DNA from: Patescibacteria group bacterium
GTDB taxonomy: Bacteria > Patescibacteriota > Minisyncoccia > Phycocordibacterales > JAKAEA01
Assembly: GCA_040387855.1 (NCBI GenBank)
Contig: JAZKCY010000001.1
Coordinates: 846,922 to 910,921 of the forward strand
Length of the DNA stretch: 64,000 nt
Reading direction: 5' to 3'
The notes under the pieces are model-generated. The model did no database searches. It was given only the letters and a program-made list of their open reading frames with translations, and had not been told where the DNA came from. Below are positions 1 to 64,000 of the stretch, piece by piece (within the stretch, counting starts at the first letter, position 1; each line of letters starts with the position of its first letter). A program made the position numbers and the translations under genes.

Positions 1-775
1 ATTTAATGCTGAAGCGCCGAGTGATGGACCAATGGTTTGGGTTCCTACATGCTCAATAGGAATTGGAAGTGCACCGTTTTTAAGATTATCTACCAAAGCT
101 TTTGCTTCAGCATTTGAAAATCCTCCAGTAATTTGTGCTTCACCATTAGCAATTTCACTTTGAATTACTGGCTGAGAAATAATTTGATCATCTAAAAAGA
201 TCGCGAGTACTCTTCCCAAGTTTTCTCGTGTGATCTTTGCAAAAAGCGTTGAACCTTCATCGTTAAAAACTAGTGATACTGTAGGTCCTCCAAATTGATC
301 GAAGGTAAGCTGTGCTGTTTCAAGATACTGACCTGTAAGCCCAGTATCAGTAAACAATTCACCAATAGTCTTTGTTGTTGTTCCTGCTGTTAAAGCGGCT
401 TCTCCCTCAGCGGTAAGAAGACGGAAATCTAGACGTGGAGTTTTGCCGATAATATTAATTGCCTCCTCTGTATTTGTTACACCTGGCAATTCAACAACAA
501 GCTTTGGCTCATTGTTAAATGCATTTGCACCTTCAAGCTGTACGAGCTGCTCACCCACACCGAAAGGATTAATTCTCTTTTCGATAAGTGTTCGAAGAGA
601 ATTAAGTCGATCATCAAGATCTTCTTTTGGTACGTCTGCAGTATTTGCCTTATAGACAAGCTCGGTACCTCCTGCCAAATCGAGACCAAGTTTGTATGAT
701 GACTTAGTGTATACAACCCACCCCAAAACGACCATAACAACCAATAATATAAGAGCCCAGATGCGGTATTTATTC
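1..775 (-). CDS. secD: Protein-export membrane protein SecD, N-terminal part (gene runs past the window start)
   Basis: My own translation from the ATG at revcomp 773-775 stays open to position 1: MNKYRIWALILLVVMVVLGWVVYTKSSYKLGLDLAGGTELVYKA.... It has an N-terminal TM helix and a periplasmic domain with a SecD-like GLDLxGG motif. It is absent from the ORF track because no stop codon falls inside the window. Confidence 0.55.
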
Positions 776-831
776 ATAAATTTCGTATATATGTAGAGGT
801 ATCCTAGCTCAAATAAGCGTAGAAATCAATG

Positions 832-1059
832 CTATCCTAAATCTTTAACAGCTTTTTCAAGTGTGTTCATTCCTTCTTCTAGATCACCTACAACTTCTTC
901 TTGAGCTTTAGATATATCAGCATCGAATGCATCAACATCTGCAGCAAGTGAATCCATATCACTTTGAGATTTTTGAGCAAAGGCTGCCATCTGAGCATCA
1001 AAATCTGCTAATTCTGGATCAATGTCATTTGTATCATCTTGAGTATGTTGTGTTGACAT
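832..1059 (-). CDS. Hypothetical small acidic protein (75 aa)
   Basis: ORF track entry. Very D/E-rich. Sits 9 nt downstream of the large coiled-coil gene in the same orientation. Confidence 0.4.
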   Translation of the reverse strand: MSTQHTQDDTNDIDPELADFDAQMAAFAQKSQSDMDSLAADVDAFDADISKAQEEVVGDLEEGMNTLEKAVKDLG

Positions 1060-1068
1060 AAATTATTA

Positions 1069-4000
1069 TTACTTAATAAAACTGTTTTGGAATTTTCTAA
1101 GTGAATCATTAACGAGACTCTGCTGGGGAGAATCAATAATCATTCTATTTATTGCAACATAGGTTTGATATATCCACGCAAAATCACTTGGTTTATCTAA
1201 TTTTAACTCTTCTATTGATTTAGCACTTGTGATTACCTTGAGGGCATCTTTAACTAATAAAGTTTCTGCTTGTTTTTTAAGATACTCCTCAGCAACTGCT
1301 AAGAAATTTTTCCCCGGTTTAAAATCAGGAATAACAAGTTTATTTGCCCTAATGAAATCATTCCATGCGTCACCATACTTTGCCAAATTTTCAGGTCGAA
1401 TCTTTAATGCTTCAGGAGCTGTATTACTCTCAGTAGTATCGAATCTATCATATCTACTTGGATCCACTTCTTCCATATCACCTTCTTCAACGGTTGAATC
1501 ACTATTATTGTTTAACCCTAGATCCTCAGCCAAATCATCATCTTCATCCTCTGCTGAATCTTCGGACTTATTTGAGTCAATATCATATTCACCACCGCGA
1601 TTTGGAAGTGTATCAACTTTTCTCTTTTGTCCAAAACGCTGGAAATATCTTTTATTATCCACGAATGTCTTAAGTTTTTCTCGAGGTCCTGTCATGTGAG
1701 CAAACAAGTCACCCAACTTTCGTCTTCGATCACTCAACAATTTACGAGCTTCAGCAATCTTTGCTTTCCAATGTTTAACCTCATGTTTTCTAAGACTTTT
1801 ATCTCGTAGCTTTTCTTCTATTTTACTGATTAATCCTGTAAATTTTTCAATATCTTTTTCAAGTTCATTTTCACGATCTTTGAGTGCACCATATTTCTTT
1901 TCATAAGGAGCTGCCTTTTCATCTATTCTTCGAGTTATATCACCAATTATCGCTTCGCGTTGCGCCTCAAATGCTTTCAATGTATCTTGTGCAGTTTCGT
2001 ATTTTGTTTCAAGCTTATCCAACTTAGTTTCGCACTCTCGCTTTTTTACTCGTAGATCACGCAAAGATTTTTGAATCTCATTTTGCTTCTTTTCAGAAAT
2101 CCCCTGAGCAGCCTGCTCTTCAAGATATGCAATTTTACTTAGAATTGAATCTCGTTGTTGTGTAAGTCGGGGTATTTCTTGTTTAAAGATTCTCAACTTT
2201 GAATAGTGCTCCTCTACTTTATCTTCTAATTTTTCTGCACGCTTTGGATCTCTGATTGCATTAATTCTTTCAGCTATAGCATCTCGAGTTTTTCCTATAA
2301 ACTCTCCAAACTTACCTTGAAAGAGACCTCTTCTATTTTTCTTTGAAGATGGCGTTGTTTCTATTTTACTATCTGGCTTAAATGGTGGTATTACTTCTGA
2401 ATCAGGTTTCAACTTTAACTCTTCATCGATAATTTCAGGAGTAAGCTTTCCTGATTCTTCTTTAGGGAGATCCTGGTCTTTAGTATCTTTTACTTCAGGA
2501 GTAGGTTCAGGCTTTTTGCTGTTCATTCCTAAAGCTTCATCAATAGCAGCGTCATCTAGTGGTGCTTCTGGTGGGGGCAGATTTTCTGCATCAGTGTTAA
2601 CTGGTACGGGCTCAGCCTCAGCTGCTGGTTCTGGTGGATTGATTTCGGTTATAAGTTTTGAGATTTCTTTATCTGCATCTTTCAAACCACTAATTGCAAA
2701 ATGTGTACTACTCGTTATACGCCCTACTGTTTTAACATCATCATTTATTAAATGATTAAGCCATCGGTGAGCACGGTCTAAAGTTGTAATAATATTTGTT
2801 ACAGTTTCAGACTGATGTGATCCCTCAAGAGTTTTAAATTGGTTAAGTGAATCAGTAAGACCTTGAAAGACATCGCTTATAATCTCCTCATTATATGCTT
2901 TAGACTCTTCAAGATTTTTCAAAACCTCAACATACAAATTAAAATGCTCTTGATATGACTCTAATGTTCCTGGATGATCTTTAATAAAATCGAGCGTAAG
3001 AGGAATCATTTCTGGAGCGTCAGGAATTTTTTCTGCATTATCTTTTACCTCAGCACTCGTTTCTGCTGCAGTTTCAGCTTTCTTTGCTGCGAGCTCCTTT
3101 CCAAAATTTTCAATATCACGATAAGCAGCATTGAGAGCTGTAAGTGCGGCGTGCAAACTCTTACCCTTTTCTCTAGGATCATGTTTATTTTCTTTAACTT
3201 CTTTGAGGGCAGTCAGAGCGTTTATTATATGTTCCGAACAATTAGTTACACTTTTAAAATCTGCAAACTTTGATTCATTATGTAAAACTACATCACTATA
3301 CATAAGCTGCTCCCGAATGAGATCAATATCTTCGTCTCGTAAATCTTGTTGTCCGGTTATAGCCTTATCGACAGCATCCCCATATGAATTGAACTGCGCT
3401 GAAAAGATAATTAGATCAGTAGGGTTTTGTTTTAGATCTTCTACGGATAAAGTAGTAAAATCAATTAAATCATCTTTATTATAATCAAATCTTCGTGCTG
3501 GTTGTTCAGTACTTTCAGCAGCTGCTTCTGCAACTACGGGTTCTACAACAGTATCTCCTTCAGCAACTGTTGATTCAGCAGGAATCTCAGCCGGAGCTTC
3601 AGCTAGTACTGGCTCTGCTTCGGGCTGTACTTCAGCTACAGTAGGCACTGAAACTTCTGTCATTAAAGCATCTAATTTAGTTCTCACTTTTGTTAAAGAT
3701 TCCTTGATTCCTTCCAGTTCCTGTTGATGATTATCACCTTTGGCAAATGTAAGTAAATTCAATTCCCCTCTTGCTTCAATAACGTGAGACCGAACTTCTG
3801 CCGCTGCGAGTGATTGCGATTCAAATCTTTGTAAGCACGAATTAATCTTGTCTAAAGCTTTCTCTATAAATACATCTTGAGAACTATCAATCGTTTTTGT
3901 AGTAGCCAAAATCTTATCAACCATTCTTTCGAGCTGATCTACACTATCAAAAAAAACATTCAATCGATAAGGATCTTCCTTAAGACTATCCAATGTAAGA

Positions 4001-4419
4001 GCATTTAATTCACTCAAATCAACAGGCGCTTCATTTAACCCTTCTGGAGATTCACCCTTTTTTAACGTAGCTTCTACGTTACCTGTAAAATCCGTAGCTA
4101 TCGCCTCTGCACGGTCATGAGCATCAGGCATAATAGCAGCCGCCTGTTCAGCTGTTCCACCTTTATCTATAAATCTATTCATACCTTGCTGAGCTAATTC
4201 ATCAACATCATCAACAGCAGCTTCTGCTGTTAGATCAACATGAGTTCTAAGTGCTTCTGGTGTAAAAGTTTGAGCTTCCGGCCCTGTTTCACTAGCATCC
4301 AGGGTAGATTCACCTTCACCTCCCTCGACTCTAGTAGGATCTCCTGCATTTAATTGACCTTCGAGATCGCCAGGAGCTGGTTTGAGAATTTTATCAGGGC
4401 CATCCATTGTTGAAGTCAT
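1069..4419 (-). CDS. Hypothetical large acidic coiled-coil protein (1116 aa)
   Basis: Long uninterrupted ORF. E/K/D-rich heptad-like stretches and PEAEP/AEAP low-complexity linkers. No catalytic motifs recognised. Confidence 0.6.
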   Translation of the reverse strand: MTSTMDGPDKILKPAPGDLEGQLNAGDPTRVEGGEGESTLDASETGPEAQTFTPEALRTHVDLTAEAAVDDVDELAQQGMNRFIDKGGTAEQAAAIMPDAHDRAEAIATDFTGNVEATLKKGESPEGLNEAPVDLSELNALTLDSLKEDPYRLNVFFDSVDQLERMVDKILATTKTIDSSQDVFIEKALDKINSCLQRFESQSLAAAEVRSHVIEARGELNLLTFAKGDNHQQELEGIKESLTKVRTKLDALMTEVSVPTVAEVQPEAEPVLAEAPAEIPAESTVAEGDTVVEPVVAEAAAESTEQPARRFDYNKDDLIDFTTLSVEDLKQNPTDLIIFSAQFNSYGDAVDKAITGQQDLRDEDIDLIREQLMYSDVVLHNESKFADFKSVTNCSEHIINALTALKEVKENKHDPREKGKSLHAALTALNAAYRDIENFGKELAAKKAETAAETSAEVKDNAEKIPDAPEMIPLTLDFIKDHPGTLESYQEHFNLYVEVLKNLEESKAYNEEIISDVFQGLTDSLNQFKTLEGSHQSETVTNIITTLDRAHRWLNHLINDDVKTVGRITSSTHFAISGLKDADKEISKLITEINPPEPAAEAEPVPVNTDAENLPPPEAPLDDAAIDEALGMNSKKPEPTPEVKDTKDQDLPKEESGKLTPEIIDEELKLKPDSEVIPPFKPDSKIETTPSSKKNRRGLFQGKFGEFIGKTRDAIAERINAIRDPKRAEKLEDKVEEHYSKLRIFKQEIPRLTQQRDSILSKIAYLEEQAAQGISEKKQNEIQKSLRDLRVKKRECETKLDKLETKYETAQDTLKAFEAQREAIIGDITRRIDEKAAPYEKKYGALKDRENELEKDIEKFTGLISKIEEKLRDKSLRKHEVKHWKAKIAEARKLLSDRRRKLGDLFAHMTGPREKLKTFVDNKRYFQRFGQKRKVDTLPNRGGEYDIDSNKSEDSAEDEDDDLAEDLGLNNNSDSTVEEGDMEEVDPSRYDRFDTTESNTAPEALKIRPENLAKYGDAWNDFIRANKLVIPDFKPGKNFLAVAEEYLKKQAETLLVKDALKVITSAKSIEELKLDKPSDFAWIYQTYVAINRMIIDSPQQSLVNDSLRKFQNSFIK

Positions 4420-4580
4420 ATTTGTGAGAGTTCTTTTCTTAATTGATCAACCTTACTTTGTTCTAACTTTGCCATCGCTTTTTTCAACTCTTCACGATAT
4501 TCGTTTTTAAGTCCTTCAATTTTCTCCAGAAATTCTCTTTCTAGTTCTTTAATTTCTTCTACTTGAGACTCAGTTAACAT
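4416..4580 (-). CDS. Hypothetical small coiled-coil protein (~54 aa), translationally coupled to the 1116-aa gene
   Basis: My own translation: MLTESQVEEIKELEREFLEKIEGLKNEYREELKKAMAKLEQSKVDQLRKELSQI. Its TGA stop overlaps the ATG of the downstream gene (ATGA). It is below the ORF-track size cutoff. Confidence 0.3.
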   Translation of the reverse strand: MLTESQVEEIKELEREFLEKIEGLKNEYREELKKAMAKLEQSKVDQLRKELSQI

Positions 4581-4587
4581 GAATCAA

Positions 4588-5493
4588 TTATACAATGTTT
4601 TCTATACTCTTCAATTCAGCTATCCCCTGTTCTAAAGATATTTGCGGCTCCCAGTTAAGTAATTTTTTTGCTTTTGTTGCATCTGCACGACTATTTTGTG
4701 CTTCAAGACGAGCTGGTACATAAACAATGTCACCACCAATTAATTGAGCAAACATATTTATAGTATGATTTTTACCTGTTCCAATATTTATAACTTCTCC
4801 TTTTCCAATATTATTATTTTCCATTGCTAGGATATTTGCCCGGACAACATCATAAACATGCGTAAAATCTCTTGTTTGTTCACCACTACCAGTAATAGTG
4901 AGTGGTTTACCTTCTTTTTTTAGCTTAATAAAATGAGCAATTACTGATGGATATGCTCCACCAGCGCTTTGTCGAGGTCCATACACATTAAAATATCTAA
5001 ATGAAACTGTCGGCAATTGATATACCATGCTCCACACTTTGCAATATTCTTCACCAATATATTTGTGAAGTCCATAAGGACTCTTTGGCTGAGGAATCAT
5101 AGATTCTTCCCATGGTAAAACGGCTTGATCACCATATGCCGCAGATGACCCTGAATATATAACTTTTTTTACTTTTGCTTCATGTGAAGCAATAAGCACA
5201 TTGAGCATGCCTGTAACATTTATGTCATGCGTGCGATCTGGATGTTCGAGTGATTCTTGAATACTTGGCACTGCAGCTAAATGAAATACATAGTCTGCAC
5301 CTGAAATGACAGCAGTTACTCCTGTTTTATCTATGATACTAAGATGATGAAATGTAGCATCAGGGTGAATATTTTCTTTTTTACCTCCTGATAAATCATC
5401 AATGATATGAACATTAAAACCCTTTTCTACAAGGGCATGCACGAGGTGTGAACCAATAAATCCTGCTCCTCCAGTAACGACAACTTTATTCAT
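4588..5493 (-). CDS. NAD-dependent epimerase/dehydratase (UDP-sugar 4-epimerase family)
   Basis: N-terminal Rossmann GxxGxxG (VVVTGGAGFIGSHLV), a YxxxK context and the length typical of SDR-type nucleotide-sugar epimerases. Confidence 0.85.
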   Translation of the reverse strand: MNKVVVTGGAGFIGSHLVHALVEKGFNVHIIDDLSGGKKENIHPDATFHHLSIIDKTGVTAVISGADYVFHLAAVPSIQESLEHPDRTHDINVTGMLNVLIASHEAKVKKVIYSGSSAAYGDQAVLPWEESMIPQPKSPYGLHKYIGEEYCKVWSMVYQLPTVSFRYFNVYGPRQSAGGAYPSVIAHFIKLKKEGKPLTITGSGEQTRDFTHVYDVVRANILAMENNNIGKGEVINIGTGKNHTINMFAQLIGGDIVYVPARLEAQNSRADATKAKKLLNWEPQISLEQGIAELKSIENIV

Positions 5494-5538
5494 AATATAT
5501 CTATGATAACCCAGTTTTATCTTATTTTGTTACAAGAC

Positions 5539-6894
5539 TTATTTACCAGCGATAGATAATAATTTCTTTACAGTTTTAAGTGCAATAGTTATATCCAGTA
5601 AGAATGATCTGTTTTTAAGATAATACAAGTCATATGAAAGCTTCTCCTTGGTTTCAATTACTCCCACACCATGGTGAGCATGATTGTCGTGATAGATTTG
5701 TGCCCATCCTGAAAGTCCCGGTTTAATTGTATGGCGAATCCCATAAAAAGGAATTTGTTTTTGATACTCAGCAACGAGTACTGGTAATTCTGGGCGTGGA
5801 CCAATAAGTGATATATCACCTTGTATTACATTAATAAGCTGAGGAAGCTCATCAAGTCTTGTTTTTCTAAGGAAAGTTCCAATTTTTGTAACTTTATTAT
5901 AGGCCCTACCCTGCTCATCATATTTTCCTGCACCAGCAGTGGTCATGGTTCGGAATTTTATAATCCACATTGATTCTCCATCTTTACCTATTCGTTCTGT
6001 GAAAAAGAAAAGCGGGCCCTTATCTTCTATCTTTATAGCAATATATATAAACGGATACACGATAAAAGAGATAAGTCCTAACGGTAAAGCAATTGCAATA
6101 TCCATAATTCGCTTAAGAGTATCGTACGCTCGTGTTGGTATAAAAGAAATATTTTCTAAGAACCAATCTTGAGTGATAAGTGATAACGGAATACGATCAA
6201 AAACAGTTTCATACATTTTATGCATATCTACAAACATAATCTGCGAGAATATACGGTCATACAAGACTGGAATTAATGGATCAATCTTTGGATGCTTAAA
6301 ATCAACAACAAGAAGAGATACCTTTCCAGCAGCTATCTCTTTTGAAATAAGTTCAGCTGCTTCATTGGCATGAATATGATCAAGATCTATTTGATGAGTA
6401 AAATGGATACTATATCGTTCATGTTTATTTACTTCGTCATACAGCTCTTTCATTTCTTTGCCTCGGGCAATAAGCACAGCTTGCTGCTTTTTTGCGCCAC
6501 CAAATAATGAATACCCCCAAATTCTCCATATATATATGAGTAGCAATGAGACACTTAAATAAATAAACAGATTTGTTTTTGGAGTAATTTCATAAAATGG
6601 AATAAAATAGAAAAACAATACAGCAATGATACTGTTTGTAATATGAGCCTTTAAAATATTGCTCGACAAACCATTACGTAAAATAATTGCTCTCTTTTCA
6701 TACAGTCCTCCAATAAAAAATACAAGTAGCCACACTATGAAAAGAATAGAAAACGGCACTAAGTGACTATATAAAATACTGTCATCAGGAATCTTTTGAT
6801 ATCTAATGAGCAACGTTACCCACAACGATGCATAGAATATTAGTATATCTGTAAAAAACAAGAGAAATGGAACCCGTTTATTGAGTGCGTTCAT
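5539..6894 (-). CDS. Polyprenyl-phosphate sugar phosphotransferase (WbaP/bacterial sugar transferase family)
   Basis: N-terminal multi-TM region. The C-terminal catalytic domain carries the conserved ...DELPQLINVIQGDISLIGPRPELP... motif of initiating sugar transferases. Confidence 0.85.
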   Translation of the reverse strand: MNALNKRVPFLLFFTDILIFYASLWVTLLIRYQKIPDDSILYSHLVPFSILFIVWLLVFFIGGLYEKRAIILRNGLSSNILKAHITNSIIAVLFFYFIPFYEITPKTNLFIYLSVSLLLIYIWRIWGYSLFGGAKKQQAVLIARGKEMKELYDEVNKHERYSIHFTHQIDLDHIHANEAAELISKEIAAGKVSLLVVDFKHPKIDPLIPVLYDRIFSQIMFVDMHKMYETVFDRIPLSLITQDWFLENISFIPTRAYDTLKRIMDIAIALPLGLISFIVYPFIYIAIKIEDKGPLFFFTERIGKDGESMWIIKFRTMTTAGAGKYDEQGRAYNKVTKIGTFLRKTRLDELPQLINVIQGDISLIGPRPELPVLVAEYQKQIPFYGIRHTIKPGLSGWAQIYHDNHAHHGVGVIETKEKLSYDLYYLKNRSFLLDITIALKTVKKLLSIAGK

Positions 6895-7022
6895 GAATGT
6901 TTTGTGGCTTCACTATAGCAAAAAGCCATAAAATTGCTAGCTGTTGAGGTGAGTTGTACACATGAGTGGTACTTTTTTATTACTAAATCTGATAGAATAA
7001 AATTCTAGTATCCTTTTGTCGT

Positions 7023-7307
7023 ATGGCTGTAGAATTTGAAGAAGATCAATTTAATACAATAGACCCAACAATGGCACGAATACATGCATCTCAAAAACAG
7101 CACTCAAGTCTCACATTGGTGCTCGTAAAAAAAGGGGTGTTTAAAAGTGAGCAGCAAGCTCATAAAGTTTTTTTGATTGTAGCACTTGTTTCTCTCCTCG
7201 CGTCAGTATTTATTATTGGGTACTTTGTATTTAATATTGGCAGACCACAAGAAACAAAATTGCAGTTGCCTCCTGAAATATTGCAAAAATTACAAGGTAC
7301 AAACTAA
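7023..7307 (+). CDS. Small single-TM protein, partner of a pilin cassette (paralog of 8182..8457)
   Basis: 94 aa with about 50 cytoplasmic residues, one TM helix, then a short tail. Shares LVKKG...EQA.K...TM...PEILQK.LQ with the 8182..8457 ORF. It stops 12 nt before the pilin gene start. Confidence 0.55.
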   Translation: MAVEFEEDQFNTIDPTMARIHASQKQHSSLTLVLVKKGVFKSEQQAHKVFLIVALVSLLASVFIIGYFVFNIGRPQETKLQLPPEILQKLQGTN

Positions 7308-7319
7308 TGACATTTTCAT

Positions 7320-8138
7320 ATGAAGTTCTTCCCATCGCATAAAAAATCCGGTTTTACGCTTATTGAGTTATTAGTGGTAGTTGCCATTATTGGTGTACTT
7401 TCGTCTATTGTACTCGTAAGCCTTAATACAGCACGAGTAAAGGCAAAAAATGCAGCGGCACTTGTTATTGTTCACCAAATACAAATCGCTATGGCACTTT
7501 ACTATGATGATTATGGCGAATATCCAGACAATGGCGATGGGTTTTATTGTATTGGTAGCGATCGCTGCTATATCAATGGACAAATCTATACTCAGGTTCT
7601 TACGTTAGATACTCTCAATAAAATCCCCCCAATACTTACATCTGAAACCAACTCATTCTGGTTTTCACCTGCTACAGCACATGCTGCAGGCGAATTCTCA
7701 AAATTCGTAGTGCCTATTGATAACGAGCAGAATGCCGGGGTAATTTACTATGAAGGTAGTAGTGATGAATCATATGTATTATTTCCAGAAGTTGAAGGAA
7801 ACACTACAACATGGTTCGCTCAAAATCCTGGCAATACTAGTACTACAGTATATACAACATCTTCTAACGAAAATGGAAGTGGAAGCGGTAGTGTATCAGA
7901 ATCTCCAAGCGAATCTGAATCACCTAGTGAATCTGAAAGTCCAAGTGATTCTGGCTCAACTAATAATAATTTATATTATTTCTGCGAATATCAAGGAGGA
8001 GCTACAGGTGATGGATATGGTTGGAGTGATGGAAATGATTGTACATACTATTACTGTTCTTACCAAGGGTATCCAAGTAACGGATACGGTTGGAGTAATG
8101 GATCAAATTGTGGTAATGGTTCAGGATCAGGTTCATAA
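7320..8138 (+). CDS. Type IV pilin-like protein (class III signal peptide) with a Ser/Glu-rich repeat and Cys-rich C-terminal region
   Basis: Prepilin motif KKSG|FTLIELLVVVAIIGVLSSIV, with G at -1, F at +1 and E at +5. The C-terminus has SESPSESESPSESESPSDSGS repeats and YxxC Cys-rich segments. Confidence 0.75.
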   Translation: MKFFPSHKKSGFTLIELLVVVAIIGVLSSIVLVSLNTARVKAKNAAALVIVHQIQIAMALYYDDYGEYPDNGDGFYCIGSDRCYINGQIYTQVLTLDTLNKIPPILTSETNSFWFSPATAHAAGEFSKFVVPIDNEQNAGVIYYEGSSDESYVLFPEVEGNTTTWFAQNPGNTSTTVYTTSSNENGSGSGSVSESPSESESPSESESPSDSGSTNNNLYYFCEYQGGATGDGYGWSDGNDCTYYYCSYQGYPSNGYGWSNGSNCGNGSGSGS

Positions 8139-8181
8139 ACCTATTTCAGTTAAGCGTACTCTAGTATATAATTAGCTTACT

Positions 8182-8457
8182 ATGGCAGAGATAGAATTTA
8201 ATGAAGAAAATAGATTAGATGTCGATCTCACTGCCCGTGCGGTTCCCCTTAGAGAAGAGCAGGGACTCATTTTTCTTGTAAAGAAAATGCATCTTGCCAA
8301 AAATAATGAGCAAGCTGAAAAAATACTTATAGTAATTGCAATTGCTTGTTTTGTTATGGCATTCGGAGTTGTGTTACTTCTCGTTGTTCGTCCAAAAAAT
8401 CAGGCTACCTATAAAGTCTCTCCTGAGATACTTAAAGATATTCAGAATAAACCATAA
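8182..8457 (+). CDS. Small single-TM protein, partner of a pilin cassette (paralog of 7023..7307)
   Basis: 91 aa with the same architecture and conserved motifs as 7023..7307. It stops 2 nt before the next pilin gene. Confidence 0.55.
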   Translation: MAEIEFNEENRLDVDLTARAVPLREEQGLIFLVKKMHLAKNNEQAEKILIVIAIACFVMAFGVVLLLVVRPKNQATYKVSPEILKDIQNKP

Positions 8458-8459
8458 CT

Positions 8460-9878
8460 ATGTTTAAAAAATTCTCACGAGGCTTTACATTGGTAGAACT
8501 TATAGTTGTTTTATCGGTGATTACATTGCTTGTATCTATTGTTCTTACATCCATTCAATCAGCTAAAGCAAGTGCACAAGATCGACAAGCTCGAAGTGAT
8601 GTTGCTGAGATTCAGCTTGGTCTTGAACTCTATTACAATCAAAATGGTCACTATCCCAAGCCTATAAGTAGAACTCCAGAACGATACTATTGTATTGGTA
8701 TTGCTCAAACTGATACCTGTATATTTGCTGACGAAATAAAATATGGTGATCCAACCCTCTATGCAATAAAGCCAAAAACAAATCCTGCAGGAGTAGAAAC
8801 TCTTATGGCACAAGCTTTGGGAGCGTTTAAACTTATTCCAACAATTGATCTAAATATAAGACCGGTTCGCACAGTTGGAGGTCAAAATTTTTGGGGATAT
8901 ATTTATGATACAGAAACAGAGGAAGTTATTTGGGCTGAGACGGATACTCTCATAAGTAGCCCTGCGGGAGAAACTATTCAAGATCCAAATGCTGGTGGCA
9001 CCGTACCTGAAGGATCTCAATTTGAAGTAAGTTGTGGTCAGTACAATGCCCTCTTCAATTTTATGTGGTTTGCTATCGGAGGTTGTGGATATCCTTGGTT
9101 TGCAACTCCATATGATCCAAGCGGATCAACATCTGGATCAGCTTCAACGTATGATTATAGTATTGGCTGGGAACGTGGATTTGGACCCTGTGCTGAAACC
9201 AATTACACCGTATCAAATTCATGTGTAACAGGATTCTTATGTAACTTTGATGGCGTTGGTGATAATCCATTATGTGATGTATCAGTAACACCTAGTGACT
9301 CTGATTCTCCGAGTGATTCAGGTAGTCCAAGCGAATCTGACTCTCCAAGTGATTCAGGTTCACCAAGTGACTCTGGTAGTCCTAGTGATTCTGGCTCACC
9401 AAGCGACTCAGGTAGCCCTAGTGATTCAGGTTCACCAAGCGACTCTGGTAGTCCTAGTGATTCAGGTTCACCAAGTGACTCTGGTAGTCCTAGTGATTCT
9501 GGTAGTGGCGGTGGTGGAGGTGGTTTTGTGTACTGTAGTGATTTATCTACAGCACCAACACTAGAAGATTGCCCAACTGAAGAACCATCTGGTTCATGCG
9601 GATATATTACCTACAACCCTTACTATGATACATATGATCCATCATCTCGATGCTATGATACATACGTGTACGCATGTGAAACCGGTCGTTATAGCTCTAT
9701 GGATATGTGCTACAACGAAAATCCAGCTTCATCATCTTCAGAATCTGAAAGCTACTCAGAGTCATATTCTGAAAGTTATTCTGATTCTGGCTCACCTAGT
9801 GAATCAGAGAGTCCAAGCGAATCAGAGTCACAAAGTGATTCTGGATCTGATTCTGGCGGAGGTTGGTGGTGGTGGTAA
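8460..9878 (+). CDS. Type IV pilin-like protein with a long (SDSGSP)n acidic Ser-rich repeat, Cys-rich segments and a C-terminal GGGWWWW
   Basis: Prepilin motif SRG|FTLVELIVVLSVITLLVSIV. There are about 12 SDSGSP repeats, a GGGGGG linker, a Cys-rich region, SESYSESYSESYS repeats and a terminal ...GGGWWWW. Confidence 0.75.
   Translation: MFKKFSRGFTLVELIVVLSVITLLVSIVLTSIQSAKASAQDRQARSDVAEIQLGLELYYNQNGHYPKPISRTPERYYCIGIAQTDTCIFADEIKYGDPTLYAIKPKTNPAGVETLMAQALGAFKLIPTIDLNIRPVRTVGGQNFWGYIYDTETEEVIWAETDTLISSPAGETIQDPNAGGTVPEGSQFEVSCGQYNALFNFMWFAIGGCGYPWFATPYDPSGSTSGSASTYDYSIGWERGFGPCAETNYTVSNSCVTGFLCNFDGVGDNPLCDVSVTPSDSDSPSDSGSPSESDSPSDSGSPSDSGSPSDSGSPSDSGSPSDSGSPSDSGSPSDSGSPSDSGSPSDSGSGGGGGGFVYCSDLSTAPTLEDCPTEEPSGSCGYITYNPYYDTYDPSSRCYDTYVYACETGRYSSMDMCYNENPASSSSESESYSESYSESYSDSGSPSESESPSESESQSDSGSDSGGGWWWW
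9296..9510 (+). repeat. Tandem 18-bp (36-bp superperiod) coding repeat encoding (SDSGSP)n
   Basis: Visible in the sequence: agtgactctggtagtcct agtgattcaggttcacca iterated about 6 times, with synonymous wobble changes. Confidence 0.8.
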
Positions 9879-9880
9879 TA

Positions 9881-12265
9881 TTACTTCTTTAGATCTCTTC
9901 TAAGAGAATATACAGCAGCTCCTAAAGCCAGTAGAGAAAGAATATACCCTATAATTAATGATAAAGGCTTAGCAAACGTTATTGTTGCTGAGTCTTTTAT
10001 GTATGTAAGTGTATATACAGGACTAGCCATGTAGGTTGATTCCCCATCCGTTCTTTTCCAAGCTGGAAAATATGTGGATGTAATAAGAACTGGTACTGCC
10101 TGCGGTGTAGATGAGGCAAATTTTACCTCTATTTTTGAATCAGTAATTAAATAAGAATCAATTGTAGGAATGTTTTTAATTGGTTGTTGAGTCTCTTTAA
10201 GAAATTCAAATATAAACCCCATAGCGGTTCGGATTACCTTTTGATCTCCATCTCGGGTTATTTGCTCTGCTACAAACCTTACATTCTTAGAACCTCTTAG
10301 TTTCTTTTCTAACCCAACAAATAATTCACTTTTATCTTGAATGAGTACTAGCGGATGTGTCTTAGCAAACTCAGTGATGCGAGCTAAAGCTTTATCATAA
10401 TTTTTATATGTATAATCTACGATAATAGCACTCTTAAAACGATCTAAATCAGGTGTAGTATCAAGATATTGGTCTTCCCCACGTGCTAAGACCATCGTAG
10501 GATCTGCTCGAAGGAACAATTCTTCCTGAAATCTGACAAAATCAAATGTAGTCGTGGTTCTCTTTTTAAAATCTGCTGGTGCAAATACAATTGTTGGCTC
10601 ATATTCCAAAGCGTGTACTTCTTTACGTACTGGATCCTTTAGATGATATATTCTCCAATGACCAAAATCTTTTTCAAGCTCCATATGAGGATCCTTTTCC
10701 ATCTGAGCTTTCATTTGTCCTGAAGAAACAATAAAGAAATTGATACCAAGTATTTGTGCACGAACTGCATCTTTATCGAATCCTTGGTTACGAAATACAG
10801 AATTTGATCTGAGATATGCATCTACCGACATTCGTTCATCTCGAGTCGAATATGCGCCTCGTACAGGCACCATAAATGGTGATTGAATAGCTGATTCTAC
10901 AAGAATATTGTAAGTACTTTTCATAGAGTCCCCTGCTTTGCGTGATATTACATATTCTAATGCACGGGCACCAGATGTAACTTCCACATTAAAGGTCCCC
11001 TTCTTATCTTTTAAATAGTCAGCTATGTCTTCTGCTCGGTCACGATTATAGCCAAAATAAAAATCGGAAATTTTATTGCTATTCATAATTGGAACCCAAG
11101 CCAAGATAAATGGGGTTGAAAATATAAGCGTGAAAAACACTTTATAAAATATACTTGGAAGGTAAAATATTATTCTATAGAGACAATAGCCCACACATAT
11201 CGCACTCAACATATAAAAGCATGGCAAGGCCCGGTAAATGTGTATTGGAAATCGTGGAAACAACCGTTCTACATGGAATGCAACTGGAATAAATAGAAGC
11301 AATGACGAAATACTCAATACAAGTATAGGCATATGTCTTTTCCGATATGCAAGAAGGCCGGCACCTACAGTAAATACAACAAGATGTGACCATCTCAACA
11401 AAAATAATCCTATTCCTGATGCACCAGGGCCAGTATCAATTCCCAGTGATCTACCCGCCATATTTCCAAAATATGCGAGCATTGGTAAATACCAAAACAA
11501 GGAAGCACCCAGTGGCAGTGCACCTAAAGCAAAAAATCGAACAAGTCTTTTGGTAAGATGCGGGTCTTGTAACCATTTTTTCGGATGAGTGAAAGCTCGA
11601 CGCTCAAGTGCTACAAACTGAACGATATAGACAACAAGAGCTACCGGTAACACATGAACACTAGCAAGCAATGTGAAAAACAATGCAACTATCGAAAGAT
11701 AATAGTCTCGTATCGATTTAGTGGCATTTAAAAAGAAATAGAGCCATATAATGAGACATATGAAACCAAACAAGTGCGGGGCTAATCCAACATGAAAAGT
11801 TCCCTGAAGTGTTACCCCCATATTTCCGTATTTGGGATAAAACATTGAAAGTAATACTGCTGCAGTAGCAACTGTAGAAGAAGCAGCCCATATATTCTTG
11901 GTATATTTATATAATATAAATCCTAATAATCCAGGGATTGCTAATGTTGATACTAAAATACATAGTTTGAATACTGCGGCATAACTAAGCGGCAGAAGCA
12001 TATATACAAAAGCTGCCACAAAATAAAACATTGGAGGATAAAACTGAGGAAATGGCATCCCATCAAACCATTTTTGTGTCCATCCCCAGGTACTTGGGAA
12101 TATATTCTTTGCATAATATTCACCTATAGCAACGTGCCCATACGAATCATTACCAGAAGGCACAGGAACGCGAATATATGTTACGAATAATTGAAAATTA
12201 AGAAAAAATAAAAGGATTGCACCTCCAATGAGTAATGAAGCGTATAGTATTATTGTCTTTTTCAC
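9881..12265 (-). CDS. Large polytopic membrane protein with a C-terminal extracytoplasmic domain; GT-C-fold glycosyltransferase-like, family unassigned
   Basis: 794 aa with about 13 predicted TM helices in the first roughly 400 residues, then a roughly 390-aa soluble domain. No WWDYG motif was seen, so it is not a confident STT3/PglB call. Its position beside pilins and glycosyltransferases suggests a role in glycan transfer or polymerisation. Confidence 0.45.
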   Translation of the reverse strand: MKKTIILYASLLIGGAILLFFLNFQLFVTYIRVPVPSGNDSYGHVAIGEYYAKNIFPSTWGWTQKWFDGMPFPQFYPPMFYFVAAFVYMLLPLSYAAVFKLCILVSTLAIPGLLGFILYKYTKNIWAASSTVATAAVLLSMFYPKYGNMGVTLQGTFHVGLAPHLFGFICLIIWLYFFLNATKSIRDYYLSIVALFFTLLASVHVLPVALVVYIVQFVALERRAFTHPKKWLQDPHLTKRLVRFFALGALPLGASLFWYLPMLAYFGNMAGRSLGIDTGPGASGIGLFLLRWSHLVVFTVGAGLLAYRKRHMPILVLSISSLLLFIPVAFHVERLFPRFPIHIYRALPCFYMLSAICVGYCLYRIIFYLPSIFYKVFFTLIFSTPFILAWVPIMNSNKISDFYFGYNRDRAEDIADYLKDKKGTFNVEVTSGARALEYVISRKAGDSMKSTYNILVESAIQSPFMVPVRGAYSTRDERMSVDAYLRSNSVFRNQGFDKDAVRAQILGINFFIVSSGQMKAQMEKDPHMELEKDFGHWRIYHLKDPVRKEVHALEYEPTIVFAPADFKKRTTTTFDFVRFQEELFLRADPTMVLARGEDQYLDTTPDLDRFKSAIIVDYTYKNYDKALARITEFAKTHPLVLIQDKSELFVGLEKKLRGSKNVRFVAEQITRDGDQKVIRTAMGFIFEFLKETQQPIKNIPTIDSYLITDSKIEVKFASSTPQAVPVLITSTYFPAWKRTDGESTYMASPVYTLTYIKDSATITFAKPLSLIIGYILSLLALGAAVYSLRRDLKK

Positions 12266-12337
12266 ATCCTAAAGTGTATCAAGAAATTATCGATGAGCAT
12301 ATGGCAACATATGGTATAGTAGCGATTATAGAATTAT

Positions 12338-13474
12338 ATGAGCCAAAAGAAGATTCTTTTTATAATAACAAAATCAAATTGGGGCGGTGCGCAACGCTAT
12401 GTTTTTGATCTTGCGACTAGACTTTCCCCTACTGATTTCGATGTCTCTGTCCTTTTTGGAGGTCATGGGGTTCTTGCTGATAAACTAGTTGAGAAAAAAG
12501 TTCGAACACTTTCATTTGAAAAAATGTGGCGAGATATCAACTTTATTGAAGATGTTAAGGCATTCTTTAAATTGGTTTCTCTACTACGAGCAGAACGTCC
12601 AGACATAGTTCACCTTAATAGTTCTAAGATTGGTGGTCTTGGAGCTCTCGCAGCGCGAATTGCTGGTATTCCAAAAATCATTTTTACTGTTCACGGTTTT
12701 GCATTTAATGAAGACCGACCTCAGTGGCAAAAATTAGTAATAAAATGCATAAGTTGGATAACAATGTTTTTATGCACAGATGTAATTTTTATTTCAAAAA
12801 CCGAACATGCCCAAATAGCGAAATGGCCGCTTGTGTCTCATAAAGGCAAGATTATCTACAATGGTATAGAGACACCTGAATTTTATGATCGCACCACAGC
12901 TCGATCACTGATGGCATCTACACTTGCGATCTCTCAAGACACACTTGATGGTAAACCAGTTGTACTTACCATTGCTGAACTAACCCATAATAAAGGGCTT
13001 ATCTATGCACTTGAAGCTATGCGTGATCTTCCCGAGCATATCTACATTATTATTGGCGGTGGAGAGTGCGAGCAAGCGTTTAGAGCCTATATTCACGAGC
13101 ATACTCTTGAAAACAGAGTGTTTCTAGCAGGCTTTGTAAAAAACGCGGCACAGTATTTACACGCAGCTGATATCTTTCTTTTACCATCAATTAAAGAAGG
13201 TCTTCCCTATGTGCTTATTGAAGCAGGCTTTGCAGAATTACCAACAGTAGCTACGTATATTGGAGGTATTGCTGAAATTATTGAGGATCAAAAAACAGGC
13301 ACACTCATACAGCACCGATCTGCATCTGAAATAGTACACGCGCTTAAGACATATAGTGAAAACCCCGTAAAAGCTCGAGAGCACGGATCTGCCCTTTTAC
13401 ATAAAGTACAAAGTGAATTTAGTAGTTCAAAAATGATCGAACAAACATCAGCGCTCTATCTCCAAAAATCTTAA
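12338..13474 (+). CDS. Glycosyltransferase family 4 (GT-B fold)
   Basis: N-terminal NWGGAQRYV-type motif and a C-terminal EGLPYVLIEAGFAELPTVATYIGGIAEII (E-x7-E GT4 signature). Confidence 0.8.
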   Translation: MSQKKILFIITKSNWGGAQRYVFDLATRLSPTDFDVSVLFGGHGVLADKLVEKKVRTLSFEKMWRDINFIEDVKAFFKLVSLLRAERPDIVHLNSSKIGGLGALAARIAGIPKIIFTVHGFAFNEDRPQWQKLVIKCISWITMFLCTDVIFISKTEHAQIAKWPLVSHKGKIIYNGIETPEFYDRTTARSLMASTLAISQDTLDGKPVVLTIAELTHNKGLIYALEAMRDLPEHIYIIIGGGECEQAFRAYIHEHTLENRVFLAGFVKNAAQYLHAADIFLLPSIKEGLPYVLIEAGFAELPTVATYIGGIAEIIEDQKTGTLIQHRSASEIVHALKTYSENPVKAREHGSALLHKVQSEFSSSKMIEQTSALYLQKS

Positions 13475-14168
13475 TCGGTGTAATCAGACCTTCTTTAATT
13501 ATCTTTCCAGACATTTTTGATTGACCAACTTTTCGTTCACTAAACATAATAGGTAATTCTATATGCTTTGCATGTTGTTTTACGCATCTATATTTAAATT
13601 CAATTTGATATGAATATCCAGCAGAAGCAATAGAACCAATATCTATCTTTTTTGCAATATCAGTAGAAATACATATAAAACCAGCTGTTAAGTCTTTAAT
13701 TCCAATAAGGCACAATGCTCGGACATACACATTCCCCCACTTACTAAGCATTTTTCGCCGCCAATTCCAGTTGGATATACCGCCATGACGCACATACCGA
13801 GATCCGACAACAAGATCATGCGTAAAAGCCTTTTCAAATATATCTTTTATATACATTGGATGATGTGAGCCATCTGCATCCATCGTAATTATTTTTTGTA
13901 TATGAGGTCGTTGCAAGATTATCTGATATGCAGCTTTATAAGCATTTCCTAGACCATCTTTTGCTGAGCGATTTAATAATTCTATAGTTGGATATTTTAT
14001 TTTCAGTGCAGTAACTACATCTCTGGTACCATCGGGTGAATTGTCATCTACGACAAATATAGATATTCCTGGATGTCGCGATAAAATATCTTCCACTAGG
14101 GGTTTAATATTTTCTCGCTCATTATACGTAGGTATAATTATTGTAGTTTTAGATTCCCAAGAATTCAT
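13419..14168 (-). CDS. GT2 glycosyltransferase, polyprenol-phosphate mannose/glucose synthase (DPM1-like)
   Basis: IIIPTYNERENI...FVVDDNSPDGT...ITMDADGSHHP motifs typical of Dpm1/GtrB-like GT2 enzymes. It overlaps the upstream convergent gene by about 56 nt. Confidence 0.8.
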   Translation of the reverse strand: MNSWESKTTIIIPTYNERENIKPLVEDILSRHPGISIFVVDDNSPDGTRDVVTALKIKYPTIELLNRSAKDGLGNAYKAAYQIILQRPHIQKIITMDADGSHHPMYIKDIFEKAFTHDLVVGSRYVRHGGISNWNWRRKMLSKWGNVYVRALCLIGIKDLTAGFICISTDIAKKIDIGSIASAGYSYQIEFKYRCVKQHAKHIELPIMFSERKVGQSKMSGKIIKEGLITPIKIFGDRALMFVRSFLNY

Positions 14169-15312
14169 TTTTTATAACATCGCGGTGAGCAGCACGACGA
14201 TGACGGCGCATACTCATTAATATTCCGAGAGCCAAGAACTCCGTTACCAAGTGCGATCCTCCATAACTCATAAAAGGCACCGTAACTCCTGTCACGGGAA
14301 GTAACCCAATATTCATTCCTATATTTACAATAATATGAGTCATAAATAGTATGGCTATACCCATTCCATACAAAATTTCAAAATTTGAGGCACCATACAT
14401 ACTGTTGTAAAGTATCCGCCAAATTACTATTCCATACAAGATAAACAAAATGACAACTCCTATAAAACCCCATTCTTCAGCAAATGCAGCAAAAATAAAG
14501 TCTGTTTGATACTCTGGTAGAAAGCTCAGTTTTGATTGTGTTCCATACCCAATTCCTTTTCCAAGCATTTGGCCTGAACCTACTGCTATTGTTGATTGAT
14601 AGGCGTTATATCCAGCCCCATGAATATCTGCTAATGGATGGATAAACGTCATAATACGAGCTTTTTGATAATCTTTAAAGACATACATCCATAGACCAGC
14701 AAATGATACCGCTCCAATGAGAAGCACTGCAATAACATGTCGTTTGGAAATTCCAGAAACGAATACCATACCAAACCATATAAAGAATACGATGATAGCT
14801 CCTCCGAAATCGGGCTGTGCAATGATCAATAAGAATATAACCATTGAGTACAATCCAGAAACTAAAATATGTCGAATGTTTCTGATCTCTATATGCCGTC
14901 GAGAAAAATATTTAGAAAGTAAAAGAATTAGAAAAATTTGAGCTACATCTGAAGGTTGTAATGAAACAAAACCCAAACGAAACCAACTTTGTGCTCCTTT
15001 TGCTACATGCCCCACAACAAACAGCAAGGTCAGCATACAACAAGCAAATAGAAATAACGCCACAATGACATTGGTACGTTTAAGAAAACTCAAATCAAGA
15101 TAACTTACAACAAAAAAGATAACTAGCGCTACAGGAATAAATACTAATTGTTTGTAAAACAATGTACTATCACCTGAAAATGAATTCATCGTTACTAATC
15201 CAGCACCAAGTATTGGTAGGGTTGCACCAAGAAGTATCCAATCGATAGTCCCCTTGGCTCCATATGTTTTTTTCTTTAATCCTTTAAATAGCCCCAAAAC
15301 TAAATCTATCAT
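14149..15312 (-). CDS. SEDS-family protein (RodA/FtsW/SpoVE) peptidoglycan glycosyltransferase
   Basis: Multi-TM protein with the conserved ...GSGQMLGKGIGYGTQSKLSFLPEYQTDFIFAAFAEEWGFIG... block that is diagnostic of the SEDS family. Confidence 0.85.
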   Translation of the reverse strand: MIDLVLGLFKGLKKKTYGAKGTIDWILLGATLPILGAGLVTMNSFSGDSTLFYKQLVFIPVALVIFFVVSYLDLSFLKRTNVIVALFLFACCMLTLLFVVGHVAKGAQSWFRLGFVSLQPSDVAQIFLILLLSKYFSRRHIEIRNIRHILVSGLYSMVIFLLIIAQPDFGGAIIVFFIWFGMVFVSGISKRHVIAVLLIGAVSFAGLWMYVFKDYQKARIMTFIHPLADIHGAGYNAYQSTIAVGSGQMLGKGIGYGTQSKLSFLPEYQTDFIFAAFAEEWGFIGVVILFILYGIVIWRILYNSMYGASNFEILYGMGIAILFMTHIIVNIGMNIGLLPVTGVTVPFMSYGGSHLVTEFLALGILMSMRRHRRAAHRDVIKNEFLGI

Positions 15313-16061
15313 CGAGGTAGTGCAATAATTTCAATACGTGATACTTCCTTAACAAATGATCGAGGCCATGTAAAAACGATAGGTTTTGATGTTTGACGAT
15401 ATAATTGATCAACAAGTGTGCGAGATACAGCAAATGCATTACCGTCTGTGCCATATACAACAGCAAACACAATCACCTCACTAATATCTTTATAGGTTGG
15501 ATTACTAAGATCTGCAGTAATTACTGGCCCTGTAGGTGTTTGGGTCAAAAGCTGATTTTCAATTAGTGGTTCAGGACGATCCTGAGGTGCACGCTGCCAT
15601 GAAAACGTTGTGCCTATATCAATAAACGTCCGGGCTGGTACCTTGTCCCCCATATCAAGTCCTGCTTCCATAATGAGAAAGCTTTTTCGAGGAGGAACAT
15701 ATGCGACACCTTTCTTTTCAAGTATTAACGTATTATCAATATCATAAATACTAAATGTATATGGAACATTGAAGGCTTCTGCTTCTAAATTGGGATTATG
15801 CACATATGCAGCAGCAGTATACATAGTCTCAGTTACTTTAAAGGTCTGTTGCCACTGTACTTGTGGATTATTCTCTGCAGGCTTACACAACAACACGCAT
15901 GGACCACCACAGTCTATCCCCTGTTCACCTTGATTTTGCTTTCTGTCTTTACAGCTAGGTTTTTTATATAAAACTGCAAATGCTGGGAGACCAATAAACA
16001 CTATAAGAACCAGTAAAAAACCGCCACTATACCACAGCTTTCGTTTAGATGCCCAATCCAT
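15309..16061 (-). CDS. Hypothetical membrane-anchored protein (250 aa)
   Basis: N-terminal TM helix then a soluble domain with a CxxC/CGGPC cluster. Its stop overlaps the SEDS gene start (ATGA, 4-nt overlap). Confidence 0.5.
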   Translation of the reverse strand: MDWASKRKLWYSGGFLLVLIVFIGLPAFAVLYKKPSCKDRKQNQGEQGIDCGGPCVLLCKPAENNPQVQWQQTFKVTETMYTAAAYVHNPNLEAEAFNVPYTFSIYDIDNTLILEKKGVAYVPPRKSFLIMEAGLDMGDKVPARTFIDIGTTFSWQRAPQDRPEPLIENQLLTQTPTGPVITADLSNPTYKDISEVIVFAVVYGTDGNAFAVSRTLVDQLYRQTSKPIVFTWPRSFVKEVSRIEIIALPR

Positions 16062-16103
16062 AATACGTACAGTATAGCAAAAAATACGCTATACTAAAAT
16101 GAC

Positions 16104-16943
16104 ATGAAACTGTATTACTGGAAGATGCAAGGCGGCAACTTTGGTGATGATTTAAACCCATTGGTATGGAATCATTATTTAAATAATCACCTAGATTCTG
16201 ATCCAAAAACCACGGTCTTAGGAATTGGTACACTTATAAATGACAAATTACTAGGGAGGATTCGAGAAGCTCATACAATACATGTTTTTGGGACTGGAGT
16301 TGGACTTGGAAACCATTTACAAGATTTACCATTTATTGATGATGCATGGAATGTACACTGGGTACGTGGTCCACTTTCAGCACAGGTATTAGGATTACCA
16401 CCATCAACGGCAGTTAGTGATGGAGCAATGCTTATAGGACAACTCTATAAACCTCAAGCTAACGTAAAAAAATATGCATGGTCATTTATGCCGCATGTGT
16501 ACCAAGCACGTAATGGAGATAAAGCTTGGAAACTGGTGTGTGAACGAGCTGGCATACACTACATAGACCCACGCTTACCAGTTACTACAATTTTAGAAAT
16601 GCTGTCGCAAACAGAAGTACTCATTGCAGAGGCAATGCATGGAGCTATTGTGGCAGATGCTTTACGTGTACCTTGGATACCAGTCACTTCAAGCGATAGG
16701 ATACTTTCTTTCAAATGGCAAGATTGGTGTGCATCACTTGATATTGCATATGCCCCACAAAAACTTTCTTACATTAGAAATCTTAATCGCTTTTTTTTCA
16801 AATCAAAGTTAAAAGAAACCGAAGCTGATTTTAAAAATATTAAACTGTCACCTACATATCTTAGTTCTACTACTAAATATAATGAAGTCATTCAAGAAAT
16901 GCTTCAACGTATAGAGCGTTTCAAGCAAAAAGTATATGAATAA
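16104..16943 (+). CDS. Polysaccharide pyruvyl transferase family protein (ExoV/CsaB-like)
   Basis: N-terminal GGNFGDDL motif characteristic of PF04230 pyruvyl transferases, in a glycosylation-locus context. Confidence 0.5.
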   Translation: MKLYYWKMQGGNFGDDLNPLVWNHYLNNHLDSDPKTTVLGIGTLINDKLLGRIREAHTIHVFGTGVGLGNHLQDLPFIDDAWNVHWVRGPLSAQVLGLPPSTAVSDGAMLIGQLYKPQANVKKYAWSFMPHVYQARNGDKAWKLVCERAGIHYIDPRLPVTTILEMLSQTEVLIAEAMHGAIVADALRVPWIPVTSSDRILSFKWQDWCASLDIAYAPQKLSYIRNLNRFFFKSKLKETEADFKNIKLSPTYLSSTTKYNEVIQEMLQRIERFKQKVYE

Positions 16944-17979
16944 AATCGATGTTCTAAGCCTTCCTAGGATGGATCATAACCCCTACCAAACACTTTTAGC
17001 TTCACATCTTGAGGTTGTGGGGGTACATACTCATGTAGTACGTAAAGGCATAGTAGCGTTTATATATGACATAGCCTTTGCTAAAGCTGATATTATTCAC
17101 ATTCATTTTACCCATTTTTTATTTCAAAATTCTAGTAATAAAAAACGCCCATTGATTATTGCCCTGTCTGCAGCTTTTGTATTCTTAGTACTTATACGAT
17201 ATAGAAAGCTACTGGGAGCGAAAATAATATACACATTTCATAATAATCTCAGTCATGAGCAATTTTATCCAAAAATAGAGCGTTTAGTACTACATAGGAT
17301 TCTCCATATGTCATCAAATATATTTGCACATTTTAATGAAGCTAGAGATTTTATTCACACATCATATTCTATTGATAGAGCAAAGATTTCAATAATTCCT
17401 CATGGGGATTACTCAGGATATTACAAAAACACAATGTCTTTTCAAGAAGCACGGAAACTATTAGATATCGATCCTAAAACCTATGTGTATTTATTTTTTG
17501 GAAATATTAGATCATACAAAGGTATACCCAAGCTTATTCATACATTCAAAAAACTACAACAAACTAATACTCTCCTTTATATTGTTGGCAACCCCGCAAA
17601 TTCAGAAATAAAACAGCTCATAGAGAAAGCCATAGAATCGCTCCCTACTATTCGTTGTGTATATGAATTTATTCCTAATGATACTGTACAGATCTATATG
17701 AATGCAGCGAATGTGATTGTACTTCCCTATCGTGATGTATTTACTTCAGGTATTGCTCACTTGGCATTAACTTTCAACAAACCTTTTATTGCGCCAAATA
17801 TCAATGCTCTCAAAGAATTTAAAGATACTGCTCTTCTCTATGATTCTGCAAATCCTCATGGATTATATGAAGCATTATGCGATGCTCCAAAATTCACTCA
17901 GGACTATACGAGAGCTTATACCCAAACAACCTGGGATAGTATTGCTAAACAGACAGCTACGGTATACTTAAAAACATAA
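16936..17979 (+). CDS. Glycosyltransferase, GT-B fold (group 1-like)
   Basis: 347 aa with a C-terminal ...FFGNIRSYKGIPKLI... and a glycosyltransferase-like second Rossmann domain. The family assignment is tentative. Confidence 0.45.
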   Translation: MNKIDVLSLPRMDHNPYQTLLASHLEVVGVHTHVVRKGIVAFIYDIAFAKADIIHIHFTHFLFQNSSNKKRPLIIALSAAFVFLVLIRYRKLLGAKIIYTFHNNLSHEQFYPKIERLVLHRILHMSSNIFAHFNEARDFIHTSYSIDRAKISIIPHGDYSGYYKNTMSFQEARKLLDIDPKTYVYLFFGNIRSYKGIPKLIHTFKKLQQTNTLLYIVGNPANSEIKQLIEKAIESLPTIRCVYEFIPNDTVQIYMNAANVIVLPYRDVFTSGIAHLALTFNKPFIAPNINALKEFKDTALLYDSANPHGLYEALCDAPKFTQDYTRAYTQTTWDSIAKQTATVYLKT

Positions 17980-17982
17980 ACC

Positions 17983-18873
17983 ATGAATACCCGACCGACC
18001 ACAACAGTACTTATTCCTGCATTCAATGAAGAAGCAAATATTCGACGTCTTATTCAGGATTGCCTAAAACAAGACGCAGATACATTTGATCTTCAGAAAA
18101 TTATTATTATCTCTGATGGTAGCTCTGATGCTACAGTCTCAGAAGCTCAATCAATACAGGATTCTCGAGTTACTATTTTTGCATATACTGACCGACTGGG
18201 AAAAGCGCAAAGGCTCAATACTATTTATAAAACTATCACAACAGATCTTATAATTAACTTAGATGCTGATGTGAGAATTACAGATACTGAAACTTTTAAA
18301 AATCTCATACACCGACATATGATAGATAATGCTGATGTCGTGTGTGGTATTTCGTTACCTCTAGAACCACAAACGTTTGTAGAACAAGCGGCATTTTTAG
18401 GATCAAGTATCTATGTACAAAGTAAATACAAACTTAAAGAGAAAATGGGTAAAAACTGTATAGATGGCAGAATATTTTCTTGCACTGCAAAATCAATAAA
18501 AAACATTGAAATTCCGGCAAATTCGGCTACAGATACGTACACATATTTTTATTTTAAGCTAAATAATAATAACGTTGTATTTGAACCAAAAGCGAGCGTA
18601 CTCTTTCGTTTGCCATCAACAATGAAAGATTATATTCGACAACACAAACGATATGAACGACCAAACTACCATCTCTATTTTGCTAAAGAGTTTTTAGAAA
18701 AAGAAGACATAAAACCAACTATACCGTGGACATTGTTGTTATTTAAAAAGGCTGTTGTGCATCCACTCAGAGCAACATGTCTTATTTTTATGCATTTTTA
18801 CTCTAAATATGCTTCAAAAAGCTATAAACGTGTTGCTGTATGGGAGCACATTTCAAGCTCAAAACGTGTATAA
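17983..18873 (+). CDS. GT2 family glycosyltransferase
   Basis: TVLIPAFNEEANI...IIIISDGSSDAT...NLDADV motifs, which are the GT2 DxD-type N-terminal domain. Confidence 0.7.
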   Translation: MNTRPTTTVLIPAFNEEANIRRLIQDCLKQDADTFDLQKIIIISDGSSDATVSEAQSIQDSRVTIFAYTDRLGKAQRLNTIYKTITTDLIINLDADVRITDTETFKNLIHRHMIDNADVVCGISLPLEPQTFVEQAAFLGSSIYVQSKYKLKEKMGKNCIDGRIFSCTAKSIKNIEIPANSATDTYTYFYFKLNNNNVVFEPKASVLFRLPSTMKDYIRQHKRYERPNYHLYFAKEFLEKEDIKPTIPWTLLLFKKAVVHPLRATCLIFMHFYSKYASKSYKRVAVWEHISSSKRV

Positions 18874-18908
18874 TAGAAAGTACTGAAAAACCTTATTGAG
18901 ATGAGATC

Positions 18909-19805
18909 ATGAATGATATTAAACCCCGTATATCTGTAGTCATCCCTATTTATAATGAAGAGTCTAGTATCCAATCGATTCTTAGAAGTATTTTACAGCA
19001 AAATACTTCAGATTTTATACTCCATGAAATACTTGTTTTATCTGATGGCAGCACTGATTCAAGTGTGTCTGAAGTTAGAAAAGTTAAAGATTCGCGAATA
19101 ACTCTTTACGACTATACTGATCAACAAGGACAAAATGCTCGACTAAATTTTGCATATAGTAAATGTAGTGGGACTATTATTATTACTCTTGATGGAGATA
19201 TTGAAATCAGTGATAGAAATTTATTTCAACACTTAGTTACCGCGCATAGCGTACATAAAGCTGATATTGTGTGTGGAAACCCAGTACCACTTGCGCCACG
19301 CAATTTCATTGAGAAAGTGGCTTTCTTTGGAGCAGATGTTGATCAATCAGTTAAAGCCAAGCTTGAAGATAAAGCTATGCGATACCGACTCATTGGTAGA
19401 ATCTTTTCTTGCACGAAAGAATCACTTAACGGATTAGTGATTCCGCTTGATGTATCAAATGATGTATATATCTACTATTATAGTAAGCTCAAAAATCGTA
19501 TCATTACATTTGAACCGAAAGCAGCTGTATATTTCAGACTTCCCTCAACACTTCATGATATTGTGCAGCAATACAAACGACACTTGCATACCAATCATCA
19601 TATATATTTTTCAAAAGAAGTAACTCAACGTGAAGATACCCGTACGTTACAACATATATACCCAATATTCTTTAAAAAATCACTGAGACATCCATTTTTA
19701 AGTATCGCATTTGTTTTGGTATATTTAAAAGCTGTCGTGTTAGCAAAAAGATATTTACGAACAGCAACATGGGAGTACATAGCAAGTACAAAAAACAACG
19801 CATAA
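18909..19805 (+). CDS. GT2 family glycosyltransferase (tandem paralog of 17983..18873)
   Basis: ISVVIPIYNEESSI...LVLSDGSTDSS...TLDGDI motifs. It is co-linear with the preceding ORF over its full length. Confidence 0.7.
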   Translation: MNDIKPRISVVIPIYNEESSIQSILRSILQQNTSDFILHEILVLSDGSTDSSVSEVRKVKDSRITLYDYTDQQGQNARLNFAYSKCSGTIIITLDGDIEISDRNLFQHLVTAHSVHKADIVCGNPVPLAPRNFIEKVAFFGADVDQSVKAKLEDKAMRYRLIGRIFSCTKESLNGLVIPLDVSNDVYIYYYSKLKNRIITFEPKAAVYFRLPSTLHDIVQQYKRHLHTNHHIYFSKEVTQREDTRTLQHIYPIFFKKSLRHPFLSIAFVLVYLKAVVLAKRYLRTATWEYIASTKNNA

Positions 19806-19808
19806 CAT

Positions 19809-21281
19809 ATGTTCTCAAAAAAAATTTATCTTATAGTTAGTTTATGTATCATCGGTCTCTATTTATTTACACTTAAAGGTAATTTTGATCAACCGTTTAT
19901 TAGTCAGCTTTACTGCCCGTTTGAATCTGCACATGAGTGTGCTCCATTTGCAAACATGCAAAGCCTTATCTATTACGGATCAAACTCATTAGATAAAAAC
20001 TTAGTTGTTTTTGGGAGAATAGATGTTGGTTTCTATCAAGGGAATTTTTATAGTCTATTTCCACCTGGTCTTGCCATCCTAGCCATTCCTTTCTATCTTC
20101 TTGGCCATGCATTTCATGTAGGCCAACTTTTTGCATTCTCATTTGTTATGATCTGTGCTCTTCTTAATGGGTTGCTTTTATACTATATTTCGCGAAGTAT
20201 ATTTAAGCTATCTACACGTGCATCACTCATAACGCCGGTTATCTTCCTTTTAAGCTCAACGGCGTGGTCCTATGGCATTACATTTTTTCAACATCAGGTA
20301 AGCACCACACTGCTCCTACTGTGTTTTTGGCTTATCTGGAAAGGATCACAGACAAGTCTACCACATTGGAAGTATACCTATGTGCCAGTGGCTTTATACG
20401 GGCTTTCTGGGCATATAGATTATCCCAATCTAGTACTCCTTTCCCCAATGATGGTCTATTTGTTGGTAGTAATTTGTAAAGCAGCAGCTCCTCGTATCCA
20501 GAAAGCATTTCTTATGTTTAAGTTGCTAGCAGTACTTGGAATTCTTTTATTGTCTTATCCTTTATACAACCATATACTTTTTGGCGATTGGAGAATCTTG
20601 CAAAATAGACTGCCTCACTTTTTTGAAGTTGAAGAAGCAGGAGTCGCCGAACAAGAAAAACTCGTTAGGAGATCAGCTGTTTCATATATATTTGTGCTAG
20701 ATAGATTGCCGAAAGGACTCTACACTCTGCTGTTTTCCCCAGGTAGAGGACTATTCCTATATTCTCCTATTTTTATTTTCATATTTTTTACGCTACGAAA
20801 AAGATTCTTTAAAAATGCAACGACTGAGCAATGTATACTTTGGCTTACCGTAATTCTTTTCCTCTTGCTGTATGGTAGCTATGGTGATGCATCAGGAGGA
20901 TTTTCTTATGGTCCTAGGTTTTTAGTACCCATAATGGCGATTTTATCTCTGTTTGTTGCTCAATATATTGATAGTCTTAAAAACAAAATAATTACTATTG
21001 CATTGTTTATAACGTTAAGTTATTCACAAGCGATAGCACTCCTAGGAGCCATTACACAAAGCATTAATGTCCCTTGTGTTGCTCCAGCCACTATTTCTAC
21101 ATGTACATATGTCATGAATATTGGACACCTTATATCAAATAAGAGTAACAGTTTTGTATATAAAACTATGCTACAAGATCATGTGCCTTTATTCTTTGTA
21201 TACATATTTATACTTATGCTCATTACTAGTATGTCTGCAACGCTTATTTTTCAAAATAAAAAAGATCCGAATTCAACCTAG
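19809..21281 (+). CDS. Polytopic membrane protein, GT-C-like (ArnT/PMT-like) glycosyltransferase candidate
   Basis: 490 aa with at least 10 TM helices. Its start is 4 nt after the stop of the upstream GT2. No soluble domain. Confidence 0.45.
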   Translation: MFSKKIYLIVSLCIIGLYLFTLKGNFDQPFISQLYCPFESAHECAPFANMQSLIYYGSNSLDKNLVVFGRIDVGFYQGNFYSLFPPGLAILAIPFYLLGHAFHVGQLFAFSFVMICALLNGLLLYYISRSIFKLSTRASLITPVIFLLSSTAWSYGITFFQHQVSTTLLLLCFWLIWKGSQTSLPHWKYTYVPVALYGLSGHIDYPNLVLLSPMMVYLLVVICKAAAPRIQKAFLMFKLLAVLGILLLSYPLYNHILFGDWRILQNRLPHFFEVEEAGVAEQEKLVRRSAVSYIFVLDRLPKGLYTLLFSPGRGLFLYSPIFIFIFFTLRKRFFKNATTEQCILWLTVILFLLLYGSYGDASGGFSYGPRFLVPIMAILSLFVAQYIDSLKNKIITIALFITLSYSQAIALLGAITQSINVPCVAPATISTCTYVMNIGHLISNKSNSFVYKTMLQDHVPLFFVYIFILMLITSMSATLIFQNKKDPNST

Positions 21282-21505
21282 CATAGAGCTGTGTCAAATC
21301 GAATCTTAAAAAATGATTCCCATTGCTTTTGAGATGTATTATTCGGATCGAGTTTTTCAAGGGCTTTCTCGAGTACATTGTCAGCGAGAAATACCCTACT
21401 TTTTTTATCGTTGATAATTCTTCTACACTCATCTGCAATTTCATCTCCCCATGCGCCCCTTGTACGAGCGAGAAATGCTTCTGCTTCAGGTGTATCGCGC
21501 AGCAT
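21278..21505 (-). CDS. Hypothetical protein (75 aa)
   Basis: ORF MLRDTPEAEAFLARTRGAWGDE... preceded by a strong SD (taAGGAGGcgaaATG). The overlapping 21244..21528 ORF in another frame was judged less likely. Confidence 0.45.
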   Translation of the reverse strand: MLRDTPEAEAFLARTRGAWGDEIADECRRIINDKKSRVFLADNVLEKALEKLDPNNTSQKQWESFFKIRFDTALC

Positions 21506-21553
21506 TTCGCCTCCTTATGTATGAACACATCAATTCCAACAAAATACTACTAC

Positions 21554-21582
21554 TATCATAGACAATACTTACTGTTAAATCA
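21554..21582 (-). promoter_or_regulatory. Candidate sigma70 promoter for the 75-aa ORF (TTGATT-17-TATGAT)
   Basis: Minus-strand reading gives TTGATTtaacagtaagtattgtcTATGAT, located about 45 nt upstream of the SD. Confidence 0.4.
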
Positions 21583-21612
21583 ACAAAAAACCACTTATAA
21601 AAAGTGGTTTTT
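21583..21612. terminator. Bidirectional rho-independent terminator downstream of the 5S rRNA
   Basis: aaaaaaccacttataaaaagtggtttttt forms a perfect 9-bp stem flanked by A-run and T-run tracts. Confidence 0.6.
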
Positions 21613-21622
21613 TGATTAAATA

Positions 21623-21737
21623 CTTCGTACCGGCGGCTAGCTACTTTCCCCCCAGAAGGGTATCATCGCCTCAACGGGGCTTAACTGCTGTGTTCGGAAT
21701 GAGAACAGGTGTGGCCCCCGCGACAAACCACCAGAAC
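21623..21737 (-). rRNA. rrf: 5S rRNA
   Basis: The reverse complement reads tctggtggtttgtcgcggggg...ccgaacacagcagttaagccccgttgaggcgatgatacccttctggggggaaagtagctagccgccggtacgaag, which has the canonical 5S helices and the CCGAAC...GTTAAGC core. Confidence 0.85.
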
Positions 21738-22149
21738 GAAACATTCAATGTACTACTTTCAAATTTAATCAATTGAAAGCTCTAAAGTGGGCGCGGCTAC
21801 CAGGAAGTGGGGGACCTGAACAACAAGCCGGCCACTTTATTACTGGAAGACCACGCTTCGCTCCGAAGAGCTAAAGAACATGATCCACTTTGGAACTTTC
21901 AATTACAAGAGCTTTTACAAACAACAATACTTACTGTTCATGGAACCCCTCGATTTCACTCGGGGTAAAAATTCCATGTAACAGGATAAAATCAAGATTT
22001 TGCAATTTAAATTGCGGTGCTTCATACATTTCCTAATAAGGATCGATTAATTAGTACATCTCGGCTCAACACATTACTGTGCGTACACCTAATGCCTATA
22101 TACGTAATCATCTCTTACGAATCTCAAACGATTTCTAATCTTGGAGTAT

Positions 22150-22180
<31 letters not shown>

Positions 22181-22336
22181 ATTTCCCGACATAGCTACTC
22201 TGCGATGCCCTTGGCAGGACAGCAGATAGACCAGAGGTCAGTTCAACTCGGTCCTCTCGTACTAGAGTCAAATCTCCTCAAAAATCAACGCCTGCAGCAG
22301 ATAGGAGACCAACCTGTCTCACGCATATTTGTCACA

Positions 22337-22662
22337 CATCACTGTGTGTATTGGACTATAGCTTCATCCCCTTTTTAAAGAAGGACTACTGACGATTAGT
22401 CTCTACGGGCTCTAGATTTCTCTAAATTCCCTCGGTATAGCCTTGATCATCAATCAAGATTCCACCGAAATTAGTCAGTTTGATTCATAAATATTTCTAT
22501 TCATGACCGCCGTGATTAGTATACTTCTGTATACTGGTTAGTTTCATATCTTGCGAATAGGTTACTCACCTATTCGACTTTGTTAAACGAAAAAACACTT
22601 TAATGTTTTCTTCCTCTGTTGGGGTTCAGACGGTTCAAGAGACAACTCACGTTATCTACTGA
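22337..22662 (-). other. Intervening sequence 1 in 23S rRNA (about 326 nt, ORF-less), a putative group I intron at E. coli position about 2585-2593
   Basis: The exon sequence ...GGTTCAGACCGT | CGTGAGACAGGTTGGTCTCCTATCTG... matches E. coli GGTTTAGAACGTCGTGAGACAGTTCGGTCCCTATCTG. It is interrupted by 326 nt that are absent from canonical 23S. The upstream exon ends in T and the insert ends in G. Confidence 0.6.
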
Positions 22663-23325
22663 ACGGTCTGAACCCAGCTCGCGTATCTTTTTAAATGGCG
22701 AACAGCCATACCCTTGGAAGCTTCTCCACCTCCAGGATAAGATGAGCCGACATCGAGGTGCCGAACACTACCGTCGCTCTGGACGCTTAGGTAGTACCAG
22801 CCTGTTATCCCTAGAGTAGCTTTTATCCGATAATCTCCGGCCGCATCTAATGCGAACCGTCGGTTCACTTTGTCCCGCTTTCGCGCCTGTTCGACAAGTA
22901 CGTCTTACAGTCAAGCAAGCTTATGCCAATACACTATCGCCACGGTTTCCATTCGCGGCTAGCTTACCTTAATGAACTCCTCCGTTACTTTTTAGGAGGA
23001 TAGCGCCCCACTAAAACTGCCCACCAGATACTGTCTCTCATCGTTTTTGCCGTTGAGGTTAGAGTGTACATCTATAAAGAATGGTATTTCACTGACGACT
23101 CCACCATCCCCGAGAGGATAGCTTCAAAGTCTCCCATCTATGCTACGCAGTAACAACGTACACGCAATATCAAGTTGCAGTAAAGCTTCTAGGGTCTTTT
23201 CGTCTAGCTGCAGGTAACCGGCATCTTCACCGGTATTGTATTTTCACCGGGCGAGTCCCCGAGACAGTTGCTCAGTCATTACACCATTCGTGCGCGTCAG
23301 AACTTACCTGACAAGGAATTTCGCT

Positions 23326-23573
<248 letters not shown>

Positions 23574-24995
23574 CAGGGCTTATATCAGTCAGCAATTAAA
23601 TCTTGCGATCCAATCACCGCCAATATTTGACCTTCTGGCATTGGTCAGGTGTCACCCCCTATACATCCTCTTTCGAGTTCGCAGGGAGCTGTGTTTTTGG
23701 TAAACAGTTGCCAAGCATACTTTAGCTGCGGCCTACTTGCGTAGGCAAGCCTTATCCCGAAGTTACGGCTGCTTTTTTGCCGAGTTCCTTGGGGACCTCT
23801 CACCCGTTCGTCTTGGTCTACTCGACCTGATCACCTGTGTCGGTTTGCGGTACGGTTTTCATAGTGATAATTTTAGGGGTTTTTCTTGGGAGCGTGCTTT
23901 CAAGACTTAGCTTGGGTTGCCCCTTGCATCGTCGCTTCATTTCCAGTCGCCATTGAAGGCAGAGTTCCGGATTTACCTAGAACTCCCAGTTAAGACACGA
24001 ACATCAATCCAATAAGATGATCTTGATACTACACCCCGTCCTCCCATCAAACACTATAAAAGTCATGGAATATTAACCATGTGTCCATCGGATGCGGCGT
24101 TTGCCATCTCCTTAGGCCCGACTAACCCTTCGCTGATTGTCATCGCGAAGGAAACCTTGATCTTTCGACGTGTATGGTTTTCACATACATTGTGGTTACT
24201 TGTGCCAACATTCTTACTTCGCAACGCTCCAGTATGGGTCACCCCTTTACCTTCATCGCTGATGCGAATACTCTCCTACCAGTATAACTATTCGAAAATA
24301 ATTATAATCCTCAGTTTCGGTACTACGCTTAGCCCCGATTATCTTCGGTGCGGAAACTCTCGATGAGTGAGCTGTTACGCTTTCTTTAAAGGATGGCTGC
24401 TTCTAAGCCAACCTCCTCATTGTCTGAGAGTTTCCACTTCCTTGAGTGCACTTAGCGTAAATTTAGGGACCTTAAATAGAGATCCGGGCTGTTTCCCTTT
24501 TGACCAATGGAGCTTAGCCCCCACAGTCTAACTGCCATGTTCTTGATCTTTGGTATTCGGAGTTTGATAGGTCTCGCGAGATTTCTCCCTGTCGAGACCT
24601 TCCAGTGCTCTACCCCCAAAGGGAACACATGACGCTAGCCCAAAAGCTATTTCGGAGAGAACCAGCTATTACCAGGCTCGGTTAGCTTTTCACTTCTTAC
24701 CACAAGTCATCCCAAGATGTTGAACGGTCTACGGGTTCGGGCCTCCATTGTTCTTTCGAACAACTTCACCCTGCTCATGGCAAGCTCGCTCTGGTTTCGG
24801 GTCTGATGCATACTACTTATTCGCGCTATTCACACTCGGTTTCCCTAGGACTCCAAGCTCTCGCTCTTAGTCATGCAGCATGCATCAACTCGTTGGCTCA
24901 TTCTTCAATAGGCACGCCGTGACGGATGCTTGCGCACCCGCTCCGACTCCTTGTAGGCATATGGTTTCAGGTCTATTTCACTGTCCTCACCGGAC

Positions 24996-25037
<42 letters not shown>

Positions 25038-25839
25038 TCTGAAAATATTTAGCCTTACCGGTTAGTTCCGGCAGATTCCTCCGAGCCATTCGTGTCTCGA
25101 AGTACTCAAGAATGACAACAAAAAAGATAATTCATTTTAACGTACGGGGCCATTACCCTCTAGGGCGCTGCTTTCCAACAGCTTGCGCTAATGAATCATT
25201 TTGTAACTTTTCTTGCTTAAAAAGCAACGTTATCACCTTACAACCCCCAGTCGTCAACTTAGAAGAGAATTGCTTCCCCACTAAGTTGAAGACTGAGTTT
25301 GGGCTTCTACGCTTTCGCTCGCCGCTACTTACGTAATACTTATTAGTTTCTTTTCCTCTAGGTACTGAAATGTTTTACTTCCCTAGGTATGCTCTAAATG
25401 CGTCAAGCGCATTAGTCTCAACTTATAGTTGAGGGGTTTCCCCATTCGGAAATCTTCGGATCGACTGTTGCCAGGCACATCCCCGAAGCTTATCGCAGCC
25501 ATGCCACGTCCTTCATCGCTTTTCAGAGCCAAGGCATCCACCATATGCCCTTACATTCCCTATTAGGAAATGTAAGAACCACAATCTTGTTTTATCCTGT
25601 TACATGTAATCTTTCGATTTCAGTAACAAGTTTTAATGTATTGTTTACCTGTTTAATCACTATTGCCCTACAAGACAATAGTGAAGTTTTTGTTCTGATG
25701 ATGTTCTTATCAAACATCACCAGAGCTCTTGCCTGTCCTCACCACCCGAAAAGACCCATATGCACTCCTGCACGTAAGTTCTTTAGTGATGGAACAGAAT
25801 TAAATTTTCAAATGACTTATTCGGACTTATATTCTTAAC

Positions 25840-25864
25840 AAAAAATCCGCTTTCGCGCGGATCG
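25840..25864 (-). terminator. Rho-independent terminator (minus strand) in the spacer between the GC-rich island and the 23S rRNA leader
   Basis: The minus strand reads cgatccgcgcgaaagcggat followed by TTTTTT. Confidence 0.45.
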
Positions 25865-26036
25865 TAGATACACTCTATTGCTAGGGCTTATCTATATCCG
25901 ATTAAGATTTCTTGTTAACAACATAATTTCAGTAGTGATGCCTATTATACACACCGAGAAAATAGAGTCAAGAGATTATTTAAAACAAATGAAACACCTA
26001 TATAAATCAAGCTAAGATTAGTATTTAAAGACGAAT

Positions 26037-26062
26037 GAAGCCGCACTGTTTGGTGCGGCTTC
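26037..26062. terminator. Perfect 10-bp hairpin at the left edge of the GC-rich island (possible terminator or boundary element)
   Basis: gaagccgcac tgtttg gtgcggcttc. On the plus strand it is followed by a T-rich tract. Confidence 0.3.
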
Positions 26063-26152
26063 GTGCTCATTTTATTATTCGGTAGTAGCACACCGGGCGA
26101 ATTTCTTCGCGAAAGATCAAATGTGACTCAGTTCAGGACCTCAGACGTCAGG

Positions 26153-27001
26153 TCAGCCCTTCGCCGACGGCCCAGCATGTCCGTCTTCGGGGGCGACCAC
26201 ACGGGTCGGGTCCGGGGACTCCCAGGCGTAGCTGTCGATGGGTTTCCCGTCGGTACCCGTGGGAACCCAGTCGGCCGGAGCGCGGAGGCCGTAGAGGCTG
26301 CTACCCAAGGCCTCGAGGTCGATCGGCTCATCACTTTCGTGCGTGACGTCGAGCAGCAACCCCTGACCGTCACCGACAGCGTCGGGATAGGGATCGTGGG
26401 TAATGCTCACGACCCTCAGGCTGGTCACTCGCATCCCGGTAACCGCGGAGTTGTCCGGGACCGGAATGGATACCCCAGCGAACCGCTGATCATCCTCGTC
26501 GCGCTTCGAGAAGGCCATGACGATGAGAAACCGCATGAGCGATCCTCCCGTCAAAATCTCCTCTTGGTACAGCGCATACGCCACGGCCATCAGGATGCCG
26601 ATGATGCTCGGCAGTAGCGACACCAATGCTTCCCCGAGGACGATTGCGTAGATCCCGCTGACGAGTGCAAACGCCGAGCCAAGAAGCGCAAACCACCAGC
26701 AGATGAAGACTCCGACCTCGTCGTCCGACGTGCCGTTCTCGATCTCCGTAGCCACCGCCTTGATGATCTTCATCCAGACGATGATCACGAGGAACAGGAA
26801 CAGCGAATCGAACCACCGCGAGAGGTTGATCACCGTCCCGGCCGAAACCAGGGAGAGATCAAACGACATGCGGTAGGCCTCGATCGGCACCTCCGACTGG
26901 TTGGCCCAGTACACCAGGCTCACGCTAAGCGCGAACAGCGCCCAGACAGAAGCCGGAAGCGACCAGAGGAACGACACGGTAGAAAAAAAGATTCGAGACA
27001 T
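26153..27001 (-). CDS. Island ORF 1: polytopic membrane protein with a C-terminal acidic soluble domain (282 aa), function unknown
   Basis: High-GC ORF. About 5 TM helices in the first roughly 170 aa, then a D/E/P-rich soluble tail. RBS is tcAAGGAcggtttacaATG. The overlapping ORFs in other frames look like R/G/P-rich high-GC artefacts. Confidence 0.55.
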   Translation of the reverse strand: MSRIFFSTVSFLWSLPASVWALFALSVSLVYWANQSEVPIEAYRMSFDLSLVSAGTVINLSRWFDSLFLFLVIIVWMKIIKAVATEIENGTSDDEVGVFICWWFALLGSAFALVSGIYAIVLGEALVSLLPSIIGILMAVAYALYQEEILTGGSLMRFLIVMAFSKRDEDDQRFAGVSIPVPDNSAVTGMRVTSLRVVSITHDPYPDAVGDGQGLLLDVTHESDEPIDLEALGSSLYGLRAPADWVPTGTDGKPIDSYAWESPDPTRVVAPEDGHAGPSAKG

Positions 27002-27065
27002 TGTAAACCGTCCTTGATTGAGAACTAATGGATACTAAACCGAACGATTCGGCCTATATCCACGC

Positions 27066-27102
27066 TGTGTATATATTACCATATTTTATACATAAAGTCA
27101 AA
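27066..27102 (-). promoter_or_regulatory. Near-consensus sigma70 promoter for island ORF 1 (TTGACT-17-TGgTAATAT)
   Basis: Minus strand: tTTGACTttatgtataaaatatggTAATATatac. -35 lies at revcomp 27096-27101 and -10 at revcomp 27073-27078. Confidence 0.5.
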
Positions 27103-27103
27103 T

Positions 27104-27136
27104 AAAAAAGACCCCACACAACTATGTCGTGCGGGG
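27104..27136 (-). terminator. Rho-independent terminator of island ORF 2
   Basis: Minus strand: ccccgcacgacatagttgtgtgggg followed by TCTTTTTT. One G.T wobble in an 8-bp stem. Confidence 0.5.
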
Positions 27137-27216
27137 CCCTTGCATTTCGAGAACGGTGGAAAATGCTCACCGATAAAGATCAAATCTCATGACGCTACGC
27201 TACTATGCCCTGTCAA

Positions 27217-27759
27217 TCAGGCCGGCCGCATGATCACGTGCATCGCGCGGCGCTTGAGGGCCTTCAAGAAAATCTTGGGCTTCATGACCGCAGCCCGGAG
27301 GCGCGGCATCTTGCAGTCCACGTAGTGGATGACCAAGCAGCAGACGCCGAGAATGATCAGTCCAATCCCCCCGAAGAACGCCATGCTCACGCCTTGGCCG
27401 GCGAGCGTCCCGAACCCCATGAAGAGGAAGGAGACCATGCCGATCCACACGTATACCTGGTCGTAGCTGAACGACTTGCCCCAGAGCATGCGGCGCCCGT
27501 AGGTGTCGTGGCCGGCGGCGTCCTTCTCCTTGCGGAGGGTCATGCCGTAGCAGAACGACCAGTGGCCGATGAACGCCATCAACCCGAGGGTAATGAGGTC
27601 CACGAACCGGGGGCCGTTGACCGCCTCCATGAAGAAGCGGCTCGGCCGGGCGTTGTTCCAGAGCCACGGCGTGCCGAAGGTCAGGATCACGAGCCCCCAG
27701 ATGCTGGCGATCGCGAGCGTGACCAGGAGAGCGAACACGTAGGACTTGATGCGGAACAT
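27217..27759 (-). CDS. Island ORF 2: four-TM membrane protein with a basic C-terminal tail (~181 aa), function unknown
   Basis: The ORF track gives 27217..27840, but the likely start is the internal ATG (revcomp 27757-27759), which is preceded by tcAAGGAcggttcccATG. The sequence is MFRIKSYVFALLVTLAIASIWGLVIL.... Confidence 0.55.
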   Translation of the reverse strand: MFRIKSYVFALLVTLAIASIWGLVILTFGTPWLWNNARPSRFFMEAVNGPRFVDLITLGLMAFIGHWSFCYGMTLRKEKDAAGHDTYGRRMLWGKSFSYDQVYVWIGMVSFLFMGFGTLAGQGVSMAFFGGIGLIILGVCCLVIHYVDCKMPRLRAAVMKPKIFLKALKRRAMHVIMRPA

Positions 27760-27829
27760 GGGAACCGTCCTTGAAATGAGAGCTGACGTGCATACGACCG
27801 GACTGTCCGGCAATAACACATCCTGGGTA

Positions 27830-27858
27830 TATGATATCATATTTATACAAATTTGTCA
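27830..27858 (-). promoter_or_regulatory. Near-consensus sigma70 promoter for island ORF 2 (TTGACA-17-TGaTATCAT), divergent partner of the ORF 3 promoter
   Basis: Minus strand: TTGACAaatttgtataaatatgaTATCAT. -35 lies at revcomp 27853-27858. Confidence 0.5.
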
Positions 27859-27867
27859 AATATATTA

Positions 27868-27895
27868 TTTGACTTTATTTATTTATATGATATAA
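27868..27895 (+). promoter_or_regulatory. Near-consensus sigma70 promoter for island ORF 3 (TTGACT-16-TGaTATAAT)
   Basis: TTGACTttatttatttatatgaTATAAT. -35 is at 27868-27873 and -10 at 27890-27895, with an extended TG. Confidence 0.55.
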
Positions 27896-27994
27896 TACAT
27901 ACTAAGGAAAAGCGTTCGGTTACTCTCGGTCTCCGGGAGCGACGCTAATCCAAGACTCCTGTTACCTGCGAATTTCGCAGGAGGAGAAGGTATC

Positions 27995-28471
27995 GTGATT
28001 GGAATGATCCAGAGCACGCTTCGTCAGTTCGCCCTCACCAGCAACGATCCCAGCCTCGACCTCACCCAGAGGCGGCAGGGGTGGCAGCCCAGCTGGATGT
28101 GGGTGCGGATGGGTGACCTTGTGCAGGCGGTGAACAGCGCCCACCCCGAGCTCTCTCCCTTCGACCAGAAGATCTGGACCGGCAAGGAGCTCGGAAACAC
28201 GTTTGCCGAGATCAACCGGATCCAGACCTTCTGGTTTGTCATGGAGGGCTACAAGGAGCCCCAGTACGAGAACATCGTCCGCGGCATCCCGCCCAGGAAC
28301 ATCCCGTTCGACCAGCTGGAGCTCTTCGTCCCCGCAGTCTGGGCCGAGCAGGTCTTCGCGATCACCCGCAAGGGCATCACGGCGATCCTGTGGATGAGCA
28401 ACAAGCCCTACGGTCAACGCGGAACGAACATCGTCGCCATCGACGAGATTCTCAAGGCCGCCGCGGCCTAA
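27995..28471 (+). CDS. Island ORF 3: hypothetical cytoplasmic protein (158 aa)
   Basis: GTG start 9 nt downstream of GGAGG. The SD is partly sequestered in the perfect hairpin cctgcgaa-t-ttcgcagg (27965-27981). No recognisable domain. Confidence 0.55.
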   Translation: MIGMIQSTLRQFALTSNDPSLDLTQRRQGWQPSWMWVRMGDLVQAVNSAHPELSPFDQKIWTGKELGNTFAEINRIQTFWFVMEGYKEPQYENIVRGIPPRNIPFDQLELFVPAVWAEQVFAITRKGITAILWMSNKPYGQRGTNIVAIDEILKAAAA

Positions 28472-28510
28472 AATAATGTACCCCGACAATTCACCGGGAA
28501 TGTGAATTAA

Positions 28511-28562
28511 GAACCCCGAGCCCCGGAGCCTGCGAAAGCACGCCCCGGGGTTCACTATTTTA
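28511..28562 (+). terminator. Rho-independent terminator of island ORF 3
   Basis: gaaccccg...ccggggttc forms an 8-bp GC-rich stem with an internal loop, followed by ACTATTTTAT. Confidence 0.5.
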
Positions 28563-28576
28563 TACAAACCCATAGT

Positions 28577-28604
28577 TTGACTTTCTGTATTTTTATGATA
28601 TAAT
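28577..28604 (+). promoter_or_regulatory. Near-consensus sigma70 promoter for island ORF 4 (TTGACT-16-TGaTATAAT)
   Basis: TTGACTttctgtatttttatgaTATAAT, the same architecture as the ORF 3 promoter. The 5' UTR contains the 12-bp perfect palindrome CCACACGTGTGG (28641-28652). Confidence 0.55.
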
Positions 28605-28691
28605 TAGCACAGACATACAAAGGGTTCGAGTAGTGGTGATCCACACGTGTGGTCCCTATTTTAATCCAATGTATACCTGGGAGATCCTGAT

Positions 28692-29156
28692 ATGTTGAAC
28701 ACTTTAATGAGCCGTGCGGCAGCGTACATCAACACGATGCCCGAAGGCTCCAGCACGCGCAACCGTGCGTCGGCAGCGTTCGCACTGGCACAAGCGATCG
28801 CACTCTCCATGGCTCAACGCGAGCCGCGGGAGTCGAAGTTCGTGATGTTCACGAACCAGCAGCTCCAGCGCGCGTTCGATGTCCTCCGGCACTACAACGT
28901 GGAGACAGTCACCGACCACGAGTGCCTGGAGCCGGCGATCAAGATGTTGGCCTGGGCATTCATCCAGACCGCCAACGGCTTCGGTGAGAACATCGAGCGC
29001 GACATCAAGCTCGTGTTCATCGAAGGTGATCACTACAACGTCATCCACGAGGACACGCTCCACCGCGCGTTGACCTGCATCCGTGAAGGAGCAAAGTCGA
29101 TCGTAGCCGGAATCCCGGAGCTGGCCGGTGTGATGCACCCCGAATCCACAGTCTGA
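28692..29156 (+). CDS. Island ORF 4: hypothetical cytoplasmic protein (154 aa)
   Basis: ATG preceded by GGGAG at -8. High-GC codon usage. No recognisable domain. Confidence 0.55.
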   Translation: MLNTLMSRAAAYINTMPEGSSTRNRASAAFALAQAIALSMAQREPRESKFVMFTNQQLQRAFDVLRHYNVETVTDHECLEPAIKMLAWAFIQTANGFGENIERDIKLVFIEGDHYNVIHEDTLHRALTCIREGAKSIVAGIPELAGVMHPESTV

Positions 29157-29200
29157 AAGTACATGCCCATCTTCGCAGGCATATAGAAAAGCGAACAACC

Positions 29201-29250
29201 GAGCCCCGACACCAGAGACTTACATCTGGTGCCGGGGCTCTTACGTTTTA
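29201..29250 (+). terminator. Rho-independent terminator of island ORF 4
   Basis: gagccccgacaccag agacttacat ctggtgccggggctc forms a 15-bp stem with one mismatch, followed by TTACGTTTTAG. Confidence 0.55.
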
Positions 29251-29261
29251 GTAATCTACAA

Positions 29262-29307
29262 AATTTTATATAAAAAATGGTCAGGTCTCCCGGAGGAAAC
29301 CTGACCA
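29262..29307 (-). terminator. Rho-independent terminator of island ORF 5
   Basis: Minus strand: tggtcaggt ttcctccgggag acctgacca (perfect 9-bp stem) followed by TTTTTTATATAAAATTTT. It starts 5 nt after the stop codon. Confidence 0.6.
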
Positions 29308-29311
29308 TGTC

Positions 29312-29683
29312 TCACATGGCCTTCGGCCAGTTGGGACAACTCAACTTGTACATTCTCTTCTCCACTGCATCAATGTGATGCCAGTAGCACTTGAGGCATA
29401 CTGGACATTGCTTGATGATACAGCCAGAATCGGCTGTCCTATCCCCGCTTCGAGGAGGACAACACGTGGAGTAGCCTACTACATCTTCAAATCGTCCGAG
29501 ACTGTCTGTCAGCACGAAGCTACATCCCCGCTTAGCGCAGCGGTACTCACCGTGCGCAATCCGAGGACTCCACTGCACGCCCCACGAATCGTCGGTTGGC
29601 TTTGGAGCAGCACCCGAGCTCGTCATCTCAATCACCACCGGTACTAGCACTTGAAGTACCGCGGTTCCCACAATCTTTTCCAT
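29312..29683 (-). CDS. Island ORF 5: small Cys-rich protein (~124 aa; 10 Cys, zinc-ribbon/knottin-like pattern) with a hydrophobic N-terminus
   Basis: The ORF track gives 29312..29737, but the likely start is the ATG at revcomp 29681-29683 (MEKIVGTAVLQVLVPVVIE...). The AGGA of the SD sits in the loop of a perfect 8-bp hairpin, catacgaaAGGAttcgtatg. Cys clusters are CAKRGC, CCPP, CIIKQCPVCLKC and SCPNW. Confidence 0.5.
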   Translation of the reverse strand: MEKIVGTAVLQVLVPVVIEMTSSGAAPKPTDDSWGVQWSPRIAHGEYRCAKRGCSFVLTDSLGRFEDVVGYSTCCPPRSGDRTADSGCIIKQCPVCLKCYWHHIDAVEKRMYKLSCPNWPKAM

Positions 29684-29762
29684 ACGAATCCTTTCGTATG
29701 AATGCCTGAGGTTTAAGAACAGAAGTCCCGCCGACACATGCCGGCGGGATTGCCCGTTGGAT

Positions 29763-29790
29763 ATAATAGAATAAATACTAGTTTTGTCAA
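29763..29790 (-). promoter_or_regulatory. Near-consensus sigma70 promoter for island ORF 5 (TTGACA-16-TATTAT)
   Basis: Minus strand: TTGACAaaactagtatttattcTATTAT. It is followed in the 5' UTR by the GC hairpin cccgccg...cggcggg (29722-29743). Confidence 0.5.
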
Positions 29791-29808
29791 CGGATATCTC
29801 GTCGGGAT

Positions 29809-30438
29809 TTATCGGGCAGCAACGTTAATCTTATCCAGAATAATTTCGTGTTCATAATCAAGAATATCCCGAACAAGCTTATCGTAGACGCCTAATCGAT
29901 ACTGAAAATCTGCAGTTTCAAAAGAGGCATAACGAATTTCTTTTCCAAGCTCAGATTCTAGAGTTCGAACTACATTTTCAAGTGTTCCCTTTCGTAAATT
30001 ATCTCCAACAACGAGGAGATCAACACGCGAATCCCAATTTTGTATAAAAAATCCAGAAATAATAACAAGCTTAAGTTTACCAACACGAGCAAGCTTTCGT
30101 AATAACTCCTGGTTGCGCTGTTCACTAACATGCACCAAAAGATTCTTTAGTGGGTCTAAATATTCAAATGTGTAATCAAGCGTCCAGCCCATTACTCGAT
30201 GGCGTTCTATTTTTTTATTTTTTCCTCGGCCAACTTCTACATCTCTAAAAAAGCTTTTCTTTTTAAGCATGCCCATTTTTTCAAGCAATGAGAGTTCTTG
30301 TCGTGCCGCTGTTGGAGTTACTTTTGATCGTTCAATAACATGATCTATGTCATAGCTTTCTTCATTGTTAAACAAGAAAAGTCGCATGATTTTTACCTTT
30401 GCTGCTGAACCAAATAGTTTTTCGAGAATGTCGAGCAT
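29809..30438 (-). CDS. Putative winged-helix + minimal nucleotidyltransferase-domain protein (209 aa)
   Basis: N-terminal wHTH-like region. The central ...ISGFFIQNWDSRVDLLVVGD... resembles the GS-x(n)-DxD pol-beta-type NTase motif. Low-GC host-like composition. Confidence 0.4.
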   Translation of the reverse strand: MLDILEKLFGSAAKVKIMRLFLFNNEESYDIDHVIERSKVTPTAARQELSLLEKMGMLKKKSFFRDVEVGRGKNKKIERHRVMGWTLDYTFEYLDPLKNLLVHVSEQRNQELLRKLARVGKLKLVIISGFFIQNWDSRVDLLVVGDNLRKGTLENVVRTLESELGKEIRYASFETADFQYRLGVYDKLVRDILDYEHEIILDKINVAAR

Positions 30439-30527
30439 GTATGAAATCGGTTATGATTACTGGCTAGTATAGCATTCTCTTGGGTTCTGGAAAATTGACG
30501 ATATTTCTATGTATTGCCTGATATATA

Positions 30528-30563
30528 TAACAAAAGCTCCCACATCATAATGTGAGAGCTTTT
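30528..30563 (-). terminator. Rho-independent terminator after rplL
   Basis: Minus strand: aaaagctctcacattatgatgtgggagctttt followed by GTTATAT. Confidence 0.5.
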
Positions 30564-30582
30564 GTGTTAGAAAATCTAGAAA

Positions 30583-30990
30583 TTATTTCAATTCTACCTT
30601 TCCTCCAGCTGCTTCGATGTCTTTCTTCATCTTTTCAGCATCTTCCTTCTTTACTCCTTCCTTAAGGTTAGCAGGTGCTGATTCTACAAGAGTCTTTGCT
30701 TCTGCAAGACCGAGTGAAAGTGCTTCCTTAACTACCTTGATAACTGCAACCTTTGCTGCTCCGAAATCTTTAAGGTGAACGGTAAATGCTGACTTTTCTT
30801 CTGCAGGCGCTGCTGCTGCACCTCCCGCTGGAGCTGCTGCTACTGCTGCTGCTGAAACTCCGAATCGCTTTTCTAATACTTTAACAAGGTCATTGAGTTC
30901 GAGAACTGACATTTTCTCAATCTTCTCAACCATATCCTTGAACTGAGCTGGCACTTCTGCCGGAGCTGCATTCTGTACTTCTTCTGACAT
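30583..30990 (-). CDS. rplL: 50S ribosomal protein L7/L12
   Basis: The Ala-rich flexible hinge ([16 protein letters not shown]) and the C-terminal domain ...[38 protein letters not shown]... are typical of bL12. Confidence 0.9.
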
Positions 30991-31015
30991 AATGTTGAAA
31001 TTTAATTAGTAATTA

Positions 31016-31507
31016 TTATGCTGACTTTCCTTGTGCAATCTGATCCAATGCGATAACTACACGCTGGATTGGAGAATTGATAAGGTTAACGAACATTCCA
31101 TAGAGAGTTTCTCGAGGAGGAATAGCTGCAAGAGCAGTCATTTCATCCTTGGTCATGTACTTCCCTTCGAATACTCCTCCGAGGATAGAAAGTTTGCCAT
31201 CAAACTTTTTCTCGAATGTATACACTTCTCGTGCAGGTGCGAGGAGATCGTCTCCATATGCAAGTGCAAGCTCTCCATCAAGTTCAGGCATTTCACCTGT
31301 TACTCCCTTTTCTGTGAAAGCTTTCTTTGCGAGAGTCTTCTTAGCAACAGTATATTTTACTCCTGCTTTTCGAAGCTGCTGACGCATAGCTGTTGAATCA
31401 CCTACGGTCAAACCATGAAAGTTTACAAACACGACACTTTTAGCATCGTTTGCAACTTCTGATACTTTCTCTAATACTTCCTTCTTTTTGCTTTTTGGTA
31501 ATGGCAT
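31016..31507 (-). CDS. rplJ: 50S ribosomal protein L10
   Basis: Conserved uL10 block ...MRQQLRKAGVKYTVAKKTLAKKAF..., in the canonical rplJ-rplL order. Confidence 0.9.
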   Translation of the reverse strand: MPLPKSKKKEVLEKVSEVANDAKSVVFVNFHGLTVGDSTAMRQQLRKAGVKYTVAKKTLAKKAFTEKGVTGEMPELDGELALAYGDDLLAPAREVYTFEKKFDGKLSILGGVFEGKYMTKDEMTALAAIPPRETLYGMFVNLINSPIQRVVIALDQIAQGKSA

Positions 31508-31654
31508 GAGGTTTTAAAAACCTAAAAAATAAAATCGACCATCGGGCCGAATAGAGTGAATATATACATCGCTGTATATATTCGTACCTCGAGAGGTCTT
31601 GTGTAGGATTTCTCCCTACTGCCTCTTGTCTTTAGCCGATGTCGATATAATACA

Positions 31655-34621
31655 CTATTTTAGAAAGTTGTAAAGTAGTCTTTCTAGCTTAATAAACTGT
31701 CCCTTATTTGGATGTTGTACAAGCTTTTCTAAGACTTTTTTAAGCTGTGTTGATTGTCCTGACTGAAGCTGAATATCCACAATACCATCGTTATCAAAGT
31801 CTATTGGTAACTTTTTATCTTGCACTAAATTTCCAAGCTGAACATTGCTTACCATATCAGGAACAACTGGAATATCTTTATGTTCATGATGAGAAACAAC
31901 TGCATTATTAATTACATGATCAACAATTATTGTTGCAGTACCAAAATCTGTGCCTTTAAAAGTAAGTTCTAGATTAGGATTATAAGGAATACTCACATAC
32001 TTCCCTTCTCCATATTCCTGGTATGCGCCTTGTGGAATATTTTCATCTATAAACTTAACAGAAGAATTAGATACAGATGATGTTGAAATACCTAGATGAT
32101 TTCCCAAAGTATCATACACATCTATGCTTACGGGCGAATGAATACTAATTCGAATCTGATTTTGATCAGTCTCAAGCGTTGAAGTTGAAAAGTAACGAGA
32201 GATTATCTTTTTATCAGTAATTATATTATTTATAAGATCTTGAACTGGAGAAGCTTCAAGTATATTTGCATGCGATGTATGCGTGGCACCAGAATTATGA
32301 TACAGCGGGAAGTTGAAATAATAGGTCGGCTGATCGAGCATTGCTGCAGCACTTAGAGCAATAACGGTACCGTCTCCATCTCGAGAGTATGTAGGATTAT
32401 GAATTAAATAATCTTTGTCTCCACAAATAATATTGCATGCCTGAGTACGCTCAATGGAATATTTAACTCCCGCTAACGTATCAAGACCAGTACCAACAAC
32501 TTGATGAACAGTAATTCCCTGTGGTGGGAGCCATTCATCTTGTCTTTCGTGAGTTACTTCTGAACGAATAAGCAATGTCGGATTAGCAATATTTGGAGTT
32601 AAAAAATCATTTACTCCAGGGTCTTTCCGATCTTTTCGAAATGCTAGCAAAAATTCTCTAAATGTTGATGCATCATTAATTTCTGTTCCATATACAGACA
32701 AACTTGTACCCGAAGCTATTTGAACAACTGGAATAGTACTACGTTCTAAATATACTTTTGAGGGCAAAAGATTATAAGCGCTTGGCATATTTTCAGCTAA
32801 CAGGCGTGAACCTTTTTTGCTCATAATGAATCCTTGTAGATATACCTGCTCATCACTATGGAGTAGCGATGCTAAAGCTTTAGGTGTACCAAGTTGAGGA
32901 ACAGCAACAAATATTACATCGTCAAGCAAATATTCAAGATTTTCTTTCCTGATCTCATCAATTAGTGCTTTGGATAGTAATCCCCCATTGCTGTGTGCGA
33001 CTATAGTCACTTTTTTAGATTTAGATGATTCTGCTAAAGATTTAAATAGAGCTATAAGATTATAGCTGGCTCCATTTTCTAATTTTATATCTTTGGAAAT
33101 AATGTCGGTATAGTCTAATCGCCAATCGTATGGAGCTGCTTTCCATTGATTAATGAGCTTTTTATCCACCAGGTCATCCATAGCTTTCATAAAACTTTTG
33201 TATATTGTAGGACGATGAAATGGAATTATATTTATTTCATCCACAATATCTTTGGTATAAATATTTTCGTAGATACTTTTTCCATCTTCATTTAGCAATA
33301 AATCAAATATATCAGTATCGATGTTTGGTTCCCACAACTGATCTCCGTTTGTCAAAACTCTTGGTTTGTAGAGTCTACTAGCTTGAAGTCCCGGTAAAAA
33401 CAAAACATTAGAGCAACATATATCTTTTTTTTCTGGATCTTCCAATAACCATGGAGTAAACAGCACATTCGCAGGTTCAGGGTTTGGGCCTGTTGAATCT
33501 CCCCACCAATTATTTCGAGCATCAAATGCATGCTCAGTGGTACTTAAAATACTATCTTCATGATTATCTTTTATTGAACTATGTGAAATAGAGCCACCAA
33601 CTACACCATGTAGTTCTATTCCCCTTTTATTATTTTGAAAGATACTTGAAGTAACAGTGATATGAGCACCGTTGAAGCTCATTAAGCCACTCTCTTGAGC
33701 ATCTTGAATGGTACTTGAAGCTATAATCATATTTGTTTGACTATATGCTAGAACTGCATTTTGGAGGCTTCCAGTTATCGTTGAATTTAAAAGTGTAGCC
33801 TTAGTAAGATTAAAATTACTGCTATTAAATGCAGCAAGTGCAGAACCCATTCCATGATATGAAATCGTGGAATCAGAAATCTTTACGATGCTATTATTAA
33901 ACACATTAATTCCATCTTTAAGACTATCTTCTTCCCCAACATCAACTATACAGGCAATACAATTTAATTCACTTGAATTATAGAGAGTAATTCCTCCGTC
34001 TGAATGCTGAATTGTCGTCGAGGCAATGTCTACACTGCTGTGATTGAAAGCTGTTAAGCCATACGTAGGAATATTCTCTATACTCGAATTTATTAGATGC
34101 ACACGTGAGTTATCAGCTTGAATACCCTTTCTACTATCACTCATAAGCATGTTTTGTATTGTCAGCTGGGTATCTTTTGCTGAAATGCCGTTGTTTATAT
34201 ATCGAACTACTATATTTTTAAGGATTGACGGTTGTGATGAACGAAAAAAAATACCACCTATATCATCTTGTGATGGCAGTGAATTATTAAGATCTTCATT
34301 TGTATCACCACCAATATCATTATTAAACGAAGTGACGATAATCTTGTCATTTTCATTTCCTAGTAAATAAAGGCTTCCTTCCATATCTAAACTACCATTA
34401 TCAAATTTTATGATAACTCCAGGTTGTACAGTAATAATCACATCTTTTGGAACATAGACATCTCCTTGGATAACATACGGGCTATTATCCTTAGTCCATT
34501 CCATACTCTGCGTAACTCGTGAGTCTATATATGTGGTTGCTGATACTGATACAGGTGCAATTAAAATACATGAACCAGTAAGAATAAAAAATAAAGAAAT
34601 TTTAGAAATGAAATATCGCAT
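31655..34621 (-). CDS. Secreted protein with parallel beta-helix repeats and an alpha/beta-hydrolase (GxSxG lipase-like) domain (988 aa)
   Basis: N-terminal signal peptide. There are repeated N/S/T-rich segments of about 22 residues typical of right-handed beta-helix proteins. The central VTIVAHSNGGLL motif is a nucleophile elbow (AHSNGG). Confidence 0.55.
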   Translation of the reverse strand: MRYFISKISLFFILTGSCILIAPVSVSATTYIDSRVTQSMEWTKDNSPYVIQGDVYVPKDVIITVQPGVIIKFDNGSLDMEGSLYLLGNENDKIIVTSFNNDIGGDTNEDLNNSLPSQDDIGGIFFRSSQPSILKNIVVRYINNGISAKDTQLTIQNMLMSDSRKGIQADNSRVHLINSSIENIPTYGLTAFNHSSVDIASTTIQHSDGGITLYNSSELNCIACIVDVGEEDSLKDGINVFNNSIVKISDSTISYHGMGSALAAFNSSNFNLTKATLLNSTITGSLQNAVLAYSQTNMIIASSTIQDAQESGLMSFNGAHITVTSSIFQNNKRGIELHGVVGGSISHSSIKDNHEDSILSTTEHAFDARNNWWGDSTGPNPEPANVLFTPWLLEDPEKKDICCSNVLFLPGLQASRLYKPRVLTNGDQLWEPNIDTDIFDLLLNEDGKSIYENIYTKDIVDEINIIPFHRPTIYKSFMKAMDDLVDKKLINQWKAAPYDWRLDYTDIISKDIKLENGASYNLIALFKSLAESSKSKKVTIVAHSNGGLLSKALIDEIRKENLEYLLDDVIFVAVPQLGTPKALASLLHSDEQVYLQGFIMSKKGSRLLAENMPSAYNLLPSKVYLERSTIPVVQIASGTSLSVYGTEINDASTFREFLLAFRKDRKDPGVNDFLTPNIANPTLLIRSEVTHERQDEWLPPQGITVHQVVGTGLDTLAGVKYSIERTQACNIICGDKDYLIHNPTYSRDGDGTVIALSAAAMLDQPTYYFNFPLYHNSGATHTSHANILEASPVQDLINNIITDKKIISRYFSTSTLETDQNQIRISIHSPVSIDVYDTLGNHLGISTSSVSNSSVKFIDENIPQGAYQEYGEGKYVSIPYNPNLELTFKGTDFGTATIIVDHVINNAVVSHHEHKDIPVVPDMVSNVQLGNLVQDKKLPIDFDNDGIVDIQLQSGQSTQLKKVLEKLVQHPNKGQFIKLERLLYNFLK

Positions 34622-34777
34622 GGGTATATAACACCATGCGATAGATCAAATTTTCTTAAAGATACTATGAATTACTTATTTACCATCAAGAGGATAAGAA
34701 AGCTTACACATAATACAGTAAGAAATCCCGTGAGGAATTTAAAAAAATCTTTATCGAACATGAAATTATAATAACAC

Positions 34778-34806
34778 AAAACCCCGCCTTTCGGCGGGGT
34801 TTTGTT
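34778..34806. terminator. Bidirectional rho-independent terminator
   Basis: aaaaccccgcc ttcg gcggggtttt followed by GTT. It lies 35 nt downstream of the minus-strand gene's stop codon. Confidence 0.55.
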
Positions 34807-34840
34807 AACTAATCCAGATCCTTTAGCTTGCGCTAAGAGA

Positions 34841-36676
34841 TTATTTTACGAATGTAACTGGATTTGTCTTGAAGTCGTTCAATCCCCATGTCTGTGTAAC
34901 GGTTACTCCGTTTACAACAGCCTGAGCCTGAGTCAACTGAACCACTTCACTTGTAAGTGATCCGTTTCCAAGACCTGTAAGATCTGCAGTACTTACGTTG
35001 AATACAACTGTAACTGTGTATTCTGATCCTTCAGCAAGTACTGATGGGTTTCCAGAAACTGTTACACTGTCAGCTGATCCTAGACTTACTGCACTTGATG
35101 ATGAAGCAACAGTTGCTGTAAAGTCTGAAGCGACAGGAAGTGTCATAGAACCTCCAACTGGCTTAGCCTTTAGGTTGAATGTTGCTGTGATACCTGTTGA
35201 TGATGCAGTATTTCCTCCAGATAGCACTGCTGCTGTTGCTGAAGATGATGACCATCCTGGTGTTGCTGAGTAGAAGTACTGATTGTTTCCAGCAATTGTT
35301 GCTGAAGCTGTAGCAGTTGAACCATTTGGTTTATCGTAGCTTACAGAGTTAACTGTTGTACTTGCGATTGTTCCGTTGGTTGTTCCTGTTGGGAAATCAG
35401 CCTTAACTGTGAACACCTTTGTTGCGTCCTTTGCTACATTAACTGAAGAGTTACTGAAGCTAAAGGTTGTTGTTGTTGCATTTGTTCGTGAGTCAACAAG
35501 TGTTGATCCATCGTACAAGTACAATGTTGCTGCTGTAGTTGCTGATGATGAACTTGTTAGAGTTACACCAGTTACCTTAGCATCTCCGTCAACTGCTCGA
35601 ACTCCGAAAGTTGCAAGGGTTACTCCTTGTGCTCCTGAAGTTGAAGTTACTCGGTGTGTCTGTGAGAAAGGATTACTTGCATCGGCCTGTAGGGTCAATG
35701 TAGCTGCTCCTGGCTTCTTGAATGTGTGTGTTCGTGTAACTGTGTCGATATTGTAGTATGATACTACGTTATTTCCACTTGATACTCGGAGTGAGTTTGA
35801 TCCGTAACCTGAAACTACAACTGTTCGGTCGTTGTCAATTCCAGCGTTTGTGTTCACTGAGAATACAAGGTTCTTCATACCATCCTTTGGAACTGTAAGA
35901 CCAATGTCAGACAATCGAATGTAGTATACATTTGATGAGTCCTTGATAAAGTCAGATGAACCAACTGTCCATGACTTGAGAAGGGTTGATCCGTCCCATG
36001 CCTTGATAGTGTTCACGAAGTTTCCTGGGTTTTCGTAAGAAGTTGTTGTTGTGTTGTAAACAGATACTTCAAGGTCTGCTCGGTCGATCTTAACTGCTCC
36101 TAGCTTTGCTCGGAGGTCAAGTCCGTATACCTGAACATCAGTACTTGACTGAATGTTTGCATTGTTTGAAGGTGTTGCTGCCTGATTCACTTCAAGAGTT
36201 CCTTCTGTTCCAGGAGTTGATGTTGTTCCTCCTGTTGAGCAGAGTGCTCCTGTCATTGAATTGTAGATAGCTCCTGTTGCGCATCCAGGTGTAGGTGTTG
36301 TTGTTCCTCCAGTTGATCCTGTTCCCATTGTAGCAATGTATGCTCGTGTAATAGGTCCAAAGTATCCTGCTGCTGGTGAAATGTTAACACTTGCCTGCCA
36401 TGCTGCCAAAGCTGCCTTTGTAAGAGATCCGAAGTAACCTGTTGGGGCTACTGAAAGATATCCCTTAGTTGAAAGGATTGTTTGTAATTCTGTAACATCA
36501 GCTCCTCGTGAACCTACTGTAAGGTTTCGTGCGAATGATGTTGTTGTCTGAGCGTTAGCTGAGACAGTAGTAAGACCTACTACAAGGGTGAGTACCATTG
36601 CTACGCTCAAGAGCGCTGCAACAATCTTCTGTGATGATTTGATAGACATAATAAATAAGTTATATATAACTGTCAC
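34841..36676 (-). CDS. Secreted/cell-surface protein with a putative peptidoglycan-binding domain and a Thr/Ser-rich beta-rich C-terminal region (611 aa)
   Basis: GTG start 6 nt after GGGAG. There is a signal or anchor segment. The PG_binding_1-like region is LTVGSRGADVTELQTILSTKGYL...GYFGSLTKAALAAWQAS. A long T/S/G/A/V-rich region follows. Confidence 0.55.
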   Translation of the reverse strand: MTVIYNLFIMSIKSSQKIVAALLSVAMVLTLVVGLTTVSANAQTTTSFARNLTVGSRGADVTELQTILSTKGYLSVAPTGYFGSLTKAALAAWQASVNISPAAGYFGPITRAYIATMGTGSTGGTTTPTPGCATGAIYNSMTGALCSTGGTTSTPGTEGTLEVNQAATPSNNANIQSSTDVQVYGLDLRAKLGAVKIDRADLEVSVYNTTTTSYENPGNFVNTIKAWDGSTLLKSWTVGSSDFIKDSSNVYYIRLSDIGLTVPKDGMKNLVFSVNTNAGIDNDRTVVVSGYGSNSLRVSSGNNVVSYYNIDTVTRTHTFKKPGAATLTLQADASNPFSQTHRVTSTSGAQGVTLATFGVRAVDGDAKVTGVTLTSSSSATTAATLYLYDGSTLVDSRTNATTTTFSFSNSSVNVAKDATKVFTVKADFPTGTTNGTIASTTVNSVSYDKPNGSTATASATIAGNNQYFYSATPGWSSSSATAAVLSGGNTASSTGITATFNLKAKPVGGSMTLPVASDFTATVASSSSAVSLGSADSVTVSGNPSVLAEGSEYTVTVVFNVSTADLTGLGNGSLTSEVVQLTQAQAVVNGVTVTQTWGLNDFKTNPVTFVK

Positions 36677-37238
36677 ATTTTTCTCCCTCTTTATTATTAA
36701 TATATATAGAATGAGAGAAAAACATGTTTTTGACTTTTTGTGTTCTTTCTTTAAAGAACATCGACTTTCTTTTAAAGATCGAACGTTTTACTACAACAAC
36801 TGAAGCCTAACAATTGTCGCAGCATCTACACTATTTTTTTGTCTTTTGTTTGATCGACTCAAGACAAAAAAGTAGGTTTTGTGAGTAAGTCTGAATTTCT
36901 ATCGTTAGCAACAGTAGAGGGAAAAGTAATTCGGAAGTGCACACTCTCTATTCAATTTTCAATGTTCTTATTCGTTCAAACCCGATCGATTTCAGTATGC
37001 ATCGTAGTATAGCATAAACAGCTTCATGCTCAACAACGATGTGAGGACCTGGTTTGTGGATAACTAGCCTAATTTCGAATTTTATATCGATAATCCTGGC
37101 AGCATCCAGTTGGCGTATAATTACATACTGATCAACTAAAGTCAATAAATATATAGCTATAATTCCCAGTCCTACATTTACTACGACGAACGAAGAGATT
37201 AGTAACTTACGCTAAGAATTTTTACTTGATTACTTACA

Positions 37239-38066
37239 TTATTGAGGTAATGAATATGTGCTCCAACGTCTCTCACCCTCTTTTTTAATAAGACCTTCTT
37301 CAACCAGAGTCAGCAGTTCTCGTTGGATAGTTTTTTCACTATAATCTTTTACTACCGCAAGGAAGTCTTTAATACTGAGATTGTTTTGCTGTCGTAGCAG
37401 CGCAAGAATTGCCTCTCTACGCTCACTTTTTTTTACGGGGGAATTATCCTGAGATTCTACAGTGTGCTGAGATCGCTGTTGAACAGTTACATCTGGCCTA
37501 CTTACTTTTTTATCATAAGTGGGCACTACTGATTCTCGCACTCCTGTATTTCGATTACTTCCAAACCCTTGGCTAGCAGCTACAGCAGCTTGATGATGCT
37601 TCATCTGTAAATCGATATCTGCAAATAGAGTTGTATCAATAACCATCTTTGAAGCATATCGAGATGAAACTTTTGAAATGAGATCTTTCACTTTTGAAAT
37701 TTCTCGTTGGAGGACATTCGAATTCATTTCTGAAACTATCCCCGACCAATATGCCATTGAAAGATATGATCCCAACTCAAGGACATGGGCAGAGAGAATT
37801 TGAAGCAAATGCTGCTCTGACTTTAACGAAGCAATAAAAGACACGGAATCGTTCAAGCATTTTAAACAACTTTCCCTCAAAGACAATTTCATTATTTCAG
37901 TGTCAGGCAACTCATTAGTCACAAGGAAAAGAGCAGCTACAACATTCTCCACTCTTCTATAGAGAATATAGATATCATAATCACCTTTAAAGGCAATTGG
38001 ATCATATACGAGTCCCATTGATTGATTGTCCTTTTGGTAATTATTGTCCTTTTTGAATTCTGACAT
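37239..38066 (-). CDS. Hypothetical protein with a C-terminal winged-helix DNA-binding domain (putative transcriptional regulator, 275 aa)
   Basis: The C-terminal ...REAILALLRQQNNLSIKDFLAVVKDYSEKTIQRELLTLVEEGLIKKEG... has an HTH-like pattern. It is divergent from ftsK. Confidence 0.45.
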   Translation of the reverse strand: MSEFKKDNNYQKDNQSMGLVYDPIAFKGDYDIYILYRRVENVVAALFLVTNELPDTEIMKLSLRESCLKCLNDSVSFIASLKSEQHLLQILSAHVLELGSYLSMAYWSGIVSEMNSNVLQREISKVKDLISKVSSRYASKMVIDTTLFADIDLQMKHHQAAVAASQGFGSNRNTGVRESVVPTYDKKVSRPDVTVQQRSQHTVESQDNSPVKKSERREAILALLRQQNNLSIKDFLAVVKDYSEKTIQRELLTLVEEGLIKKEGERRWSTYSLPQ

Positions 38067-38108
38067 ATCTTGTCTTTTAGCATGTCCTTTATATAAGACA
38101 TGTATTTT

Positions 38109-38214
38109 TGTCCATTATATATGGGACAGTGTCTTTGTCAAAAAATCCTTGGTTAGAGCGCTTATTTTTTATGACTTATATGATATTTTTCCCATGTCTA
38201 TGCTAAAATAGACA
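38109..38214. promoter_or_regulatory. Two 20-bp TGTC-N12-GACA palindromes in the regulator/ftsK divergent intergenic region (candidate operators)
   Basis: TGTCCATTATATATGGGACA is at 38109-38128 and TGTCTATGCTAAAATAGACA at 38195-38214. The second overlaps an extended -10-like TGcTAAAAT. Confidence 0.35.
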
Positions 38215-38239
38215 CATACTTATTGAAATTCCTTTTAAG

Positions 38240-40507
38240 ATGGCTAAGAAAAATAATAAAAAGAAAAACAAAGAGAAACTAGAAGAAGTTGAGATTGTAG
38301 AGCGAAGTTATTTAAAAGAAGAAACAGTACGATTTATTTATGCAATAATCTTTTTTATTGCGGCTATAGTTCTTGTCTTTTCATCACTTCATCAGGCAGG
38401 TATTGTAGGTGAACAATTATACGGAGGACTTAGTTATTTATTAGGTATTGGATATTTCTTATTACCACTCCTTTTATCGGTGCTTGGAATAATCTTCCTA
38501 AAGTCTATTAAACAGAATATTGCATGGCCAAAGATTATAGGATCTTTTCTATTCTTATTCTCTGCATTAGGAATTATAAGTACCGTAATGAAAGATCTAG
38601 AAGGATTAGGCAGAGGTGGGCTTCTTGGTAATCTTATTTCTAATCCCCTGGTCTCCCTTTTTGATATAACCGTTACACTTGTAATATTAGGTGGCTTCTT
38701 AATCATCTCTGCTATCATTATTTTTGATACACACCTAACATTTAATAGCATTGCATTTTGGAGAAGGAAGCCTACTGAAGATGGAGCTGAATTTGAAGAA
38801 GATATAGAGATTGATGATGGAACTCCGGTACTTATTGAGGAGAAAAAACATGAACCTATTCCTGCTCCCGTTGTTGCTCGTTCTGAAGAAGAACTTGATA
38901 AGCCAAAGGGTCTCAAAAAAGTTCTTGGATTTGAAAAAGAAACAAAACCAAAAGATGCAGACTTCGCTATTGATGTAAGCAAATTTTTTGGTAAGCCATA
39001 CAATCCCCCTCCAATTTCACTTTTGGAACAAGATAAAGGAAAGCCTGTTGTTGGAGACGTAAAAGCAAATGCAAATATTATTAAGCGTACTCTTCAAAAT
39101 TTTGGCATTAATGTTGAAATGGATGAAGTTTCTATCGGACCATCAGTAACTCGATATGCGTTAAAACCAGCTGAAGGTGTGAAGCTTTCAAAAATTGTTG
39201 GCCTACAAAATGATCTATCGCTAGCACTTGCAGCTCACCCTCTCCGTATCGAAGCACCTATTCCTGGTAAGTCACTCGTAGGTATCGAAATTCCAAACAC
39301 AACAAAAACAATGGTTGGTCTCGGAACACTCTTTATGAATGATGAGTTTAAAAACTCAGACAAACCACTTCTTGTTGGACTCGGTAAAGGAATTTCTGGA
39401 AAGGCACATTTTGCAAACATTGCAAAAGCTCCTCACCTCCTTATTGCCGGTGCAACAGGATCTGGTAAATCAGTTACTGTTCATACAATAGTAACTTCCC
39501 TCTTATATAGAAACTCTCCAGTAAACCTTAAGTTTATTATGATCGACCCAAAACGAGTCGAACTTACCCAGTATAATAATATTCCCCATCTTCTAACTCC
39601 GGTTATAACTGAAGCAAAAAAGTCTATCTTGGCATTGAAGTGGGCAGGAAAAGAAATGGATCGACGATACGACATCCTTCAGGAACATAAAGTCCGAGAT
39701 ATTGATTCATATCATAAAAACATCCTCACTCCAGCTTTAAAGAAACTTGAGAAAGCAGGACCAAAGATTGAAGGTGAGGAGGCGGCAAAAATTCCTGAGG
39801 CAATGCCTTATATTGTGATTATCATCGACGAGTTGGCAGATCTTATGCAAGCATTCCCTCGAGAATTAGAATCAGCCATTGTTCGCCTTGCTCAAATGAG
39901 TCGAGCTGTTGGTATTCATCTTATTCTTTCAACACAACGACCATCGGTAAACGTTATTACAGGTCTTATTAAAGCAAACGTTCCTTCCCGACTTGCTCTT
40001 CAAGTGTCTTCACAAATAGACTCTCGAACTATCCTTGATGCTGCAGGAGCTGAAAAATTGCTTGGTGCCGGAGATATGCTCTTCCAATCTGCAGATATGT
40101 CCAAACCTCAACGTATTCAATCTGCCTTTATATCAGAAACAGAAATGAAAGCTGTCGTAAAGTATCTTATCGATAATTATGCAGATGAGCTACCAAATGA
40201 AATTAACCTTACTGAAGGTGCTGGTGAAAAGAACTCAATATTTGAATCATCATTTGATGACAATGATGGAGGTGACGACGATGACCTGTATGAGCAAGCT
40301 CGCGAGATTGTAATAAGCGCTGGTAAAGCCTCAACATCATATCTCCAAAGAAAACTAAGTATTGGATATGCTCGCGCAGCACGACTCATAGATATGCTTG
40401 AAGAGCGCGGAGTTATCGGCCCTGGATCAGGATCAAAACCACGAGAAGTTATGGGAGCAGGTGCAGTAGCAAACTCTGACTCATCTGGCGATGAATCAGG
40501 CCAATAA
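38240..40507 (+). CDS. ftsK: DNA translocase FtsK/SpoIIIE
   Basis: N-terminal TM helices, a linker, a motor domain with Walker A GATGSGKSV and ...IIIDELADLM... (Walker B), and a C-terminal gamma-like winged helix. Confidence 0.9.
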   Translation: MAKKNNKKKNKEKLEEVEIVERSYLKEETVRFIYAIIFFIAAIVLVFSSLHQAGIVGEQLYGGLSYLLGIGYFLLPLLLSVLGIIFLKSIKQNIAWPKIIGSFLFLFSALGIISTVMKDLEGLGRGGLLGNLISNPLVSLFDITVTLVILGGFLIISAIIIFDTHLTFNSIAFWRRKPTEDGAEFEEDIEIDDGTPVLIEEKKHEPIPAPVVARSEEELDKPKGLKKVLGFEKETKPKDADFAIDVSKFFGKPYNPPPISLLEQDKGKPVVGDVKANANIIKRTLQNFGINVEMDEVSIGPSVTRYALKPAEGVKLSKIVGLQNDLSLALAAHPLRIEAPIPGKSLVGIEIPNTTKTMVGLGTLFMNDEFKNSDKPLLVGLGKGISGKAHFANIAKAPHLLIAGATGSGKSVTVHTIVTSLLYRNSPVNLKFIMIDPKRVELTQYNNIPHLLTPVITEAKKSILALKWAGKEMDRRYDILQEHKVRDIDSYHKNILTPALKKLEKAGPKIEGEEAAKIPEAMPYIVIIIDELADLMQAFPRELESAIVRLAQMSRAVGIHLILSTQRPSVNVITGLIKANVPSRLALQVSSQIDSRTILDAAGAEKLLGAGDMLFQSADMSKPQRIQSAFISETEMKAVVKYLIDNYADELPNEINLTEGAGEKNSIFESSFDDNDGGDDDDLYEQAREIVISAGKASTSYLQRKLSIGYARAARLIDMLEERGVIGPGSGSKPREVMGAGAVANSDSSGDESGQ

Positions 40508-40526
40508 TAAATAAAGGTATATAATT

Positions 40527-40886
40527 ATGTATCATCAAGACGGCAAAGTACTCATAAAAATAATTGTAATCATTCTTATTATTGTTGGTATTGGAGGATA
40601 TTCTCTCTATCAAGCAAAAAATCTTATCTCTGGACCGAAAATTAGTCTTGCATGGCCTCAAAATGGAGCTACACTTGATAATCCTGCCGTAGCTATTAAA
40701 GGTATGGCAAAGAATATTGCATACATTAGTCTTAATGACCGGCAGATCTTTGTCGATAAAGATGGAAATTTTAATGAGGAATTATTACTCGCTCCAGGGT
40801 ATAATATATGGAAGCTTGAAGCGAAAGATAAGTTTGGTAGGAACGTCGTCAAGAAGATAGAATTGGTCTTGAACAAAGCTTTATAG
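40527..40886 (+). CDS. Hypothetical membrane-anchored protein (119 aa)
   Basis: N-terminal TM helix (IKIIVIILIIVGIGGYSLY) followed by a small soluble domain. Confidence 0.45.
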   Translation: MYHQDGKVLIKIIVIILIIVGIGGYSLYQAKNLISGPKISLAWPQNGATLDNPAVAIKGMAKNIAYISLNDRQIFVDKDGNFNEELLLAPGYNIWKLEAKDKFGRNVVKKIELVLNKAL

Positions 40887-40919
40887 AAATTTTATTAACG
40901 CCGGGTAAGATACGAATAT

Positions 40920-41984
40920 ATGGCAAAAAAAGATAAAAAAGAACCGAAGTCTGGAAATGCAGGTATTGATGCAGCGTTAGCAGAAATAAAAACAAAGTTC
41001 GGTGATGAAGCAATCATGAAACTTGGAGATAAACCCAAGGTTGATGTGGATGCAATCCCCACAGGATCTATAGGTCTTGATGCAGCGCTTGGTGTAGGTG
41101 GTCTTCCTCGAGGACGAATTATTGAAGTCTTTGGACCAGAATCATCTGGTAAGACTACCCTTGCCTTACACGTAATTGCTGAAGCACAAAAGAAAGGAGG
41201 TATTTGTGCTTACATCGATGCAGAACATGCAATGGATCCTGCCTATGCTCAAAAGCTTGGTGTAAACATTAACGAGCTTCTTATCTCTCAACCTGATACA
41301 GGAGAACAAGGTCTTGAAATCACAGAAAGTCTCGTACGATCTGGAAAAATCGACATTGTAGTTGTCGACTCTGTTGCTGCCCTTACTCCTAAAGATGAAA
41401 TTGAAGGAGATATGGGTGCTCAGCACATGGGTAAACAAGCTCGATTGATGTCACAAGCTCTTCGAAAGCTTACTGGTATCGTGGCAAAATCAAAGACCAT
41501 GGTGATCTTTATCAACCAAATCCGAATGCAAATTGGTGTGATGTTTGGTAACCCAGAAACAACTCCTGGAGGAAAGGCCCTCAAGTTCTATGCATCCGTA
41601 CGTATCGATATCCGACGAATTGCTCAGATTAAGAAAGGTGAAGAAATTGTAGGAGGCCGAGTACGAGTTAAAGTCGTTAAGAATAAAGTTGCTGCTCCAT
41701 TTAGACAAACAGAATTTGATTTGATTTATAACGAAGGAATTTCACAAGAAGGTGAAATGATTGCTCTTGGAGAAAAGATGGGCATCATTCAAAAGTCAGG
41801 TACTTCATATGCCTATGGCGATGTAAAACTCGGCCGAGGATATGATGCTACTCGAACATATCTCAAAGAGAATAAGGAGTTGAAAGATGAAATCTTAGGG
41901 TTAATCCGAGACAATCTCAAAAACGATGATGTTCTTATGATTAAGGGCGCACCCGAAGATTCATCAACAGATGATGCAGAATAA
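40920..41984 (+). CDS. recA: Recombinase RecA
   Basis: Canonical RecA blocks: [20 protein letters not shown] (Walker A), [20 protein letters not shown] and loop L2 ...[22 protein letters not shown].... Confidence 0.95.
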
Positions 41985-42004
41985 ATTCTTATTTAATAAA
42001 AATC

Positions 42005-42376
42005 ATGAAAAATAACCCTGATAGTCTCTTGATGGTAAATAATATGGATCGACCTTCCCTATTAACCAAAATTGAAATTCCTGAAGGTTTCACAAAAGGT
42101 AAGGATGGTTCAGCACGATTAGATGGAATAAAAGACTGTTTATCGACCCGAATGGTAGATCAATTCCGAGCAATGAATCAACAACCCGATGCTTCAACTG
42201 TAGAAGAGGCTATTAATGCTTATGTTGCTGAGTATAGTCCATTTGATCTCACTGATTCTGAGTCAGCTAGACTTAATCATCCTGATTTAATAGATTCTGC
42301 AGCTCAAGATACTGTGACGGGTTTTGTAAGAAGCTTAAAACAAGACGTTTTACGAGATCTTGGACTTCTCAAATAG
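42005..42376 (+). CDS. Hypothetical protein (123 aa)
   Basis: ORF track entry. It sits in the position often occupied by recX, but no RecX-like helical repeat pattern was recognised. Confidence 0.4.
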   Translation: MKNNPDSLLMVNNMDRPSLLTKIEIPEGFTKGKDGSARLDGIKDCLSTRMVDQFRAMNQQPDASTVEEAINAYVAEYSPFDLTDSESARLNHPDLIDSAAQDTVTGFVRSLKQDVLRDLGLLK

Positions 42377-42451
42377 ATAGACTTTCTCCCAAACCTAAGC
42401 TAGAATCGATAGTACTTAATTAGTATTATCGATTTTTAGTACACCACTGCC

Positions 42452-43033
42452 ATGAGCATGCTTGAATACAACGAAATAACCGTTAATAAATTTATCATCA
42501 TTGAAGGCCAGCCATACGTAGTACTTGATTCTCATGTATTCCGAAAGCAGCAGCGAAAGCCCGTAAATGCTACAAAGCTACGAAACCTCATTACTGGCAA
42601 CGTTAAGGAAATCTCTTTCCACGTATCAGAAAAAGTTGAATCTGCTGACCTAGAAAAAAGAAATGTTAAATTCCTATTCACGAATAAAGGTGAATGGTGG
42701 TTCTGTGAAGTAAACGACCCAGCGAAGCGATTTAAACTTCCTGCTGTAATGGTTGGAGAGAACGGTAAGTTTATGAAGGCTAATACCCTTGTAGAATCGC
42801 TTGTATTCAATGAGGAAATCATTGGTGTGACTTTACCTATTAAAGTTGATCTTAAGGTTACAGAGGCATTTCCAGCCGTTAAAGGAGATACTGCAAAAGG
42901 TGGATCAAAAACGGTAAAGCTTGAAACCGGAGCAACAATAAACGTCCCTATGTTCATCAATCAAGATGAAATCATTCGAATCAATACTGAAACTGGTGAA
43001 TACGTAGAACGAGTTGGAGGAAATAGTTTCTAA
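42452..43033 (+). CDS. efp: Elongation factor P
   Basis: The conserved loop region ...RKQQRKPVNATKLRNLITGN... matches the EF-P KPGKG/TKLRN signature region. The length is 193 aa. Confidence 0.85.
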   Translation: MSMLEYNEITVNKFIIIEGQPYVVLDSHVFRKQQRKPVNATKLRNLITGNVKEISFHVSEKVESADLEKRNVKFLFTNKGEWWFCEVNDPAKRFKLPAVMVGENGKFMKANTLVESLVFNEEIIGVTLPIKVDLKVTEAFPAVKGDTAKGGSKTVKLETGATINVPMFINQDEIIRINTETGEYVERVGGNSF

Positions 43034-43051
43034 GATCTCCCTCCTGACAAT

Positions 43052-43084
43052 AAAAAATCCCTACTAATTAGTAGGGATTTTTTA
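43052..43084 (+). terminator. Rho-independent terminator after efp
   Basis: aaaaaatccctactaattagtagggatttttt forms a perfect 9-bp stem with a T-run. Confidence 0.6.
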
Positions 43085-43118
43085 TTGTATACTTATAGAT
43101 ACGTTAATTATTTATTAC

Positions 43119-43496
43119 ATGAGCGCATCAGCACAAGCCCTAGAAACCCTTAAACGAGAAATTGAAGCCTCTAAACGCGAAATCCAACGTAAAGAGCCCG
43201 ACCTAAAAAGAAAAGCAGATGAACACAATAGACTCAAGGCAGAAGTCGCTAAAATGGAACAGGACGTAGGGCACTTTAAAGCAGAGCAACAAAAGAAAGA
43301 ATTAGAACTTAAAAAGAAGGAAGAGGAGATAAATCGTAAAAAACAAGAAGAAACAAAGATGGAACAAGAGATAGAACGAATGAAGAAAGAGATCGAACAT
43401 ATTCATTCCGAGCTCGAGCATCATGCCCGTGAAATGGAAAGTATGCAACGGGAATTGGAACACACTCTTGAAGAGTCAAAAAGAAAAGCAGCATAA
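43119..43496 (+). CDS. Hypothetical highly charged coiled-coil protein (125 aa)
   Basis: E/K/R-rich heptad-like sequence throughout, with its own terminator downstream. Confidence 0.5.
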   Translation: MSASAQALETLKREIEASKREIQRKEPDLKRKADEHNRLKAEVAKMEQDVGHFKAEQQKKELELKKKEEEINRKKQEETKMEQEIERMKKEIEHIHSELEHHAREMESMQRELEHTLEESKRKAA

Positions 43497-43503
43497 ACTC
43501 AAA

Positions 43504-43536
43504 CAAAAAAACTCCAGCGTTATGCTGGAGTTTTTT
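43504..43536. terminator. Bidirectional rho-independent terminator
   Basis: aaaaaactccagc gttat gctggagtttttt. Confidence 0.6.
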
Positions 43537-43547
43537 GTTTATAGTCT

Positions 43548-43793
43548 TTATCGAGACACGAATGGGAGGAGTCCCATAAATCGTGCGCGCTTCACGGCTG
43601 TTGCGAGCTGGCGCTGGCTCTTTGAGCTTGTGCCTGTTCGCTTTCGTGAAATCATTCGAGCATGAGGATTAAGAAACTTCTTGAGAATCTCAATATCCTT
43701 ATAATCGATATGCTTTATATTATTCTGTGAAAAGTAACACTGCTTTGACATGATAATTTGCGGCTTATTGTATTGTGTAGTTTTTGATTGCAC
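43548..43793 (-). CDS. rpsR: 30S ribosomal protein S18
   Basis: ...ISRKRTGTSSKSQRQLATAVKRARFMGLLPF... matches the bS18 core. It is downstream of ssb in the canonical operon. Confidence 0.85.
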   Translation of the reverse strand: MQSKTTQYNKPQIIMSKQCYFSQNNIKHIDYKDIEILKKFLNPHARMISRKRTGTSSKSQRQLATAVKRARFMGLLPFVSR

Positions 43794-43798
43794 GTTGT

Positions 43799-44269
43799 TT
43801 AAAATGGAATGTCTTCTGGGTTGATTTCTTCCTCTGGATATTCGATGGTATCAATTCCTTCGTTTTTGTCAACCTTTGGGCTTGCTTGGTTGCCTTGTGA
43901 AGCAGGAGCTCCAGCTGAGGCAGGACCAGGGCCACCTGCACTTGCTCGATTACCAAACTGAACTCGATCTGCAATGATTTCTGTTCGGTAGAGCTTCTTT
44001 CCGTCTGCACCATCCCATGATCGGGTCTGCATTCGGCCTTCTACAAGTACTGATGAACCCTTCTTAAGATACTGAGCCGCTGTTTCAGCCTGACGGCCAA
44101 ACACTACTACGTTGTGATAATCAGCTGACTCTTGTCGAGCTCCGCTTTTATCTTTCCAAACTCGATTGGTTGCTACTGAGAAACTTGCCACTTGAATACC
44201 TGATGGGAGTGATTTAAGCTCCGGATCTCGTGTGAGATTTCCTATAACAATTGCTCGGTTGAGATACAT
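43799..44269 (-). CDS. ssb: Single-stranded DNA-binding protein
   Basis: The OB fold MYLNRAIVIGNLTRDPEL...YHNVVVFGRQAE..., a Gly/Pro/Ala-rich linker and the C-terminal acidic tail ...EEEINPEDIPF. Confidence 0.9.
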   Translation of the reverse strand: MYLNRAIVIGNLTRDPELKSLPSGIQVASFSVATNRVWKDKSGARQESADYHNVVVFGRQAETAAQYLKKGSSVLVEGRMQTRSWDGADGKKLYRTEIIADRVQFGNRASAGGPGPASAGAPASQGNQASPKVDKNEGIDTIEYPEEEINPEDIPF

Positions 44270-44278
44270 AGTTGATTA

Positions 44279-44800
44279 TTATACGACTAAATTATCTATT
44301 GTTTTGTCGATATCTTCTCCTTCTACCTTTGGAGCTTCTGCATCATCTTTAGCTTCACCTTCTACTCCTTCAGGAGCATCAGTTGGCTTAAAGAGTACTT
44401 TCTGAGCCACCATAGTGTTCTCTCGAACAGTATTGATAGTCATGAATCTAATAAGTGTTTCCATCTTATCAAGATCTTCCTTAATGAGTGGAATTGCATG
44501 TGAGGTTGCCTCAAATTTAATCCATCCAAAATAGGCTTCAGAATACTTTGATCGCTTGCTTCCTACCACTTTAACCATTTCATAAGCGAGTGGTCGTAGT
44601 GTCGGAAAGTCCTCGGTAATAAAGGTTCCTTGTCGGCTTTCAATACTTGCCTTGATTGCCTGTACCTCTTGTGGAAGGTTTTCTTCCGCAATTGTAGGAA
44701 CGAGGAGATAGCCGATCTCGTAGACTTTCATCCCGTTATCGTTTTTCATTTCGTTTTTTGCCATGACCCACAGATTATCACATATCTCTGTGGCTTGCAA
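44279..44800 (-). CDS. rpsF: 30S ribosomal protein S6 (start probably at an internal Met)
   Basis: KVYEIGYLLVP... resembles the bS6 N-terminus (YEIVFMVHP) and there is an acidic C-terminal tail. The ORF may begin at MAKNEM or MKVYEI rather than at 44800. Confidence 0.75.
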   Translation of the reverse strand: MQATEICDNLWVMAKNEMKNDNGMKVYEIGYLLVPTIAEENLPQEVQAIKASIESRQGTFITEDFPTLRPLAYEMVKVVGSKRSKYSEAYFGWIKFEATSHAIPLIKEDLDKMETLIRFMTINTVRENTMVAQKVLFKPTDAPEGVEGEAKDDAEAPKVEGEDIDKTIDNLVV

Positions 44801-44829
44801 TAGCTTAGCATAGCCATATGAAATAGTTT

Positions 44830-45615
44830 TTAAGAAGGTCTAAAAAAGACCTTAAGGGTTGTTTCCATGAGAGCCTGCTTAACAGATTCAAGGTCCTTAC
44901 CTTTAATTTCAGCTATTTTCTTCACTATTTCCTCAACATAGAGCGGACTGTTTCGTTTTCCTCGATAAGGCACGGGAGCAGCAAATGGACTATCAGTTTC
45001 AGCCATCATATGGCTTAAAGGCACATATCGCACAACTTCCTGGTACTGTGGAGCAAATGTAATAGGCCCAGTAAATGACATCGTGAAGTCTAATTCCAAT
45101 ATCTGAGCAGCAATATCTAACGGCGAAGTAAAAAAATGAAAATTTGCTCGTAAGACATCTCCATATTCCCTCTTTTTTGAGGCTAAAAGGGCAAGAACAT
45201 CTGGGTATGCATCTCTGCAATGAATCATTAAAGGTTTACTATGAGCAACAGCAAAAGCAATTTGTTTTTCAAATTCATCTTTCTGTCGCTGTTTCTCTAT
45301 GTCAGGACTTTCAGGTAGCCGCGCATAATCAAGACCACATTCCCCTATTGCTACGGTTTTTGGATGATTAACCAACACTAAGTAATCTGCTTCGTTAAAA
45401 GATTCAGTGGCATTATCTGCAGGATGAAGACCAACAGCAGCATAAAGATGTGCATGTTTTGTTGCCAATTCTACGGCATTTCGTGAGGTTTGAAGATCAA
45501 CTCCAATAGTTATTGTTGCAACCTTCTGCTTTCGCATCTCTTCAATTACCTGATCTCGATCTAGATCAAAATCTTTAAAATCCAAATGTGAATGAATATC
45601 AAAATAGTCGTACAT
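44830..45615 (-). CDS. tatD: TatD-family metal-dependent DNase/hydrolase
   Basis: N-terminal DIHSHLDF (the metal-binding HxH) and TIM-barrel hydrolase blocks. The length is 261 aa. Confidence 0.85.
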   Translation of the reverse strand: MYDYFDIHSHLDFKDFDLDRDQVIEEMRKQKVATITIGVDLQTSRNAVELATKHAHLYAAVGLHPADNATESFNEADYLVLVNHPKTVAIGECGLDYARLPESPDIEKQRQKDEFEKQIAFAVAHSKPLMIHCRDAYPDVLALLASKKREYGDVLRANFHFFTSPLDIAAQILELDFTMSFTGPITFAPQYQEVVRYVPLSHMMAETDSPFAAPVPYRGKRNSPLYVEEIVKKIAEIKGKDLESVKQALMETTLKVFFRPS

Positions 45616-45921
45616 TTAAATTATCATTTTCCTAAGTTTATCCTGAAGTTGTCTCAGCTGTTCTAATTCGAGATCTAAGTCTTCATTGCTTTCAAACTGA
45701 ATTTGAGCACCTTGGTCCGATAAACCTTTTTTTATCTCTGTATGATCATCAATACTGTCTTTAACCTCCTGTTCAATAGCTTCTTTAAAGACTGGATCAT
45801 TTCTATCCAATATAAGTTGAATTACAGCTTTGTCATTATATCCAGACATGCTATCAAGTAAAAAACTAGTGATCATGTCACGAGCTTCACCTTCATAAGG
45901 ATTATTTCTAGGTTGTTCCAT
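45616..45921 (-). CDS. Hypothetical protein (101 aa)
   Basis: ORF track entry. It abuts tatD with no gap. Confidence 0.4.
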   Translation of the reverse strand: MEQPRNNPYEGEARDMITSFLLDSMSGYNDKAVIQLILDRNDPVFKEAIEQEVKDSIDDHTEIKKGLSDQGAQIQFESNEDLDLELEQLRQLQDKLRKMII

Positions 45922-45932
45922 ATATATACTAT

Positions 45933-47381
45933 TTAATCTTTTCTCATAAATAACGGCTGTTCTGGCATCTTTCGCTCTTTGATAAGAGCTTGAATTGCAG
46001 CACCAGTTGTTGGTAGTACTGGTTCTAATTGCTGAGCTATTTTATAAAGACTAAATAGTAAATGATGAATATCTTTCTTCCCTGCCTCAAGATCTACTTT
46101 TACTTTCTTAAAAGGCTGCTCTGTTTGAATGTATCCATCAAGATCTGAAATTTGTTTCCAAATTGCTTCAAGAGCTTTGTTAATTTGATAATGTTCATAG
46201 AACTCAATCGGAGATCCATCACCAAACACAGTAGTTTTTAAATCATCATCTGTTAATGCAACTTCGTTTGTTATTGTCATTTTTAAGATTCTAGAGGTGA
46301 GATTTCCAAGACCATTGGCTAAATCAGCATTAAATGCAGTCTTAAATTTATCCATTGTAAAATCACTATCCTCAAACGGATGAATATGTCGTGCTAAGTA
46401 GTATCGAAGTGGTTCTATGCCATATTCTTCGACAATGTCATATGGGTTTATCACATTTCCTAAAGATTTAGACATTTTTTGACCACCAGAAGTAATAAAG
46501 CCGTGAATTACTATTTGTTTTGAAGGTGGTAGATCTGCAGCCATGAGCATGGCTTGCCACATCGCTGATTGCTGCCGAAGATTGTCTTTTCCAGCAAACT
46601 GGACTACAGGCCAATAGGTATTAAACTTATCAAGATTGGTTGGCCAGCCTATCGCTGATATATAATTTACAAGAGCATCAAACCATACATACATAACCTG
46701 ACTATCATCACCTGGTACAGGCACACCCCAGGGCATCTTGCTCTTGAGACGTGAAATACTAAAGTCTTCTAGCCCTCGAGAAATAAAAGCTTTTATTTCA
46801 TTAAATCTAAAATCTGGAACAACAAACTCAGGATTGTCTTTATAATGCTGTTCTAGCTTTTCTTTAAATGCACTAAATTTAAAAAAGTAATTTTCTTCTT
46901 CTATTAATTCTATTTGTAAATTAGGATGAATAGGACACTTATCATCTACTAATTCTGAATCTGTCTTTTCAAGCTCACAACCAACGCAATATTTAACCGA
47001 ATAGCTCTTTTTAGTTATATAGCCATTTTTATCACAAATCTTCCAAAAGTCTTGTGCAGCTGCTTTATGATGAACATCAGTAGTTCGAATAAAATTTAAC
47101 TCTGAAAGACCTAATTTATCTTTAAGACCTCTAAATTTCTCAGCATACCCATCAACATATGTTTGAGTATCTATACCTGCTTCTTCAGCCTTCCTGTGTA
47201 TTTTGAGGCCGTGTTCATCGGTACCAGTGTTAAAGAAAACATCGTATCCCATCAGGCGTTTGTATCGAGCAATAATATCAGCTTGCACTATTTCCAAAGC
47301 AAAACCAATATGTGGATCTGAGTTCACATACGGCAAAGTCGTCGTTATATAAAATGCGTTTTTATTGTTCTGGTTCTGCAT
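45933..47381 (-). CDS. metG: Methionyl-tRNA synthetase (short form)
   Basis: Class I HIGH region ...TTLPYVNSDPHIGFALEIVQADIIARYKRLMGYDVFFNTGTDEHGLKI... closely matches the MetRS consensus. KMSKSLGNVI is present. Confidence 0.9.
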   Translation of the reverse strand: MQNQNNKNAFYITTTLPYVNSDPHIGFALEIVQADIIARYKRLMGYDVFFNTGTDEHGLKIHRKAEEAGIDTQTYVDGYAEKFRGLKDKLGLSELNFIRTTDVHHKAAAQDFWKICDKNGYITKKSYSVKYCVGCELEKTDSELVDDKCPIHPNLQIELIEEENYFFKFSAFKEKLEQHYKDNPEFVVPDFRFNEIKAFISRGLEDFSISRLKSKMPWGVPVPGDDSQVMYVWFDALVNYISAIGWPTNLDKFNTYWPVVQFAGKDNLRQQSAMWQAMLMAADLPPSKQIVIHGFITSGGQKMSKSLGNVINPYDIVEEYGIEPLRYYLARHIHPFEDSDFTMDKFKTAFNADLANGLGNLTSRILKMTITNEVALTDDDLKTTVFGDGSPIEFYEHYQINKALEAIWKQISDLDGYIQTEQPFKKVKVDLEAGKKDIHHLLFSLYKIAQQLEPVLPTTGAAIQALIKERKMPEQPLFMRKD

Positions 47382-48435
47382 ATACGTTTAATCTTTTTTC
47401 TCGAGCAACACCTCTATTTTTTTCGACATCACTCATAAATTCGGTTAATGCTACGGCAATTGGCACTGATATAAGTACACCTAGAAATCCTCCAGCTTTA
47501 CTTCCAATTAATAAGGCAATAATGACAACAAGCGGTGGAACGTTGAGAATCTTACGAACTACAACCGGGTAAATTATATTGCTCTCAATTTGCTGTATAG
47601 CAAGATACACCAATGCGATAATTATACCAAATGTGAGTCCTCCTTGGAGGAATGCAACAAGCACGCCCGGTAATGCGCCAATAATACCGCCAAACACAGG
47701 AATAATTTCAAATATCATTGAAACAAATGCCAAAAACAAAGCATTTTTTACTCCAAGAATAGTTAGACTGATAAATACAAGGACACCCACTATGACAGCA
47801 AGGATGAGCTGTCCTTGCATCCAAATACCAATTTTATGCTGAGTACGATGCCATAAATTAATTATGTATTCTTCATGCTTTAGTGGTAATACAAGACGTA
47901 AGAAGTCTTCTACACCCTTTTCCTGCACCGCAAGATAGAAAGAGATAACAAGGGTTAATAAAAAGCTTAAGGCTCCTCCGAATATCGCAATAATTGTAGC
48001 AAGCACAGCACCACTATCACTTGTCATTCCACCAATCAGATCTTGAAGTACAGTACCAATTGATTCTACTGGTGAGAAATTCTGACTTAAGACAGGATGA
48101 GCTGCAATATCAACTGTTGATACTGAAGTCGGCAACATTTGCATCACATCAGACAATTCTTGTACAAAAGACGGTGCAATAAAATAGAAAAATGCTCCAA
48201 TAAATGTTAGTAAAATAATGTAAATAATTATTACTGAAATCAATCGTGGGATTCTTCTCCGTACAAGCCATTTGGTACCAGGTTCTATAGCAGAAGCAAT
48301 TACCACAGCCGTTAGTACAATAAGAACAATATCTCGTAAATAATAGAGCGCAAAAGCAACAAAAAGAATACCCAATACCTTTATTATAGTACCTGTACTA
48401 ATTGTAATATTTGTTGAAGGAGGAGGTAGCTGCAT
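47362..48435 (-). CDS. AI-2E family transporter (PerM/YhhT-like)
   Basis: An 8-TM protein with an AI-2E-like topology and conserved Gly-rich TM segments. Its 3' end overlaps metG by 20 nt. Confidence 0.65.
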   Translation of the reverse strand: MQLPPPSTNITISTGTIIKVLGILFVAFALYYLRDIVLIVLTAVVIASAIEPGTKWLVRRRIPRLISVIIIYIILLTFIGAFFYFIAPSFVQELSDVMQMLPTSVSTVDIAAHPVLSQNFSPVESIGTVLQDLIGGMTSDSGAVLATIIAIFGGALSFLLTLVISFYLAVQEKGVEDFLRLVLPLKHEEYIINLWHRTQHKIGIWMQGQLILAVIVGVLVFISLTILGVKNALFLAFVSMIFEIIPVFGGIIGALPGVLVAFLQGGLTFGIIIALVYLAIQQIESNIIYPVVVRKILNVPPLVVIIALLIGSKAGGFLGVLISVPIAVALTEFMSDVEKNRGVAREKRLNVYAEPEQ

Positions 48436-48461
48436 GAAGTAATACTATCATAAAGCACCTT

Positions 48462-48872
48462 CTATTTTTTAATCCCATCTTTAAGCCACGAAGAGCTTTG
48501 AATTTTACCGCCCCCAACTCCAAACACCATTTCAATATTAAGGACCGAACACACTTCAGTTTCAGGAATATCTAAGGGAGACATCGTATCCCCACCTTTA
48601 GCAAAAACATGAGGTTTAATGTGCTGAAGGGTTTTTCTCACAGTTCTATCATCATCAAGAGCAATAATAACCTCATCCACAGCTTTGAGAGCTGCTACTA
48701 TTTCAGCACGTTCGTGGGCAGTCATAAATGGCACACTCCCCTTAAGTTTTACTTGTTCATCATTATTTACGATCACTATCAAATAGTCACCCAGCTTTTT
48801 TGCTTCTTGAATCAATCTAACATGGCCCTTATGAAGGGGATTAAAATATCCCGAAGTAGCAACAATCTTCAT
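48462..48872 (-). CDS. Cytidylyltransferase-like nucleotidyltransferase (RfaE domain II / TagD family)
   Basis: The SGYFNPLHKGH HxGH motif, ...KGG... and a GGxKxQSSS tail resemble heptose-1-phosphate adenylyltransferase. Confidence 0.65.
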   Translation of the reverse strand: MKIVATSGYFNPLHKGHVRLIQEAKKLGDYLIVIVNNDEQVKLKGSVPFMTAHERAEIVAALKAVDEVIIALDDDRTVRKTLQHIKPHVFAKGGDTMSPLDIPETEVCSVLNIEMVFGVGGGKIQSSSWLKDGIKK

Positions 48873-48895
48873 ACCATAAGTATACTCTACCTTTT

Positions 48896-50164
48896 TTAAA
48901 ACGTCAGCACTTTCTTTAGTTTTTCTTCATCAAGTGTTGGTCCAACAATAGCAAGATTGAGGCTTTTATCTACAAATACTTTTCTTGCTAGCTTTTGAAT
49001 ATCTTGTGCAGTAATAGATTTATATTCTTTAATTACATCTGCAGGAGATCGCAATTCATGGCGCAGTACTTCTTGATAACCATAAAATTCAGCAAGAGAA
49101 TCAGAAGACTCTAAACCAAGATACAAACTACCAATCAAATAATCTTTGGTCTTCTGTAATTCAGCATCTGAAACAAGCTCTGTCTTTAAACGATTAAGTT
49201 CTATCATGACTGCACTAATCACTTCTTCAACTCGCTTTACATCAGATCCAACTGATACAGAAAAACATCCGTGATCAGTGTATGAATCGAGTGATGCACG
49301 TACATAATATCCCACACCCATTTCTTCACGTAATTTTTGGAATAGACGTGAACTCATACCAGCACCAAGCACCGCTGTGAGCATTCTAAATACAGGAGTT
49401 GAAGCGTGGGCAATTGGAAAACCTCGTACACCAAGCACAAGATGAGCTTGATCAGTCTTTCTATCTTCTAATTTAATTGCCGGAGCAGTTTGAGCTTCTA
49501 CTACTTTTGGCTTCTTGCCTTTTTTTGTTTTCGGCAAGTGACCAAATGTTTTCATAATATCTTGATAGACTTTTTTCTCATCAAAATTTCCAGCGACAAT
49601 CACCGTTGTTGCTTCTGGTACATAAAACTGATTTCGATAAGCAACAAAGTCATCACGTTTCATTCCCATAACAGTTTCTCGTGTCCCAGCAATTCCCCAT
49701 CCAGCTGGCTGATCACCGTACATAAGCTCGGTAAAAAGCTCTTGAACATGTCGATGTGGCATGTCTTTGTACATATTAATTTCTTCTACAATCACGCCCT
49801 TTTCTTTTTCTATTTCTTTCTGATCAAAATTGGGATTCAAATAGAGATCTGAAACCACATCAAATATTTTGTGCACATGCTTTGGTGCAGATTTTGCATA
49901 ATAGCCTGTGTATTGTTCTCCAGTAAATGCATTATACTGAGCTCCAATAGAATCAAGCTCTCGACTTAGATCCAAAGCTGTAGGTCGTTTTTCGGTACCC
50001 TTAAAACACATATGCTCTAAAAAGTGTGAGATACCGTTTTTTTCTTTTGCTTCATATTCAGAACCCGCTTCTACCATAACAAGCACTGTTACTGTTGGAT
50101 TATCTTGCATGTGAATGGTAATCACTTTCAAACCGTTTTCCAGAATTTTCTTTTTATATTTCAT
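48896..50164 (-). CDS. M16 family zinc metallopeptidase (pitrilysin-like)
   Basis: Inverted zinc-binding motif HFLEHMCFKGT (HxxEH) near the N-terminus. The length and two-domain layout fit M16. Confidence 0.85.
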   Translation of the reverse strand: MKYKKKILENGLKVITIHMQDNPTVTVLVMVEAGSEYEAKEKNGISHFLEHMCFKGTEKRPTALDLSRELDSIGAQYNAFTGEQYTGYYAKSAPKHVHKIFDVVSDLYLNPNFDQKEIEKEKGVIVEEINMYKDMPHRHVQELFTELMYGDQPAGWGIAGTRETVMGMKRDDFVAYRNQFYVPEATTVIVAGNFDEKKVYQDIMKTFGHLPKTKKGKKPKVVEAQTAPAIKLEDRKTDQAHLVLGVRGFPIAHASTPVFRMLTAVLGAGMSSRLFQKLREEMGVGYYVRASLDSYTDHGCFSVSVGSDVKRVEEVISAVMIELNRLKTELVSDAELQKTKDYLIGSLYLGLESSDSLAEFYGYQEVLRHELRSPADVIKEYKSITAQDIQKLARKVFVDKSLNLAIVGPTLDEEKLKKVLTF

Positions 50165-50243
50165 TGTTCTCTATCATACGGAAATTTTAGAATGTCACAA
50201 CCCATTTTAAATTGAGTATAAAAAAACCACCAACACGAGCGTG

Positions 50244-50525
50244 TCAGGGGTTGGGCTTGGTTGCCGGCTTGGTAGCAGCTCGACGTGCATTTACCCGGGC
50301 TTCCAGGTTCTGCTTAAATGCAGTAACTGGGTCAAATTCGGGTGATATTGGTGCTGTCGCTGCTGGTGCAGGCTGACTAGCTGGTGCCACAATTGGCTGC
50401 GCAACCTGCTCAGCCTGGGGATGGTCATCGATCATCATGTCGATTACGTAATATCCCCCAACCACAATCGCGATCAAACCGAAGCAGCCGAGAATGACGA
50501 GGAACATTCGGACGAACGTGGGCAT
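50244..50525 (-). CDS. Hypothetical small membrane-anchored Pro/Ala-rich protein (93 aa)
   Basis: N-terminal TM helix followed by a P/A/Q-rich tail. Confidence 0.4.
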   Translation of the reverse strand: MPTFVRMFLVILGCFGLIAIVVGGYYVIDMMIDDHPQAEQVAQPIVAPASQPAPAATAPISPEFDPVTAFKQNLEARVNARRAATKPATKPNP

Positions 50526-50596
50526 GGAGATTTCTCCTGTACGAGGTATGGGTCGAGTCCTATTAAGAGCCTACATTACCTCTAAGTTCAGGTCAA

Positions 50597-51961
50597 TTAG
50601 AGATACTTTAGCAATTCAGTTAAAGCGACTCTCTCCTGCTTTCCTGTATCACGATCTCTTACCGTTACAGTCTCATTTTCAAGGGTATCAAAATCAATAG
50701 TTACACACCACGGAGTTCCAATTTCATCTTGTCGGCGGTATCGCTTTCCAATATTCCCGTTATCATCAAATGCAACACCTGGCATTGCTTTTCTCAAGCT
50801 CATATAGACCTCACGAGCTTTTTCTACAAGCGCAGGTTTATTCTTAAGCAATGGAAATACAGCAACTCGCACAGGAGCTACATTTGGAGAAAGTTTGAGA
50901 TACACACGCTTCTCGCCCCCAAGTTCATCTTCAGTATAGGCATCACCAAGGACGGCAAGCAAAAGTCTTCCCAGACCAAATGTAGGCTCTATTACATGTG
51001 GGATATATCGTTCTTTTGCTTCTTCATCATAGTAGCTGAGATCTACTTTTGAATGTTCAGTATGTTTCTTCAAATCGTAATCTGTTCGATAAGCTAAACC
51101 TAAAAGTTCTTTCTGGCCAATTGGGAAATCAAATTCGGTATCAACACTAAATTTAGAGTAGTGTGCCCGATCTGCTTCTGGGATTTCAACTTGATGAATC
51201 TTTTCAGCTGTAAGGCCTAAATCCTCAGTGAGAAATTCAACTTGCTCTTTCTGAAACGCTTTAAAAATTCCTTCCCATTCAGTAGGCTTCACGAAATATT
51301 CAATTTCCATTTGTTCAAGTTCTCGCACACGGAAAATAAAATCTCGAGGTGCAATTTCGTTACGGAATGCTTTTCCTACTTGTGCCATACCAAAAGGTAG
51401 CGTTGGATGAAAGGTATCTAAAATATTTTTGAAGTTTACAAACATACCCTGAGCAGTTTCAGGTCGAAGGTATGAAATTGATGATTCATCTTCCATAGCA
51501 CCAATATGTGTTTTAAACATCATATTAAACTGCCGAACGTCGCCCAGAGCATTACCATCAGGACTCTTAATTCCCTTTTCTTTTATAAGTGCATCCATCT
51601 GTGACAACGTCATTCCTTTTGGATCTACTCCAGTCTCTTCTAAAAGATGATCTGCTCGGAAACGCTTCTTTGTTTTAACATCCTCTACCAATGGATCAGA
51701 AAACCCATCAACATGGCCTGAAGCTTTCCATACATTTGGATTCATCAAAATCGCTGCATCCATTCCATACATATCGTCGCGCATATCTACAAAGCGCTTC
51801 CACCATAGATTCTGAATATTATTTTTTAGTTTTACGCCTAATGGCCCGTAATCCCAGGTACCAGCAAGACCACCGTAAATTTCTGAGCCTTGGTAAATAA
51901 AACCACGGCGCTTCGCAAGCGATATGAGTTTCTCCATTATTGTTTCTTGTTTTTCTGCCAT
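50597..51961 (-). CDS. glyS: Glycyl-tRNA synthetase (dimeric alpha2 type)
   Basis: The N-terminus ...KRRGFIYQGSEIYGGLAGTWDYGPLGVKLKNN... is the hallmark of eukaryote/archaeal-type GlyRS. Class II motifs are present. Confidence 0.9.
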   Translation of the reverse strand: MAEKQETIMEKLISLAKRRGFIYQGSEIYGGLAGTWDYGPLGVKLKNNIQNLWWKRFVDMRDDMYGMDAAILMNPNVWKASGHVDGFSDPLVEDVKTKKRFRADHLLEETGVDPKGMTLSQMDALIKEKGIKSPDGNALGDVRQFNMMFKTHIGAMEDESSISYLRPETAQGMFVNFKNILDTFHPTLPFGMAQVGKAFRNEIAPRDFIFRVRELEQMEIEYFVKPTEWEGIFKAFQKEQVEFLTEDLGLTAEKIHQVEIPEADRAHYSKFSVDTEFDFPIGQKELLGLAYRTDYDLKKHTEHSKVDLSYYDEEAKERYIPHVIEPTFGLGRLLLAVLGDAYTEDELGGEKRVYLKLSPNVAPVRVAVFPLLKNKPALVEKAREVYMSLRKAMPGVAFDDNGNIGKRYRRQDEIGTPWCVTIDFDTLENETVTVRDRDTGKQERVALTELLKYL

Positions 51962-51972
51962 TGAAGTAATTA

Positions 51973-53886
51973 TTATGGTCGTACTGGACCGTCTCTTGTA
52001 CTGTAATTTGGATCAGCTATAAGTGAACTATTAAGCTTAAGTCCCGATACATTAATTTGTTGAGATGTAAACACATCAATACCCTTAAACGTAATATCAT
52101 CCATGATTACTGGGGTTGAATTGATCTGACTAAATACTGGCGAATACTCTACCTGAAAAGCGACTTCTCGTGAAGGTTTTCCAGCTTCGCCAGCTGGAAT
52201 ATCGCCTACTCGCCAGACTACCTCATTTCGCTCAGGAATGAAAGTTATATTTTCATTGCTTGGGCTTGTAGTACCAACCCAGCGGACAGAACTTGGCATA
52301 AATCCTCGAACCTCCGCTTCTCGCACTCCGTTTGCTGGCTGAGACAACGTAAGATACACGGTATACGTTGTTTTTTGATCAGCTCGCATTGGAATAGGTC
52401 CACTATTTTTAAATGGACCAATTGAGTACACCAATCGTGGAGAAAGATTTATGAGAGACTGGACTTTTACATTTCGTGACCCAACTGAAGTGATAAGTCG
52501 TTCAGCTCCCACTGTACTTGCAGTAGATGTCATTTTCATCGTGATAGTTCCATTTTTTAGTGCAGCTAATGCAGAATTTGAAAGTGTTCCAAGATTGAAC
52601 CCAACGGTAATCATTTCACCCGGATCAATAACATCAAGTTCGTTATAGGTTGTTCTATCCCATGTAAGTGTTTTTGTCGTGAGATTATACAAAGCACCTC
52701 TACCATTTGGACTCTGAGGGTTTAATGCAGAACCGCTAAACGTAACCATTATCTTTCCATCAATAAGTGGCGTCGCATTATTATTTGTGATTCTAATAGT
52801 TCCGCCGACACTTGTTGATGGTGCTATCACAACATCTTTTCCAGTTGATCCTTCAAGTGTGATTTGCATCGCCAATGGCGGCTTCTTAATAAATACAGAT
52901 TCAGAAGACGCTAAATACGTAGTTACAATTGCTTTTTCATCAGCAGCATTTCCTGTTCCTGCTGTAAATCTAAATATTCTCTCATCATTTTCTTCACCTT
53001 CAGCGCGACCTGTAATTGTAATAGTTTGTTTTTCTCCTGGCTTTAATCGATCAAATTTCCAAATATTTGTATCAAATGTAGCAACGGGACTTGCTGAAAC
53101 AACTTCAAATCCAAATGGGTAATCTGCTCGAACAATCAGATTGTCTATTGGAACACTCGTATTTGAAACAACATCGATGCTAAATGTAAGTTCCTGACCT
53201 GAAGGTACTTCTGGAGGATTATTTACGGTAATAGTAAGAGGTGTTGATACTATTGCTACTTTGTAGGTTTTTTCTTTCTTAAATAGTCCGTTTGAATTAT
53301 TAACCCCGTACTCAAGAGTAATGTTAATATCTCGCATATCGTTTACTTGTCCAAAAAGGATAGCTCGAACAGTTCTTCGTAGCTGGGTCTTTGCTGCTAC
53401 ATCACCCAATTCTTCTTTGGTATGAAGTAAATCTTGAGTTATATCAACTGCATTTTTAGTACCATTGGGATAATCAATATATACCTGAGCATCTAAAAGT
53501 GGTGTGGCATTTTGGTTATCTACGATCACATCAAATGCTAGTTCATCACCAGCACCAACTGATACAGGGCCAACAAATTCAACATTTACTTTATCTGACG
53601 AAACAATATTAAAACCTCCATAAAATACAAAAGCTGCAGCACCTGCAGATATAACGAAGAATAATACAGAAATAATAAAAATCTTTTTAAAGAAAGATCC
53701 TGCTCGGGCTTGAGGAACAGTGCTTACATATTCAGACTTCTTTGGCTGCTCATGCTGCCATTCTGTATTAACATTAAGATCTGGATGGGAAAAACCGGAA
53801 CGTGCAGTGACATCATTAGTAAATTTTTGTTCATAGATCTTTTGTTCAAGATCTTCTACGCTGTGACTCTTTTTAGGATCCTCCAT
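51973..53886 (-). CDS. Hypothetical membrane-anchored protein with a large repetitive beta-rich extracytoplasmic region (637 aa)
   Basis: About 70 cytoplasmic residues, one TM helix (IFIISVLFFVISAGAAAFVFY), then repeated domains of about 100 aa. Confidence 0.5.
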   Translation of the reverse strand: MEDPKKSHSVEDLEQKIYEQKFTNDVTARSGFSHPDLNVNTEWQHEQPKKSEYVSTVPQARAGSFFKKIFIISVLFFVISAGAAAFVFYGGFNIVSSDKVNVEFVGPVSVGAGDELAFDVIVDNQNATPLLDAQVYIDYPNGTKNAVDITQDLLHTKEELGDVAAKTQLRRTVRAILFGQVNDMRDINITLEYGVNNSNGLFKKEKTYKVAIVSTPLTITVNNPPEVPSGQELTFSIDVVSNTSVPIDNLIVRADYPFGFEVVSASPVATFDTNIWKFDRLKPGEKQTITITGRAEGEENDERIFRFTAGTGNAADEKAIVTTYLASSESVFIKKPPLAMQITLEGSTGKDVVIAPSTSVGGTIRITNNNATPLIDGKIMVTFSGSALNPQSPNGRGALYNLTTKTLTWDRTTYNELDVIDPGEMITVGFNLGTLSNSALAALKNGTITMKMTSTASTVGAERLITSVGSRNVKVQSLINLSPRLVYSIGPFKNSGPIPMRADQKTTYTVYLTLSQPANGVREAEVRGFMPSSVRWVGTTSPSNENITFIPERNEVVWRVGDIPAGEAGKPSREVAFQVEYSPVFSQINSTPVIMDDITFKGIDVFTSQQINVSGLKLNSSLIADPNYSTRDGPVRP

Positions 53887-53905
53887 ATACCTATAGTATA
53901 CACGA

Positions 53906-54496
53906 CTAGAGCTGTGTTTCGCGAATAGAACTGTTGATTGCGTTGAGAGCTATTTTTTTCTTATCGATCATCTCTGTTAATAAATCTTTACTCCAAACGC
54001 TAGAAAGAAACTGCACAAGTTCTGCCTGTGAACTCATATATCCAAGTTCTTTTAAGATTCTGAGTACTAAAATTCTTTCAAAAGCCTTTATTTCTTCTTC
54101 AAACAATTCTTGCTGTTCCAAAAATTCAAAGCTTTGTTGCAACATAACGAATAACTCTTCATCCTTTTGCTCTCCTGGAATAAATCTTTTTAAAAGTGAA
54201 AAAACATGAGCAAACACAAGAATTATATTTTTCTTATCAAGATATGTATGATAATAATTTTCTTCAGCCTTAGCATTTGTTATACGCCAAATATCTTTAC
54301 CACGTACAATAGAAACTCGCGCTAATGATAAGTCTTGTAATGCTGCTTTTAATTTAGATTTAGAAAGTCGCACACCTTGAGCCGTAGCACGGACCATTCC
54401 CAAATCTTTGGTAAATACCCAATATACGCGGTTGGCTTCACCAGAGGGCTGGCTATCTAAAATAAATCCAAGTGTAGTATAAACATGATGAGCCAT
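53906..54496 (-). CDS. recO: DNA repair protein RecO (short form)
   Basis: The N-terminal OB-fold region ...YTTLGFILDSQPSGEANRVYWVFTKDLGMVRATAQGVR... matches the RecO N-terminus. Its start overlaps the ileS stop by 1 nt. Confidence 0.6.
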   Translation of the reverse strand: MAHHVYTTLGFILDSQPSGEANRVYWVFTKDLGMVRATAQGVRLSKSKLKAALQDLSLARVSIVRGKDIWRITNAKAEENYYHTYLDKKNIILVFAHVFSLLKRFIPGEQKDEELFVMLQQSFEFLEQQELFEEEIKAFERILVLRILKELGYMSSQAELVQFLSSVWSKDLLTEMIDKKKIALNAINSSIRETQL

Positions 54497-57400
54497 TATT
54501 TCTGAAGCGAAAGTTTGAATGTAAGATCCTCGATCTTTAATTCTTCACCTTCTACTTCAGAAAATACGACGTCGCGTACCTGAGCAACTTTCATTATGTC
54601 TGATTTAAATTTTTCTATTATAGATTTCCCCGTGTCTGATGTATCTACTGTAAGGGTCACAAAGTCGTGTGGATTTAATCCTGCGTTCTTTCGAGCTTCT
54701 TGTAGTGCTCGCATAAAATCTCGAGCTAAACCTTCTTCTTTAAGTTCTGGAGTAATTGTTGTATCAAGATTTAATTCATCCCCAAATATCACTTCTTTCA
54801 CATTTAATTCATCAGCAATTATTTGTTTGAATTGTTGATTATCTACTAATGATTTTTCTGCAATTGTAAGTTTTGAGAGAGGCTGACGCACTTTAACTCC
54901 TGCTTTTGATCTTACCTCTAGAGCTGTAGAAACAAGATTTCTCACTTCTTGCATCTGCACAATAACGTTTTGATTAATTACGTTACTTCCCGGCCATGAT
55001 TCTAAATGCACACTTTCTTTACCATCTGTTCCCTTCACTTTCTGATAGATGTCCTCTGCTAGGAACGGCATAAAAGGCGCTACAAGCTTCGACAGCTCAC
55101 GCAAAACATACTGAGTGGTATAGAGAGCATTTTCTTTATCTTGTGCGTCGTCGCCCTTAAATCGGTCACGAGAACGGCGGAGATACCATGTTGAAAGATC
55201 ATCGACAAATTGCATAAATGGTCGAGCTGCACGATCGAGCTTATAGCTTTCAAGATTTGTCGTCACTTCCTGAGACACTTCATTAAGTCGAGCTAGAATC
55301 CATTGATCTAATACATTAGTTGTAGAATTTCCTGTACCTGTGTAGTCACGTTCGTAGGTAGCAAAAAATGAGTACACATTTTGAAGGCGCATCAATACTT
55401 TCTTTGAAATTTCATCAACACCCTTTTCTGTAAAAGCTAAATCTTCTGCACGTACTGCAGGTGATGCAAGTAAATAGTAACGCATTGCGTCAGCCCCGTA
55501 CTTATCGAAAATATAACTAACTTCAGGGTAGTTCTTGAGTCTCTTCGACATTTTCTGGCCATCCTCTGCTAGCACAATTCCGTTTACAATTACATTCTTA
55601 TATGGAGCTTTTCCAAACAAAGCTACTGAGAGCACCAATAATGAATAAAACCATCCTCGAGTCTGATCTTGGCCTTCAGCAATAAAATCAGCCGGGAATC
55701 GTTTACCAGAATCTATAAGCTCTTTATTTTCAAATGGATAGTGAAGCTGACCATACGGCATTGATCCTGATTCATACCACGTATCAAATACTTCAGGCAC
55801 TCGCTTAAATGTTCCTCCACAGTCGCAGGCAAATGCTACTTCGTCGATAAATGGTCGATGGAGATCTATTTGATACGCTCTATTATGTGGAAGCTGCGCA
55901 AAATCTAAGGGTGATTCTTGACCTGGTGTAAGAAAGTTGCGATCCATTCCCCATAGTTCAATAATCTTTTCATCATGTCCTCCTTCAGCCACCGCAAAGA
56001 GCATAGTTGCAGGACCATCATGTGTTACAAGTAAAATGTTTTTACCTTCATATTTTGCATCAATGTCATAGATAAAATCACCAATGCGTGCTCGTACATC
56101 AGTGAGATTTTCACCTCCAGGTAGTGACTTTGTAAGTCGTTCTTTTACAGAGCCAAAGTACCGATGATATTCTTCAACAGTTTTACCGTTGTAATCTCCA
56201 AAATTAAATTCTTGGATTCGATCATCGGAAAGTCGTTCTCCTTTAAATGCAATTGTTTCAGTAACGACATCGGCTGTCTCTTGAGTACGTACGCATGGTG
56301 ATGCGATTATGATATCTATATTTTTATCTTTAAGCGCTTCTGCTGAAAGTTGTGCTTGTTCTCTACCATGATCAGTAAGATGGTGTGGAAATTTTGGATC
56401 GCAGCTCAAAATATTGGCTACATTGTGATCAGCCTCTCCATGTCTCATCACAAAATAGGTGTTGCGCTTTGTTTTCTTTTTAAGATCAGATAGTGATCCC
56501 ATTACTTCAGTTTTTCCACATTCTTTACAGATCCATACCGGAAGTGGCGCGCCCCAATAGCGAGATCGTGAAATTGCCCAATCACGAGCATTTTCAAGCC
56601 ATTTTCCAAAGCGGTTTTCTCCAATTTCTGGTGGCACCCAGGTTACCTTTTTATTTTCTTCTACGAGTTTATCTTTAAATTCAGTGACTTTTACAAACCA
56701 TGAGCTAGAAGCATAGTTTAGAAGTGGTGTATCACATCGCCAACAATGTGGGTATGAGTGAATAAGCTTTTCTTTTGCAAAAAGTGTTCCCTTTCCAGCT
56801 AAATATTTTATAACTTCGATATCCGCCTTTTGATGAGCTATAGGATCCTCTTTTGTTGCTTTTGCTTTAACTTTTGTGCCAGCAAAATCTGTTACTTCTT
56901 TTTTAAAAGTCCCGTCAGTGTTTACATGCTGAATGAAAGGTAAATTTTCTTTAACAGACAAAAGATAGTCATCTTCTCCAAACGCTGGAGCAATATGCAC
57001 AACTCCTGTTCCATCTGTTGTAGTTACAAATTCCCCTCCTACTATTTTCCATGCATTTTCTTTGTTCTTAAGATCTGCGTTTACGTAATAATCAAATACA
57101 GGCTTATATGTTTTTCCTAGCAAATCAGCGCCTAAAAATTCAGAAACTATTTCTGGATTCTTACTCTTGAATTTATCTTTAGATTTTTCTAATAAATCTT
57201 TTGCAAATATATAGTGAGTTTTACTATTTGATTCAGGATCAGTATCTTTTACTTTTACATAGGTTACATCTGGCTTTACTGCAAGTGCTGCGTTTCCTGG
57301 AAGTGTCCATGGAGTTGTTGTCCAAGCCACCACAAATGTACCTGGTTCATCTACAAGTTCAAACTTTGCATACACAGAAATATCTGTGATGTCTTTATAT

Positions 57401-58014
57401 CCCTGTGTTACTTCAAAGTTTGAAAGTGTTGTCTCACAATGAGGACACAGCGACATTGATTTAAATCCTTGATAGATCAGGTTTTTATCATGCAACGTTT
57501 TGAAAGACCACCAGATAGATTCAGAATACTTCCAATCCATAGTCTTATAGGCATTCTCCATGTCGATGAAGCGGCCTGTTCGAGGAATTATTGCTTTCCA
57601 TTCATGATCATACCGGAGCACACTTTCACGAGCTTTATCATTAAACTTTTCTATTCCCAATTCTTCAATATCTTTTTTACTCTTAAGACCTAATTCTTTT
57701 TCAACTAAGTTTTCGATTGGAAGTCCATGCGTATCCCATCCCCATCGTCGAGGTACATGAAAGCCATTCATAGTTTTATACCGAGGAATCACATCCTTCA
57801 TTGTTCCAGGTAAAATGTGACCATAGTGAGGAGCACCTGTAGCAAAAGGAGGACCATCAAAAAACATATAATTACCTTGTGGAGAATCTTTCTCTAATGT
57901 TTTTTCAAAGATGTTGTTTGCTTGCCAAAACGCAAGAAGCTCTTCTTCTCGTTGTACTAAAGCACTTTTTTCCGGCATTACTGCTGGTTTTTGAGGTTGT
58001 TCTTTATCAGCCAT
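54496..58014 (-). CDS. ileS: Isoleucyl-tRNA synthetase, eukaryote/archaeal type, carrying an inserted histidine-phosphatase (PGAM-like) domain
   Basis: DGPPFATGAPHYGHIL (the type-2 IleRS HIGH motif), WRCDTP, YWGAPLPVWICKECG, EVFDTWYESGSMPY and KMSKRLKNYP are all present. Between the Zn/CP segment and the DTWY motif, residues about 515-715 contain RHGE...HDG, the histidine phosphatase signature. Confidence 0.9.
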   Translation of the reverse strand: MADKEQPQKPAVMPEKSALVQREEELLAFWQANNIFEKTLEKDSPQGNYMFFDGPPFATGAPHYGHILPGTMKDVIPRYKTMNGFHVPRRWGWDTHGLPIENLVEKELGLKSKKDIEELGIEKFNDKARESVLRYDHEWKAIIPRTGRFIDMENAYKTMDWKYSESIWWSFKTLHDKNLIYQGFKSMSLCPHCETTLSNFEVTQGYKDITDISVYAKFELVDEPGTFVVAWTTTPWTLPGNAALAVKPDVTYVKVKDTDPESNSKTHYIFAKDLLEKSKDKFKSKNPEIVSEFLGADLLGKTYKPVFDYYVNADLKNKENAWKIVGGEFVTTTDGTGVVHIAPAFGEDDYLLSVKENLPFIQHVNTDGTFKKEVTDFAGTKVKAKATKEDPIAHQKADIEVIKYLAGKGTLFAKEKLIHSYPHCWRCDTPLLNYASSSWFVKVTEFKDKLVEENKKVTWVPPEIGENRFGKWLENARDWAISRSRYWGAPLPVWICKECGKTEVMGSLSDLKKKTKRNTYFVMRHGEADHNVANILSCDPKFPHHLTDHGREQAQLSAEALKDKNIDIIIASPCVRTQETADVVTETIAFKGERLSDDRIQEFNFGDYNGKTVEEYHRYFGSVKERLTKSLPGGENLTDVRARIGDFIYDIDAKYEGKNILLVTHDGPATMLFAVAEGGHDEKIIELWGMDRNFLTPGQESPLDFAQLPHNRAYQIDLHRPFIDEVAFACDCGGTFKRVPEVFDTWYESGSMPYGQLHYPFENKELIDSGKRFPADFIAEGQDQTRGWFYSLLVLSVALFGKAPYKNVIVNGIVLAEDGQKMSKRLKNYPEVSYIFDKYGADAMRYYLLASPAVRAEDLAFTEKGVDEISKKVLMRLQNVYSFFATYERDYTGTGNSTTNVLDQWILARLNEVSQEVTTNLESYKLDRAARPFMQFVDDLSTWYLRRSRDRFKGDDAQDKENALYTTQYVLRELSKLVAPFMPFLAEDIYQKVKGTDGKESVHLESWPGSNVINQNVIVQMQEVRNLVSTALEVRSKAGVKVRQPLSKLTIAEKSLVDNQQFKQIIADELNVKEVIFGDELNLDTTITPELKEEGLARDFMRALQEARKNAGLNPHDFVTLTVDTSDTGKSIIEKFKSDIMKVAQVRDVVFSEVEGEELKIEDLTFKLSLQK

Positions 58015-58053
58015 TGTGGCTCAAATACTAGCATTTTTTAGGCTAATATCAAA

Positions 58054-59796
58054 TTACATTCGTTCTGGAGCTTCAATTCCTAAGAGATACATTCCGTTTT
58101 TTAGTACCCATGATACTGCTTCTGTAAGGGCAACTTTATAAGGAGATTCTGAGTCGCGCTTTCCAACGATCTTATTATTTGCATAGTAAGCATTAAATGC
58201 TCCTGCTAACTCTGTAATGTAGGTCACAATATGATGCGGCGCAAATTCATTTGCAGATCGCTCAACTACTTCTGGGAACTTATAGAGCATTCGTTCTAAG
58301 GTTCCAAGTTCATCTGGAATAGTACTTAGTTTAATCTTAGGTTCTATTCCCTCGTCTTTAGCTTTTGCTAATACTGATTTTGTTCGTACATAGGTGTACT
58401 GAATATAGGGACCTGAGTCACCCTCAAATGAAAGTGATTTTTCTGGATCAAAGATAATATCTTTTCCAACTGTCTGGCGTAAAACTGTGTATTTAATTGC
58501 AGCGATAGCTACTTTCTCTGCGATCTCTCTTTTCTCAATCTCGTGATAGTTTTTGTCTGCCATTTTTTCATAGACCATCTTTTCGATATCTTCAATAAGT
58601 GATTCACCAGTAATAACATTACCCTTTCGTGAGCTCATTTTACCTGAAGCAAATCGCATCATACCGTGGCTAAAATGTTTGGTTCGTCGCGCAATTTCTG
58701 GATATATAAATTCCAGAGTTTTAAGAATTACTTTATAGTAATCATTTTGCTCACTGGCAGTAATGACAATAGAAAGATCATAGTCATGAAGCTCAAATTT
58801 ACGCTTAGTAAGTCCCAATTCTTTAGCTTCATATGTTGGTAGCTCTTGAGAGTTGATAAACACACGGTTATGTAATCCATGCTGTTCACCAGGAAATATT
58901 ACGGCCCCTTCGCTCAACACAAACACACCTCGATCTAGAAATGCTTGAACAATAGTTTTCCCTTCTTCAGCAACTTCGCTTTCATAGAAATGATAATCAA
59001 AACGACTGCCAAGCTTTCGGTAAATTTCTTCAAAATGCTTGATACTTATCGCCCGTCCCCAATCATAGATCTCTTGTACTTCAGGATCACTTTTCTCAAA
59101 AATCTTTTTATTGAGGTCTTTTATCTCTTTTTGAGCATCTGCAGATTCTTCATAGGCATTTGAACCATACACATATGCTTTACCCAAAAAAGCCACTTGG
59201 GCACGTTCGTTAGTTTGAGGAAATTCATCACGAAGTCTCATGATTCCCCAAATACACTTTGCAACATGAAGTCCCACATCTCCACCGTATGTAGCTCGTG
59301 TTAGTTTTGCATCTTGAAAGTCAAATGCACGAGAAAGGGCCTCTCCAATAGTATTCGACATTAGGTGCCCAATATGAAATTGCTTAAATGGATTTGGATC
59401 TGTATATTCGATAATTACTTTCTTATTCCACAACTTTTTAGTTTTTCCATACCATACTGTCTGATCTAATATCTCTGTAAGAGATTCTGTAAAAAACTTC
59501 TTAGTGAGTCTGAAGTTTATAAAACCAGGATGCACAGCTTGTACTGATTCTATATAGGGATGCTTTGTTTCTTTCAACAGATCATGAACTCGAGCAGTGA
59601 TTTTTTCAGCCAAATCAAATGGGCTCTTTGAGCTTGCTCCCAAAGATTTGAAAAGCACCATAGCAATGTTGGTAGAATAATCGCCATTCTTTTGATCAGC
59701 AGGATGATCAAGCACAATAGGAGCCATATCTTTGGGAACTCCCAGAGATTCACAGGCTCTTTGTATTAGGTCTTGTAGCGTACTCTGAATAGTCAT
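58054..59796 (-). CDS. argS: Arginyl-tRNA synthetase
   Basis: N-terminal Arg-tRNA-binding domain (...GDYSTNIAMVL...), HIGH-like FHIGHLMSNTIGEAL and a C-terminal DALR anticodon-binding domain ending ...GIEAPERM. Confidence 0.9.
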   Translation of the reverse strand: MTIQSTLQDLIQRACESLGVPKDMAPIVLDHPADQKNGDYSTNIAMVLFKSLGASSKSPFDLAEKITARVHDLLKETKHPYIESVQAVHPGFINFRLTKKFFTESLTEILDQTVWYGKTKKLWNKKVIIEYTDPNPFKQFHIGHLMSNTIGEALSRAFDFQDAKLTRATYGGDVGLHVAKCIWGIMRLRDEFPQTNERAQVAFLGKAYVYGSNAYEESADAQKEIKDLNKKIFEKSDPEVQEIYDWGRAISIKHFEEIYRKLGSRFDYHFYESEVAEEGKTIVQAFLDRGVFVLSEGAVIFPGEQHGLHNRVFINSQELPTYEAKELGLTKRKFELHDYDLSIVITASEQNDYYKVILKTLEFIYPEIARRTKHFSHGMMRFASGKMSSRKGNVITGESLIEDIEKMVYEKMADKNYHEIEKREIAEKVAIAAIKYTVLRQTVGKDIIFDPEKSLSFEGDSGPYIQYTYVRTKSVLAKAKDEGIEPKIKLSTIPDELGTLERMLYKFPEVVERSANEFAPHHIVTYITELAGAFNAYYANNKIVGKRDSESPYKVALTEAVSWVLKNGMYLLGIEAPERM

Positions 59797-59810
59797 GTAA
59801 TCCTACTCTA

Positions 59811-60266
59811 CTATATTTTCCCTGTACTTCCAAAGCCTCCTTGTCCACGATCTGATTCTGAAAGTTCTTCTACTTCTTCTATCACGCATTCTTCTCGTCG
59901 CTGAATAATCATTTGGGCAACCTTATGACCGCGCTCAAATATTATTGGTTGATCACCAAGATTGATCATTCCAACCATAATTTCTCCACGATATCCTGCA
60001 TCAATAACTCCTCCAAGTGTTTTTAACCCTGATCGATGTGAAAGCCCGCTTTTATCCCAAATGAGTCCAACATATCCATACGGAATTTCCATAGCGACAC
60101 CTGTTGGAATTTGTGCTCGTTCCATTGGTTTAATTTCAATAGGAACAGATGTATATAAATCATAAGCAGCGTCCCCTACCATTGCTGTAGTAGGCATCGT
60201 TGCATGAGGATGCATTTTCTTTACTTTTAAGACTAATGGTACAAATGACATATTATTCTTCAACAA
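59811..60266 (-). CDS. dut: dUTP diphosphatase
   Basis: Conserved dUTPase motifs ...DAGYRGEIMVGMINLG... and the C-terminal RGQGGFGSTG. Confidence 0.9.
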   Translation of the reverse strand: MLKNNMSFVPLVLKVKKMHPHATMPTTAMVGDAAYDLYTSVPIEIKPMERAQIPTGVAMEIPYGYVGLIWDKSGLSHRSGLKTLGGVIDAGYRGEIMVGMINLGDQPIIFERGHKVAQMIIQRREECVIEEVEELSESDRGQGGFGSTGKI

Positions 60267-60669
60267 AAAATTCTTTAAAAAGCATATCTGCTTCTTCTAC
60301 ATTCTTATATTTTTTAAATGTTAGATACGTATTTCCACTAATCATAGCTGATGGTCGTTTACCTTCTGTTTCGCGATATAAAGCTAAAATCGGCTTCTTA
60401 TGAGCTTCTGCAAAACCAATTTCATAACCCACTCCAAGACTGGCTGTAGTTACTTCTGCAACGAGTACATCAGATTCTTTAATCCAATTTAGATCACGTT
60501 CACAAATTTGTTCATCACTAAGATCCTGTTCTCCCATTACATCAAGATCTACTTTTCCAATATGTTCCGTAAGCACAGTGCCATAAGAACCCAGCTTTTT
60601 TATGAGCTCCAAATAGAGTTCTTTATCATCACGTCCGCCACGTATTGATCCTGCAAAATATATTTTCAT
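60253..60669 (-). CDS. 2'-deoxynucleoside 5'-phosphate N-hydrolase (DNPH1/Rcl-like; nucleoside 2-deoxyribosyltransferase superfamily)
   Basis: MKIYFAGSIRGGRDD...GTVLTEH...EQDLNWIKESDVLVAEVTTASLGVGYEIGFA...KPILALY closely parallels the DNPH1 consensus (YFCGSIRGGR...VLTEHV...QDLNWL...VVVAEVTQPSLGVGYELG). Confidence 0.7.
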   Translation of the reverse strand: MKIYFAGSIRGGRDDKELYLELIKKLGSYGTVLTEHIGKVDLDVMGEQDLSDEQICERDLNWIKESDVLVAEVTTASLGVGYEIGFAEAHKKPILALYRETEGKRPSAMISGNTYLTFKKYKNVEEADMLFKEFFVEE

Positions 60670-60887
60670 TACTCTTCTTTAAATACTTCAATACAAAGTA
60701 CATTAGGATCATTAACCATAATAAGGCGGCCGTCAGTAGTATTAAATTTCGTAAACTGGCCTTGCATAATGGTAGATGAAATCACACCTTTAATAGTCTT
60801 TTTTGTTCCACCCATAAAGGTAACAATCTGGGTTGTGGTTTTCCCCTGACTTCCTGCACTTGATTTGAGATCTACTTCTTTTGCCAT
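60669..60887 (-). CDS. Hypothetical small protein (72 aa)
   Basis: ORF track entry. Its stop abuts the start of the DNPH1-like gene. Confidence 0.35.
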   Translation of the reverse strand: MAKEVDLKSSAGSQGKTTTQIVTFMGGTKKTIKGVISSTIMQGQFTKFNTTDGRLIMVNDPNVLCIEVFKEE

Positions 60888-60904
60888 ACTAATATTTAAA
60901 TATA

Positions 60905-61606
60905 TTATTTCTTAATGATTTTTTTAACTACTTTGTATACTTCATCATTTACCTGTTCAGGCAACATACATACCATACCGTCGCAGCATTCAATACGAGT
61001 CCAGTTTTTATTACTTTCAGCCAATAAAAGCGCACTAGCCCGTGAATTTTTTAGATGAATAAGATTGTCTTCAGCAACATCTTTATTACCTCCATCTAAA
61101 TACTTCTTTTTTCGCAGACTCACTTTTTTCTGTAGCCACTCTTTACTCACTTCATAGGGAACATCGAGATAAATAACTTTATCTGGCTTTGGAATACCAA
61201 ATACTTTATATTCCATAGTATCGAGCCATTTTAAAAATTCTTGCCGCTCTTTTAGATTTTCAACTTTACCAGCTTGGTGAATTTGGTTGGCACTCACATA
61301 GCGATCAGCAATTACTACATATCCTTCATCGAGCCACTTTTTAATATCCTTGCTTGATTCAAGTCGATCAGCGGCATAGAGCACTGAGGCAATACGAGGA
61401 TCTACCTCGATAAAGTCTCCATACTTTCCAGAAAGATATTCTCCAATTAATTTTCCAAAAAAGTTGTTGTAGTAACGAGGAAAATCTATAGTCTTCACTT
61501 TTACTTTCTCTTTTAAGAGTCGTTTTTTTAGTAGCCCTACCTGTGTAGCCTTTCCTGATCCATCAATACCATCTATAACAATAAATTTTCCTTTGGTTGT
61601 TGGCAT
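60905..61606 (-). CDS. tmk: Thymidylate kinase
   Basis: P-loop FIVIDGIDGSGKATQ and DRY-like ...IADRY... motifs. The length is 233 aa. Confidence 0.9.
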   Translation of the reverse strand: MPTTKGKFIVIDGIDGSGKATQVGLLKKRLLKEKVKVKTIDFPRYYNNFFGKLIGEYLSGKYGDFIEVDPRIASVLYAADRLESSKDIKKWLDEGYVVIADRYVSANQIHQAGKVENLKERQEFLKWLDTMEYKVFGIPKPDKVIYLDVPYEVSKEWLQKKVSLRKKKYLDGGNKDVAEDNLIHLKNSRASALLLAESNKNWTRIECCDGMVCMLPEQVNDEVYKVVKKIIKK

Positions 61607-61610
61607 ATGA

Positions 61611-62819
61611 TTATTTCTTTTTCTTTCTTAGGGTCTTATCTATTTTCTCAGCAATTTGAATCATATGCTTTTCAGTGCGTCCTCGAGTAGTTTCTGCAGC
61701 AGTTCCCAATCGAACACCCGATGGATCCATAGCACTTCGTGTTTCTCCTGGAATAGTATTTTTATTTACAATGATTCCTGCTTTTTCTAAACGATCACTT
61801 GCATCTTTACCTCCCACTCCCTTTCCACCAAGCCATGTATCAACAAGCACCATATGACTATCTGTTCCATCAGATACAATTCTCCATCCTCGCTTTCGCA
61901 ATTCATCTGCAAGAACCTGTGCATTTTTCACTACCTGCTTTGCATATTTTTTAAATGCTGGAGTATCAGCTTCTTTAAGTGCAACAGCTACTGCTGCAAT
62001 TTGATTTACATGAGGACCACCCTGCATACCTGGGAATACTGATTTATCAATAAGTTCTGAAATATTTTTTTGCTCACCTTTTGCATTAGCAATAGTTTTA
62101 TCAAGTCGTGAGAAAATCATTGCGCTTCTAGGGCCACGCAATGTTTTGTGTACAGTTGTAGTGACAACATCTGCATATTCAAATGGTGATGGATACGCTT
62201 CGCCAGCAACAAGCCCTGCAAAGTGAGACATATCTACCATAAGCATTGCACCTGCGGCATCAGCTATATCTCTAAACTTTTTGAAATCAATTTTTCGTGG
62301 ATACGCAGTAAAACCAGCAACAATAAGCACTGGTTTATTTTCTACTGCAATCTTTGTTATTTCTTCATAATCTAGCTGCTCAGTTTCTGCATGAACTCCG
62401 TATGGCACTTGAAGCCAAAATTTTCCAGTAATAGATACTTTATGTCCGTGAGTAAGGTGACCTCCATTATCGAGTGCCATGCCCATAATTTTTCCATCCT
62501 TGGGAACGATAGCAGAATACACAGCAACGTTTGCAGGAGAACCAGAAAGAGGCTGAACGTTTACATGCCACTGCGTAGGCTTTAACTTAAAAAGCTTGAG
62601 GGCTCGCTTTTGAGCAAGATCTTCAATTTTATCTACAAACTTTTGCCCACCATAATATCTCTTACCTGAGTATCCCTCTGCATATTTATTAGTAAGCTCA
62701 GAGCCAAGAGCTTTAAGCACATCAGCTGACACATAGTTTTCAGAGGCAATAAGATTGGTCACTTCTTTCTGACGCTTCTTTTCCCCTTCTATAAGCTTTT
62801 TTATTTCTGTATCTTTCAT
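61611..62819 (-). CDS. glyA: Serine hydroxymethyltransferase
   Basis: Conserved PLP-lysine block ...VVTTTVHKTLRGPRSAMIF... and SHMT-wide collinearity. Confidence 0.95.
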   Translation of the reverse strand: MKDTEIKKLIEGEKKRQKEVTNLIASENYVSADVLKALGSELTNKYAEGYSGKRYYGGQKFVDKIEDLAQKRALKLFKLKPTQWHVNVQPLSGSPANVAVYSAIVPKDGKIMGMALDNGGHLTHGHKVSITGKFWLQVPYGVHAETEQLDYEEITKIAVENKPVLIVAGFTAYPRKIDFKKFRDIADAAGAMLMVDMSHFAGLVAGEAYPSPFEYADVVTTTVHKTLRGPRSAMIFSRLDKTIANAKGEQKNISELIDKSVFPGMQGGPHVNQIAAVAVALKEADTPAFKKYAKQVVKNAQVLADELRKRGWRIVSDGTDSHMVLVDTWLGGKGVGGKDASDRLEKAGIIVNKNTIPGETRSAMDPSGVRLGTAAETTRGRTEKHMIQIAEKIDKTLRKKKK

Positions 62820-62831
62820 TGGTATGTAGAA

Positions 62832-63995
62832 TTATTTCTTTTCTTTAATATCCTGCAATCCTCGGCGAACATCCCAATCATCTTTATCAAGATCAGGGTG
62901 AAGCACTAAATCAGGGAGAACCTTTTTCATACCGGTATACATTTTGTGCGCCACTTCTCGAAGGGTTGCATGCACAAGTTTTCCAGAACGAAGTTCCATT
63001 GTGTACACAGCTGCTGGAAGCCCATAGGTTACTTTACATGATACATTAAAGCCCATGGCTACATAATACTGAGTAATTTCTTTTGTGGCTTTGAGCGCTT
63101 TAATAGCTGCAACTTGTTCTTTGATAAGTTGCTTTGCTTGCTTCTGAAGATCTGCTGGGAGCTGTTCTATGTACCATTCATGAAAACCAAATTTTGTAGT
63201 GAGCAACGGCATGCGGCATACTCCGTTTCGATGTCGCTGAATGTCTCTGAATGATCCGAAATCCATTAAGAATTCAAAGGTAATTCTTCCAAGTTCAGTA
63301 AGGAAATGAGGGAGATTGGTTTTTACTGGGCGCTTCTTAATCAAATCTTTGTATGGCTTCAACATATCATTCTTAATAGTAGTGAATGTTGAAAATCCTT
63401 TTGTCTTAGGAGCTTCTGTATAATATGAATACTTCTCTACTGAAAGCTTTCGGTATGCTTCCTGTTCTGGATAGGTCTTATGCCCAAAGCTATGAGCATA
63501 TTTTTCTAAGAGCTTATCATTCATTTCTTTCGCAACCTTTTGAACTTCAGGCAATGGGAAATATTTCAAAAGTGAAAGCTTGTCATGAGCCTGGCGTAAA
63601 TTTGTGTGCCATGAAAGCTGTGTTGTCACTCCTGCTGGCAAAAATCCTCGTAGGATATCAAAGACACGAGCTTTGATCGCACGTGTATATACAGCTTCGT
63701 CTTCTGTTGCTTTTCTTGGATACTTACCTCGAAGGTGTTCTTCAAGTGCAGGCTGACTTCCCAAATAGAAGTCCATCCACTTTTGCATAATAGCCTTTGA
63801 AGCTTTTGTTTTTACAGGATCAATAATTTCCTGCTTTGACATATCAATGTAGCGAGAACTTGTTTCTTGTCCTGAGTAGAGCGGCCAGTCTTGGACGGCT
63901 TTTGCTACAAGCATTGATACTCCTTCGATAAACACAGTAGTAGATCCGCAATCTGCAATAGAAGCATGGCCATACCCTACATAGTAGCGTTCCAT
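62832..63995 (-). CDS. thyX: FAD-dependent thymidylate synthase ThyX (long form)
   Basis: ...GYGHASIADCGSTTVFIEGVSMLVAKAVQDW... resembles the ThyX RxxxHxS...F.IEG.SR block and an RHR motif (DIQRHRNG) is present. It sits beside dut, tmk and glyA. At 387 aa it is longer than canonical ThyX. Confidence 0.65.
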   Translation of the reverse strand: MERYYVGYGHASIADCGSTTVFIEGVSMLVAKAVQDWPLYSGQETSSRYIDMSKQEIIDPVKTKASKAIMQKWMDFYLGSQPALEEHLRGKYPRKATEDEAVYTRAIKARVFDILRGFLPAGVTTQLSWHTNLRQAHDKLSLLKYFPLPEVQKVAKEMNDKLLEKYAHSFGHKTYPEQEAYRKLSVEKYSYYTEAPKTKGFSTFTTIKNDMLKPYKDLIKKRPVKTNLPHFLTELGRITFEFLMDFGSFRDIQRHRNGVCRMPLLTTKFGFHEWYIEQLPADLQKQAKQLIKEQVAAIKALKATKEITQYYVAMGFNVSCKVTYGLPAAVYTMELRSGKLVHATLREVAHKMYTGMKKVLPDLVLHPDLDKDDWDVRRGLQDIKEKK

Positions 63996-64000
63996 AAATT

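Follow-up and report, generated by a model that had tools for sequence, protein, structure and literature searches.

A GC-rich insertion of five putative single-gene cassettes beside the 23S rRNA promoter of an AT-rich Paceibacteria genome

Within a 64-kb stretch of DNA (hereafter the window) on a 981,549-bp contig from an AT-rich member of the Paceibacteria (Patescibacteria/CPR), a 3.83-kb island of five GC-rich genes separates the 23S rRNA promoter from a conserved wHTH gene, in a spacer that is normally empty. It is perhaps an even chance that these are five moron-like accessory cassettes, laterally exchanged within the Paceibacteria radiation, with GC-rich Paceibacteria as their likeliest origin. 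The GC content of the island is 0.557, vs. 0.375 for the remainder of the window, and in 400-nt windows it is 0.35-0.41 at 25.6-26.2 kb, 0.50-0.63 over 26.0-29.8 kb and 0.34-0.38 past 29.8 kb, a sharp rise and fall that bears out the abrupt step claimed in the original prediction. The AT-rich spacers that it described inside the island are likewise present (GC 0.36-0.46). Its limits of 26030-29805, however, are shifted by comparison with relatives that carry an empty site, which places them at about 25,979 and 29,808. The features are as follows.

25944-25971, minus strand: 23S rRNA promoter, TTGACT-16-TATAAT; native flank on the rRNA side, conserved in L002, L008 and L030
25979-29808, no strand: inserted island; limits from empty-site relatives, with which the GC step agrees
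26014-26027, no strand: weak terminal inverted repeat, 14 nt, 12/14 matching, partner at 29772-29785; significance uncertain
26037-26062, minus strand: intrinsic terminator hairpin of gene A
26153-27001, minus strand: gene A (V4519_04785), 282 aa; 4-5 TM helices, acidic C-terminal domain of ~115 aa; GC1/2/3 0.59/0.45/0.80
27073-27101, minus strand: promoter of A, TTGACT-17-TAATAT with TG
27107-27141, minus strand: terminator of B, 16-bp stem then T-run, -24.7 kcal/mol
27217-27759, minus strand: gene B (V4519_04790), 180 aa; ~4 TM helices, basic C-terminal tail; GC1/2/3 0.51/0.43/0.89 (GC3 range 0.89-0.94)
27831-27859, minus strand: promoter of B, back-to-back with that of C
27869-27896, plus strand: promoter of C, TTGACT-16-TATAAT with TG
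27995-28471, plus strand: gene C (V4519_04795), 158 aa from GTG, or 155 aa from ATG at 28004; GC1/2/3 0.56/0.41/0.89
28518-28553, plus strand: terminator of C, -25.2 kcal/mol
28577-28604, plus strand: promoter of D
28692-29156, plus strand: gene D (V4519_04800), 154 aa; soluble, mostly helical by prediction; GC1/2/3 0.57/0.41/0.81
29201-29240, plus strand: terminator of D, -29.6 kcal/mol
29277-29308, minus strand: terminator of E
29312-29683, minus strand: gene E, 123 aa; N-terminal hydrophobic segment; GC3 0.57; absent from the NCBI annotation
29726-29749, minus strand: stem-loop in the 5' leader of E, downstream of its promoter and ahead of its start codon
29763-29790, minus strand: promoter of E, -35 box 18 nt after the wHTH stop
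29809-30438, minus strand: wHTH gene (V4519_04805); rplJL-side flank and synteny anchor, native composition, GC3 0.27

The relatives indicate that the island is a lineage-specific insertion, missing in the nearest of them. In L030, whose wHTH protein is 73% identical, the 23S promoter lies 18 nt from the wHTH stop and no island is present, the same distance being ~18-60 nt across L002 and L030; at least 12 relatives keep the wHTH-to-23S synteny, the 0.3-2.1 kb in between being native in composition. Empty sites of this kind, which the original prediction had proposed to look for, together with the GC3 contrast, sustain its claim of a compositionally foreign insertion. The neighbors are housekeeping genes, among which no integrase, transposase or reverse transcriptase was found, and a RecA gene lies 11 kb from the island. 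Since window positions 25433-37001 (11.6 kb), both junctions included, recur with 100% identity in an independent Logan contig (SRR26324620_279460), the assembly is sound and the insertion is not an assembly artifact. The extreme contrast in composition, and the antisense frames that gene callers took for two island ORFs on the Logan contig, might raise the suspicion of a chimeric join to DNA from a high-GC organism, of engineering or of GC-rich non-coding RNA genes. However, such an artifact is highly improbable and largely refuted by the identity of both junctions in two assemblies, by an Rfam search that was blank even at E<=1, and by the alternation, five times over, of AT-rich, host-type promoters with GC-rich ORFs, which is impossible for a chimera. 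Nor was any marker or known protein found that would betray engineering, and analogous cassettes occur in environmental MAGs of unrelated projects. Further, GC3>GC1>GC2 with strong three-base periodicity marks coding sequence, so that the island ORFs are genuine coding sequence in the frames first read. Third positions are poor in both adenine (0.06) and thymine (0.09), and GC3 in genes A-D far exceeds that of the 43 host ORFs (0.26±0.04, maximum 0.34). Gene E, with a GC3 of just 0.57, may have a separate history from A-D.

The genes A, B, C, D and E lie in the orientations -,-,+,+,-, and each appears to form an independent, monocistronic transcription unit, as supported by the five promoters and five strong hairpin terminators, one per gene, that had been claimed and were duly located. 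All five promoters fit TTGAC[AT]-16/17-TAnnAT, and in most of them TG extends the -10 box; a scan returned 11 promoter-like sites vs. 5.1±1.8 in shuffles. A cassette opens with a consensus sigma-70 promoter, followed by a leader of 60-100 nt that contains a 5' stem-loop, a Shine-Dalgarno sequence, the GC-rich ORF and an intrinsic terminator; the promoters of C and D are 80% identical across 40 nt, B and A have the pre-start motif TCAAGGACGGTT in common, and the 18-nt spacing of the E promoter from the wHTH stop equals that of the 23S promoter in the empty-site relative L030. Of the perfect hairpins earlier taken as boundaries of the island, the left one is the terminator of A, and the right one is the leader stem-loop of E rather than an att-like site. 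Of the gene products first described, the sizes of A, C and D stand, while B has 180 and not ~181 residues; the supposed 10-Cys protein of ~124 residues is the 123-residue E product, with 9 Cys (C-x4-C ... CC ... C-x5-C-x2-C-x2-C ... C), which is probably exported or metal-binding. The C product is soluble and Trp-rich. AlphaFold single-sequence models gave pLDDT values of only 46 and 35, too low to be of use.

As had been claimed, no search tied any of the proteins to a known family. Gene A against 5.8 billion proteins, and gene C in a word-index search of the same number, matched only themselves, and an exhaustive HMMER search of 1.84 billion representatives with D returned itself and two spurious repeat-protein matches; A-E thus appear to be orphans, with remote searches informative for A, C and D only. 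The suggested phage, plasmid or defense origin fared no better, as PHROGs yielded no structural, replication or other phage gene, PADLOC no defense signature, tblastn of the five proteins nothing among 50,697 phage or 72,556 plasmid records, and scans of IMG/VR no relative of any of the five; nor did a relative turn up in 2.9 million viral contigs. It is nevertheless conceivable, if decidedly unlikely, that an unsampled GC-rich phage or plasmid of Paceibacteria integrated beside the rRNA operon and that the genes are what is left of it, or its true morons. A moron is a single phage gene that has a sigma-70 promoter and a factor-independent terminator to itself and a GC content unlike that of its neighbors (PMC3594210), a definition that the island genes match; ORFan content is typical of phages, and the 12/14 score of the terminal inverted repeat was reached in only 4/300 shuffles, the motif having no further copies elsewhere. 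However, a check for direct or att-like repeats at the island ends found none, no tRNA is present, and the rRNA and housekeeping neighbors include neither an integrase nor a PHROG-matching gene. Like morons of the HK97/HK022 type, the island units are single genes between conserved genes and are missing in close relatives; unlike them, they are chromosomal, have an rRNA promoter on one side and a housekeeping gene on the other with no phage gene nearby, are stacked five deep in mixed orientation and are GC-richer than the host. Foreign DNA is usually AT-richer than its host.

Similar cassettes, in spacers around the rRNA and ribosomal-protein genes of related AT-rich Paceibacteria, place the island in a wider context. 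The fusA|tuf spacer is home to family X, and the spacer upstream of rpsS to family Y; each holds its spacer in several genomes, with a GC3 of 0.77-0.85 where that of the host is 0.34-0.63; further cassettes were found in L011, L014, L016, L018, L019, L024, L049 and L053. Overall, GC3 in the relatives' cassettes is 0.70-0.91 regardless of host GC3 (0.34-0.63), and Y exceeds the core genes in GC even in L014 and L018, which are GC-richer hosts. Strong terminators follow every one of these cassettes, and consensus promoters precede many. The RSCU of island genes A-D correlates with that of X/Y cassettes at r=0.93 and with core genes of a GC-rich Paceibacterota (L022, MAG SMAG_U6015) at r=0.83, vs. 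r=-0.76 for host genes, and CTC is preferred over CTG by 2-3:1 in all sets compared; the island, the X/Y cassettes and the core genes of GC-rich Paceibacteria share one codon dialect. The latter also resemble the island in promoter style and in combining a GC3 of 0.71-0.84 with GC-poorer spacers.

This dialect bears on whether the genes came from a high-GC organism outside the CPR, such as the physical host of this presumably episymbiotic bacterium or that host's phage, and gained their promoters later. CPR bacteria probably grow on other cells and import DNA, and a GC3 of 0.80-0.89 is typical for genomes of 62-70% GC. However, such a donor is quite unlikely: the protein searches with A, C and D and the phage, plasmid and IMG/VR searches revealed no homologue, a GC1 of 0.51-0.59 is low for a source of ~70% GC, perfect promoters and terminators of the CPR type would need to have evolved five times over after the transfer, and the same architecture recurs in further Paceibacteria. 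Most high-GC bacteria favor CTG, whereas the CTC-preferring dialect, the promoters and the Shine-Dalgarno sequences all belong to this one bacterial radiation.

How cassettes vary may be gauged from close pairs, in which homology is lost a few bases past the -10 box and returns at the terminator or next promoter. Between L024 and L053, the Y promoter and flanks are 92-93% identical at the nucleotide level vs. 45-52% for leader, CDS and terminator; between L016 and L024, the promoter (80%) and terminator (77%) are retained but the leader (36%) and N-terminal part of the CDS (55%) are not. This pattern could also reflect an in situ process, in which the transcribed bodies of long-resident cassettes change very rapidly, through transcription-anchored hypermutation or RNA-templated replacement, and are kept GC-rich in any host by a GC bias or by selection on mRNA or codons. 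Such a process would suit the collapse of homology within a few nt of the -10 box or transcription start in 3/3 close-pair comparisons, the 36-51% identity of non-coding leaders against 80-93% in flanks, the persistence of X and Y in one spacer at steady GC3, and the single dialect of all such cassettes, but we regard it as doubtful, as a crossover within a conserved promoter accounts equally for the boundary at the transcription start. In addition, Y is 38% identical both between L053 and L018 and between L053 and L024, where host wHTH identity is 63% and 92%, respectively; Y distances are thus neither clock-like nor congruent with the host tree, and fit replacement. Diversity-generating retroelements, which are frequent in CPR, similarly make accessory proteins, often those of the surface, locally hypervariable. 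However, the window contains no template-repeat/variable-repeat pair or reverse transcriptase, the cassettes vary along their entire transcript and not just over a C-terminal ~100 nt, and the depletion of both adenine and thymine at third positions is unlike adenine-specific mutagenesis.

Lateral exchange of cassettes remains the preferred reading. This model proposes that, instead of the single self-contained module originally envisaged, the insertion consists of five unrelated, individually exchangeable monocistronic cassettes drawn from a laterally exchanged accessory pool of this radiation, itself most likely originating in GC-rich Paceibacteria. The pieces transferred may each be the size of one transcription unit and may move by recombination, RecA-dependent or illegitimate, for which conserved promoters and terminators and rRNA or r-protein flanks would serve as anchors. 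As the flanks of the island contain no imported donor sequence and its ends no direct repeats, this integration mechanism is only a proposal. In addition, no A-E homologue was detected in the GC-rich Paceibacteria loci examined, which counts against the model and makes these organisms candidate donors by composition only. Further, the hypervariable cassettes seen in AT-rich genomes are all GC-rich, a one-way flow that simple two-way exchange does not predict. Like integron cassettes, the units are small, mostly ORFan, exchangeable single genes stacked at one locus; unlike them, each has its own promoter, orientations are mixed, and neither an IntI integrase nor an attC-like shared repeat is present at the island. 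Hypervariable islands beside the rRNA genes of streamlined bacteria, such as SAR11 HVR2, differ in content between relatives and are enriched in envelope-related or unknown genes. The present island would resemble them as a variable accessory slot with conserved flanks beside rRNA genes in a small genome, but differs in that its variation goes by one transcription unit at a time, with the breakpoint at the promoter, and in its radically GC-shifted composition. With, by predicted topology, two polytopic membrane proteins, a Cys-rich, N-terminally anchored protein and two small soluble proteins, all under strong promoters, the island likely encodes envelope or secreted proteins, and the cell envelope is where these would most likely function. 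They are candidates for attachment to or interaction with a host, or else for conflict with other strains or with phages, and selection would favor their diversification.

The abrupt rise in GC content described in the original prediction is real, as GC in 400-nt windows climbs from 0.35-0.41 to 0.50-0.63 between 26.0 and 29.8 kb before falling to 0.34-0.38, giving 0.557 in the island against 0.375 elsewhere in the window. The contrast is stronger still in GC3, which is 0.80, 0.89, 0.89 and 0.81 in genes A, B, C and D and 0.57 in gene E, against 0.26±0.04 (maximum 0.34) in 43 host ORFs. Each of A to D has GC3>GC1>GC2, and these four are therefore taken as genuinely coding, under a GC-rich codon regime; the spacers within the island lie at 0.36-0.46 GC. 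The island genes and their immediate neighbours are as follows.

26153-27001, minus strand: gene A, with 4-5 predicted transmembrane helices and an acidic C-terminal domain of ~115 aa; at NCBI 'MAG: hypothetical protein V4519_04785 [Patescibacteria group bacterium]', on a contig of 981,549 bp
27217-27759, minus strand: gene B (V4519_04790), with ~4 predicted transmembrane helices and a basic tail
27995-28471, plus strand: gene C (V4519_04795), predicted soluble
28692-29156, plus strand: gene D (V4519_04800), predicted soluble
29312-29683, minus strand: gene E, with a hydrophobic N-terminal segment
29809-30438, minus strand: wHTH gene (V4519_04805), adjoining rplL
22033-25564, minus strand: 23S rRNA (Rfam), with a group I intron at 22332-22549
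21628-21735: 5S rRNA (Rfam)

The protein sizes first proposed need minor correction, to 180 aa for B and to 123 aa with nine cysteines for E. Gene E has a promoter, a Shine-Dalgarno sequence and a terminator and is called in the Logan contig; the annotation of the MAG at NCBI lacks it. In that contig the automatic gene caller placed antisense frames over B and C (products of 189 and 203 aa), which suggests that GC-rich cassettes in AT-rich genomes are prone to mis-annotation and hence to absence from protein databases.

Every one of the five ORFs is preceded, 100-126 nt 5' of its start codon, by a TTGAC[AT]-16/17-TAnnAT promoter, mostly with a TG-extended -10 box, and is followed by a hairpin terminator. 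Four of these terminators scored -23 to -30 kcal/mol; that of A, at 26037-26062, comes from the hairpin scan and is absent from the energy scoring of the other four. The promoters of A, C and D are alike beyond what the consensus needs, and the pre-start motif TCAAGGACGGTT is common to A and B. Promoters of the form TTGACW-16/17-TATAAT number four in the window, against 0.12 expected, and are confined to the 23S gene, two island cassettes and 38114-38141. Of the perfect hairpins once thought to bound the island, the left is the terminator of A and the right is a stem-loop in the 5' leader of the E mRNA.

Among the Logan contigs of run SRR26324620 is one of 17.6 kb, of which 11,569 bases were retrieved and found to be 100% identical to window positions 25433-37001, so that both island junctions are spanned and the chimeric join initially suspected finds no support in this independent assembly. 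An engineered insert is likewise unsupported. Within the island, Rfam gave no match at the gathering threshold and, at E<=1, only isrK (E=0.65). An artefactual or engineered origin, or an RNA gene in place of proteins, is thereby left as a very improbable reading. At least 12 related genomes carry the wHTH gene just upstream of 23S rRNA, the relatives fetched with the wHTH protein being Parcubacteria/Paceibacteria MAGs, and the search for an empty site that had been recommended was productive. Between wHTH and 23S lie 314 bp in L002, 823 bp in L008 and 1-2.1 kb in other relatives, where a conserved membrane protein of ~230 aa of native composition occupies the spacer; in L030, the closest relative found (73% aa identity), the 23S promoter, which is conserved, has its -35 box 18 nt past the wHTH stop codon. 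By comparison with this empty site, the window holds a 3.83 kb insertion (~25,979-29,808) set precisely into the gap that separates the wHTH stop codon from the promoter of the 23S gene, with the promoter of E in the place held by the 23S promoter in L030.

The insertion is without direct repeats or imported flanks. No direct repeats were found at the island ends, where the best match (9/14) was equalled in 299 of 300 shuffles; a weak inverted repeat of 12/14 (26014-26027 and 29772-29785) was reached by only 4 of 300 shuffles, but its motif is not reused elsewhere. Within ±15 kb lie only housekeeping genes (glycosyltransferases, FtsW, FtsK, RecA, EF-P, SSB, S6, TatD), with no integrase, transposase, reverse transcriptase or phage gene among them; no tRNA was found in the whole 64 kb, nor a further GC-rich patch in the 4 kb beyond the window start.

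Several other features of the neighbourhood may be recorded. The 23S gene measures 3,532 nt against a model of 2,925 nt, of which the group I intron supplies ~218 nt, with ~400 nt more of insertion unaccounted for, and the 16S gene is unlinked to it within the window. The C-terminal half of the wHTH protein matches the PADLOC candidate-defence model PDC-M05A (E=1.6e-13); the retention of this gene beside rplJ-rplL across Paceibacteria suggests a housekeeping role rather than one in defence. Tandem repeats of 18 nt at 9253-9538, 9768-9844 and 7849-7972, coding Ser-Pro-Ser-Asp/Glu-Ser-Gly-type units, sit in two adjoining genes (ORFs 8460-9878 and 7320-8138), which probably specify a repetitive surface protein and form a candidate hypervariable locus.

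Homology searches place none of the island proteins in a known family. Against Pfam, PHROGs, NCBIfam and PADLOC, A-E gave only noise (E>=~0.03), and no PADLOC-DB defence model matched them below E=0.05, which leaves the proposed defence origin unsupported. All five are singletons at 90% identity. The remote-homology searches are valid for A, C and D, which were individual queries: A and C matched only themselves among 5.8 billion proteins, and an exhaustive HMMER search with D over 1.84 billion representatives returned D and two repeat-inflated false positives. The latter, sub-threshold matches to a tandemly repeated retrotransposon-integrase fragment and to a repeat-rich surface protein, were rejected. 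PDB sequence searches with A, C, D and E, and with profiles of the families X and Y described below, gave nothing significant, and single-sequence AlphaFold2 models of C and D reached pLDDT values of 35 and 46, too low for a fold search. A literature search on GC-rich islands in Patescibacteria brought up nothing relevant.

Among known elements, the nearest described architecture for the island units is the phage moron, a gene with its own promoter and terminator and a GC content deviating from that of its neighbours (PMC3594210). The island units likewise have their own promoters and intrinsic terminators (five of each), and their composition also deviates, with GC3 of 0.57-0.89 in a host at 0.26. 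However, the defining phage context is lacking, as the neighbours are 23S rRNA, wHTH, rplL and rplJ and neither a PHROG match nor a relative in phages or IMG/VR was found. Integron cassettes are promoterless and co-oriented, each ending in attC, and are accompanied by IntI and attI, whereas in the island each unit has a promoter of its own and the orientations are mixed, with no common 3' repeat family and no integrase. A classical integrase-borne island or prophage finds neither tRNA in the 64 kb, nor end repeats, nor an integrase in the island or within ±15 kb, and for a diversity-generating retroelement (DGR) target, which calls for a reverse transcriptase close by and a TR/VR near-repeat with differences at adenines, there is no repeat of >=35 nt involving the island and no reverse transcriptase within ±15 kb. 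Despite the moron-like layout, it is thus improbable that the cassettes were left behind by a GC-rich phage or plasmid of CPR bacteria that has yet to be sampled; neither tblastn searches of phage and plasmid records nor scans of IMG/VR returned anything for A-E, X or Y, and together with the PHROG result these searches leave the phage or plasmid origin of the original prediction unsupported. The broader suggestion of a foreign insertion is upheld in part, in that an insertion of deviant composition stands and the phage, plasmid and defence origins are unsupported.

Short GC-rich patches were met in several lower-GC relatives in the course of seeking the empty site. In every patch one ORF lies between a TTGAC[AT]-17-TATTAT promoter and a strong terminator, the same architecture as in the island; strong terminators follow all of the relatives' cassettes and consensus promoters precede many of them. 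Two families recur, X between fusA and tuf (L011, L016, L024 and L053, with an X-like gene in L049) and Y between a conserved membrane protein and rpsS (L011, L014, L018, L024 and L053), and singleton cassettes occur in L018 and L019. Cassettes were located, by locus, at these positions, in spacers of the fusA-tuf, ribosomal-protein and rpsS region.

L011: 3157-3804 and 11499-12152
L016: 2120-2700
L018: 8454-8900 and 11682-12221
L019: 12241-14423
L024: 2115-2885 and 11466-12172
L049: 2026-2535
L053: 3475-4143 and 11574-12098

GC3 is 0.77-0.91 in X, Y and the L018 singleton and 0.70-0.74 in the two L019 cassettes, against 0.34-0.63 in the hosts, and all such cassettes are GC-rich even where the host is moderately so. 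None of X, Y or the singletons contains a Pfam domain or resembles A-E. A proposed class may accordingly be defined as a monocistronic unit in an rRNA or ribosomal-protein spacer, with a consensus promoter, a strong terminator and an ORF whose GC3 exceeds that of the host by >=0.35; A-D show all of these properties, E shows them in part, and X, Y and others in L011, L016, L018, L024, L049 and L053 belong as well. Beside X lies a gene of 114-118 aa (L024 2931-3287, L016 2757-3101) with GC3 of 0.55-0.66, 65% identical between L016 and L024 and absent from the close relative L053, which makes it another presence/absence cassette.

Codon usage bears on the source of the cassettes. The RSCU of A-D correlates at r=0.93 with that of the relatives' cassettes and at 0.83 with core genes of L022, a GC-rich member of Paceibacterota, as opposed to -0.76 with the host. 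CTC is preferred over CTG in all sets, AT-rich hosts included, unlike in most high-GC bacteria, and GC-rich Paceibacteria themselves combine GC3 of 0.71-0.84 with GC-poorer spacers. Acquisition from a high-GC organism outside the CPR, or from a phage of such an organism, is regarded as unlikely.

X and Y are syntenic, yet their products are 22-44% identical where flanking proteins are 60-97% identical. Between L024 and L053 the wHTH protein retains 92% and the membrane protein 97% aa identity, and Y only 38%; at the DNA level (11384-12260 in both), identity is 92% in the Y promoter, 51% in the leader, 52% in the coding sequence, 45% in the terminator and 93% in the rpsS promoter. At X, L016 (2060-2760) and L024 (2050-2940) share 87-89% in the flanks, 80% in the promoter and 77% in the terminator, against 36% in the leader and 55% in the N-terminal part of the coding sequence, with a 200-nt indel, and X breaks at the promoter likewise between L024 and L053. 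Identity thus falls from 80-93% to 36-55% within a few bases past the -10 box and returns at the terminator or the next promoter, so that the variable unit is the transcribed unit. Such replacement or hypervariation with its break at the promoter was seen in X and Y when L016 was compared with L024 and L024 with L053; the closest relative found for the window genome, L030 (73% aa identity), has the empty site.

With the boundary at the transcription start site in three of three comparisons, a transcription-anchored process is conceivable, and the cassettes could be long-term residents, GC-rich and hypervariable through a transcript-linked mechanism, although this is doubtful. At a similarly low probability, AT-rich Paceibacteria may keep a separate compartment of the genome for hypervariable cassettes that are anchored at promoters, match transcription units in size and stay at GC3 of ~0.8-0.9 whatever the host. 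A process tied to the transcribed unit would be the cause, for instance replacement templated by transcripts, hypermutation, biased gene conversion of great strength or selection favouring GC-rich mRNA, and the five-gene island would be the largest array seen so far. However, the identities of Y (38% for L053-L018, 38% for L053-L024 and 26% for L024-L018) are incongruent with the host tree, which speaks against steady in-situ divergence and favours replacement of whole transcription units by recombination. The reading preferred here, held with about even confidence, is that the island consists of five moron-like accessory cassettes drawn from a pool exchanged laterally within Paceibacteria, probably from GC-rich members, which recombination would place into a spacer that varies across the clade and whose products are likely envelope or exported proteins under diversifying selection. 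Behind this lateral pool rank, in order, the in-situ transcript-linked process, the non-CPR donor, the CPR phage or plasmid remnant and the artefact.

Bacterial accessory or foreign DNA is as a rule richer in AT than the core genome. The island reverses this to an extreme, with GC3 of 0.85 within a genome of GC3 0.26, and the same reversal is met repeatedly in a clade of CPR bacteria that are ultra-small and uncultivated. Next to the cassettes lie the loci with the greatest conservation and the highest expression (rRNA, ribosomal proteins, tuf and fusA). The cassettes have consensus promoters and, when close relatives are compared, diverge sharply from the transcription start onward; their contrast in composition offers a cheap computational handle on fast-evolving accessory genes in CPR genomes. 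If their GC-richness is actively maintained, it would point to an undescribed mechanism of diversification or expression control. If they instead form an exchangeable accessory pool, the cassettes would show at which sites and by what route innovation enters these reduced genomes, probably at the cell surface that mediates a presumed symbiotic way of life.

Follow-up and report, generated by a model that had tools for sequence, protein, structure and literature searches.

The window, by which we mean the whole analysed stretch of 64,000 nucleotides from the chromosome of an ultra-small Patescibacteria (CPR) bacterium, contains five one-gene transcription units between 26.1 and 29.8 kb. Every one of them is built from a near-consensus sigma-70 promoter, a leader of 60-100 nt, a Shine-Dalgarno (SD) sequence, an ORF and a strong intrinsic terminator. 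We regard it as probable that these units are autonomous, moron-like cassettes, which belong to a fast-evolving class of accessory genes in a Paceibacteria-type Patescibacterium.

The island stands out by its composition. The host genome has 37% GC, the ORFs of the island have 54-63%, and the jump at the island edges is sharp. GC3 is 0.80-0.95 in ORF1 to ORF4 and 0.57 in ORF5, against 0.22-0.31 in host genes; the coding frames are borne out by the periodicity of GC1, GC2 and GC3. On one side the neighbour is the 23S rRNA gene (22033-25564, minus strand), whose promoter (TTGACT-16-TATAAT, 25944..25971, minus strand) forms the left bound of the island and serves as the host comparator. On the other side lies a conserved wHTH/nucleotidyltransferase-like gene, here labelled host209, and promoter P5 begins 19 nt past the stop codon of this upstream gene. 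The distance from host209 to the 23S gene is 0.36-2 kb in related genomes and 4.2 kb in the window. The gap in the relatives is either empty or holds one ordinary 230-aa transmembrane (TM) protein, and in 28 related species the equivalent slot is without the island. One relative, L001, has a different GC3-rich gene at the position of ORF4.

The encoded proteins are diverse. ORF1 (26153..27001, minus strand, 282 aa, GC3 0.80) has about four TM segments and an acidic C-terminal domain, and ORF2 (27217..27759, minus strand, 180 aa, GC3 ~0.95) is a multi-TM protein. ORF3 (27995..28471, plus strand, 158 aa, GC3 0.89) starts with GTG and specifies a soluble alpha/beta protein; the NCBI annotation gives it 155 aa from the ATG at 28004. 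ORF4 (28692..29156, plus strand, 154 aa, GC3 0.81) is soluble as well, and ORF5 (29312..29683, minus strand, 123 aa, GC3 0.57) combines a hydrophobic N-terminus with a zinc-ribbon-like domain of the pattern CxxC...CPxC..H. About 10 distant homologues exist for ORF3 and about 27 for ORF5, while a set of 1.84 billion representative proteins yielded none for ORF1, ORF2 and ORF4. Searches for a function against Pfam, PHROGs, NCBIfam, PADLOC and PDB sequences, and by fold, were negative. As a guess, roles in the envelope, in host interaction or in phage interaction, under diversifying selection, may be considered.

The five near-consensus promoters described in the first-pass annotation are all present. 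P1 (TTGACT-17-TGgTAATAT, 27101..27073, minus strand) agrees with the consensus at 9/12 positions and has the weakest -10 (4/6, with TG). The others reach 11/12: P2 (TTGACA-17-TGaTATCAT, 27859..27831, minus strand), P3 (TTGACT-16-TGaTATAAT, 27869..27896, plus strand), P4 (TTGACT-16-TGaTATAAT, 28577..28604, plus strand) and P5 (TTGACA-16-TATTAT, 29790..29763, minus strand). The match of the -10 to TATAAT is 6/6 in P3 and P4 and 5/6 in P2 and P5; the -35 fits TTGACA at 5/6 or 6/6 throughout, all spacers measure 16-17 bp, and the -10 is TG-extended in every promoter except P5. P2 and P3 stand back to back, with their -35 hexamers indeed 9 bp apart, at 27854-27859 and 27869-27874, one base off the positions first given.

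Sites of at least 11/12 number six in the window, where about 2.8 are expected by chance. In the 950 nt of non-coding island DNA, four were observed against 0.035 expected; the expectation was derived from first-order Markov simulations, none of which (0/3000) reached four sites. All four are correctly oriented and lie 60-100 nt upstream of an ORF with an SD site. The earlier view that such signals are not typical of the host holds for most host genes, since those with an upstream gap score 8-10 of 13; nor does the rplJ-rplL operon next door have a comparable match. It fails for the two equally good sites that the window holds outside the island, the adjacent 23S rRNA promoter (25971) and the promoter at 38141 of a single host gene, which scores 12. 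P3 and P4 are identical at 32/40 positions. The core TTGACTTT..TATGATATAAT belongs to a strong, generic type of promoter, with 77 metagenome matches, many of them with a common downstream leader; these latter, which are without annotation, are presumably Firmicutes rRNA promoters. Because the core is generic and its 77 matches are unrelated, part of the "near-identity" of the promoters may be convergence on the consensus. In relatives the hexamers of P5 are kept while the spacer drifts (L118, L001, L038, L034), and the promoters of the ORF3 family are conserved in L002, L121 and L124. The sequence features by which a sigma-70 promoter is recognised were all found: -35, -10 and spacer, position, orientation and excess over chance, and conservation of the hexamers. 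To judge from these signals, the five units are likely transcribed, and probably strongly.

A stable stem-loop opens the leader in four of the five units (1, 2, 3 and 5). It spans 27028-27063 in unit 1 (leader 27002..27066, minus strand, fold z = -2.9) and 27785-27822 in unit 2 (leader 27760..27824, minus strand). The two leaders have the same SD context, TCAAGGACGGTT, a similarity already seen in the first-pass annotation and real apart from one extra base before the ATG of ORF1 (tacaATG vs cccATG). They are identical at 54/78 positions (z = 8.5 against shuffles), and their stems differ by a compensatory change from CCGAA/TTCGG to CCGGA/TCCGG. The leader of unit 3 (27897..27994, plus strand, fold z = -3.4) folds into a pair of hairpins, of which the second immediately precedes the SD. 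In other genomes, genes of the ORF3 family preserve this leader with covariation, 8/13 pairs being compensatory; the covariance model yields 79-96 bits, for unit 3 itself 79.5 bits with the aligned end at the GTG at 27995. The leader of unit 4 (28611..28691, plus strand) is weakly structured (z = 0.1) and is not matched by this model; AAAG(G/C)GTTCG is common to leaders 3 and 4. In unit 5 (leader 29684..29756, minus strand, fold z = -4.5) a 5' hairpin at 29726-29749 is accompanied by a second one at 29679-29702, which has the SD in its loop and the AUG in its stem; this leader is conserved in L001, L038, L036 and L118. No curated Rfam model of a cis-regulatory leader or riboswitch reached the gathering score, and the only match at E up to 1 was a chance isrK. 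The leader stem-loops may well protect the 5' end. The leaders of ORF3 and ORF5 have conserved residues in loops or bulges as well as a hairpin in contact with SD and AUG, which suggests regulation beyond stabilisation.

The terminator hairpins of the units, which span -21 to -33 kcal/mol, lie at 26037..26062 in unit 1 (minus strand, -21.1 kcal/mol, z = -5.6; this hairpin works in both directions), at 27107..27141 in unit 2 (minus strand, -25.3 kcal/mol, z = -5.5), at 28518..28553 in unit 3 (plus strand, -26.7 kcal/mol, z = -5.4), at 29201..29240 in unit 4 (plus strand, -32.6 kcal/mol, z = -8.6) and at 29277..29308 in unit 5 (minus strand, -28.9 kcal/mol, z = -7.6). The 3'UTRs of units 1 and 2 are similar (z = 3.8), with ATTTGATCTTT 34-35 nt past both stop codons, and so are those of units 3 and 4 (z = 3.7), which both contain CCGAGCCCCG.

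Independent environmental assemblies of related bacteria contain the same architecture, and related Paceibacteria have GC3-shifted ORFan genes behind promoters of this type. In L015, L020, L023 and L028 each GC3-shifted ORF is preceded by TTGAC(A/T)-17-TGnTA..AT. Among related Paceibacteria and the window, a promoter score of at least 11 is reached by 10/16 GC3-shifted ORFs vs 14/364 background genes (p = 8e-10); with the window left out, by 6/10 vs 13/322 (p = 3e-6); the association of promoter quality with shifted GC3 is replicated in other genomes. The genes of the class change rapidly. Between L015 and L028 neighbouring genes are 76-82% identical, the syntenic GC-rich genes only 26-30%. 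At four-fold sites the neighbours are 31-55% identical with a GC4 of 0.22-0.42, whereas the GC-rich genes hold a GC4 of 0.74-0.85 in both species. The syntenic copies of ORF5 share 37-43% identity with it, those of host209 88%. Across species the coding parts of the class diverge faster than their own leaders. Units are passed on whole: L001, L038, L036 and L118 retain the promoter and both hairpins (5' and SD) of the ORF5 family, and in L002, L121 and L124, where the genomic contexts are unrelated, the ORF3 family retains a promoter with extended -10 and a leader of two hairpins. ORF1, ORF2 and ORF4, which are singletons, are assigned to the class by architecture and composition only.

In the reading that we favour, the cassettes would occupy a variable slot between host209 and the 23S rRNA promoter, each as a complete monocistronic unit. 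The promoters would be of the housekeeping-sigma type, the same as the cell's rRNA promoter, with an AT-rich spacer of 16-17 bp, and would probably give each gene high expression independent of its position. The stem-loop at the start of four of the five leaders would shield the 5' end; the leaders of the ORF3 and ORF5 families would be regulatory elements in addition. The cargo consists of two multi-pass membrane proteins, two small soluble ones and a zinc-ribbon-like one. Genes of this class would be distributed across the lineage, with an evolutionary rate several times that of their neighbours and a GC3 that stays abnormally high. Of the module that had been proposed, the uniform and strong signals remain, as do the self-contained units, designed by their sequence for autonomous and probably high expression; the proposed phage, plasmid or synthetic origin has no support.

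Of course, the cassette design looks engineered, and two usual criteria of a moron, an own promoter plus terminator and a deviant GC content (PMC2920897), apply. As the source, a remnant of a prophage, an inserted plasmid, a synthetic construct or a chimeric assembly is, however, largely refuted and in our view very improbable. Similarity to phages or plasmids is absent at the level of DNA, protein and fold: neither tblastn nor blastn found anything in 50,697 phage and 72,556 plasmid records, nor did PHROGs, IMG/VR scans or a viral fold library return anything for the island, and mobility genes were not matched either. The island borders on rRNA and housekeeping genes. Within it, GC-rich ORFs and AT-rich spacers take turns at intervals of a few hundred bases, an arrangement that a chimeric assembly cannot yield. 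The same cassette pattern is present in independent assemblies from other studies; homologous units in independent metagenomes also contradict a synthetic construct, and an island protein is annotated in an environmental MAG. Even less credible is that the promoter matches are unused by-products of AT-rich spacers. AT-rich DNA does yield promoter-like hexamers, as the chance expectation for the whole window illustrates, but the far smaller expectation for the non-coding DNA of the island, the placement of the sites, the conservation of hexamers beside changing spacers and the replicated association with GC3 all speak against it. A recent horizontal transfer from a high-GC donor, be it a non-CPR bacterium or a high-GC Paceibacterium, deserves more attention, although we consider it unlikely. 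In that case the shifted GC3 would be a passing mark of the donor, and the promoters would either have come with the genes or have been recruited afterwards. The sharp compositional jump, the slot without island in 28 related species and the orphan status of ORF1, ORF2 and ORF4 fit this idea. High-GC Paceibacteria do exist: L026 has 55% GC, and the ordinary 230-aa TM protein has a GC3 of 0.85 there. Frequent gene transfer between Patescibacteria is reported in a published study (PMC12455944). Yet AT-rich signals of host type, paralogous within the island, frame every ORF exactly from its start codon to its terminator. The ORF3 and ORF5 families sit in genomes of low or medium GC with the same unit architecture, and syntenic orthologues still show the shifted GC4 at a point where the neighbours' synonymous sites are saturated. 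By the Muto-Osawa relation between GC1 and GC3, a donor with a GC3 of 0.9 should have a GC1 above the 0.52-0.59 observed. Finally, the window contains no tRNA, direct repeats flanking the island were not found, and the ORFs examined contain no integrase, recombinase or transposase domain; the integrase, att site and flanking repeats of a site-specifically integrated genomic island are lacking.

The pairwise homology of the flanks (units 1/2 and 3/4) raises the question of duplication in place, with coding regions that diverged beyond recognition, driven by GC-biased hypermutation or conversion restricted to the ORFs or by selection for an mRNA rich in GC; the regulatory flanks would have been conserved. 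Leaders 1/2 and both pairs of 3'UTRs are in line with it, as are the similar lengths of ORF3 and ORF4 with their two weak collinear similarities and the faster divergence of coding parts than of leaders in the class. We nevertheless hold it to be rather improbable. ORF1 and ORF2 differ in length (282 vs 180 aa), BLASTP detected no similarity between any two island ORFs, hhalign gave the ORF3-family profile a probability of 0.8% against ORF4, and the ORF3 leader model misses the leader of ORF4. A mutator was not found either: the ORFs examined contain no reverse transcriptase domain and the island has no repeat in common with the rest of the window, i.e., neither the enzyme nor the template/variable repeat pair of a diversity-generating retroelement.

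The cassettes of this accessory gene class resemble several known systems. Like genomic islands and integron arrays, they are accessory genes of deviant composition that cluster at a variable locus, where the cargo changes from one relative to another; unlike these, the island is devoid of integrase, tRNA target, direct repeats and attC-like sites. Integron cassettes are typically promoterless, whereas each island gene has its own promoter. With the extended -10 (TGn) promoters of low-GC bacteria, including those of rRNA, they share TTGAC(A/T), an AT-rich spacer of 16-17 bp and a -10 of the TATGATATAAT type, yet the island promoters drive small orphan accessory genes singly instead of rRNA or ribosomal protein operons. 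The leaders of ompA, ermC and aprE, for example, carry 5'-terminal stabiliser stem-loops. Units 1, 2, 3 and 5 similarly have a stable hairpin that starts within a few nt of the predicted 5' end and precedes an accessible SD, but the leaders of ORF3 and ORF5 add conserved loop or bulge residues and the hairpin at SD and AUG. The putative mobile promoters of Matus-Garcia and colleagues (2012) are reportedly near-identical upstream regions before non-homologous genes. In the island, units 1 and 2 likewise have clearly paralogous leaders and promoters, and units 3 and 4 clearly paralogous promoters, with ORFs behind them that are not detectably related; the identity is, however, only 70-80%, and since the 3' flanks are also common within the pairs, the repeated entity is the whole expression chassis, not a promoter fragment.

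A further parallel is the phage moron of Hendrix and colleagues, a gene of deviant composition with its own promoter and terminator, wedged between other genes (PMC2920897). The cassettes, too, are single genes between conserved ones, with an own promoter, a factor-independent terminator and a deviant composition, and one hot spot receives different cargo in different genomes. They differ from morons in residing outside phages and prophages, between 23S rRNA and a conserved CPR gene and without phage genes or PHROG matches. Their composition deviates upward, towards GC in an AT-rich genome; the deviation is apparently not transient but kept up in syntenic orthologues, and their units carry conserved leaders that are specific to each family.

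The genome, a low-GC Patescibacteria MAG, has a GC content of about 37%. In the island, at 26.1–29.8 kb, the ORFs reach 54–63% GC and the spacers 12–45%. GC at third codon positions (GC3) amounts to 0.80, 0.95, 0.89, 0.81 and 0.57 in ORF1 to ORF5, respectively, versus 0.22–0.31 in host genes; in ORF1–3 these positions are nearly devoid of A and T. Codon-position GC confirms the reading frames of all five. An assembly chimera was rejected, since GC-rich ORFs and AT-rich spacers alternate and the pattern recurs in independent assemblies. On one side of the island, at 21.6–25.6 kb on the minus strand, lie a 5S gene and a 23S rRNA gene (22033–25564), the latter with a group I intron (Rfam score 51.8 bits; 22332–22549, minus strand); the 5S gene is linked to 23S, and the window contains no 16S gene. 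On the other, rplJ-rplL and host209, a conserved gene for 209 amino acids, are found at 29.8–31.5 kb. The NCBI entry for ORF3, on a contig of 981,549 bp, reads 'hypothetical protein V4519_04795 [Patescibacteria group bacterium]'.

Every ORF of the island is a separate unit. The promoters are TTGACT-17-TAATAT (P1, 27101..27073, minus), TTGACA-17-TATCAT (P2, 27859..27831, minus), TTGACT-16-TATAAT (P3, 27869..27896, plus, and P4, 28577..28604, plus) and TTGACA-16-TATTAT (P5, 29790..29763, minus); P1 to P4 have the TG of an extended −10. The first-pass annotation had described these five promoters correctly. It had also placed the divergent −35 hexamers of P2 and P3 9 bp apart; the spacing holds, the coordinates were off by one and should read 27854–27859 and 27869–27874. 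The whole window contains six sites that match the two hexamers in at least 11 of 12 positions. Four are in the island and one is the promoter of the adjoining 23S rRNA gene (25971, TTGACT-16-TATAAT). The remaining host genes that have a gap upstream reach 8–10 of 13. First-order Markov simulations of the non-coding DNA of the island (950 nt) predict 0.035 sites of at least 11/12, versus 4 observed, and not one of 3000 gave four; chance promoters are therefore rejected. The sixth site, the window's only perfect promoter (12/12; 38141..38114, minus, TTGACA-16-TATAAT), drives a host protein of 275 amino acids (37239–38066) with a C-terminal DeoR-type HTH.

P3 and P4 are identical in 32 of 40 positions. 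Their core pattern retrieved 77 matches from a metagenome scan, all generic promoters of unrelated low-GC bacteria, and none of the 77 has a GC-rich ORF downstream; relatives of the cassettes were not among them. Many look to us like Firmicutes rRNA promoters, and the island's promoter core is itself generic. The idea that the module is built for high, autonomous expression finds support at the sequence level. Within 27851–27876 the divergent −35 regions constitute an inverted repeat with perfect 8 bp arms, GTCAAATA-TAT-TATTTGAC. It could be a single operator, by which a dimeric regulator would control both P2 and P3; equally, it may be a mere by-product of two TATTTGAC −35 contexts.

The leaders comprise 60–100 nt and in units 1, 2, 3 and 5 start with a stable stem-loop (z = −2.9, −1.2, −3.4 and −4.5, respectively). 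In unit 5 the loop of a second hairpin contains the Shine-Dalgarno sequence, and the stem of this hairpin the AUG. Each of the five units ends in a strong terminator hairpin (−21 to −33 kcal/mol, z −5.3 to −8.6). No Rfam family matches the island leaders, even at a permissive threshold.

Homologues of ORF3 occur in three unrelated contexts in other genomes: beside cysS, marR and dnaB (locus L002), beside a Ham1-like gene and a desaturase gene (L121), and beside genes for an ECF sigma factor and a Liv-type ABC transporter (L124). Each has its own terminator and its own promoter with a perfect −35 and/or a TG-extended −10, and each retains the two-hairpin leader. In the first hairpin, 8 of 13 pairs show compensatory changes among the four sequences. 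A covariance model built on this leader scores the four at 79–96 bits; it has no other match in 469 kb and misses the ORF4 leader and every other unit. As its alignment ends at the GTG at 27995, this codon is favoured as the start of ORF3. In L124, an unrelated genome, the homologue and another GC-shifted orphan adjoin each other (1625–2161 and 2351–2809), both beside the ECF sigma factor gene; this second orphan has a GC3 of 0.68 and its own TTGACA-17-TAGAAT promoter with TG.

The flanking gene host209 (29809–30438, minus) codes for a protein that is wHTH-like in its N-terminal part and has a nucleotidyltransferase-like motif, GFFIQNWDSRVDLLVVGD, in its C-terminal part. At E ≤ 1e-40 its homologues number more than 2000, and the named carriers among 120 listed, as well as those of 28 GTDB loci, are all Patescibacteria/CPR. 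In PADLOC it also has a match to PDC-M05A, a candidate defence family (1.6e-13). Where the contig of a GTDB representative extends to the 23S gene, 23S comes after host209 in the same orientation, with a gap of 0.36–2 kb that is empty or holds one ordinary TM protein of 230 amino acids. The corresponding gap of the window measures 4.2 kb, and the island thus occupies a variable slot. In the closest relatives, L118, L001 and L038, the ORF5 unit directly follows host209, which is 96% identical to that of the window in L118 (full length) and 88% in L001 and L038 (partial C-terminal stretches). Promoter and both hairpins of the unit are conserved there, and 5 of the 7 pairs in the 5' hairpin have changed in a compensatory manner; the ORF5 proteins are only 37–43% identical. 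L001 has, at the position of ORF4 in the window, a different GC3-rich gene that is convergent with the ORF5 homologue. The rplL-host209 interval of close relatives harbours a further family of GC-elevated orphans, divergent from host209 (L118 2–589 and L120 6887–7618, both minus; GC 0.53–0.54, GC3 about 0.56). Its absence from the window marks a second variable slot at the locus. In seven relatives (L006, L007, L009, L012, L013, L020, L032) the contig ends 1–4 kb past host209, at or in 23S, so the slot is systematically under-assembled in short-read MAGs.

ORF1 and ORF2 encode multi-pass membrane proteins, ORF3 and ORF4 soluble ones; ORF5 combines a hydrophobic N-terminus with a CxxC...CPxC..H domain. 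None of the five has a significant match in Pfam, PHROGs, NCBIfam or PADLOC. When the concatenated ORFs were compared by full HMMER with 1.84 billion representative proteins, ORF1, ORF2 and ORF4 matched only themselves, and ORF3 and ORF5 had about 10 and 27 distant homologues, respectively. AlphaFold predicts a zinc-ribbon-like fold for the ORF5 family (pLDDT 82) and an alpha/beta fold for that of ORF3 (pLDDT 83). Neither model has a significant structural neighbour in the PDB, nor has the ORF3-family model one in BFVD. The suggestion of a phage, plasmid or synthetic origin is unsupported: phage and plasmid searches with DNA and protein and IMG/VR scans were negative for the five ORFs, and with PHROGs equally silent a prophage was rejected. 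An integron was rejected, as there is no integrase and no attC-like element and each ORF has its own promoter. The same holds for a DGR, there being no reverse transcriptase domain in the ORFs examined and no repeat common to the island and the rest of the window.

Might the units have arisen by duplication in place, followed by GC-biased divergence confined to the ORFs? Their flanks are in line with this possibility. The leaders of units 1 and 2 agree in 54 of 78 positions (z = 8.5, one compensatory stem change); the common stretch TCAAGGACGGTT noted in the first-pass annotation is confirmed, with an additional base in the ORF1 version. The 3'UTRs of ORF1 and ORF2 are likewise related (z = 3.8), as are those of units 3 and 4, which have CCGAGCCCCG in common (z = 3.7) in addition to their similar promoters. 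Yet BLASTP and hhalign detect no similarity among the island ORFs, remote homology between ORF3 and ORF4 included. The identical 11-mer ATTTGATCTTT stands 34–35 nt past the stops of ORF1 and ORF2 (26112–26122 and 27175–27185, minus) and may be a processing or binding site; neither it nor CCGAGCCCCG recurs in 522 kb of related DNA. ORF3 and ORF4 display an in-frame similarity of 36 nt (72%; 28268–28303 versus 28986–29021, from codons 92 and 99), which reads ENIvRgI and ENIeRdI in protein. The sole hhalign match, ORF3 115–130 to ORF4 124–139, is collinear with it. These similarities hint at remote paralogy, though not significantly.

The main rival of the reading proposed below is a recent transfer from a high-GC donor. 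More GC3-rich orphan genes (0.72–0.85) were detected in six Parcubacteria/Paceibacteria loci: L015 (3157–3804, 11499–12152), L028 (2198–2818, 11416–12120), L022 (11682–12221), L020 (2207–2623), L023 (13632–14423) and L018. In L018 a gene of the A family is seemingly split (11488–12029, as ORFs 11488–11760 and 11760–12029), maybe by a frameshift or as a pseudogene. In all of these loci but L022 a TTGAC(A/T)-17-TGnTA..AT promoter precedes each orphan, and in L015 and L028, the two that were checked, a terminator follows. Over 33 loci, promoters scoring 11 or higher precede 10 of 16 GC3-shifted ORFs versus 14 of 364 background genes (p = 8e-10); with the window left out it is 6 of 10 versus 13 of 322 (p = 3e-6). 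Ten shifted genes of relatives contain no Pfam domain and were negative in phage/plasmid, IMG/VR, PHROGs, PADLOC and NCBIfam searches. L015 and L028 have two families (A and B) in synteny; between the two loci these GC-rich proteins are only 26–30% identical, those of flanking genes 76–82%. The neighbours' four-fold sites have diverged to 31–55% identity at a GC4 of 0.22–0.42, yet the GC-rich genes keep a GC4 of 0.74–0.85 in both species. This comparison speaks for a shift that is maintained or constantly renewed and against a fading donor signature. A sixth, isolated mini-cassette is seen in the window at 50244–50525 (minus), between genes for a class II aminoacyl-tRNA synthetase and an M16 peptidase. 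Its ORF (93 amino acids, 55% GC) has its own TTGACC-17-TAGGCT promoter and terminator, and the product has a TM segment at its N-terminus and a tail rich in Pro and Ala.

The island is best read as a set of autonomous, moron-like cassettes at a hot spot next to the rRNA operon. The cassettes would use the strongest promoter type of the cell to express fast-evolving accessory genes, and units of the ORF3 and ORF5 type would be inherited or moved whole. That Paceibacteria, and possibly other small-genome bacteria, own an entire class of such cassettes is a tentative and rather doubtful extension: coding GC3 would be actively held at 0.7–0.95 inside genomes of 35–47% GC, divergence would be several-fold faster than in neighbours, and an rRNA-grade promoter and a family-specific structured leader would always be present. 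If true, it would imply one of two causes: either a GC-biased process acts within ORFs only, such as hypermutation or conversion linked to extreme transcription or to cassette exchange, or selection favours mRNAs that are GC-rich and resist RNases. The encoded proteins might in that case serve in an arms race against hosts or phages.

CPR/Patescibacteria account for much of the diversity of bacteria and are mostly uncultured. To our knowledge, almost nothing is known about their promoters and strongly expressed genes. The island supplies the group with candidates for strong promoters, leaders and terminators, all defined by sequence, which could serve as genetic parts and as anchors for studies of transcription start sites. 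A recurrent class of fast-evolving orphans with this composition would run against the rule that foreign DNA ameliorates towards the host. If the shift is maintained, it would provide a test case, at single-gene resolution, of how selection or biased conversion acts on base composition. The proteins would rank among the first candidates for the interface of symbiont with host or phage.

According to the published criteria (PMC2920897), a phage moron has a promoter and a terminator of its own, deviates in GC content and is inserted between conserved genes, with hot spots for insertion. The island cassettes have all of this: own promoters and terminators, deviant GC, conserved genes as flanks and a hot spot. 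Unlike phage morons, they lie outside any phage context, the defining criterion. We therefore say that a cassette works like a moron and do not class it as one.

Follow-up and report, generated by a model that had tools for sequence, protein, structure and literature searches.

A predicted histidine phosphatase nested in the zinc-knuckle loop of a patescibacterial type-2 isoleucyl-tRNA synthetase

The window, i.e. the whole stretch of 64,000 nucleotides of patescibacterial DNA analysed here (contig JAZKCY010000001.1, positions 846,922 to 910,921), carries a single gene for isoleucyl-tRNA synthetase (IleRS), ileS, flanked by the genes of an arginyl-tRNA synthetase (ArgRS) and RecO (Table 1), and the ArgRS-IleRS-RecO synteny is found in 41 of 80 related loci. 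No second IleRS and no second His_Phos domain is encoded in the window, and the 39-bp gap between the ArgRS gene and ileS contains no free phosphatase gene. Deoxynucleotide-salvage genes (ThyX, Tmk, dUTPase and nucleoside deoxyribosyltransferase, according to Pfam) lie upstream in the window. The 1172-aa product of ileS scores 907.1 bits with the NCBIfam model TIGR00392 (ileS; cut-off 621.4), in two stretches that flank an insert of 193 residues.

Table 1 The ileS locus: genes, IleRS segments and predicted catalytic residues of the nested domain.
Feature	Position in window	Strand	Remarks
Type-2 isoleucyl-tRNA synthetase with nested histidine-phosphatase domain	54496..58014	(-)	1172 aa plus stop; uninterrupted ORF; TIGR00392
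IleRS aa 1-488	56551..58014	(-)	First Rossmann half, CP core, CP1 editing domain, CP2, CP2-3 linker
CP3 first half, aa 489-515	56470..56550	(-)	C496-x2-C499 and GSLSDLKKK helix leading into insert
Nested His_Phos_1 (branch 1) domain, aa 516-708	55891..56469	(-)	PF00300; boundaries from P0238
R524-H525-G526 codons	56437..56445	(-)	RHG motif; H525 is the predicted phospho-accepting nucleophile
R576 codon	56287..56289	(-)	Second phosphate-binding Arg, SPxxRT motif; 119/119 homologs
E602 codon	56209..56211	(-)	Predicted general acid/base; 119/119 homologs
H665 codon	56020..56022	(-)	Second catalytic His, VTH motif (LLVTHDG); 118/119 homologs
CP3 second half, aa 709-740	55795..55890	(-)	PHNRAYQIDLHRPFID and C730-x-C732, second half of the knuckle
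IleRS aa 741-1172	54496..55794	(-)	Second Rossmann half, anticodon-binding domain, C-terminal DUF5915-type domains
Arginyl-tRNA synthetase, upstream neighbour	58054..59796	(-)	Pfam; 39-bp gap to ileS
RecO, downstream neighbour	53906..54496	(-)	Pfam RecO_N, RecO_C; start overlaps ileS stop codon

The body of the enzyme is that of a complete IleRS, and the IleRS motifs quoted in a preliminary description of this DNA are all present in the ORF. The HIGH motif reads PHYGH (aa 62-66), the first zinc site in the CP core consists of C190/C193/C424/C427, the editing motifs of CP1 are WTTTPWTLPGN (aa 231-241) and GTGVVHIAPAFGEDD (aa 335-349, including H340 and D349), and the CP2-3 linker is ARDWAISRSRYWG (aa 476-488), these motif residues being invariant in a 77-sequence alignment, as is KMSKR (aa 821-825). 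The second Rossmann half contains, besides KMSKR, the motifs DTWYESGS (aa 744-751) and GQDQTRGWFY, and is followed by the Pfam domains Anticodon_1 (aa 903-1048) and DUF5915 (aa 1082-1172). The domain names used here were assigned by homology to the yeast and Candida IleRSs (PMC7955072, PMC7191050).

Phmmer searches, the ranking of Foldseek matches and the DUF5915-type C-terminus agree that the protein is a type-2 IleRS, the eukaryote-like, mupirocin-resistant type. The phmmer E-values range from about 1e-215 to 1e-220 for 1ile, 8c8u and the yeast and human cytoplasmic enzymes, versus 1e-92 for the S. aureus IleRS1. The solved type-2 structures (1ILE of T. thermophilus, 8C8U of Priestia megaterium IleRS2 and 7D5C/8WND of yeast) have a collinear body (30-36% identity, TM 0.84-0.92 relative to the target) and share the HIGH, KMSKS and editing motifs with the window enzyme. 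The MupA and MupB models (NF000257 and NF000258) give 729 and 745 bits, far below their cut-off of 1900.

The window IleRS differs from these enzymes in the CP3 subdomain, which has a zinc-binding motif in the T. thermophilus enzyme (PMC7191050), as it does in the window IleRS. The first half of the second zinc knuckle, WICKECG (C496/C499), of which the Cys residues are kept in 113 of 120 homologs, leads in the AF2 model into a helix (residues 508-515), directly after which the insert begins; the second half, FACDCGG (C730/C732), lies beyond it in a segment in which H719, P721 and D724 are invariant and P709 is kept in at least 90% of the aligned sequences. While the knuckle loop is empty in the solved type-2 IleRSs, about 193 residues replace its roughly 13-residue linker in the window enzyme, and the alignments to 1ile, 8c8u and the yeast and human cytoplasmic IleRSs break at about residue 513-517; the extra segment is thus not a general trait of type-2 IleRS. 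The boundaries of the insert (about aa 516-708) were set by alignment with an insert-free close relative (P0238), and the refined interval falls inside 55870-56475, where the preliminary description had placed it, between the halves of the knuckle and upstream of DTWYESGS.

The insert was described beforehand as a histidine phosphatase, and this assignment is borne out by profile and fold alike. Pfam PF00300 (His_Phos_1) matches aa 521-683 with an E-value of 2.3e-31 (109.4 bits vs 21.7 for gathering; profile positions 2-165 of 194). The AF2 model of the insert alone reaches a pLDDT of 94.2 and a pTM of 0.91, and in the full-length model (pLDDT 91, pTM 0.84) the blocks of the insert range from about 90 to 96, so that the insert forms a discrete, confidently predicted domain. 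A Foldseek search with the model of the insert returned PspA, PhoE, GpgP, CobC, the phosphoglycerate mutase (PGM) of S. pombe and 9mmh, a riboflavin-pathway phosphatase (TM 0.72-0.81, probability 1.00), and PspA, PhoE, CobC and GpgP are also among the phmmer matches. The motifs noted earlier are not coincidental: the RHG motif, in the context YFVMRHGEADHN, is present in 119 of 119 insert-bearing homologs and in all complete copies at all insertion sites, and the second His is also real and conserved. R524, H525, N531, R576, E602 and H665 are all invariant or nearly so in these 119 homologs. The catalytic residues can be aligned with those of PspA and PhoE, E602 falling in the region of their catalytic Glu, and the domain has kept a lid segment (aa 602-634) such as small-molecule phosphatases have. 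On this evidence the insert is apparently an active, complete branch-1 histidine phosphatase of the PhoE/PspA/CobC type, predicted to be catalytically competent, and a single polypeptide would bear an aminoacylation site, an editing site and a putative third active site. The invariant catalytic residues speak against an inactive structural insert, one of the options raised beforehand; the others put forward as possible were a role in editing or proofreading and one in the turnover of Ap4A or alarmones.

The insert shares with the PhoE/PspA/CobC-type enzymes (1h2e/1ebb, 4ij5 and 6nru; also GpgP, 4pz9, and 9mmh) the fold, the length of about 190 aa, the RHG, Asn, second Arg, Glu and second His, and a lid segment after the catalytic Glu. 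It is, however, only 22-26% identical to them and stays below every NCBIfam equivalog cut-off, including those of PspA (NF045917, 64.9 bits vs 350) and CobC (TIGR03162, 71.0 vs 162.9); its lid is about 7 residues shorter, and 'SS.P...HHLT' takes the place of the usual 'QG..D.pLT' loop. PspA and CobC are the best structural and sequence neighbours of the insert without being the same family. Moreover, the PhoE/PspA/CobC-type enzymes are free metabolic enzymes, whereas the insert and its relatives are nested in, or encoded beside, a tRNA synthetase.

The same comparison bears on the designation 'phosphoglycerate-mutase-like' given beforehand. That the domain is a true cofactor-dependent phosphoglycerate mutase supplying the glycolytic step might be suggested by the name of the Pfam family, by the short monomeric PGM of S. 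pombe being the second-best Foldseek match, and by a fragment annotated at source as K15634 (gpmB). The NCBIfam dPGM models nevertheless score far below their cut-offs (dPGM_arch 82.6 vs 225, GpmB 41.4 vs 261 and PRK01295 37.8 vs 316 bits), and counterparts of the substrate-binding residues Arg90, Lys100, Arg116/117 and Asn186 of E. coli GpmA are lacking in the insert, which reads EFNFGDYNGKTV... and has THDG in place of HGN. In an alignment made by eye against the GpmA motifs, a weaker comparison than that with the HMMs, F603, V613 and D666/G667 occupy the corresponding positions and there is no RR pair; residue 666 moreover varies in the family (N, D, E or Q). Hence the superfamily assignment stands, the likeness to mutases does not, and a glycolytic mutase is highly improbable. 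The label 'probable phosphoglycerate mutase' (K15634), which annotation pipelines can give to the domain, could distort metabolic reconstructions of CPR bacteria.

An assembly chimera or a gene-calling artefact is refuted as the origin of the architecture. Some related 'split' proteins encoded on long contigs are truly artefacts (L001: the pieces are fragmented and partly inverted, pointing to assembly or frameshift errors, not to naturally split IleRS genes), and many truncated proteins starting at the Met of 'VMRHGE' also look like products of the gene caller. The ORF in the window, however, is uninterrupted, the insert has the same composition as its flanks, and hundreds of independent assemblies, among them the complete genome CP011215.1, show the same architecture; a protein identical to that of the window has been recorded on a 981,549-bp contig (P0121). 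The GC content and GC3 of the insert (0.39 and 0.23) equal those of the rest of the gene, which led us to reject a recent horizontal acquisition. An intein-like element was likewise rejected: the domain does not have the Hint fold, the N-junction is without Cys or Ser, and 'PHN' at the C-junction belongs to the IleRS (it is 'PKN' in the insert-free P0238).

The insert is widespread in CPR/Patescibacteria. The architecture was found in 119 of the 120 best full-length homologs, and at least 454 GTDB species genomes match one narrow pattern of it; nearly all of the best 80 of these genomes are labelled Patescibacteria, and the N-part of IleRS, the insert and the C-part are collinear in 79 of the 80 loci. 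The mean identity is 44% for the insert versus 49-54% for the flanks. Among the 150 nearest representatives, all hosts with recognisable flanks are IleRSs, except for one valyl-tRNA synthetase (ValRS). The nested phosphatase, called unusual in the preliminary description, is so in comparison with characterised IleRSs and is common within one radiation. A word-indexed homolog search with the insert alone gave a single match. The insert was cleanly lost in P0238, as judged from a neighbour-joining tree without support values; this close relative is 71% identical over the IleRS body, has the same synteny and carries no free phosphatase copy within 10 kb. At least one lineage can thus do without the function. 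An extra 272-aa ORF after ileS in this insert-less relative (L082) was considered as a displaced phosphatase, but it shows no relation to the insert and no Pfam match.

The same phosphatase family also occurs as free proteins of about 190 aa, and in five of the six cases examined the gene lies directly beside an insert-less ileS: four are located 1-18 bp upstream of it (P0305, P0318, P0311 and P0288) and one abuts a convergent ileS (P0268). The sixth (P0270) lies beside genes for a ROK sugar kinase, a HAD hydrolase and GlmS, with ileS not adjacent. In relatives whose ileS lacks the insert, the gene for the free phosphatase occupies the position between the ArgRS gene and ileS, and at one locus (L088) the phosphatase stays with ileS and not with argS. 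The cases of adjacency may owe their likeness to shared ancestry.

Beyond the single copy at site A, the nested phosphatase is found intact in one ValRS, at three further positions in IleRS and as tandem pairs; few sequences represent the ValRS and the alternative positions, and the copy number ranges from 1 to at least 4. P0344 and P0371 have tandem pairs at site A, P0265 has its copy at site A', which immediately follows the second Cys pair, and sites B and C are used in P0372 and in the P0340 cluster, which was seen on 6 contigs of up to 1.06 Mb with a different gene context (L090). The ValRS (P0253) is encoded on contigs of about 2x coverage and contains an in-frame TAA. An alternative genetic code was rejected for this stop, the codon being TAA and not TGA, and a sequencing error or a pseudogene is more likely because of the low coverage. 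The copies at sites B and C and in the ValRS fall outside the clade of the site-A and free copies in a neighbour-joining tree of the domain without support values. All fusions are internal, mostly in or next to CP3, and no N-terminal phosphatase-IleRS fusion occurs among 172 long proteins. A GNAT domain is present together with the phosphatase in the IleRSs P0179 and P0330, the latter of which also has a Y1 transposase-like segment.

One phosphatase family is thus attached to IleRS physically or genetically, as an adjacent gene, as a single nested domain, in tandem, at other sites and in ValRS, and this repeated linkage suggests an unrecognised job tied to tRNA charging or to the catalytic body of IleRS/ValRS. 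The tethering has happened repeatedly, apparently independently and never as a simple end-to-end fusion; therefore the job would need closeness to the IleRS/ValRS core, and the removal of a phosphate from a ligand of this core comes to mind. We propose, as the best explanation and with a probability of roughly 0.55, that the nested phosphatase dephosphorylates a ligand of the IleRS/ValRS catalytic core in a proximity-dependent manner. According to the established chemistry of the family, His525 would attack a phosphomonoester and form a phospho-histidine intermediate, Arg524, Arg576, His665 and Asn531 would hold the phosphoryl group, and Glu602 would protonate the leaving group and then activate water. 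This ligand may be a small molecule of the nucleotide type, the acceptor end of the tRNA or the synthetase itself. The insert is located in CP3 directly after the CP2-3 linker, which, according to PMC7955072, lines the reveromycin-A pocket in the tRNAIle binding site. The variable insertion sites and copy number argue against a mechanism that depends critically on geometry.

A more specific version of this proposal, a repair or immunity module that would strip a blocking phosphate or pyrophosphate from the 3'-terminal A76 of tRNA(Ile) or tRNA(Val), or the phosphate from a serine of the synthetase's own KMSKS loop, and so restore aminoacylation, is speculative and on balance unlikely. ToxSAS-type toxins install blocking groups on the 3'-terminal A76 of tRNAs, and HipA/HipT-type kinase toxins phosphorylate the KMSKS-loop serine in other class I synthetases; we know of no branch-1 histidine phosphatase that acts on RNA ends. 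If so, it would provide the first case of an aminoacyl-tRNA synthetase with a built-in phosphatase activity, and branch-1 histidine phosphatases would for the first time be seen to act on a tRNA end or a synthetase.

A co-expressed metabolic phosphatase, active on e.g. a nucleotide, a sugar phosphate or phosphoserine and mechanistically unrelated to tRNA charging, is a serious rival, to which we give appreciable weight as a possible, though less probable, reading. It would have come under co-transcription with ileS in a very small genome and later have settled in surface loops that tolerate insertions, in a large protein expressed constitutively, helped by the closeness of the N- and C-termini in the His_Phos fold. 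The closest characterised relatives (PspA, PhoE, CobC, GpgP and 9mmh) are indeed small-molecule phosphatases, the retained lid agrees with such an activity, and the variable site and copy number, like the clean loss in P0238, are what one would expect of a loosely coupled passenger. The GNAT and Y1 transposase-like segments suggest a generally permissive scaffold, and the sugar-metabolism context of one free homolog (P0270) and the deoxynucleotide-salvage genes upstream in the window point the same way. A gene 1-18 bp upstream would, however, make an N-terminal fusion the easy route for a hitch-hiker, and 0 of the 172 long proteins took it; captures recur in IleRS and in its closest paralog ValRS, also in a lineage without shared synteny, and no other host protein occurs among the 150 nearest representatives. 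Should the phosphatase be a passenger only, it would still illustrate clearly how, in minimal genomes, a domain can repeatedly become nested in an essential enzyme. Quite improbable, in turn, is a non-catalytic role as a ligand sensor or structural module, by which e.g. a phosphorylated metabolite would regulate IleRS without turnover. Nested synthetase domains are often binding or regulatory modules, and the pTM of the full-length model suggests that the domain docks in a defined way on the rest of the IleRS; against such a role, the catalytic set including Glu602 is invariant or almost so in the 119 homologs and in every complete copy at every site, while in pseudo-enzymes the nucleophile or the acid, at least, is usually missing.

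If the phosphatase does act on a synthetase ligand, it would constitute a new quality-control or repair step in tRNA charging. Aminoacyl-tRNA synthetases are among the best-studied enzymes, and their extra domains (editing, tRNA-binding and eukaryotic signalling) have repeatedly revealed new biology. In the uncultured Patescibacteria/Parcubacteria an intact predicted phosphatase site lies inside or beside IleRS in hundreds of species, and other lineages have reached similar arrangements by different routes, including ValRS. No paper that describes a phosphatase inside IleRS or encoded next to it came up in our literature searches, and a recent broad study of IleRS evolution makes no mention of a nested one; synthetases with appended enzyme domains are already known, while the nested phosphatase architecture appears to be undescribed.

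Three more known arrangements are comparable. The IleRSs of NF040702 (ileS_w_GNAT) provide a precedent for an extra enzyme domain in IleRS, but the GNAT fold and chemistry are different, and the window protein scores 355 bits (cut-off 1999) with this model and has no acetyltransferase Pfam match. The best NCBIfam match of the insert (E 1.3e-23; 84 bits vs a cut-off of 326) is the Rv2228c-type RNase H/acid phosphatase (PRK07238), in which a CobC/PhoE-like histidine phosphatase is fused to a nucleic-acid enzyme; that fusion is end-to-end, whereas the insert is nested in the synthetase. The CP1 editing domain, like other nested or appended domains of class Ia synthetases, resembles the insert in its mode of attachment, being a whole domain placed in a loop of the catalytic body and adding a second hydrolytic active site, one that serves the synthetase. 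The substrates of CP1 are aminoacyl esters, and all IleRSs, ValRSs and LeuRSs have it, while the insert is a predicted phosphomonoesterase, is lineage-restricted and variable in site and copy number, and can also be encoded by a separate gene.

The IleRS encoded in the window is recognised by NCBIfam TIGR00392 (907 bits vs 621) in two pieces, one on either side of a segment matching Pfam His_Phos_1 (aa 521-683; E 2.3e-31, 109 bits vs a cut-off of 21.7); the other Pfam matches are tRNA-synt_1 in two stretches (the best at aa 26-516), Anticodon_1 and DUF5915. This confirms the histidine-phosphatase domain which the preliminary description, made from the sequence alone, had placed inside the synthetase at 55870-56475, a span that brackets the boundaries refined against an insert-free relative (see table). 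All motifs it quoted were found in the ORF, where we located C496-KE-C499, YFVMRHGEADHN (containing R524-H525-G526), LLVTH665DG, C730-D-C732 and DTWYESGS. The host enzyme is a type-2 IleRS. Its HIGH (PHYGH, 62-66) and KMSKR (821-825) motifs, its two zinc sites and its CP1 editing motifs are intact, and invariant in a 77-sequence alignment. Judged by its motifs, a single polypeptide carries sites for synthesis, editing and a predicted phosphatase activity. AlphaFold modelling, proposed in the preliminary description, gave high confidence for the insert, both within the whole protein (mean pLDDT 91.1, pTM 0.84; insert blocks ~90-96) and alone (pLDDT 94.2, pTM 0.91).

Features of the window and neighbourhood of free homologs of the insert (P, database protein; L, its contig)
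Feature	Position	Strand	Remark
IleRS-phosphatase ORF (1172 aa)	54496-58014	minus	
Nested phosphatase domain	55891-56469	minus	aa 516-708; boundaries vs insert-free relative
5S rRNA	21628-21735	minus	
23S rRNA	22033-25564	minus	
Group I intron in 23S rRNA	22332-22549	minus	
dUTPase	59811-60266	minus	
Nucleoside 2-deoxyribosyltransferase	60253-60669	minus	
Thymidylate kinase	60905-61606	minus	
SHMT	61611-62819	minus	
ThyX	62832-63995	minus	
Free phosphatase P0305	L083		18 bp upstream of insert-less ileS (968 aa)
Free phosphatase P0318	L084/L085		10 bp upstream of insert-less ileS (962 aa)
Free phosphatase P0311	L086		1 bp upstream of insert-less ileS (984 aa)
Free phosphatase P0288	L088		directly upstream of ileS N-terminus; argS not adjacent
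Free phosphatase P0268	L089		abuts 3' end of convergent ileS
Free phosphatase P0270	L087		away from ileS; beside ROK kinase, HAD hydrolase and GlmS

By homology to the yeast and Candida IleRSs, the insert lies in the CP3 subdomain, whose equivalent in Thermus thermophilus IleRS carries a zinc-binding motif (PMC7191050). CP3 directly follows the CP2-3 linker (ARDWAISRSRYWG, aa 476-488), which, according to PMC7955072, lines the pocket of reveromycin A, a compound that the paper assigns to the tRNAIle binding site. The loop ends are brought together by both halves of the zinc knuckle (CxxC ... CxC), so that the loop lends itself naturally to hosting a nested domain.

The nested IleRS phosphatase is real, widespread, conserved and recurrent. 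A protein identical to that of the window (P0121) is encoded on a 981,549-bp Patescibacteria MAG contig, and PF00300 is present in 119 of the 120 best full-length homologs (56-67% identical). When GTDB species-representative genomes were scanned with a single narrow peptide pattern (N[TNK][YF]FVMRH), 480 stretches matched, 454 of which encode a relative of the insert; the recurrence among CPR IleRSs that the preliminary description had suggested surveying is thus borne out. Almost all of the best 80 of these 454 are labelled as Patescibacteria/Parcubacteria lineages (Campbell-, Nomura-, Taylor-, Zambryski-, Wolfe-, Adler-, Lloyd-, Vogel- and Niyogibacteria), many bearing the generic label 'uncultured Candidatus Saccharibacteria', and they include a complete Campbellbacteria genome (CP011215.1) with the nested architecture. 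Within the same 80 loci, the IleRS N-part, insert and C-part are collinear in 79, and ArgRS-IleRS-RecO synteny is found in 41. The insert has the GC (0.39) and GC3 (0.23) of the remainder of the gene, and its mean identity across loci (44%) is not far from the values for the C-part (49%) and the N-part (54%) of IleRS. The insert is an old, selected part of the ileS gene, and an artefact as the source of the nested architecture is effectively excluded. Nor is the segment a common feature of type-2 IleRSs, an option the preliminary description had considered: it is absent from the solved structures (1ile, 8c8u, yeast, human), with which alignments break at about residue 515. On a 57.7-kb contig (L001, 4560-8752) the gene is split in four, with two of the fragments on the other strand close to where the contig ends; an assembly foldback or a frameshift artefact seems to be the cause, and breakage of this type accounts for many 'partial' database entries.

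Public databases name the insert-bearing proteins 'class I tRNA ligase family protein' or 'hypothetical protein', and insert fragments 'histidine phosphatase family protein'. A full-text literature search turned up no account of a phosphatase within or next to IleRS, and neither phosphatase nor Patescibacteria is mentioned in a 2026 preprint on the evolution of IleRS domains. Enzyme-bearing IleRSs are already a known kind, as the NCBIfam entry ileS_w_GNAT attests.

R524, H525, G526, N531, R576, E602 and H665 are kept in 116-119 of 119 insert-bearing homologs. By family chemistry, a phosphomonoester would be hydrolysed via phospho-His525, with Glu602 as the putative general acid/base. The nearest solved proteins by sequence are the phosphoserine phosphatase PspA (4ij5, E 3e-12), PhoE (1h2e/1ebb) and CobC (6nru); by fold they are 9mmh (a riboflavin-pathway histidine phosphatase), Schizosaccharomyces pombe PGM, PspA, GpgP, PhoE and CobC (TM 0.72-0.81, 22-26% identity). 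The insert scores far under the cut-off of each NCBIfam equivalog searched (dPGM, GpmB, CobC, PspA, PRK07238), and what we take to be the mutase-specific substrate-binding residues of Escherichia coli GpmA have no counterpart in it; on these grounds it is a distinct subfamily of small phosphomonoesterases, marked by an 'N-x-Y-[FY]-x-x-RHG' start, a loop reading 'SS.P...HHLT' and a lid slightly shorter than usual. A true dPGM is effectively excluded. The source annotation of an insert fragment (P0244 or its cluster) is COG0406/K15634 (gpmB, probable phosphoglycerate mutase), so automated metabolic reconstructions of CPR may count the IleRS domain as a glycolytic mutase.

Insertion sites and copies were counted among 172 proteins of at least 900 aa. 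About 158 have a single copy at the CP3 knuckle (site A) and four (P0344, P0397, P0398, P0371) have two in tandem there. The short knuckle is intact in P0265, with one copy just past the second Cys pair (site A') and another after WFESGSMPYA (site B). It is likewise intact in P0372 and in the P0340 cluster, the latter represented on six contigs of up to 1.06 Mb; the copies here occupy site B and a further position (site C), past the KMSKS/stem-contact region and ahead of the anticodon-binding domain. P0253, a ValRS by NCBIfam, carries a single copy following 'SPQWF' and three or more in tandem after 'WGHRIPVWY', a loop homologous to site A; its gene (L091, 366-3947; contig coverage ~2x) has an in-frame TAA in the fourth copy, beyond which the reading frame resumes, and which may be a sequencing error or mark a pseudogene. 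The catalytic set is kept in all complete copies at every site. A P0340-type gene (L090) lies in a different context, without the ArgRS/RecO synteny, and a neighbour-joining domain tree without support values places the B, C and ValRS copies outside a clade where site-A and free copies intermix. Together, the varied sites, the separate context and the tree placement indicate that the phosphatase was probably captured several times.

An exhaustive HMMER search that took just the insert as query returned 13,507 relatives (46 at E < 1e-30). Among the best 150 representatives at 50% identity, the domain is flanked by synthetase sequence in 107 (IleRS in 106, ValRS in one), and the remaining 43 are either free proteins of ~190 aa or fragments consisting of the insert only. 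We inspected the contigs of six free proteins (see table): the phosphatase adjoins ileS in five, far beyond chance in a genome of about a thousand genes, and the cases may share descent. In two free-phosphatase lineages (L083, 6915-8004; L084, 1309-1806), NUDIX hydrolase genes are found in the neighbourhood of the argS-[phosphatase]-ileS block, on L083 between argS and the phosphatase together with a 205-aa ORF without Pfam match; the NUDIX hydrolase is a possible functional partner.

P0238 (994 aa; L082, 10001-12985) lacks the insert, is 71% identical to the window protein over the IleRS body and nests within the insert-bearing clade. The gene order on L082 matches that of the window (SHMT, Tmk, dUTPase, ArgRS, IleRS, RecO, a DUF11-type protein, a class II aaRS and an M16 peptidase), and L082 has no phosphatase gene within 10 kb of P0238. 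The insert was excised cleanly, leaving the normal 13-residue linker, which implies that the IleRS core does not need it. On L082, ileS and recO are separated by a 272-aa ORF of unknown function (13031-13849), and this genome has ThyA plus DHFR in place of the ThyX of the window.

Further domains occur beside the phosphatase in two IleRSs: a RimL/RimJ-type GNAT (Acetyltransf_3) inside the CP1 region of P0179 (aa 285-415), and an IS200-like Y1 transposase-like segment plus a C-terminal GNAT in P0330 (aa 340-461, 935-1063). RimL/MccE-type GNATs detoxify aminoacyl-adenylate mimics, and by analogy these GNATs may be defence-related.

The phosphatase is attached to IleRS/ValRS persistently and in varied ways. 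With the free gene sitting immediately upstream of ileS, losing a stop codon would be enough to create an N-terminal fusion; none was seen among the 172 long proteins, all fusions being internal and most in or next to CP3. Internal fusions also recur in ValRS, the closest paralog, and in a lineage without shared synteny. Chiefly from this pattern we infer that the attachment is functional, and we favour, at a probability of roughly 55%, a phosphatase functionally coupled to the IleRS/ValRS catalytic body. Candidate substrates would be a nucleotide-type ligand, the tRNA 3' end or the enzyme's own phosphorylated loop. The main rival, less probable but serious, is that a metabolic phosphatase simply rides along in a scaffold that is permissive and strongly expressed: its relatives are of small-molecule type and the lid is retained, insertion site and copy number vary, the insert was cleanly lost from P0238, and P0179 and P0330 show that Patescibacteria IleRSs accept other passengers. 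An inactive or sensor module is unlikely, since the catalytic residues are invariant.

Directly upstream of argS-ileS, a deoxynucleotide-salvage cluster occupies 59811-63995 (minus strand; see table), a context that may be compatible with the insert acting as a nucleotide phosphatase. With ~37% GC and a group I intron in its 23S rRNA, the window genome looks like that of a CPR bacterium; no 16S gene adjoins 23S/5S and no tRNA gene was found across the 64-kb window. Immediately upstream of the 23S rRNA, a ~4-kb block (26000-29950) with GC of 0.51-0.61 vs ~0.37 for the genome contains 5-6 minus-strand ORFs, e.g. 26153-27001 (a 282-aa membrane-like protein). The ORFs have no Pfam match, and the block lacks tandem repeats and gave no match to Rfam or, by blastn, to phage and plasmid collections. 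Its intergenic flanks are AT-rich, and its appearance is that of a high-GC island gained by horizontal transfer, although a mis-join is possible.
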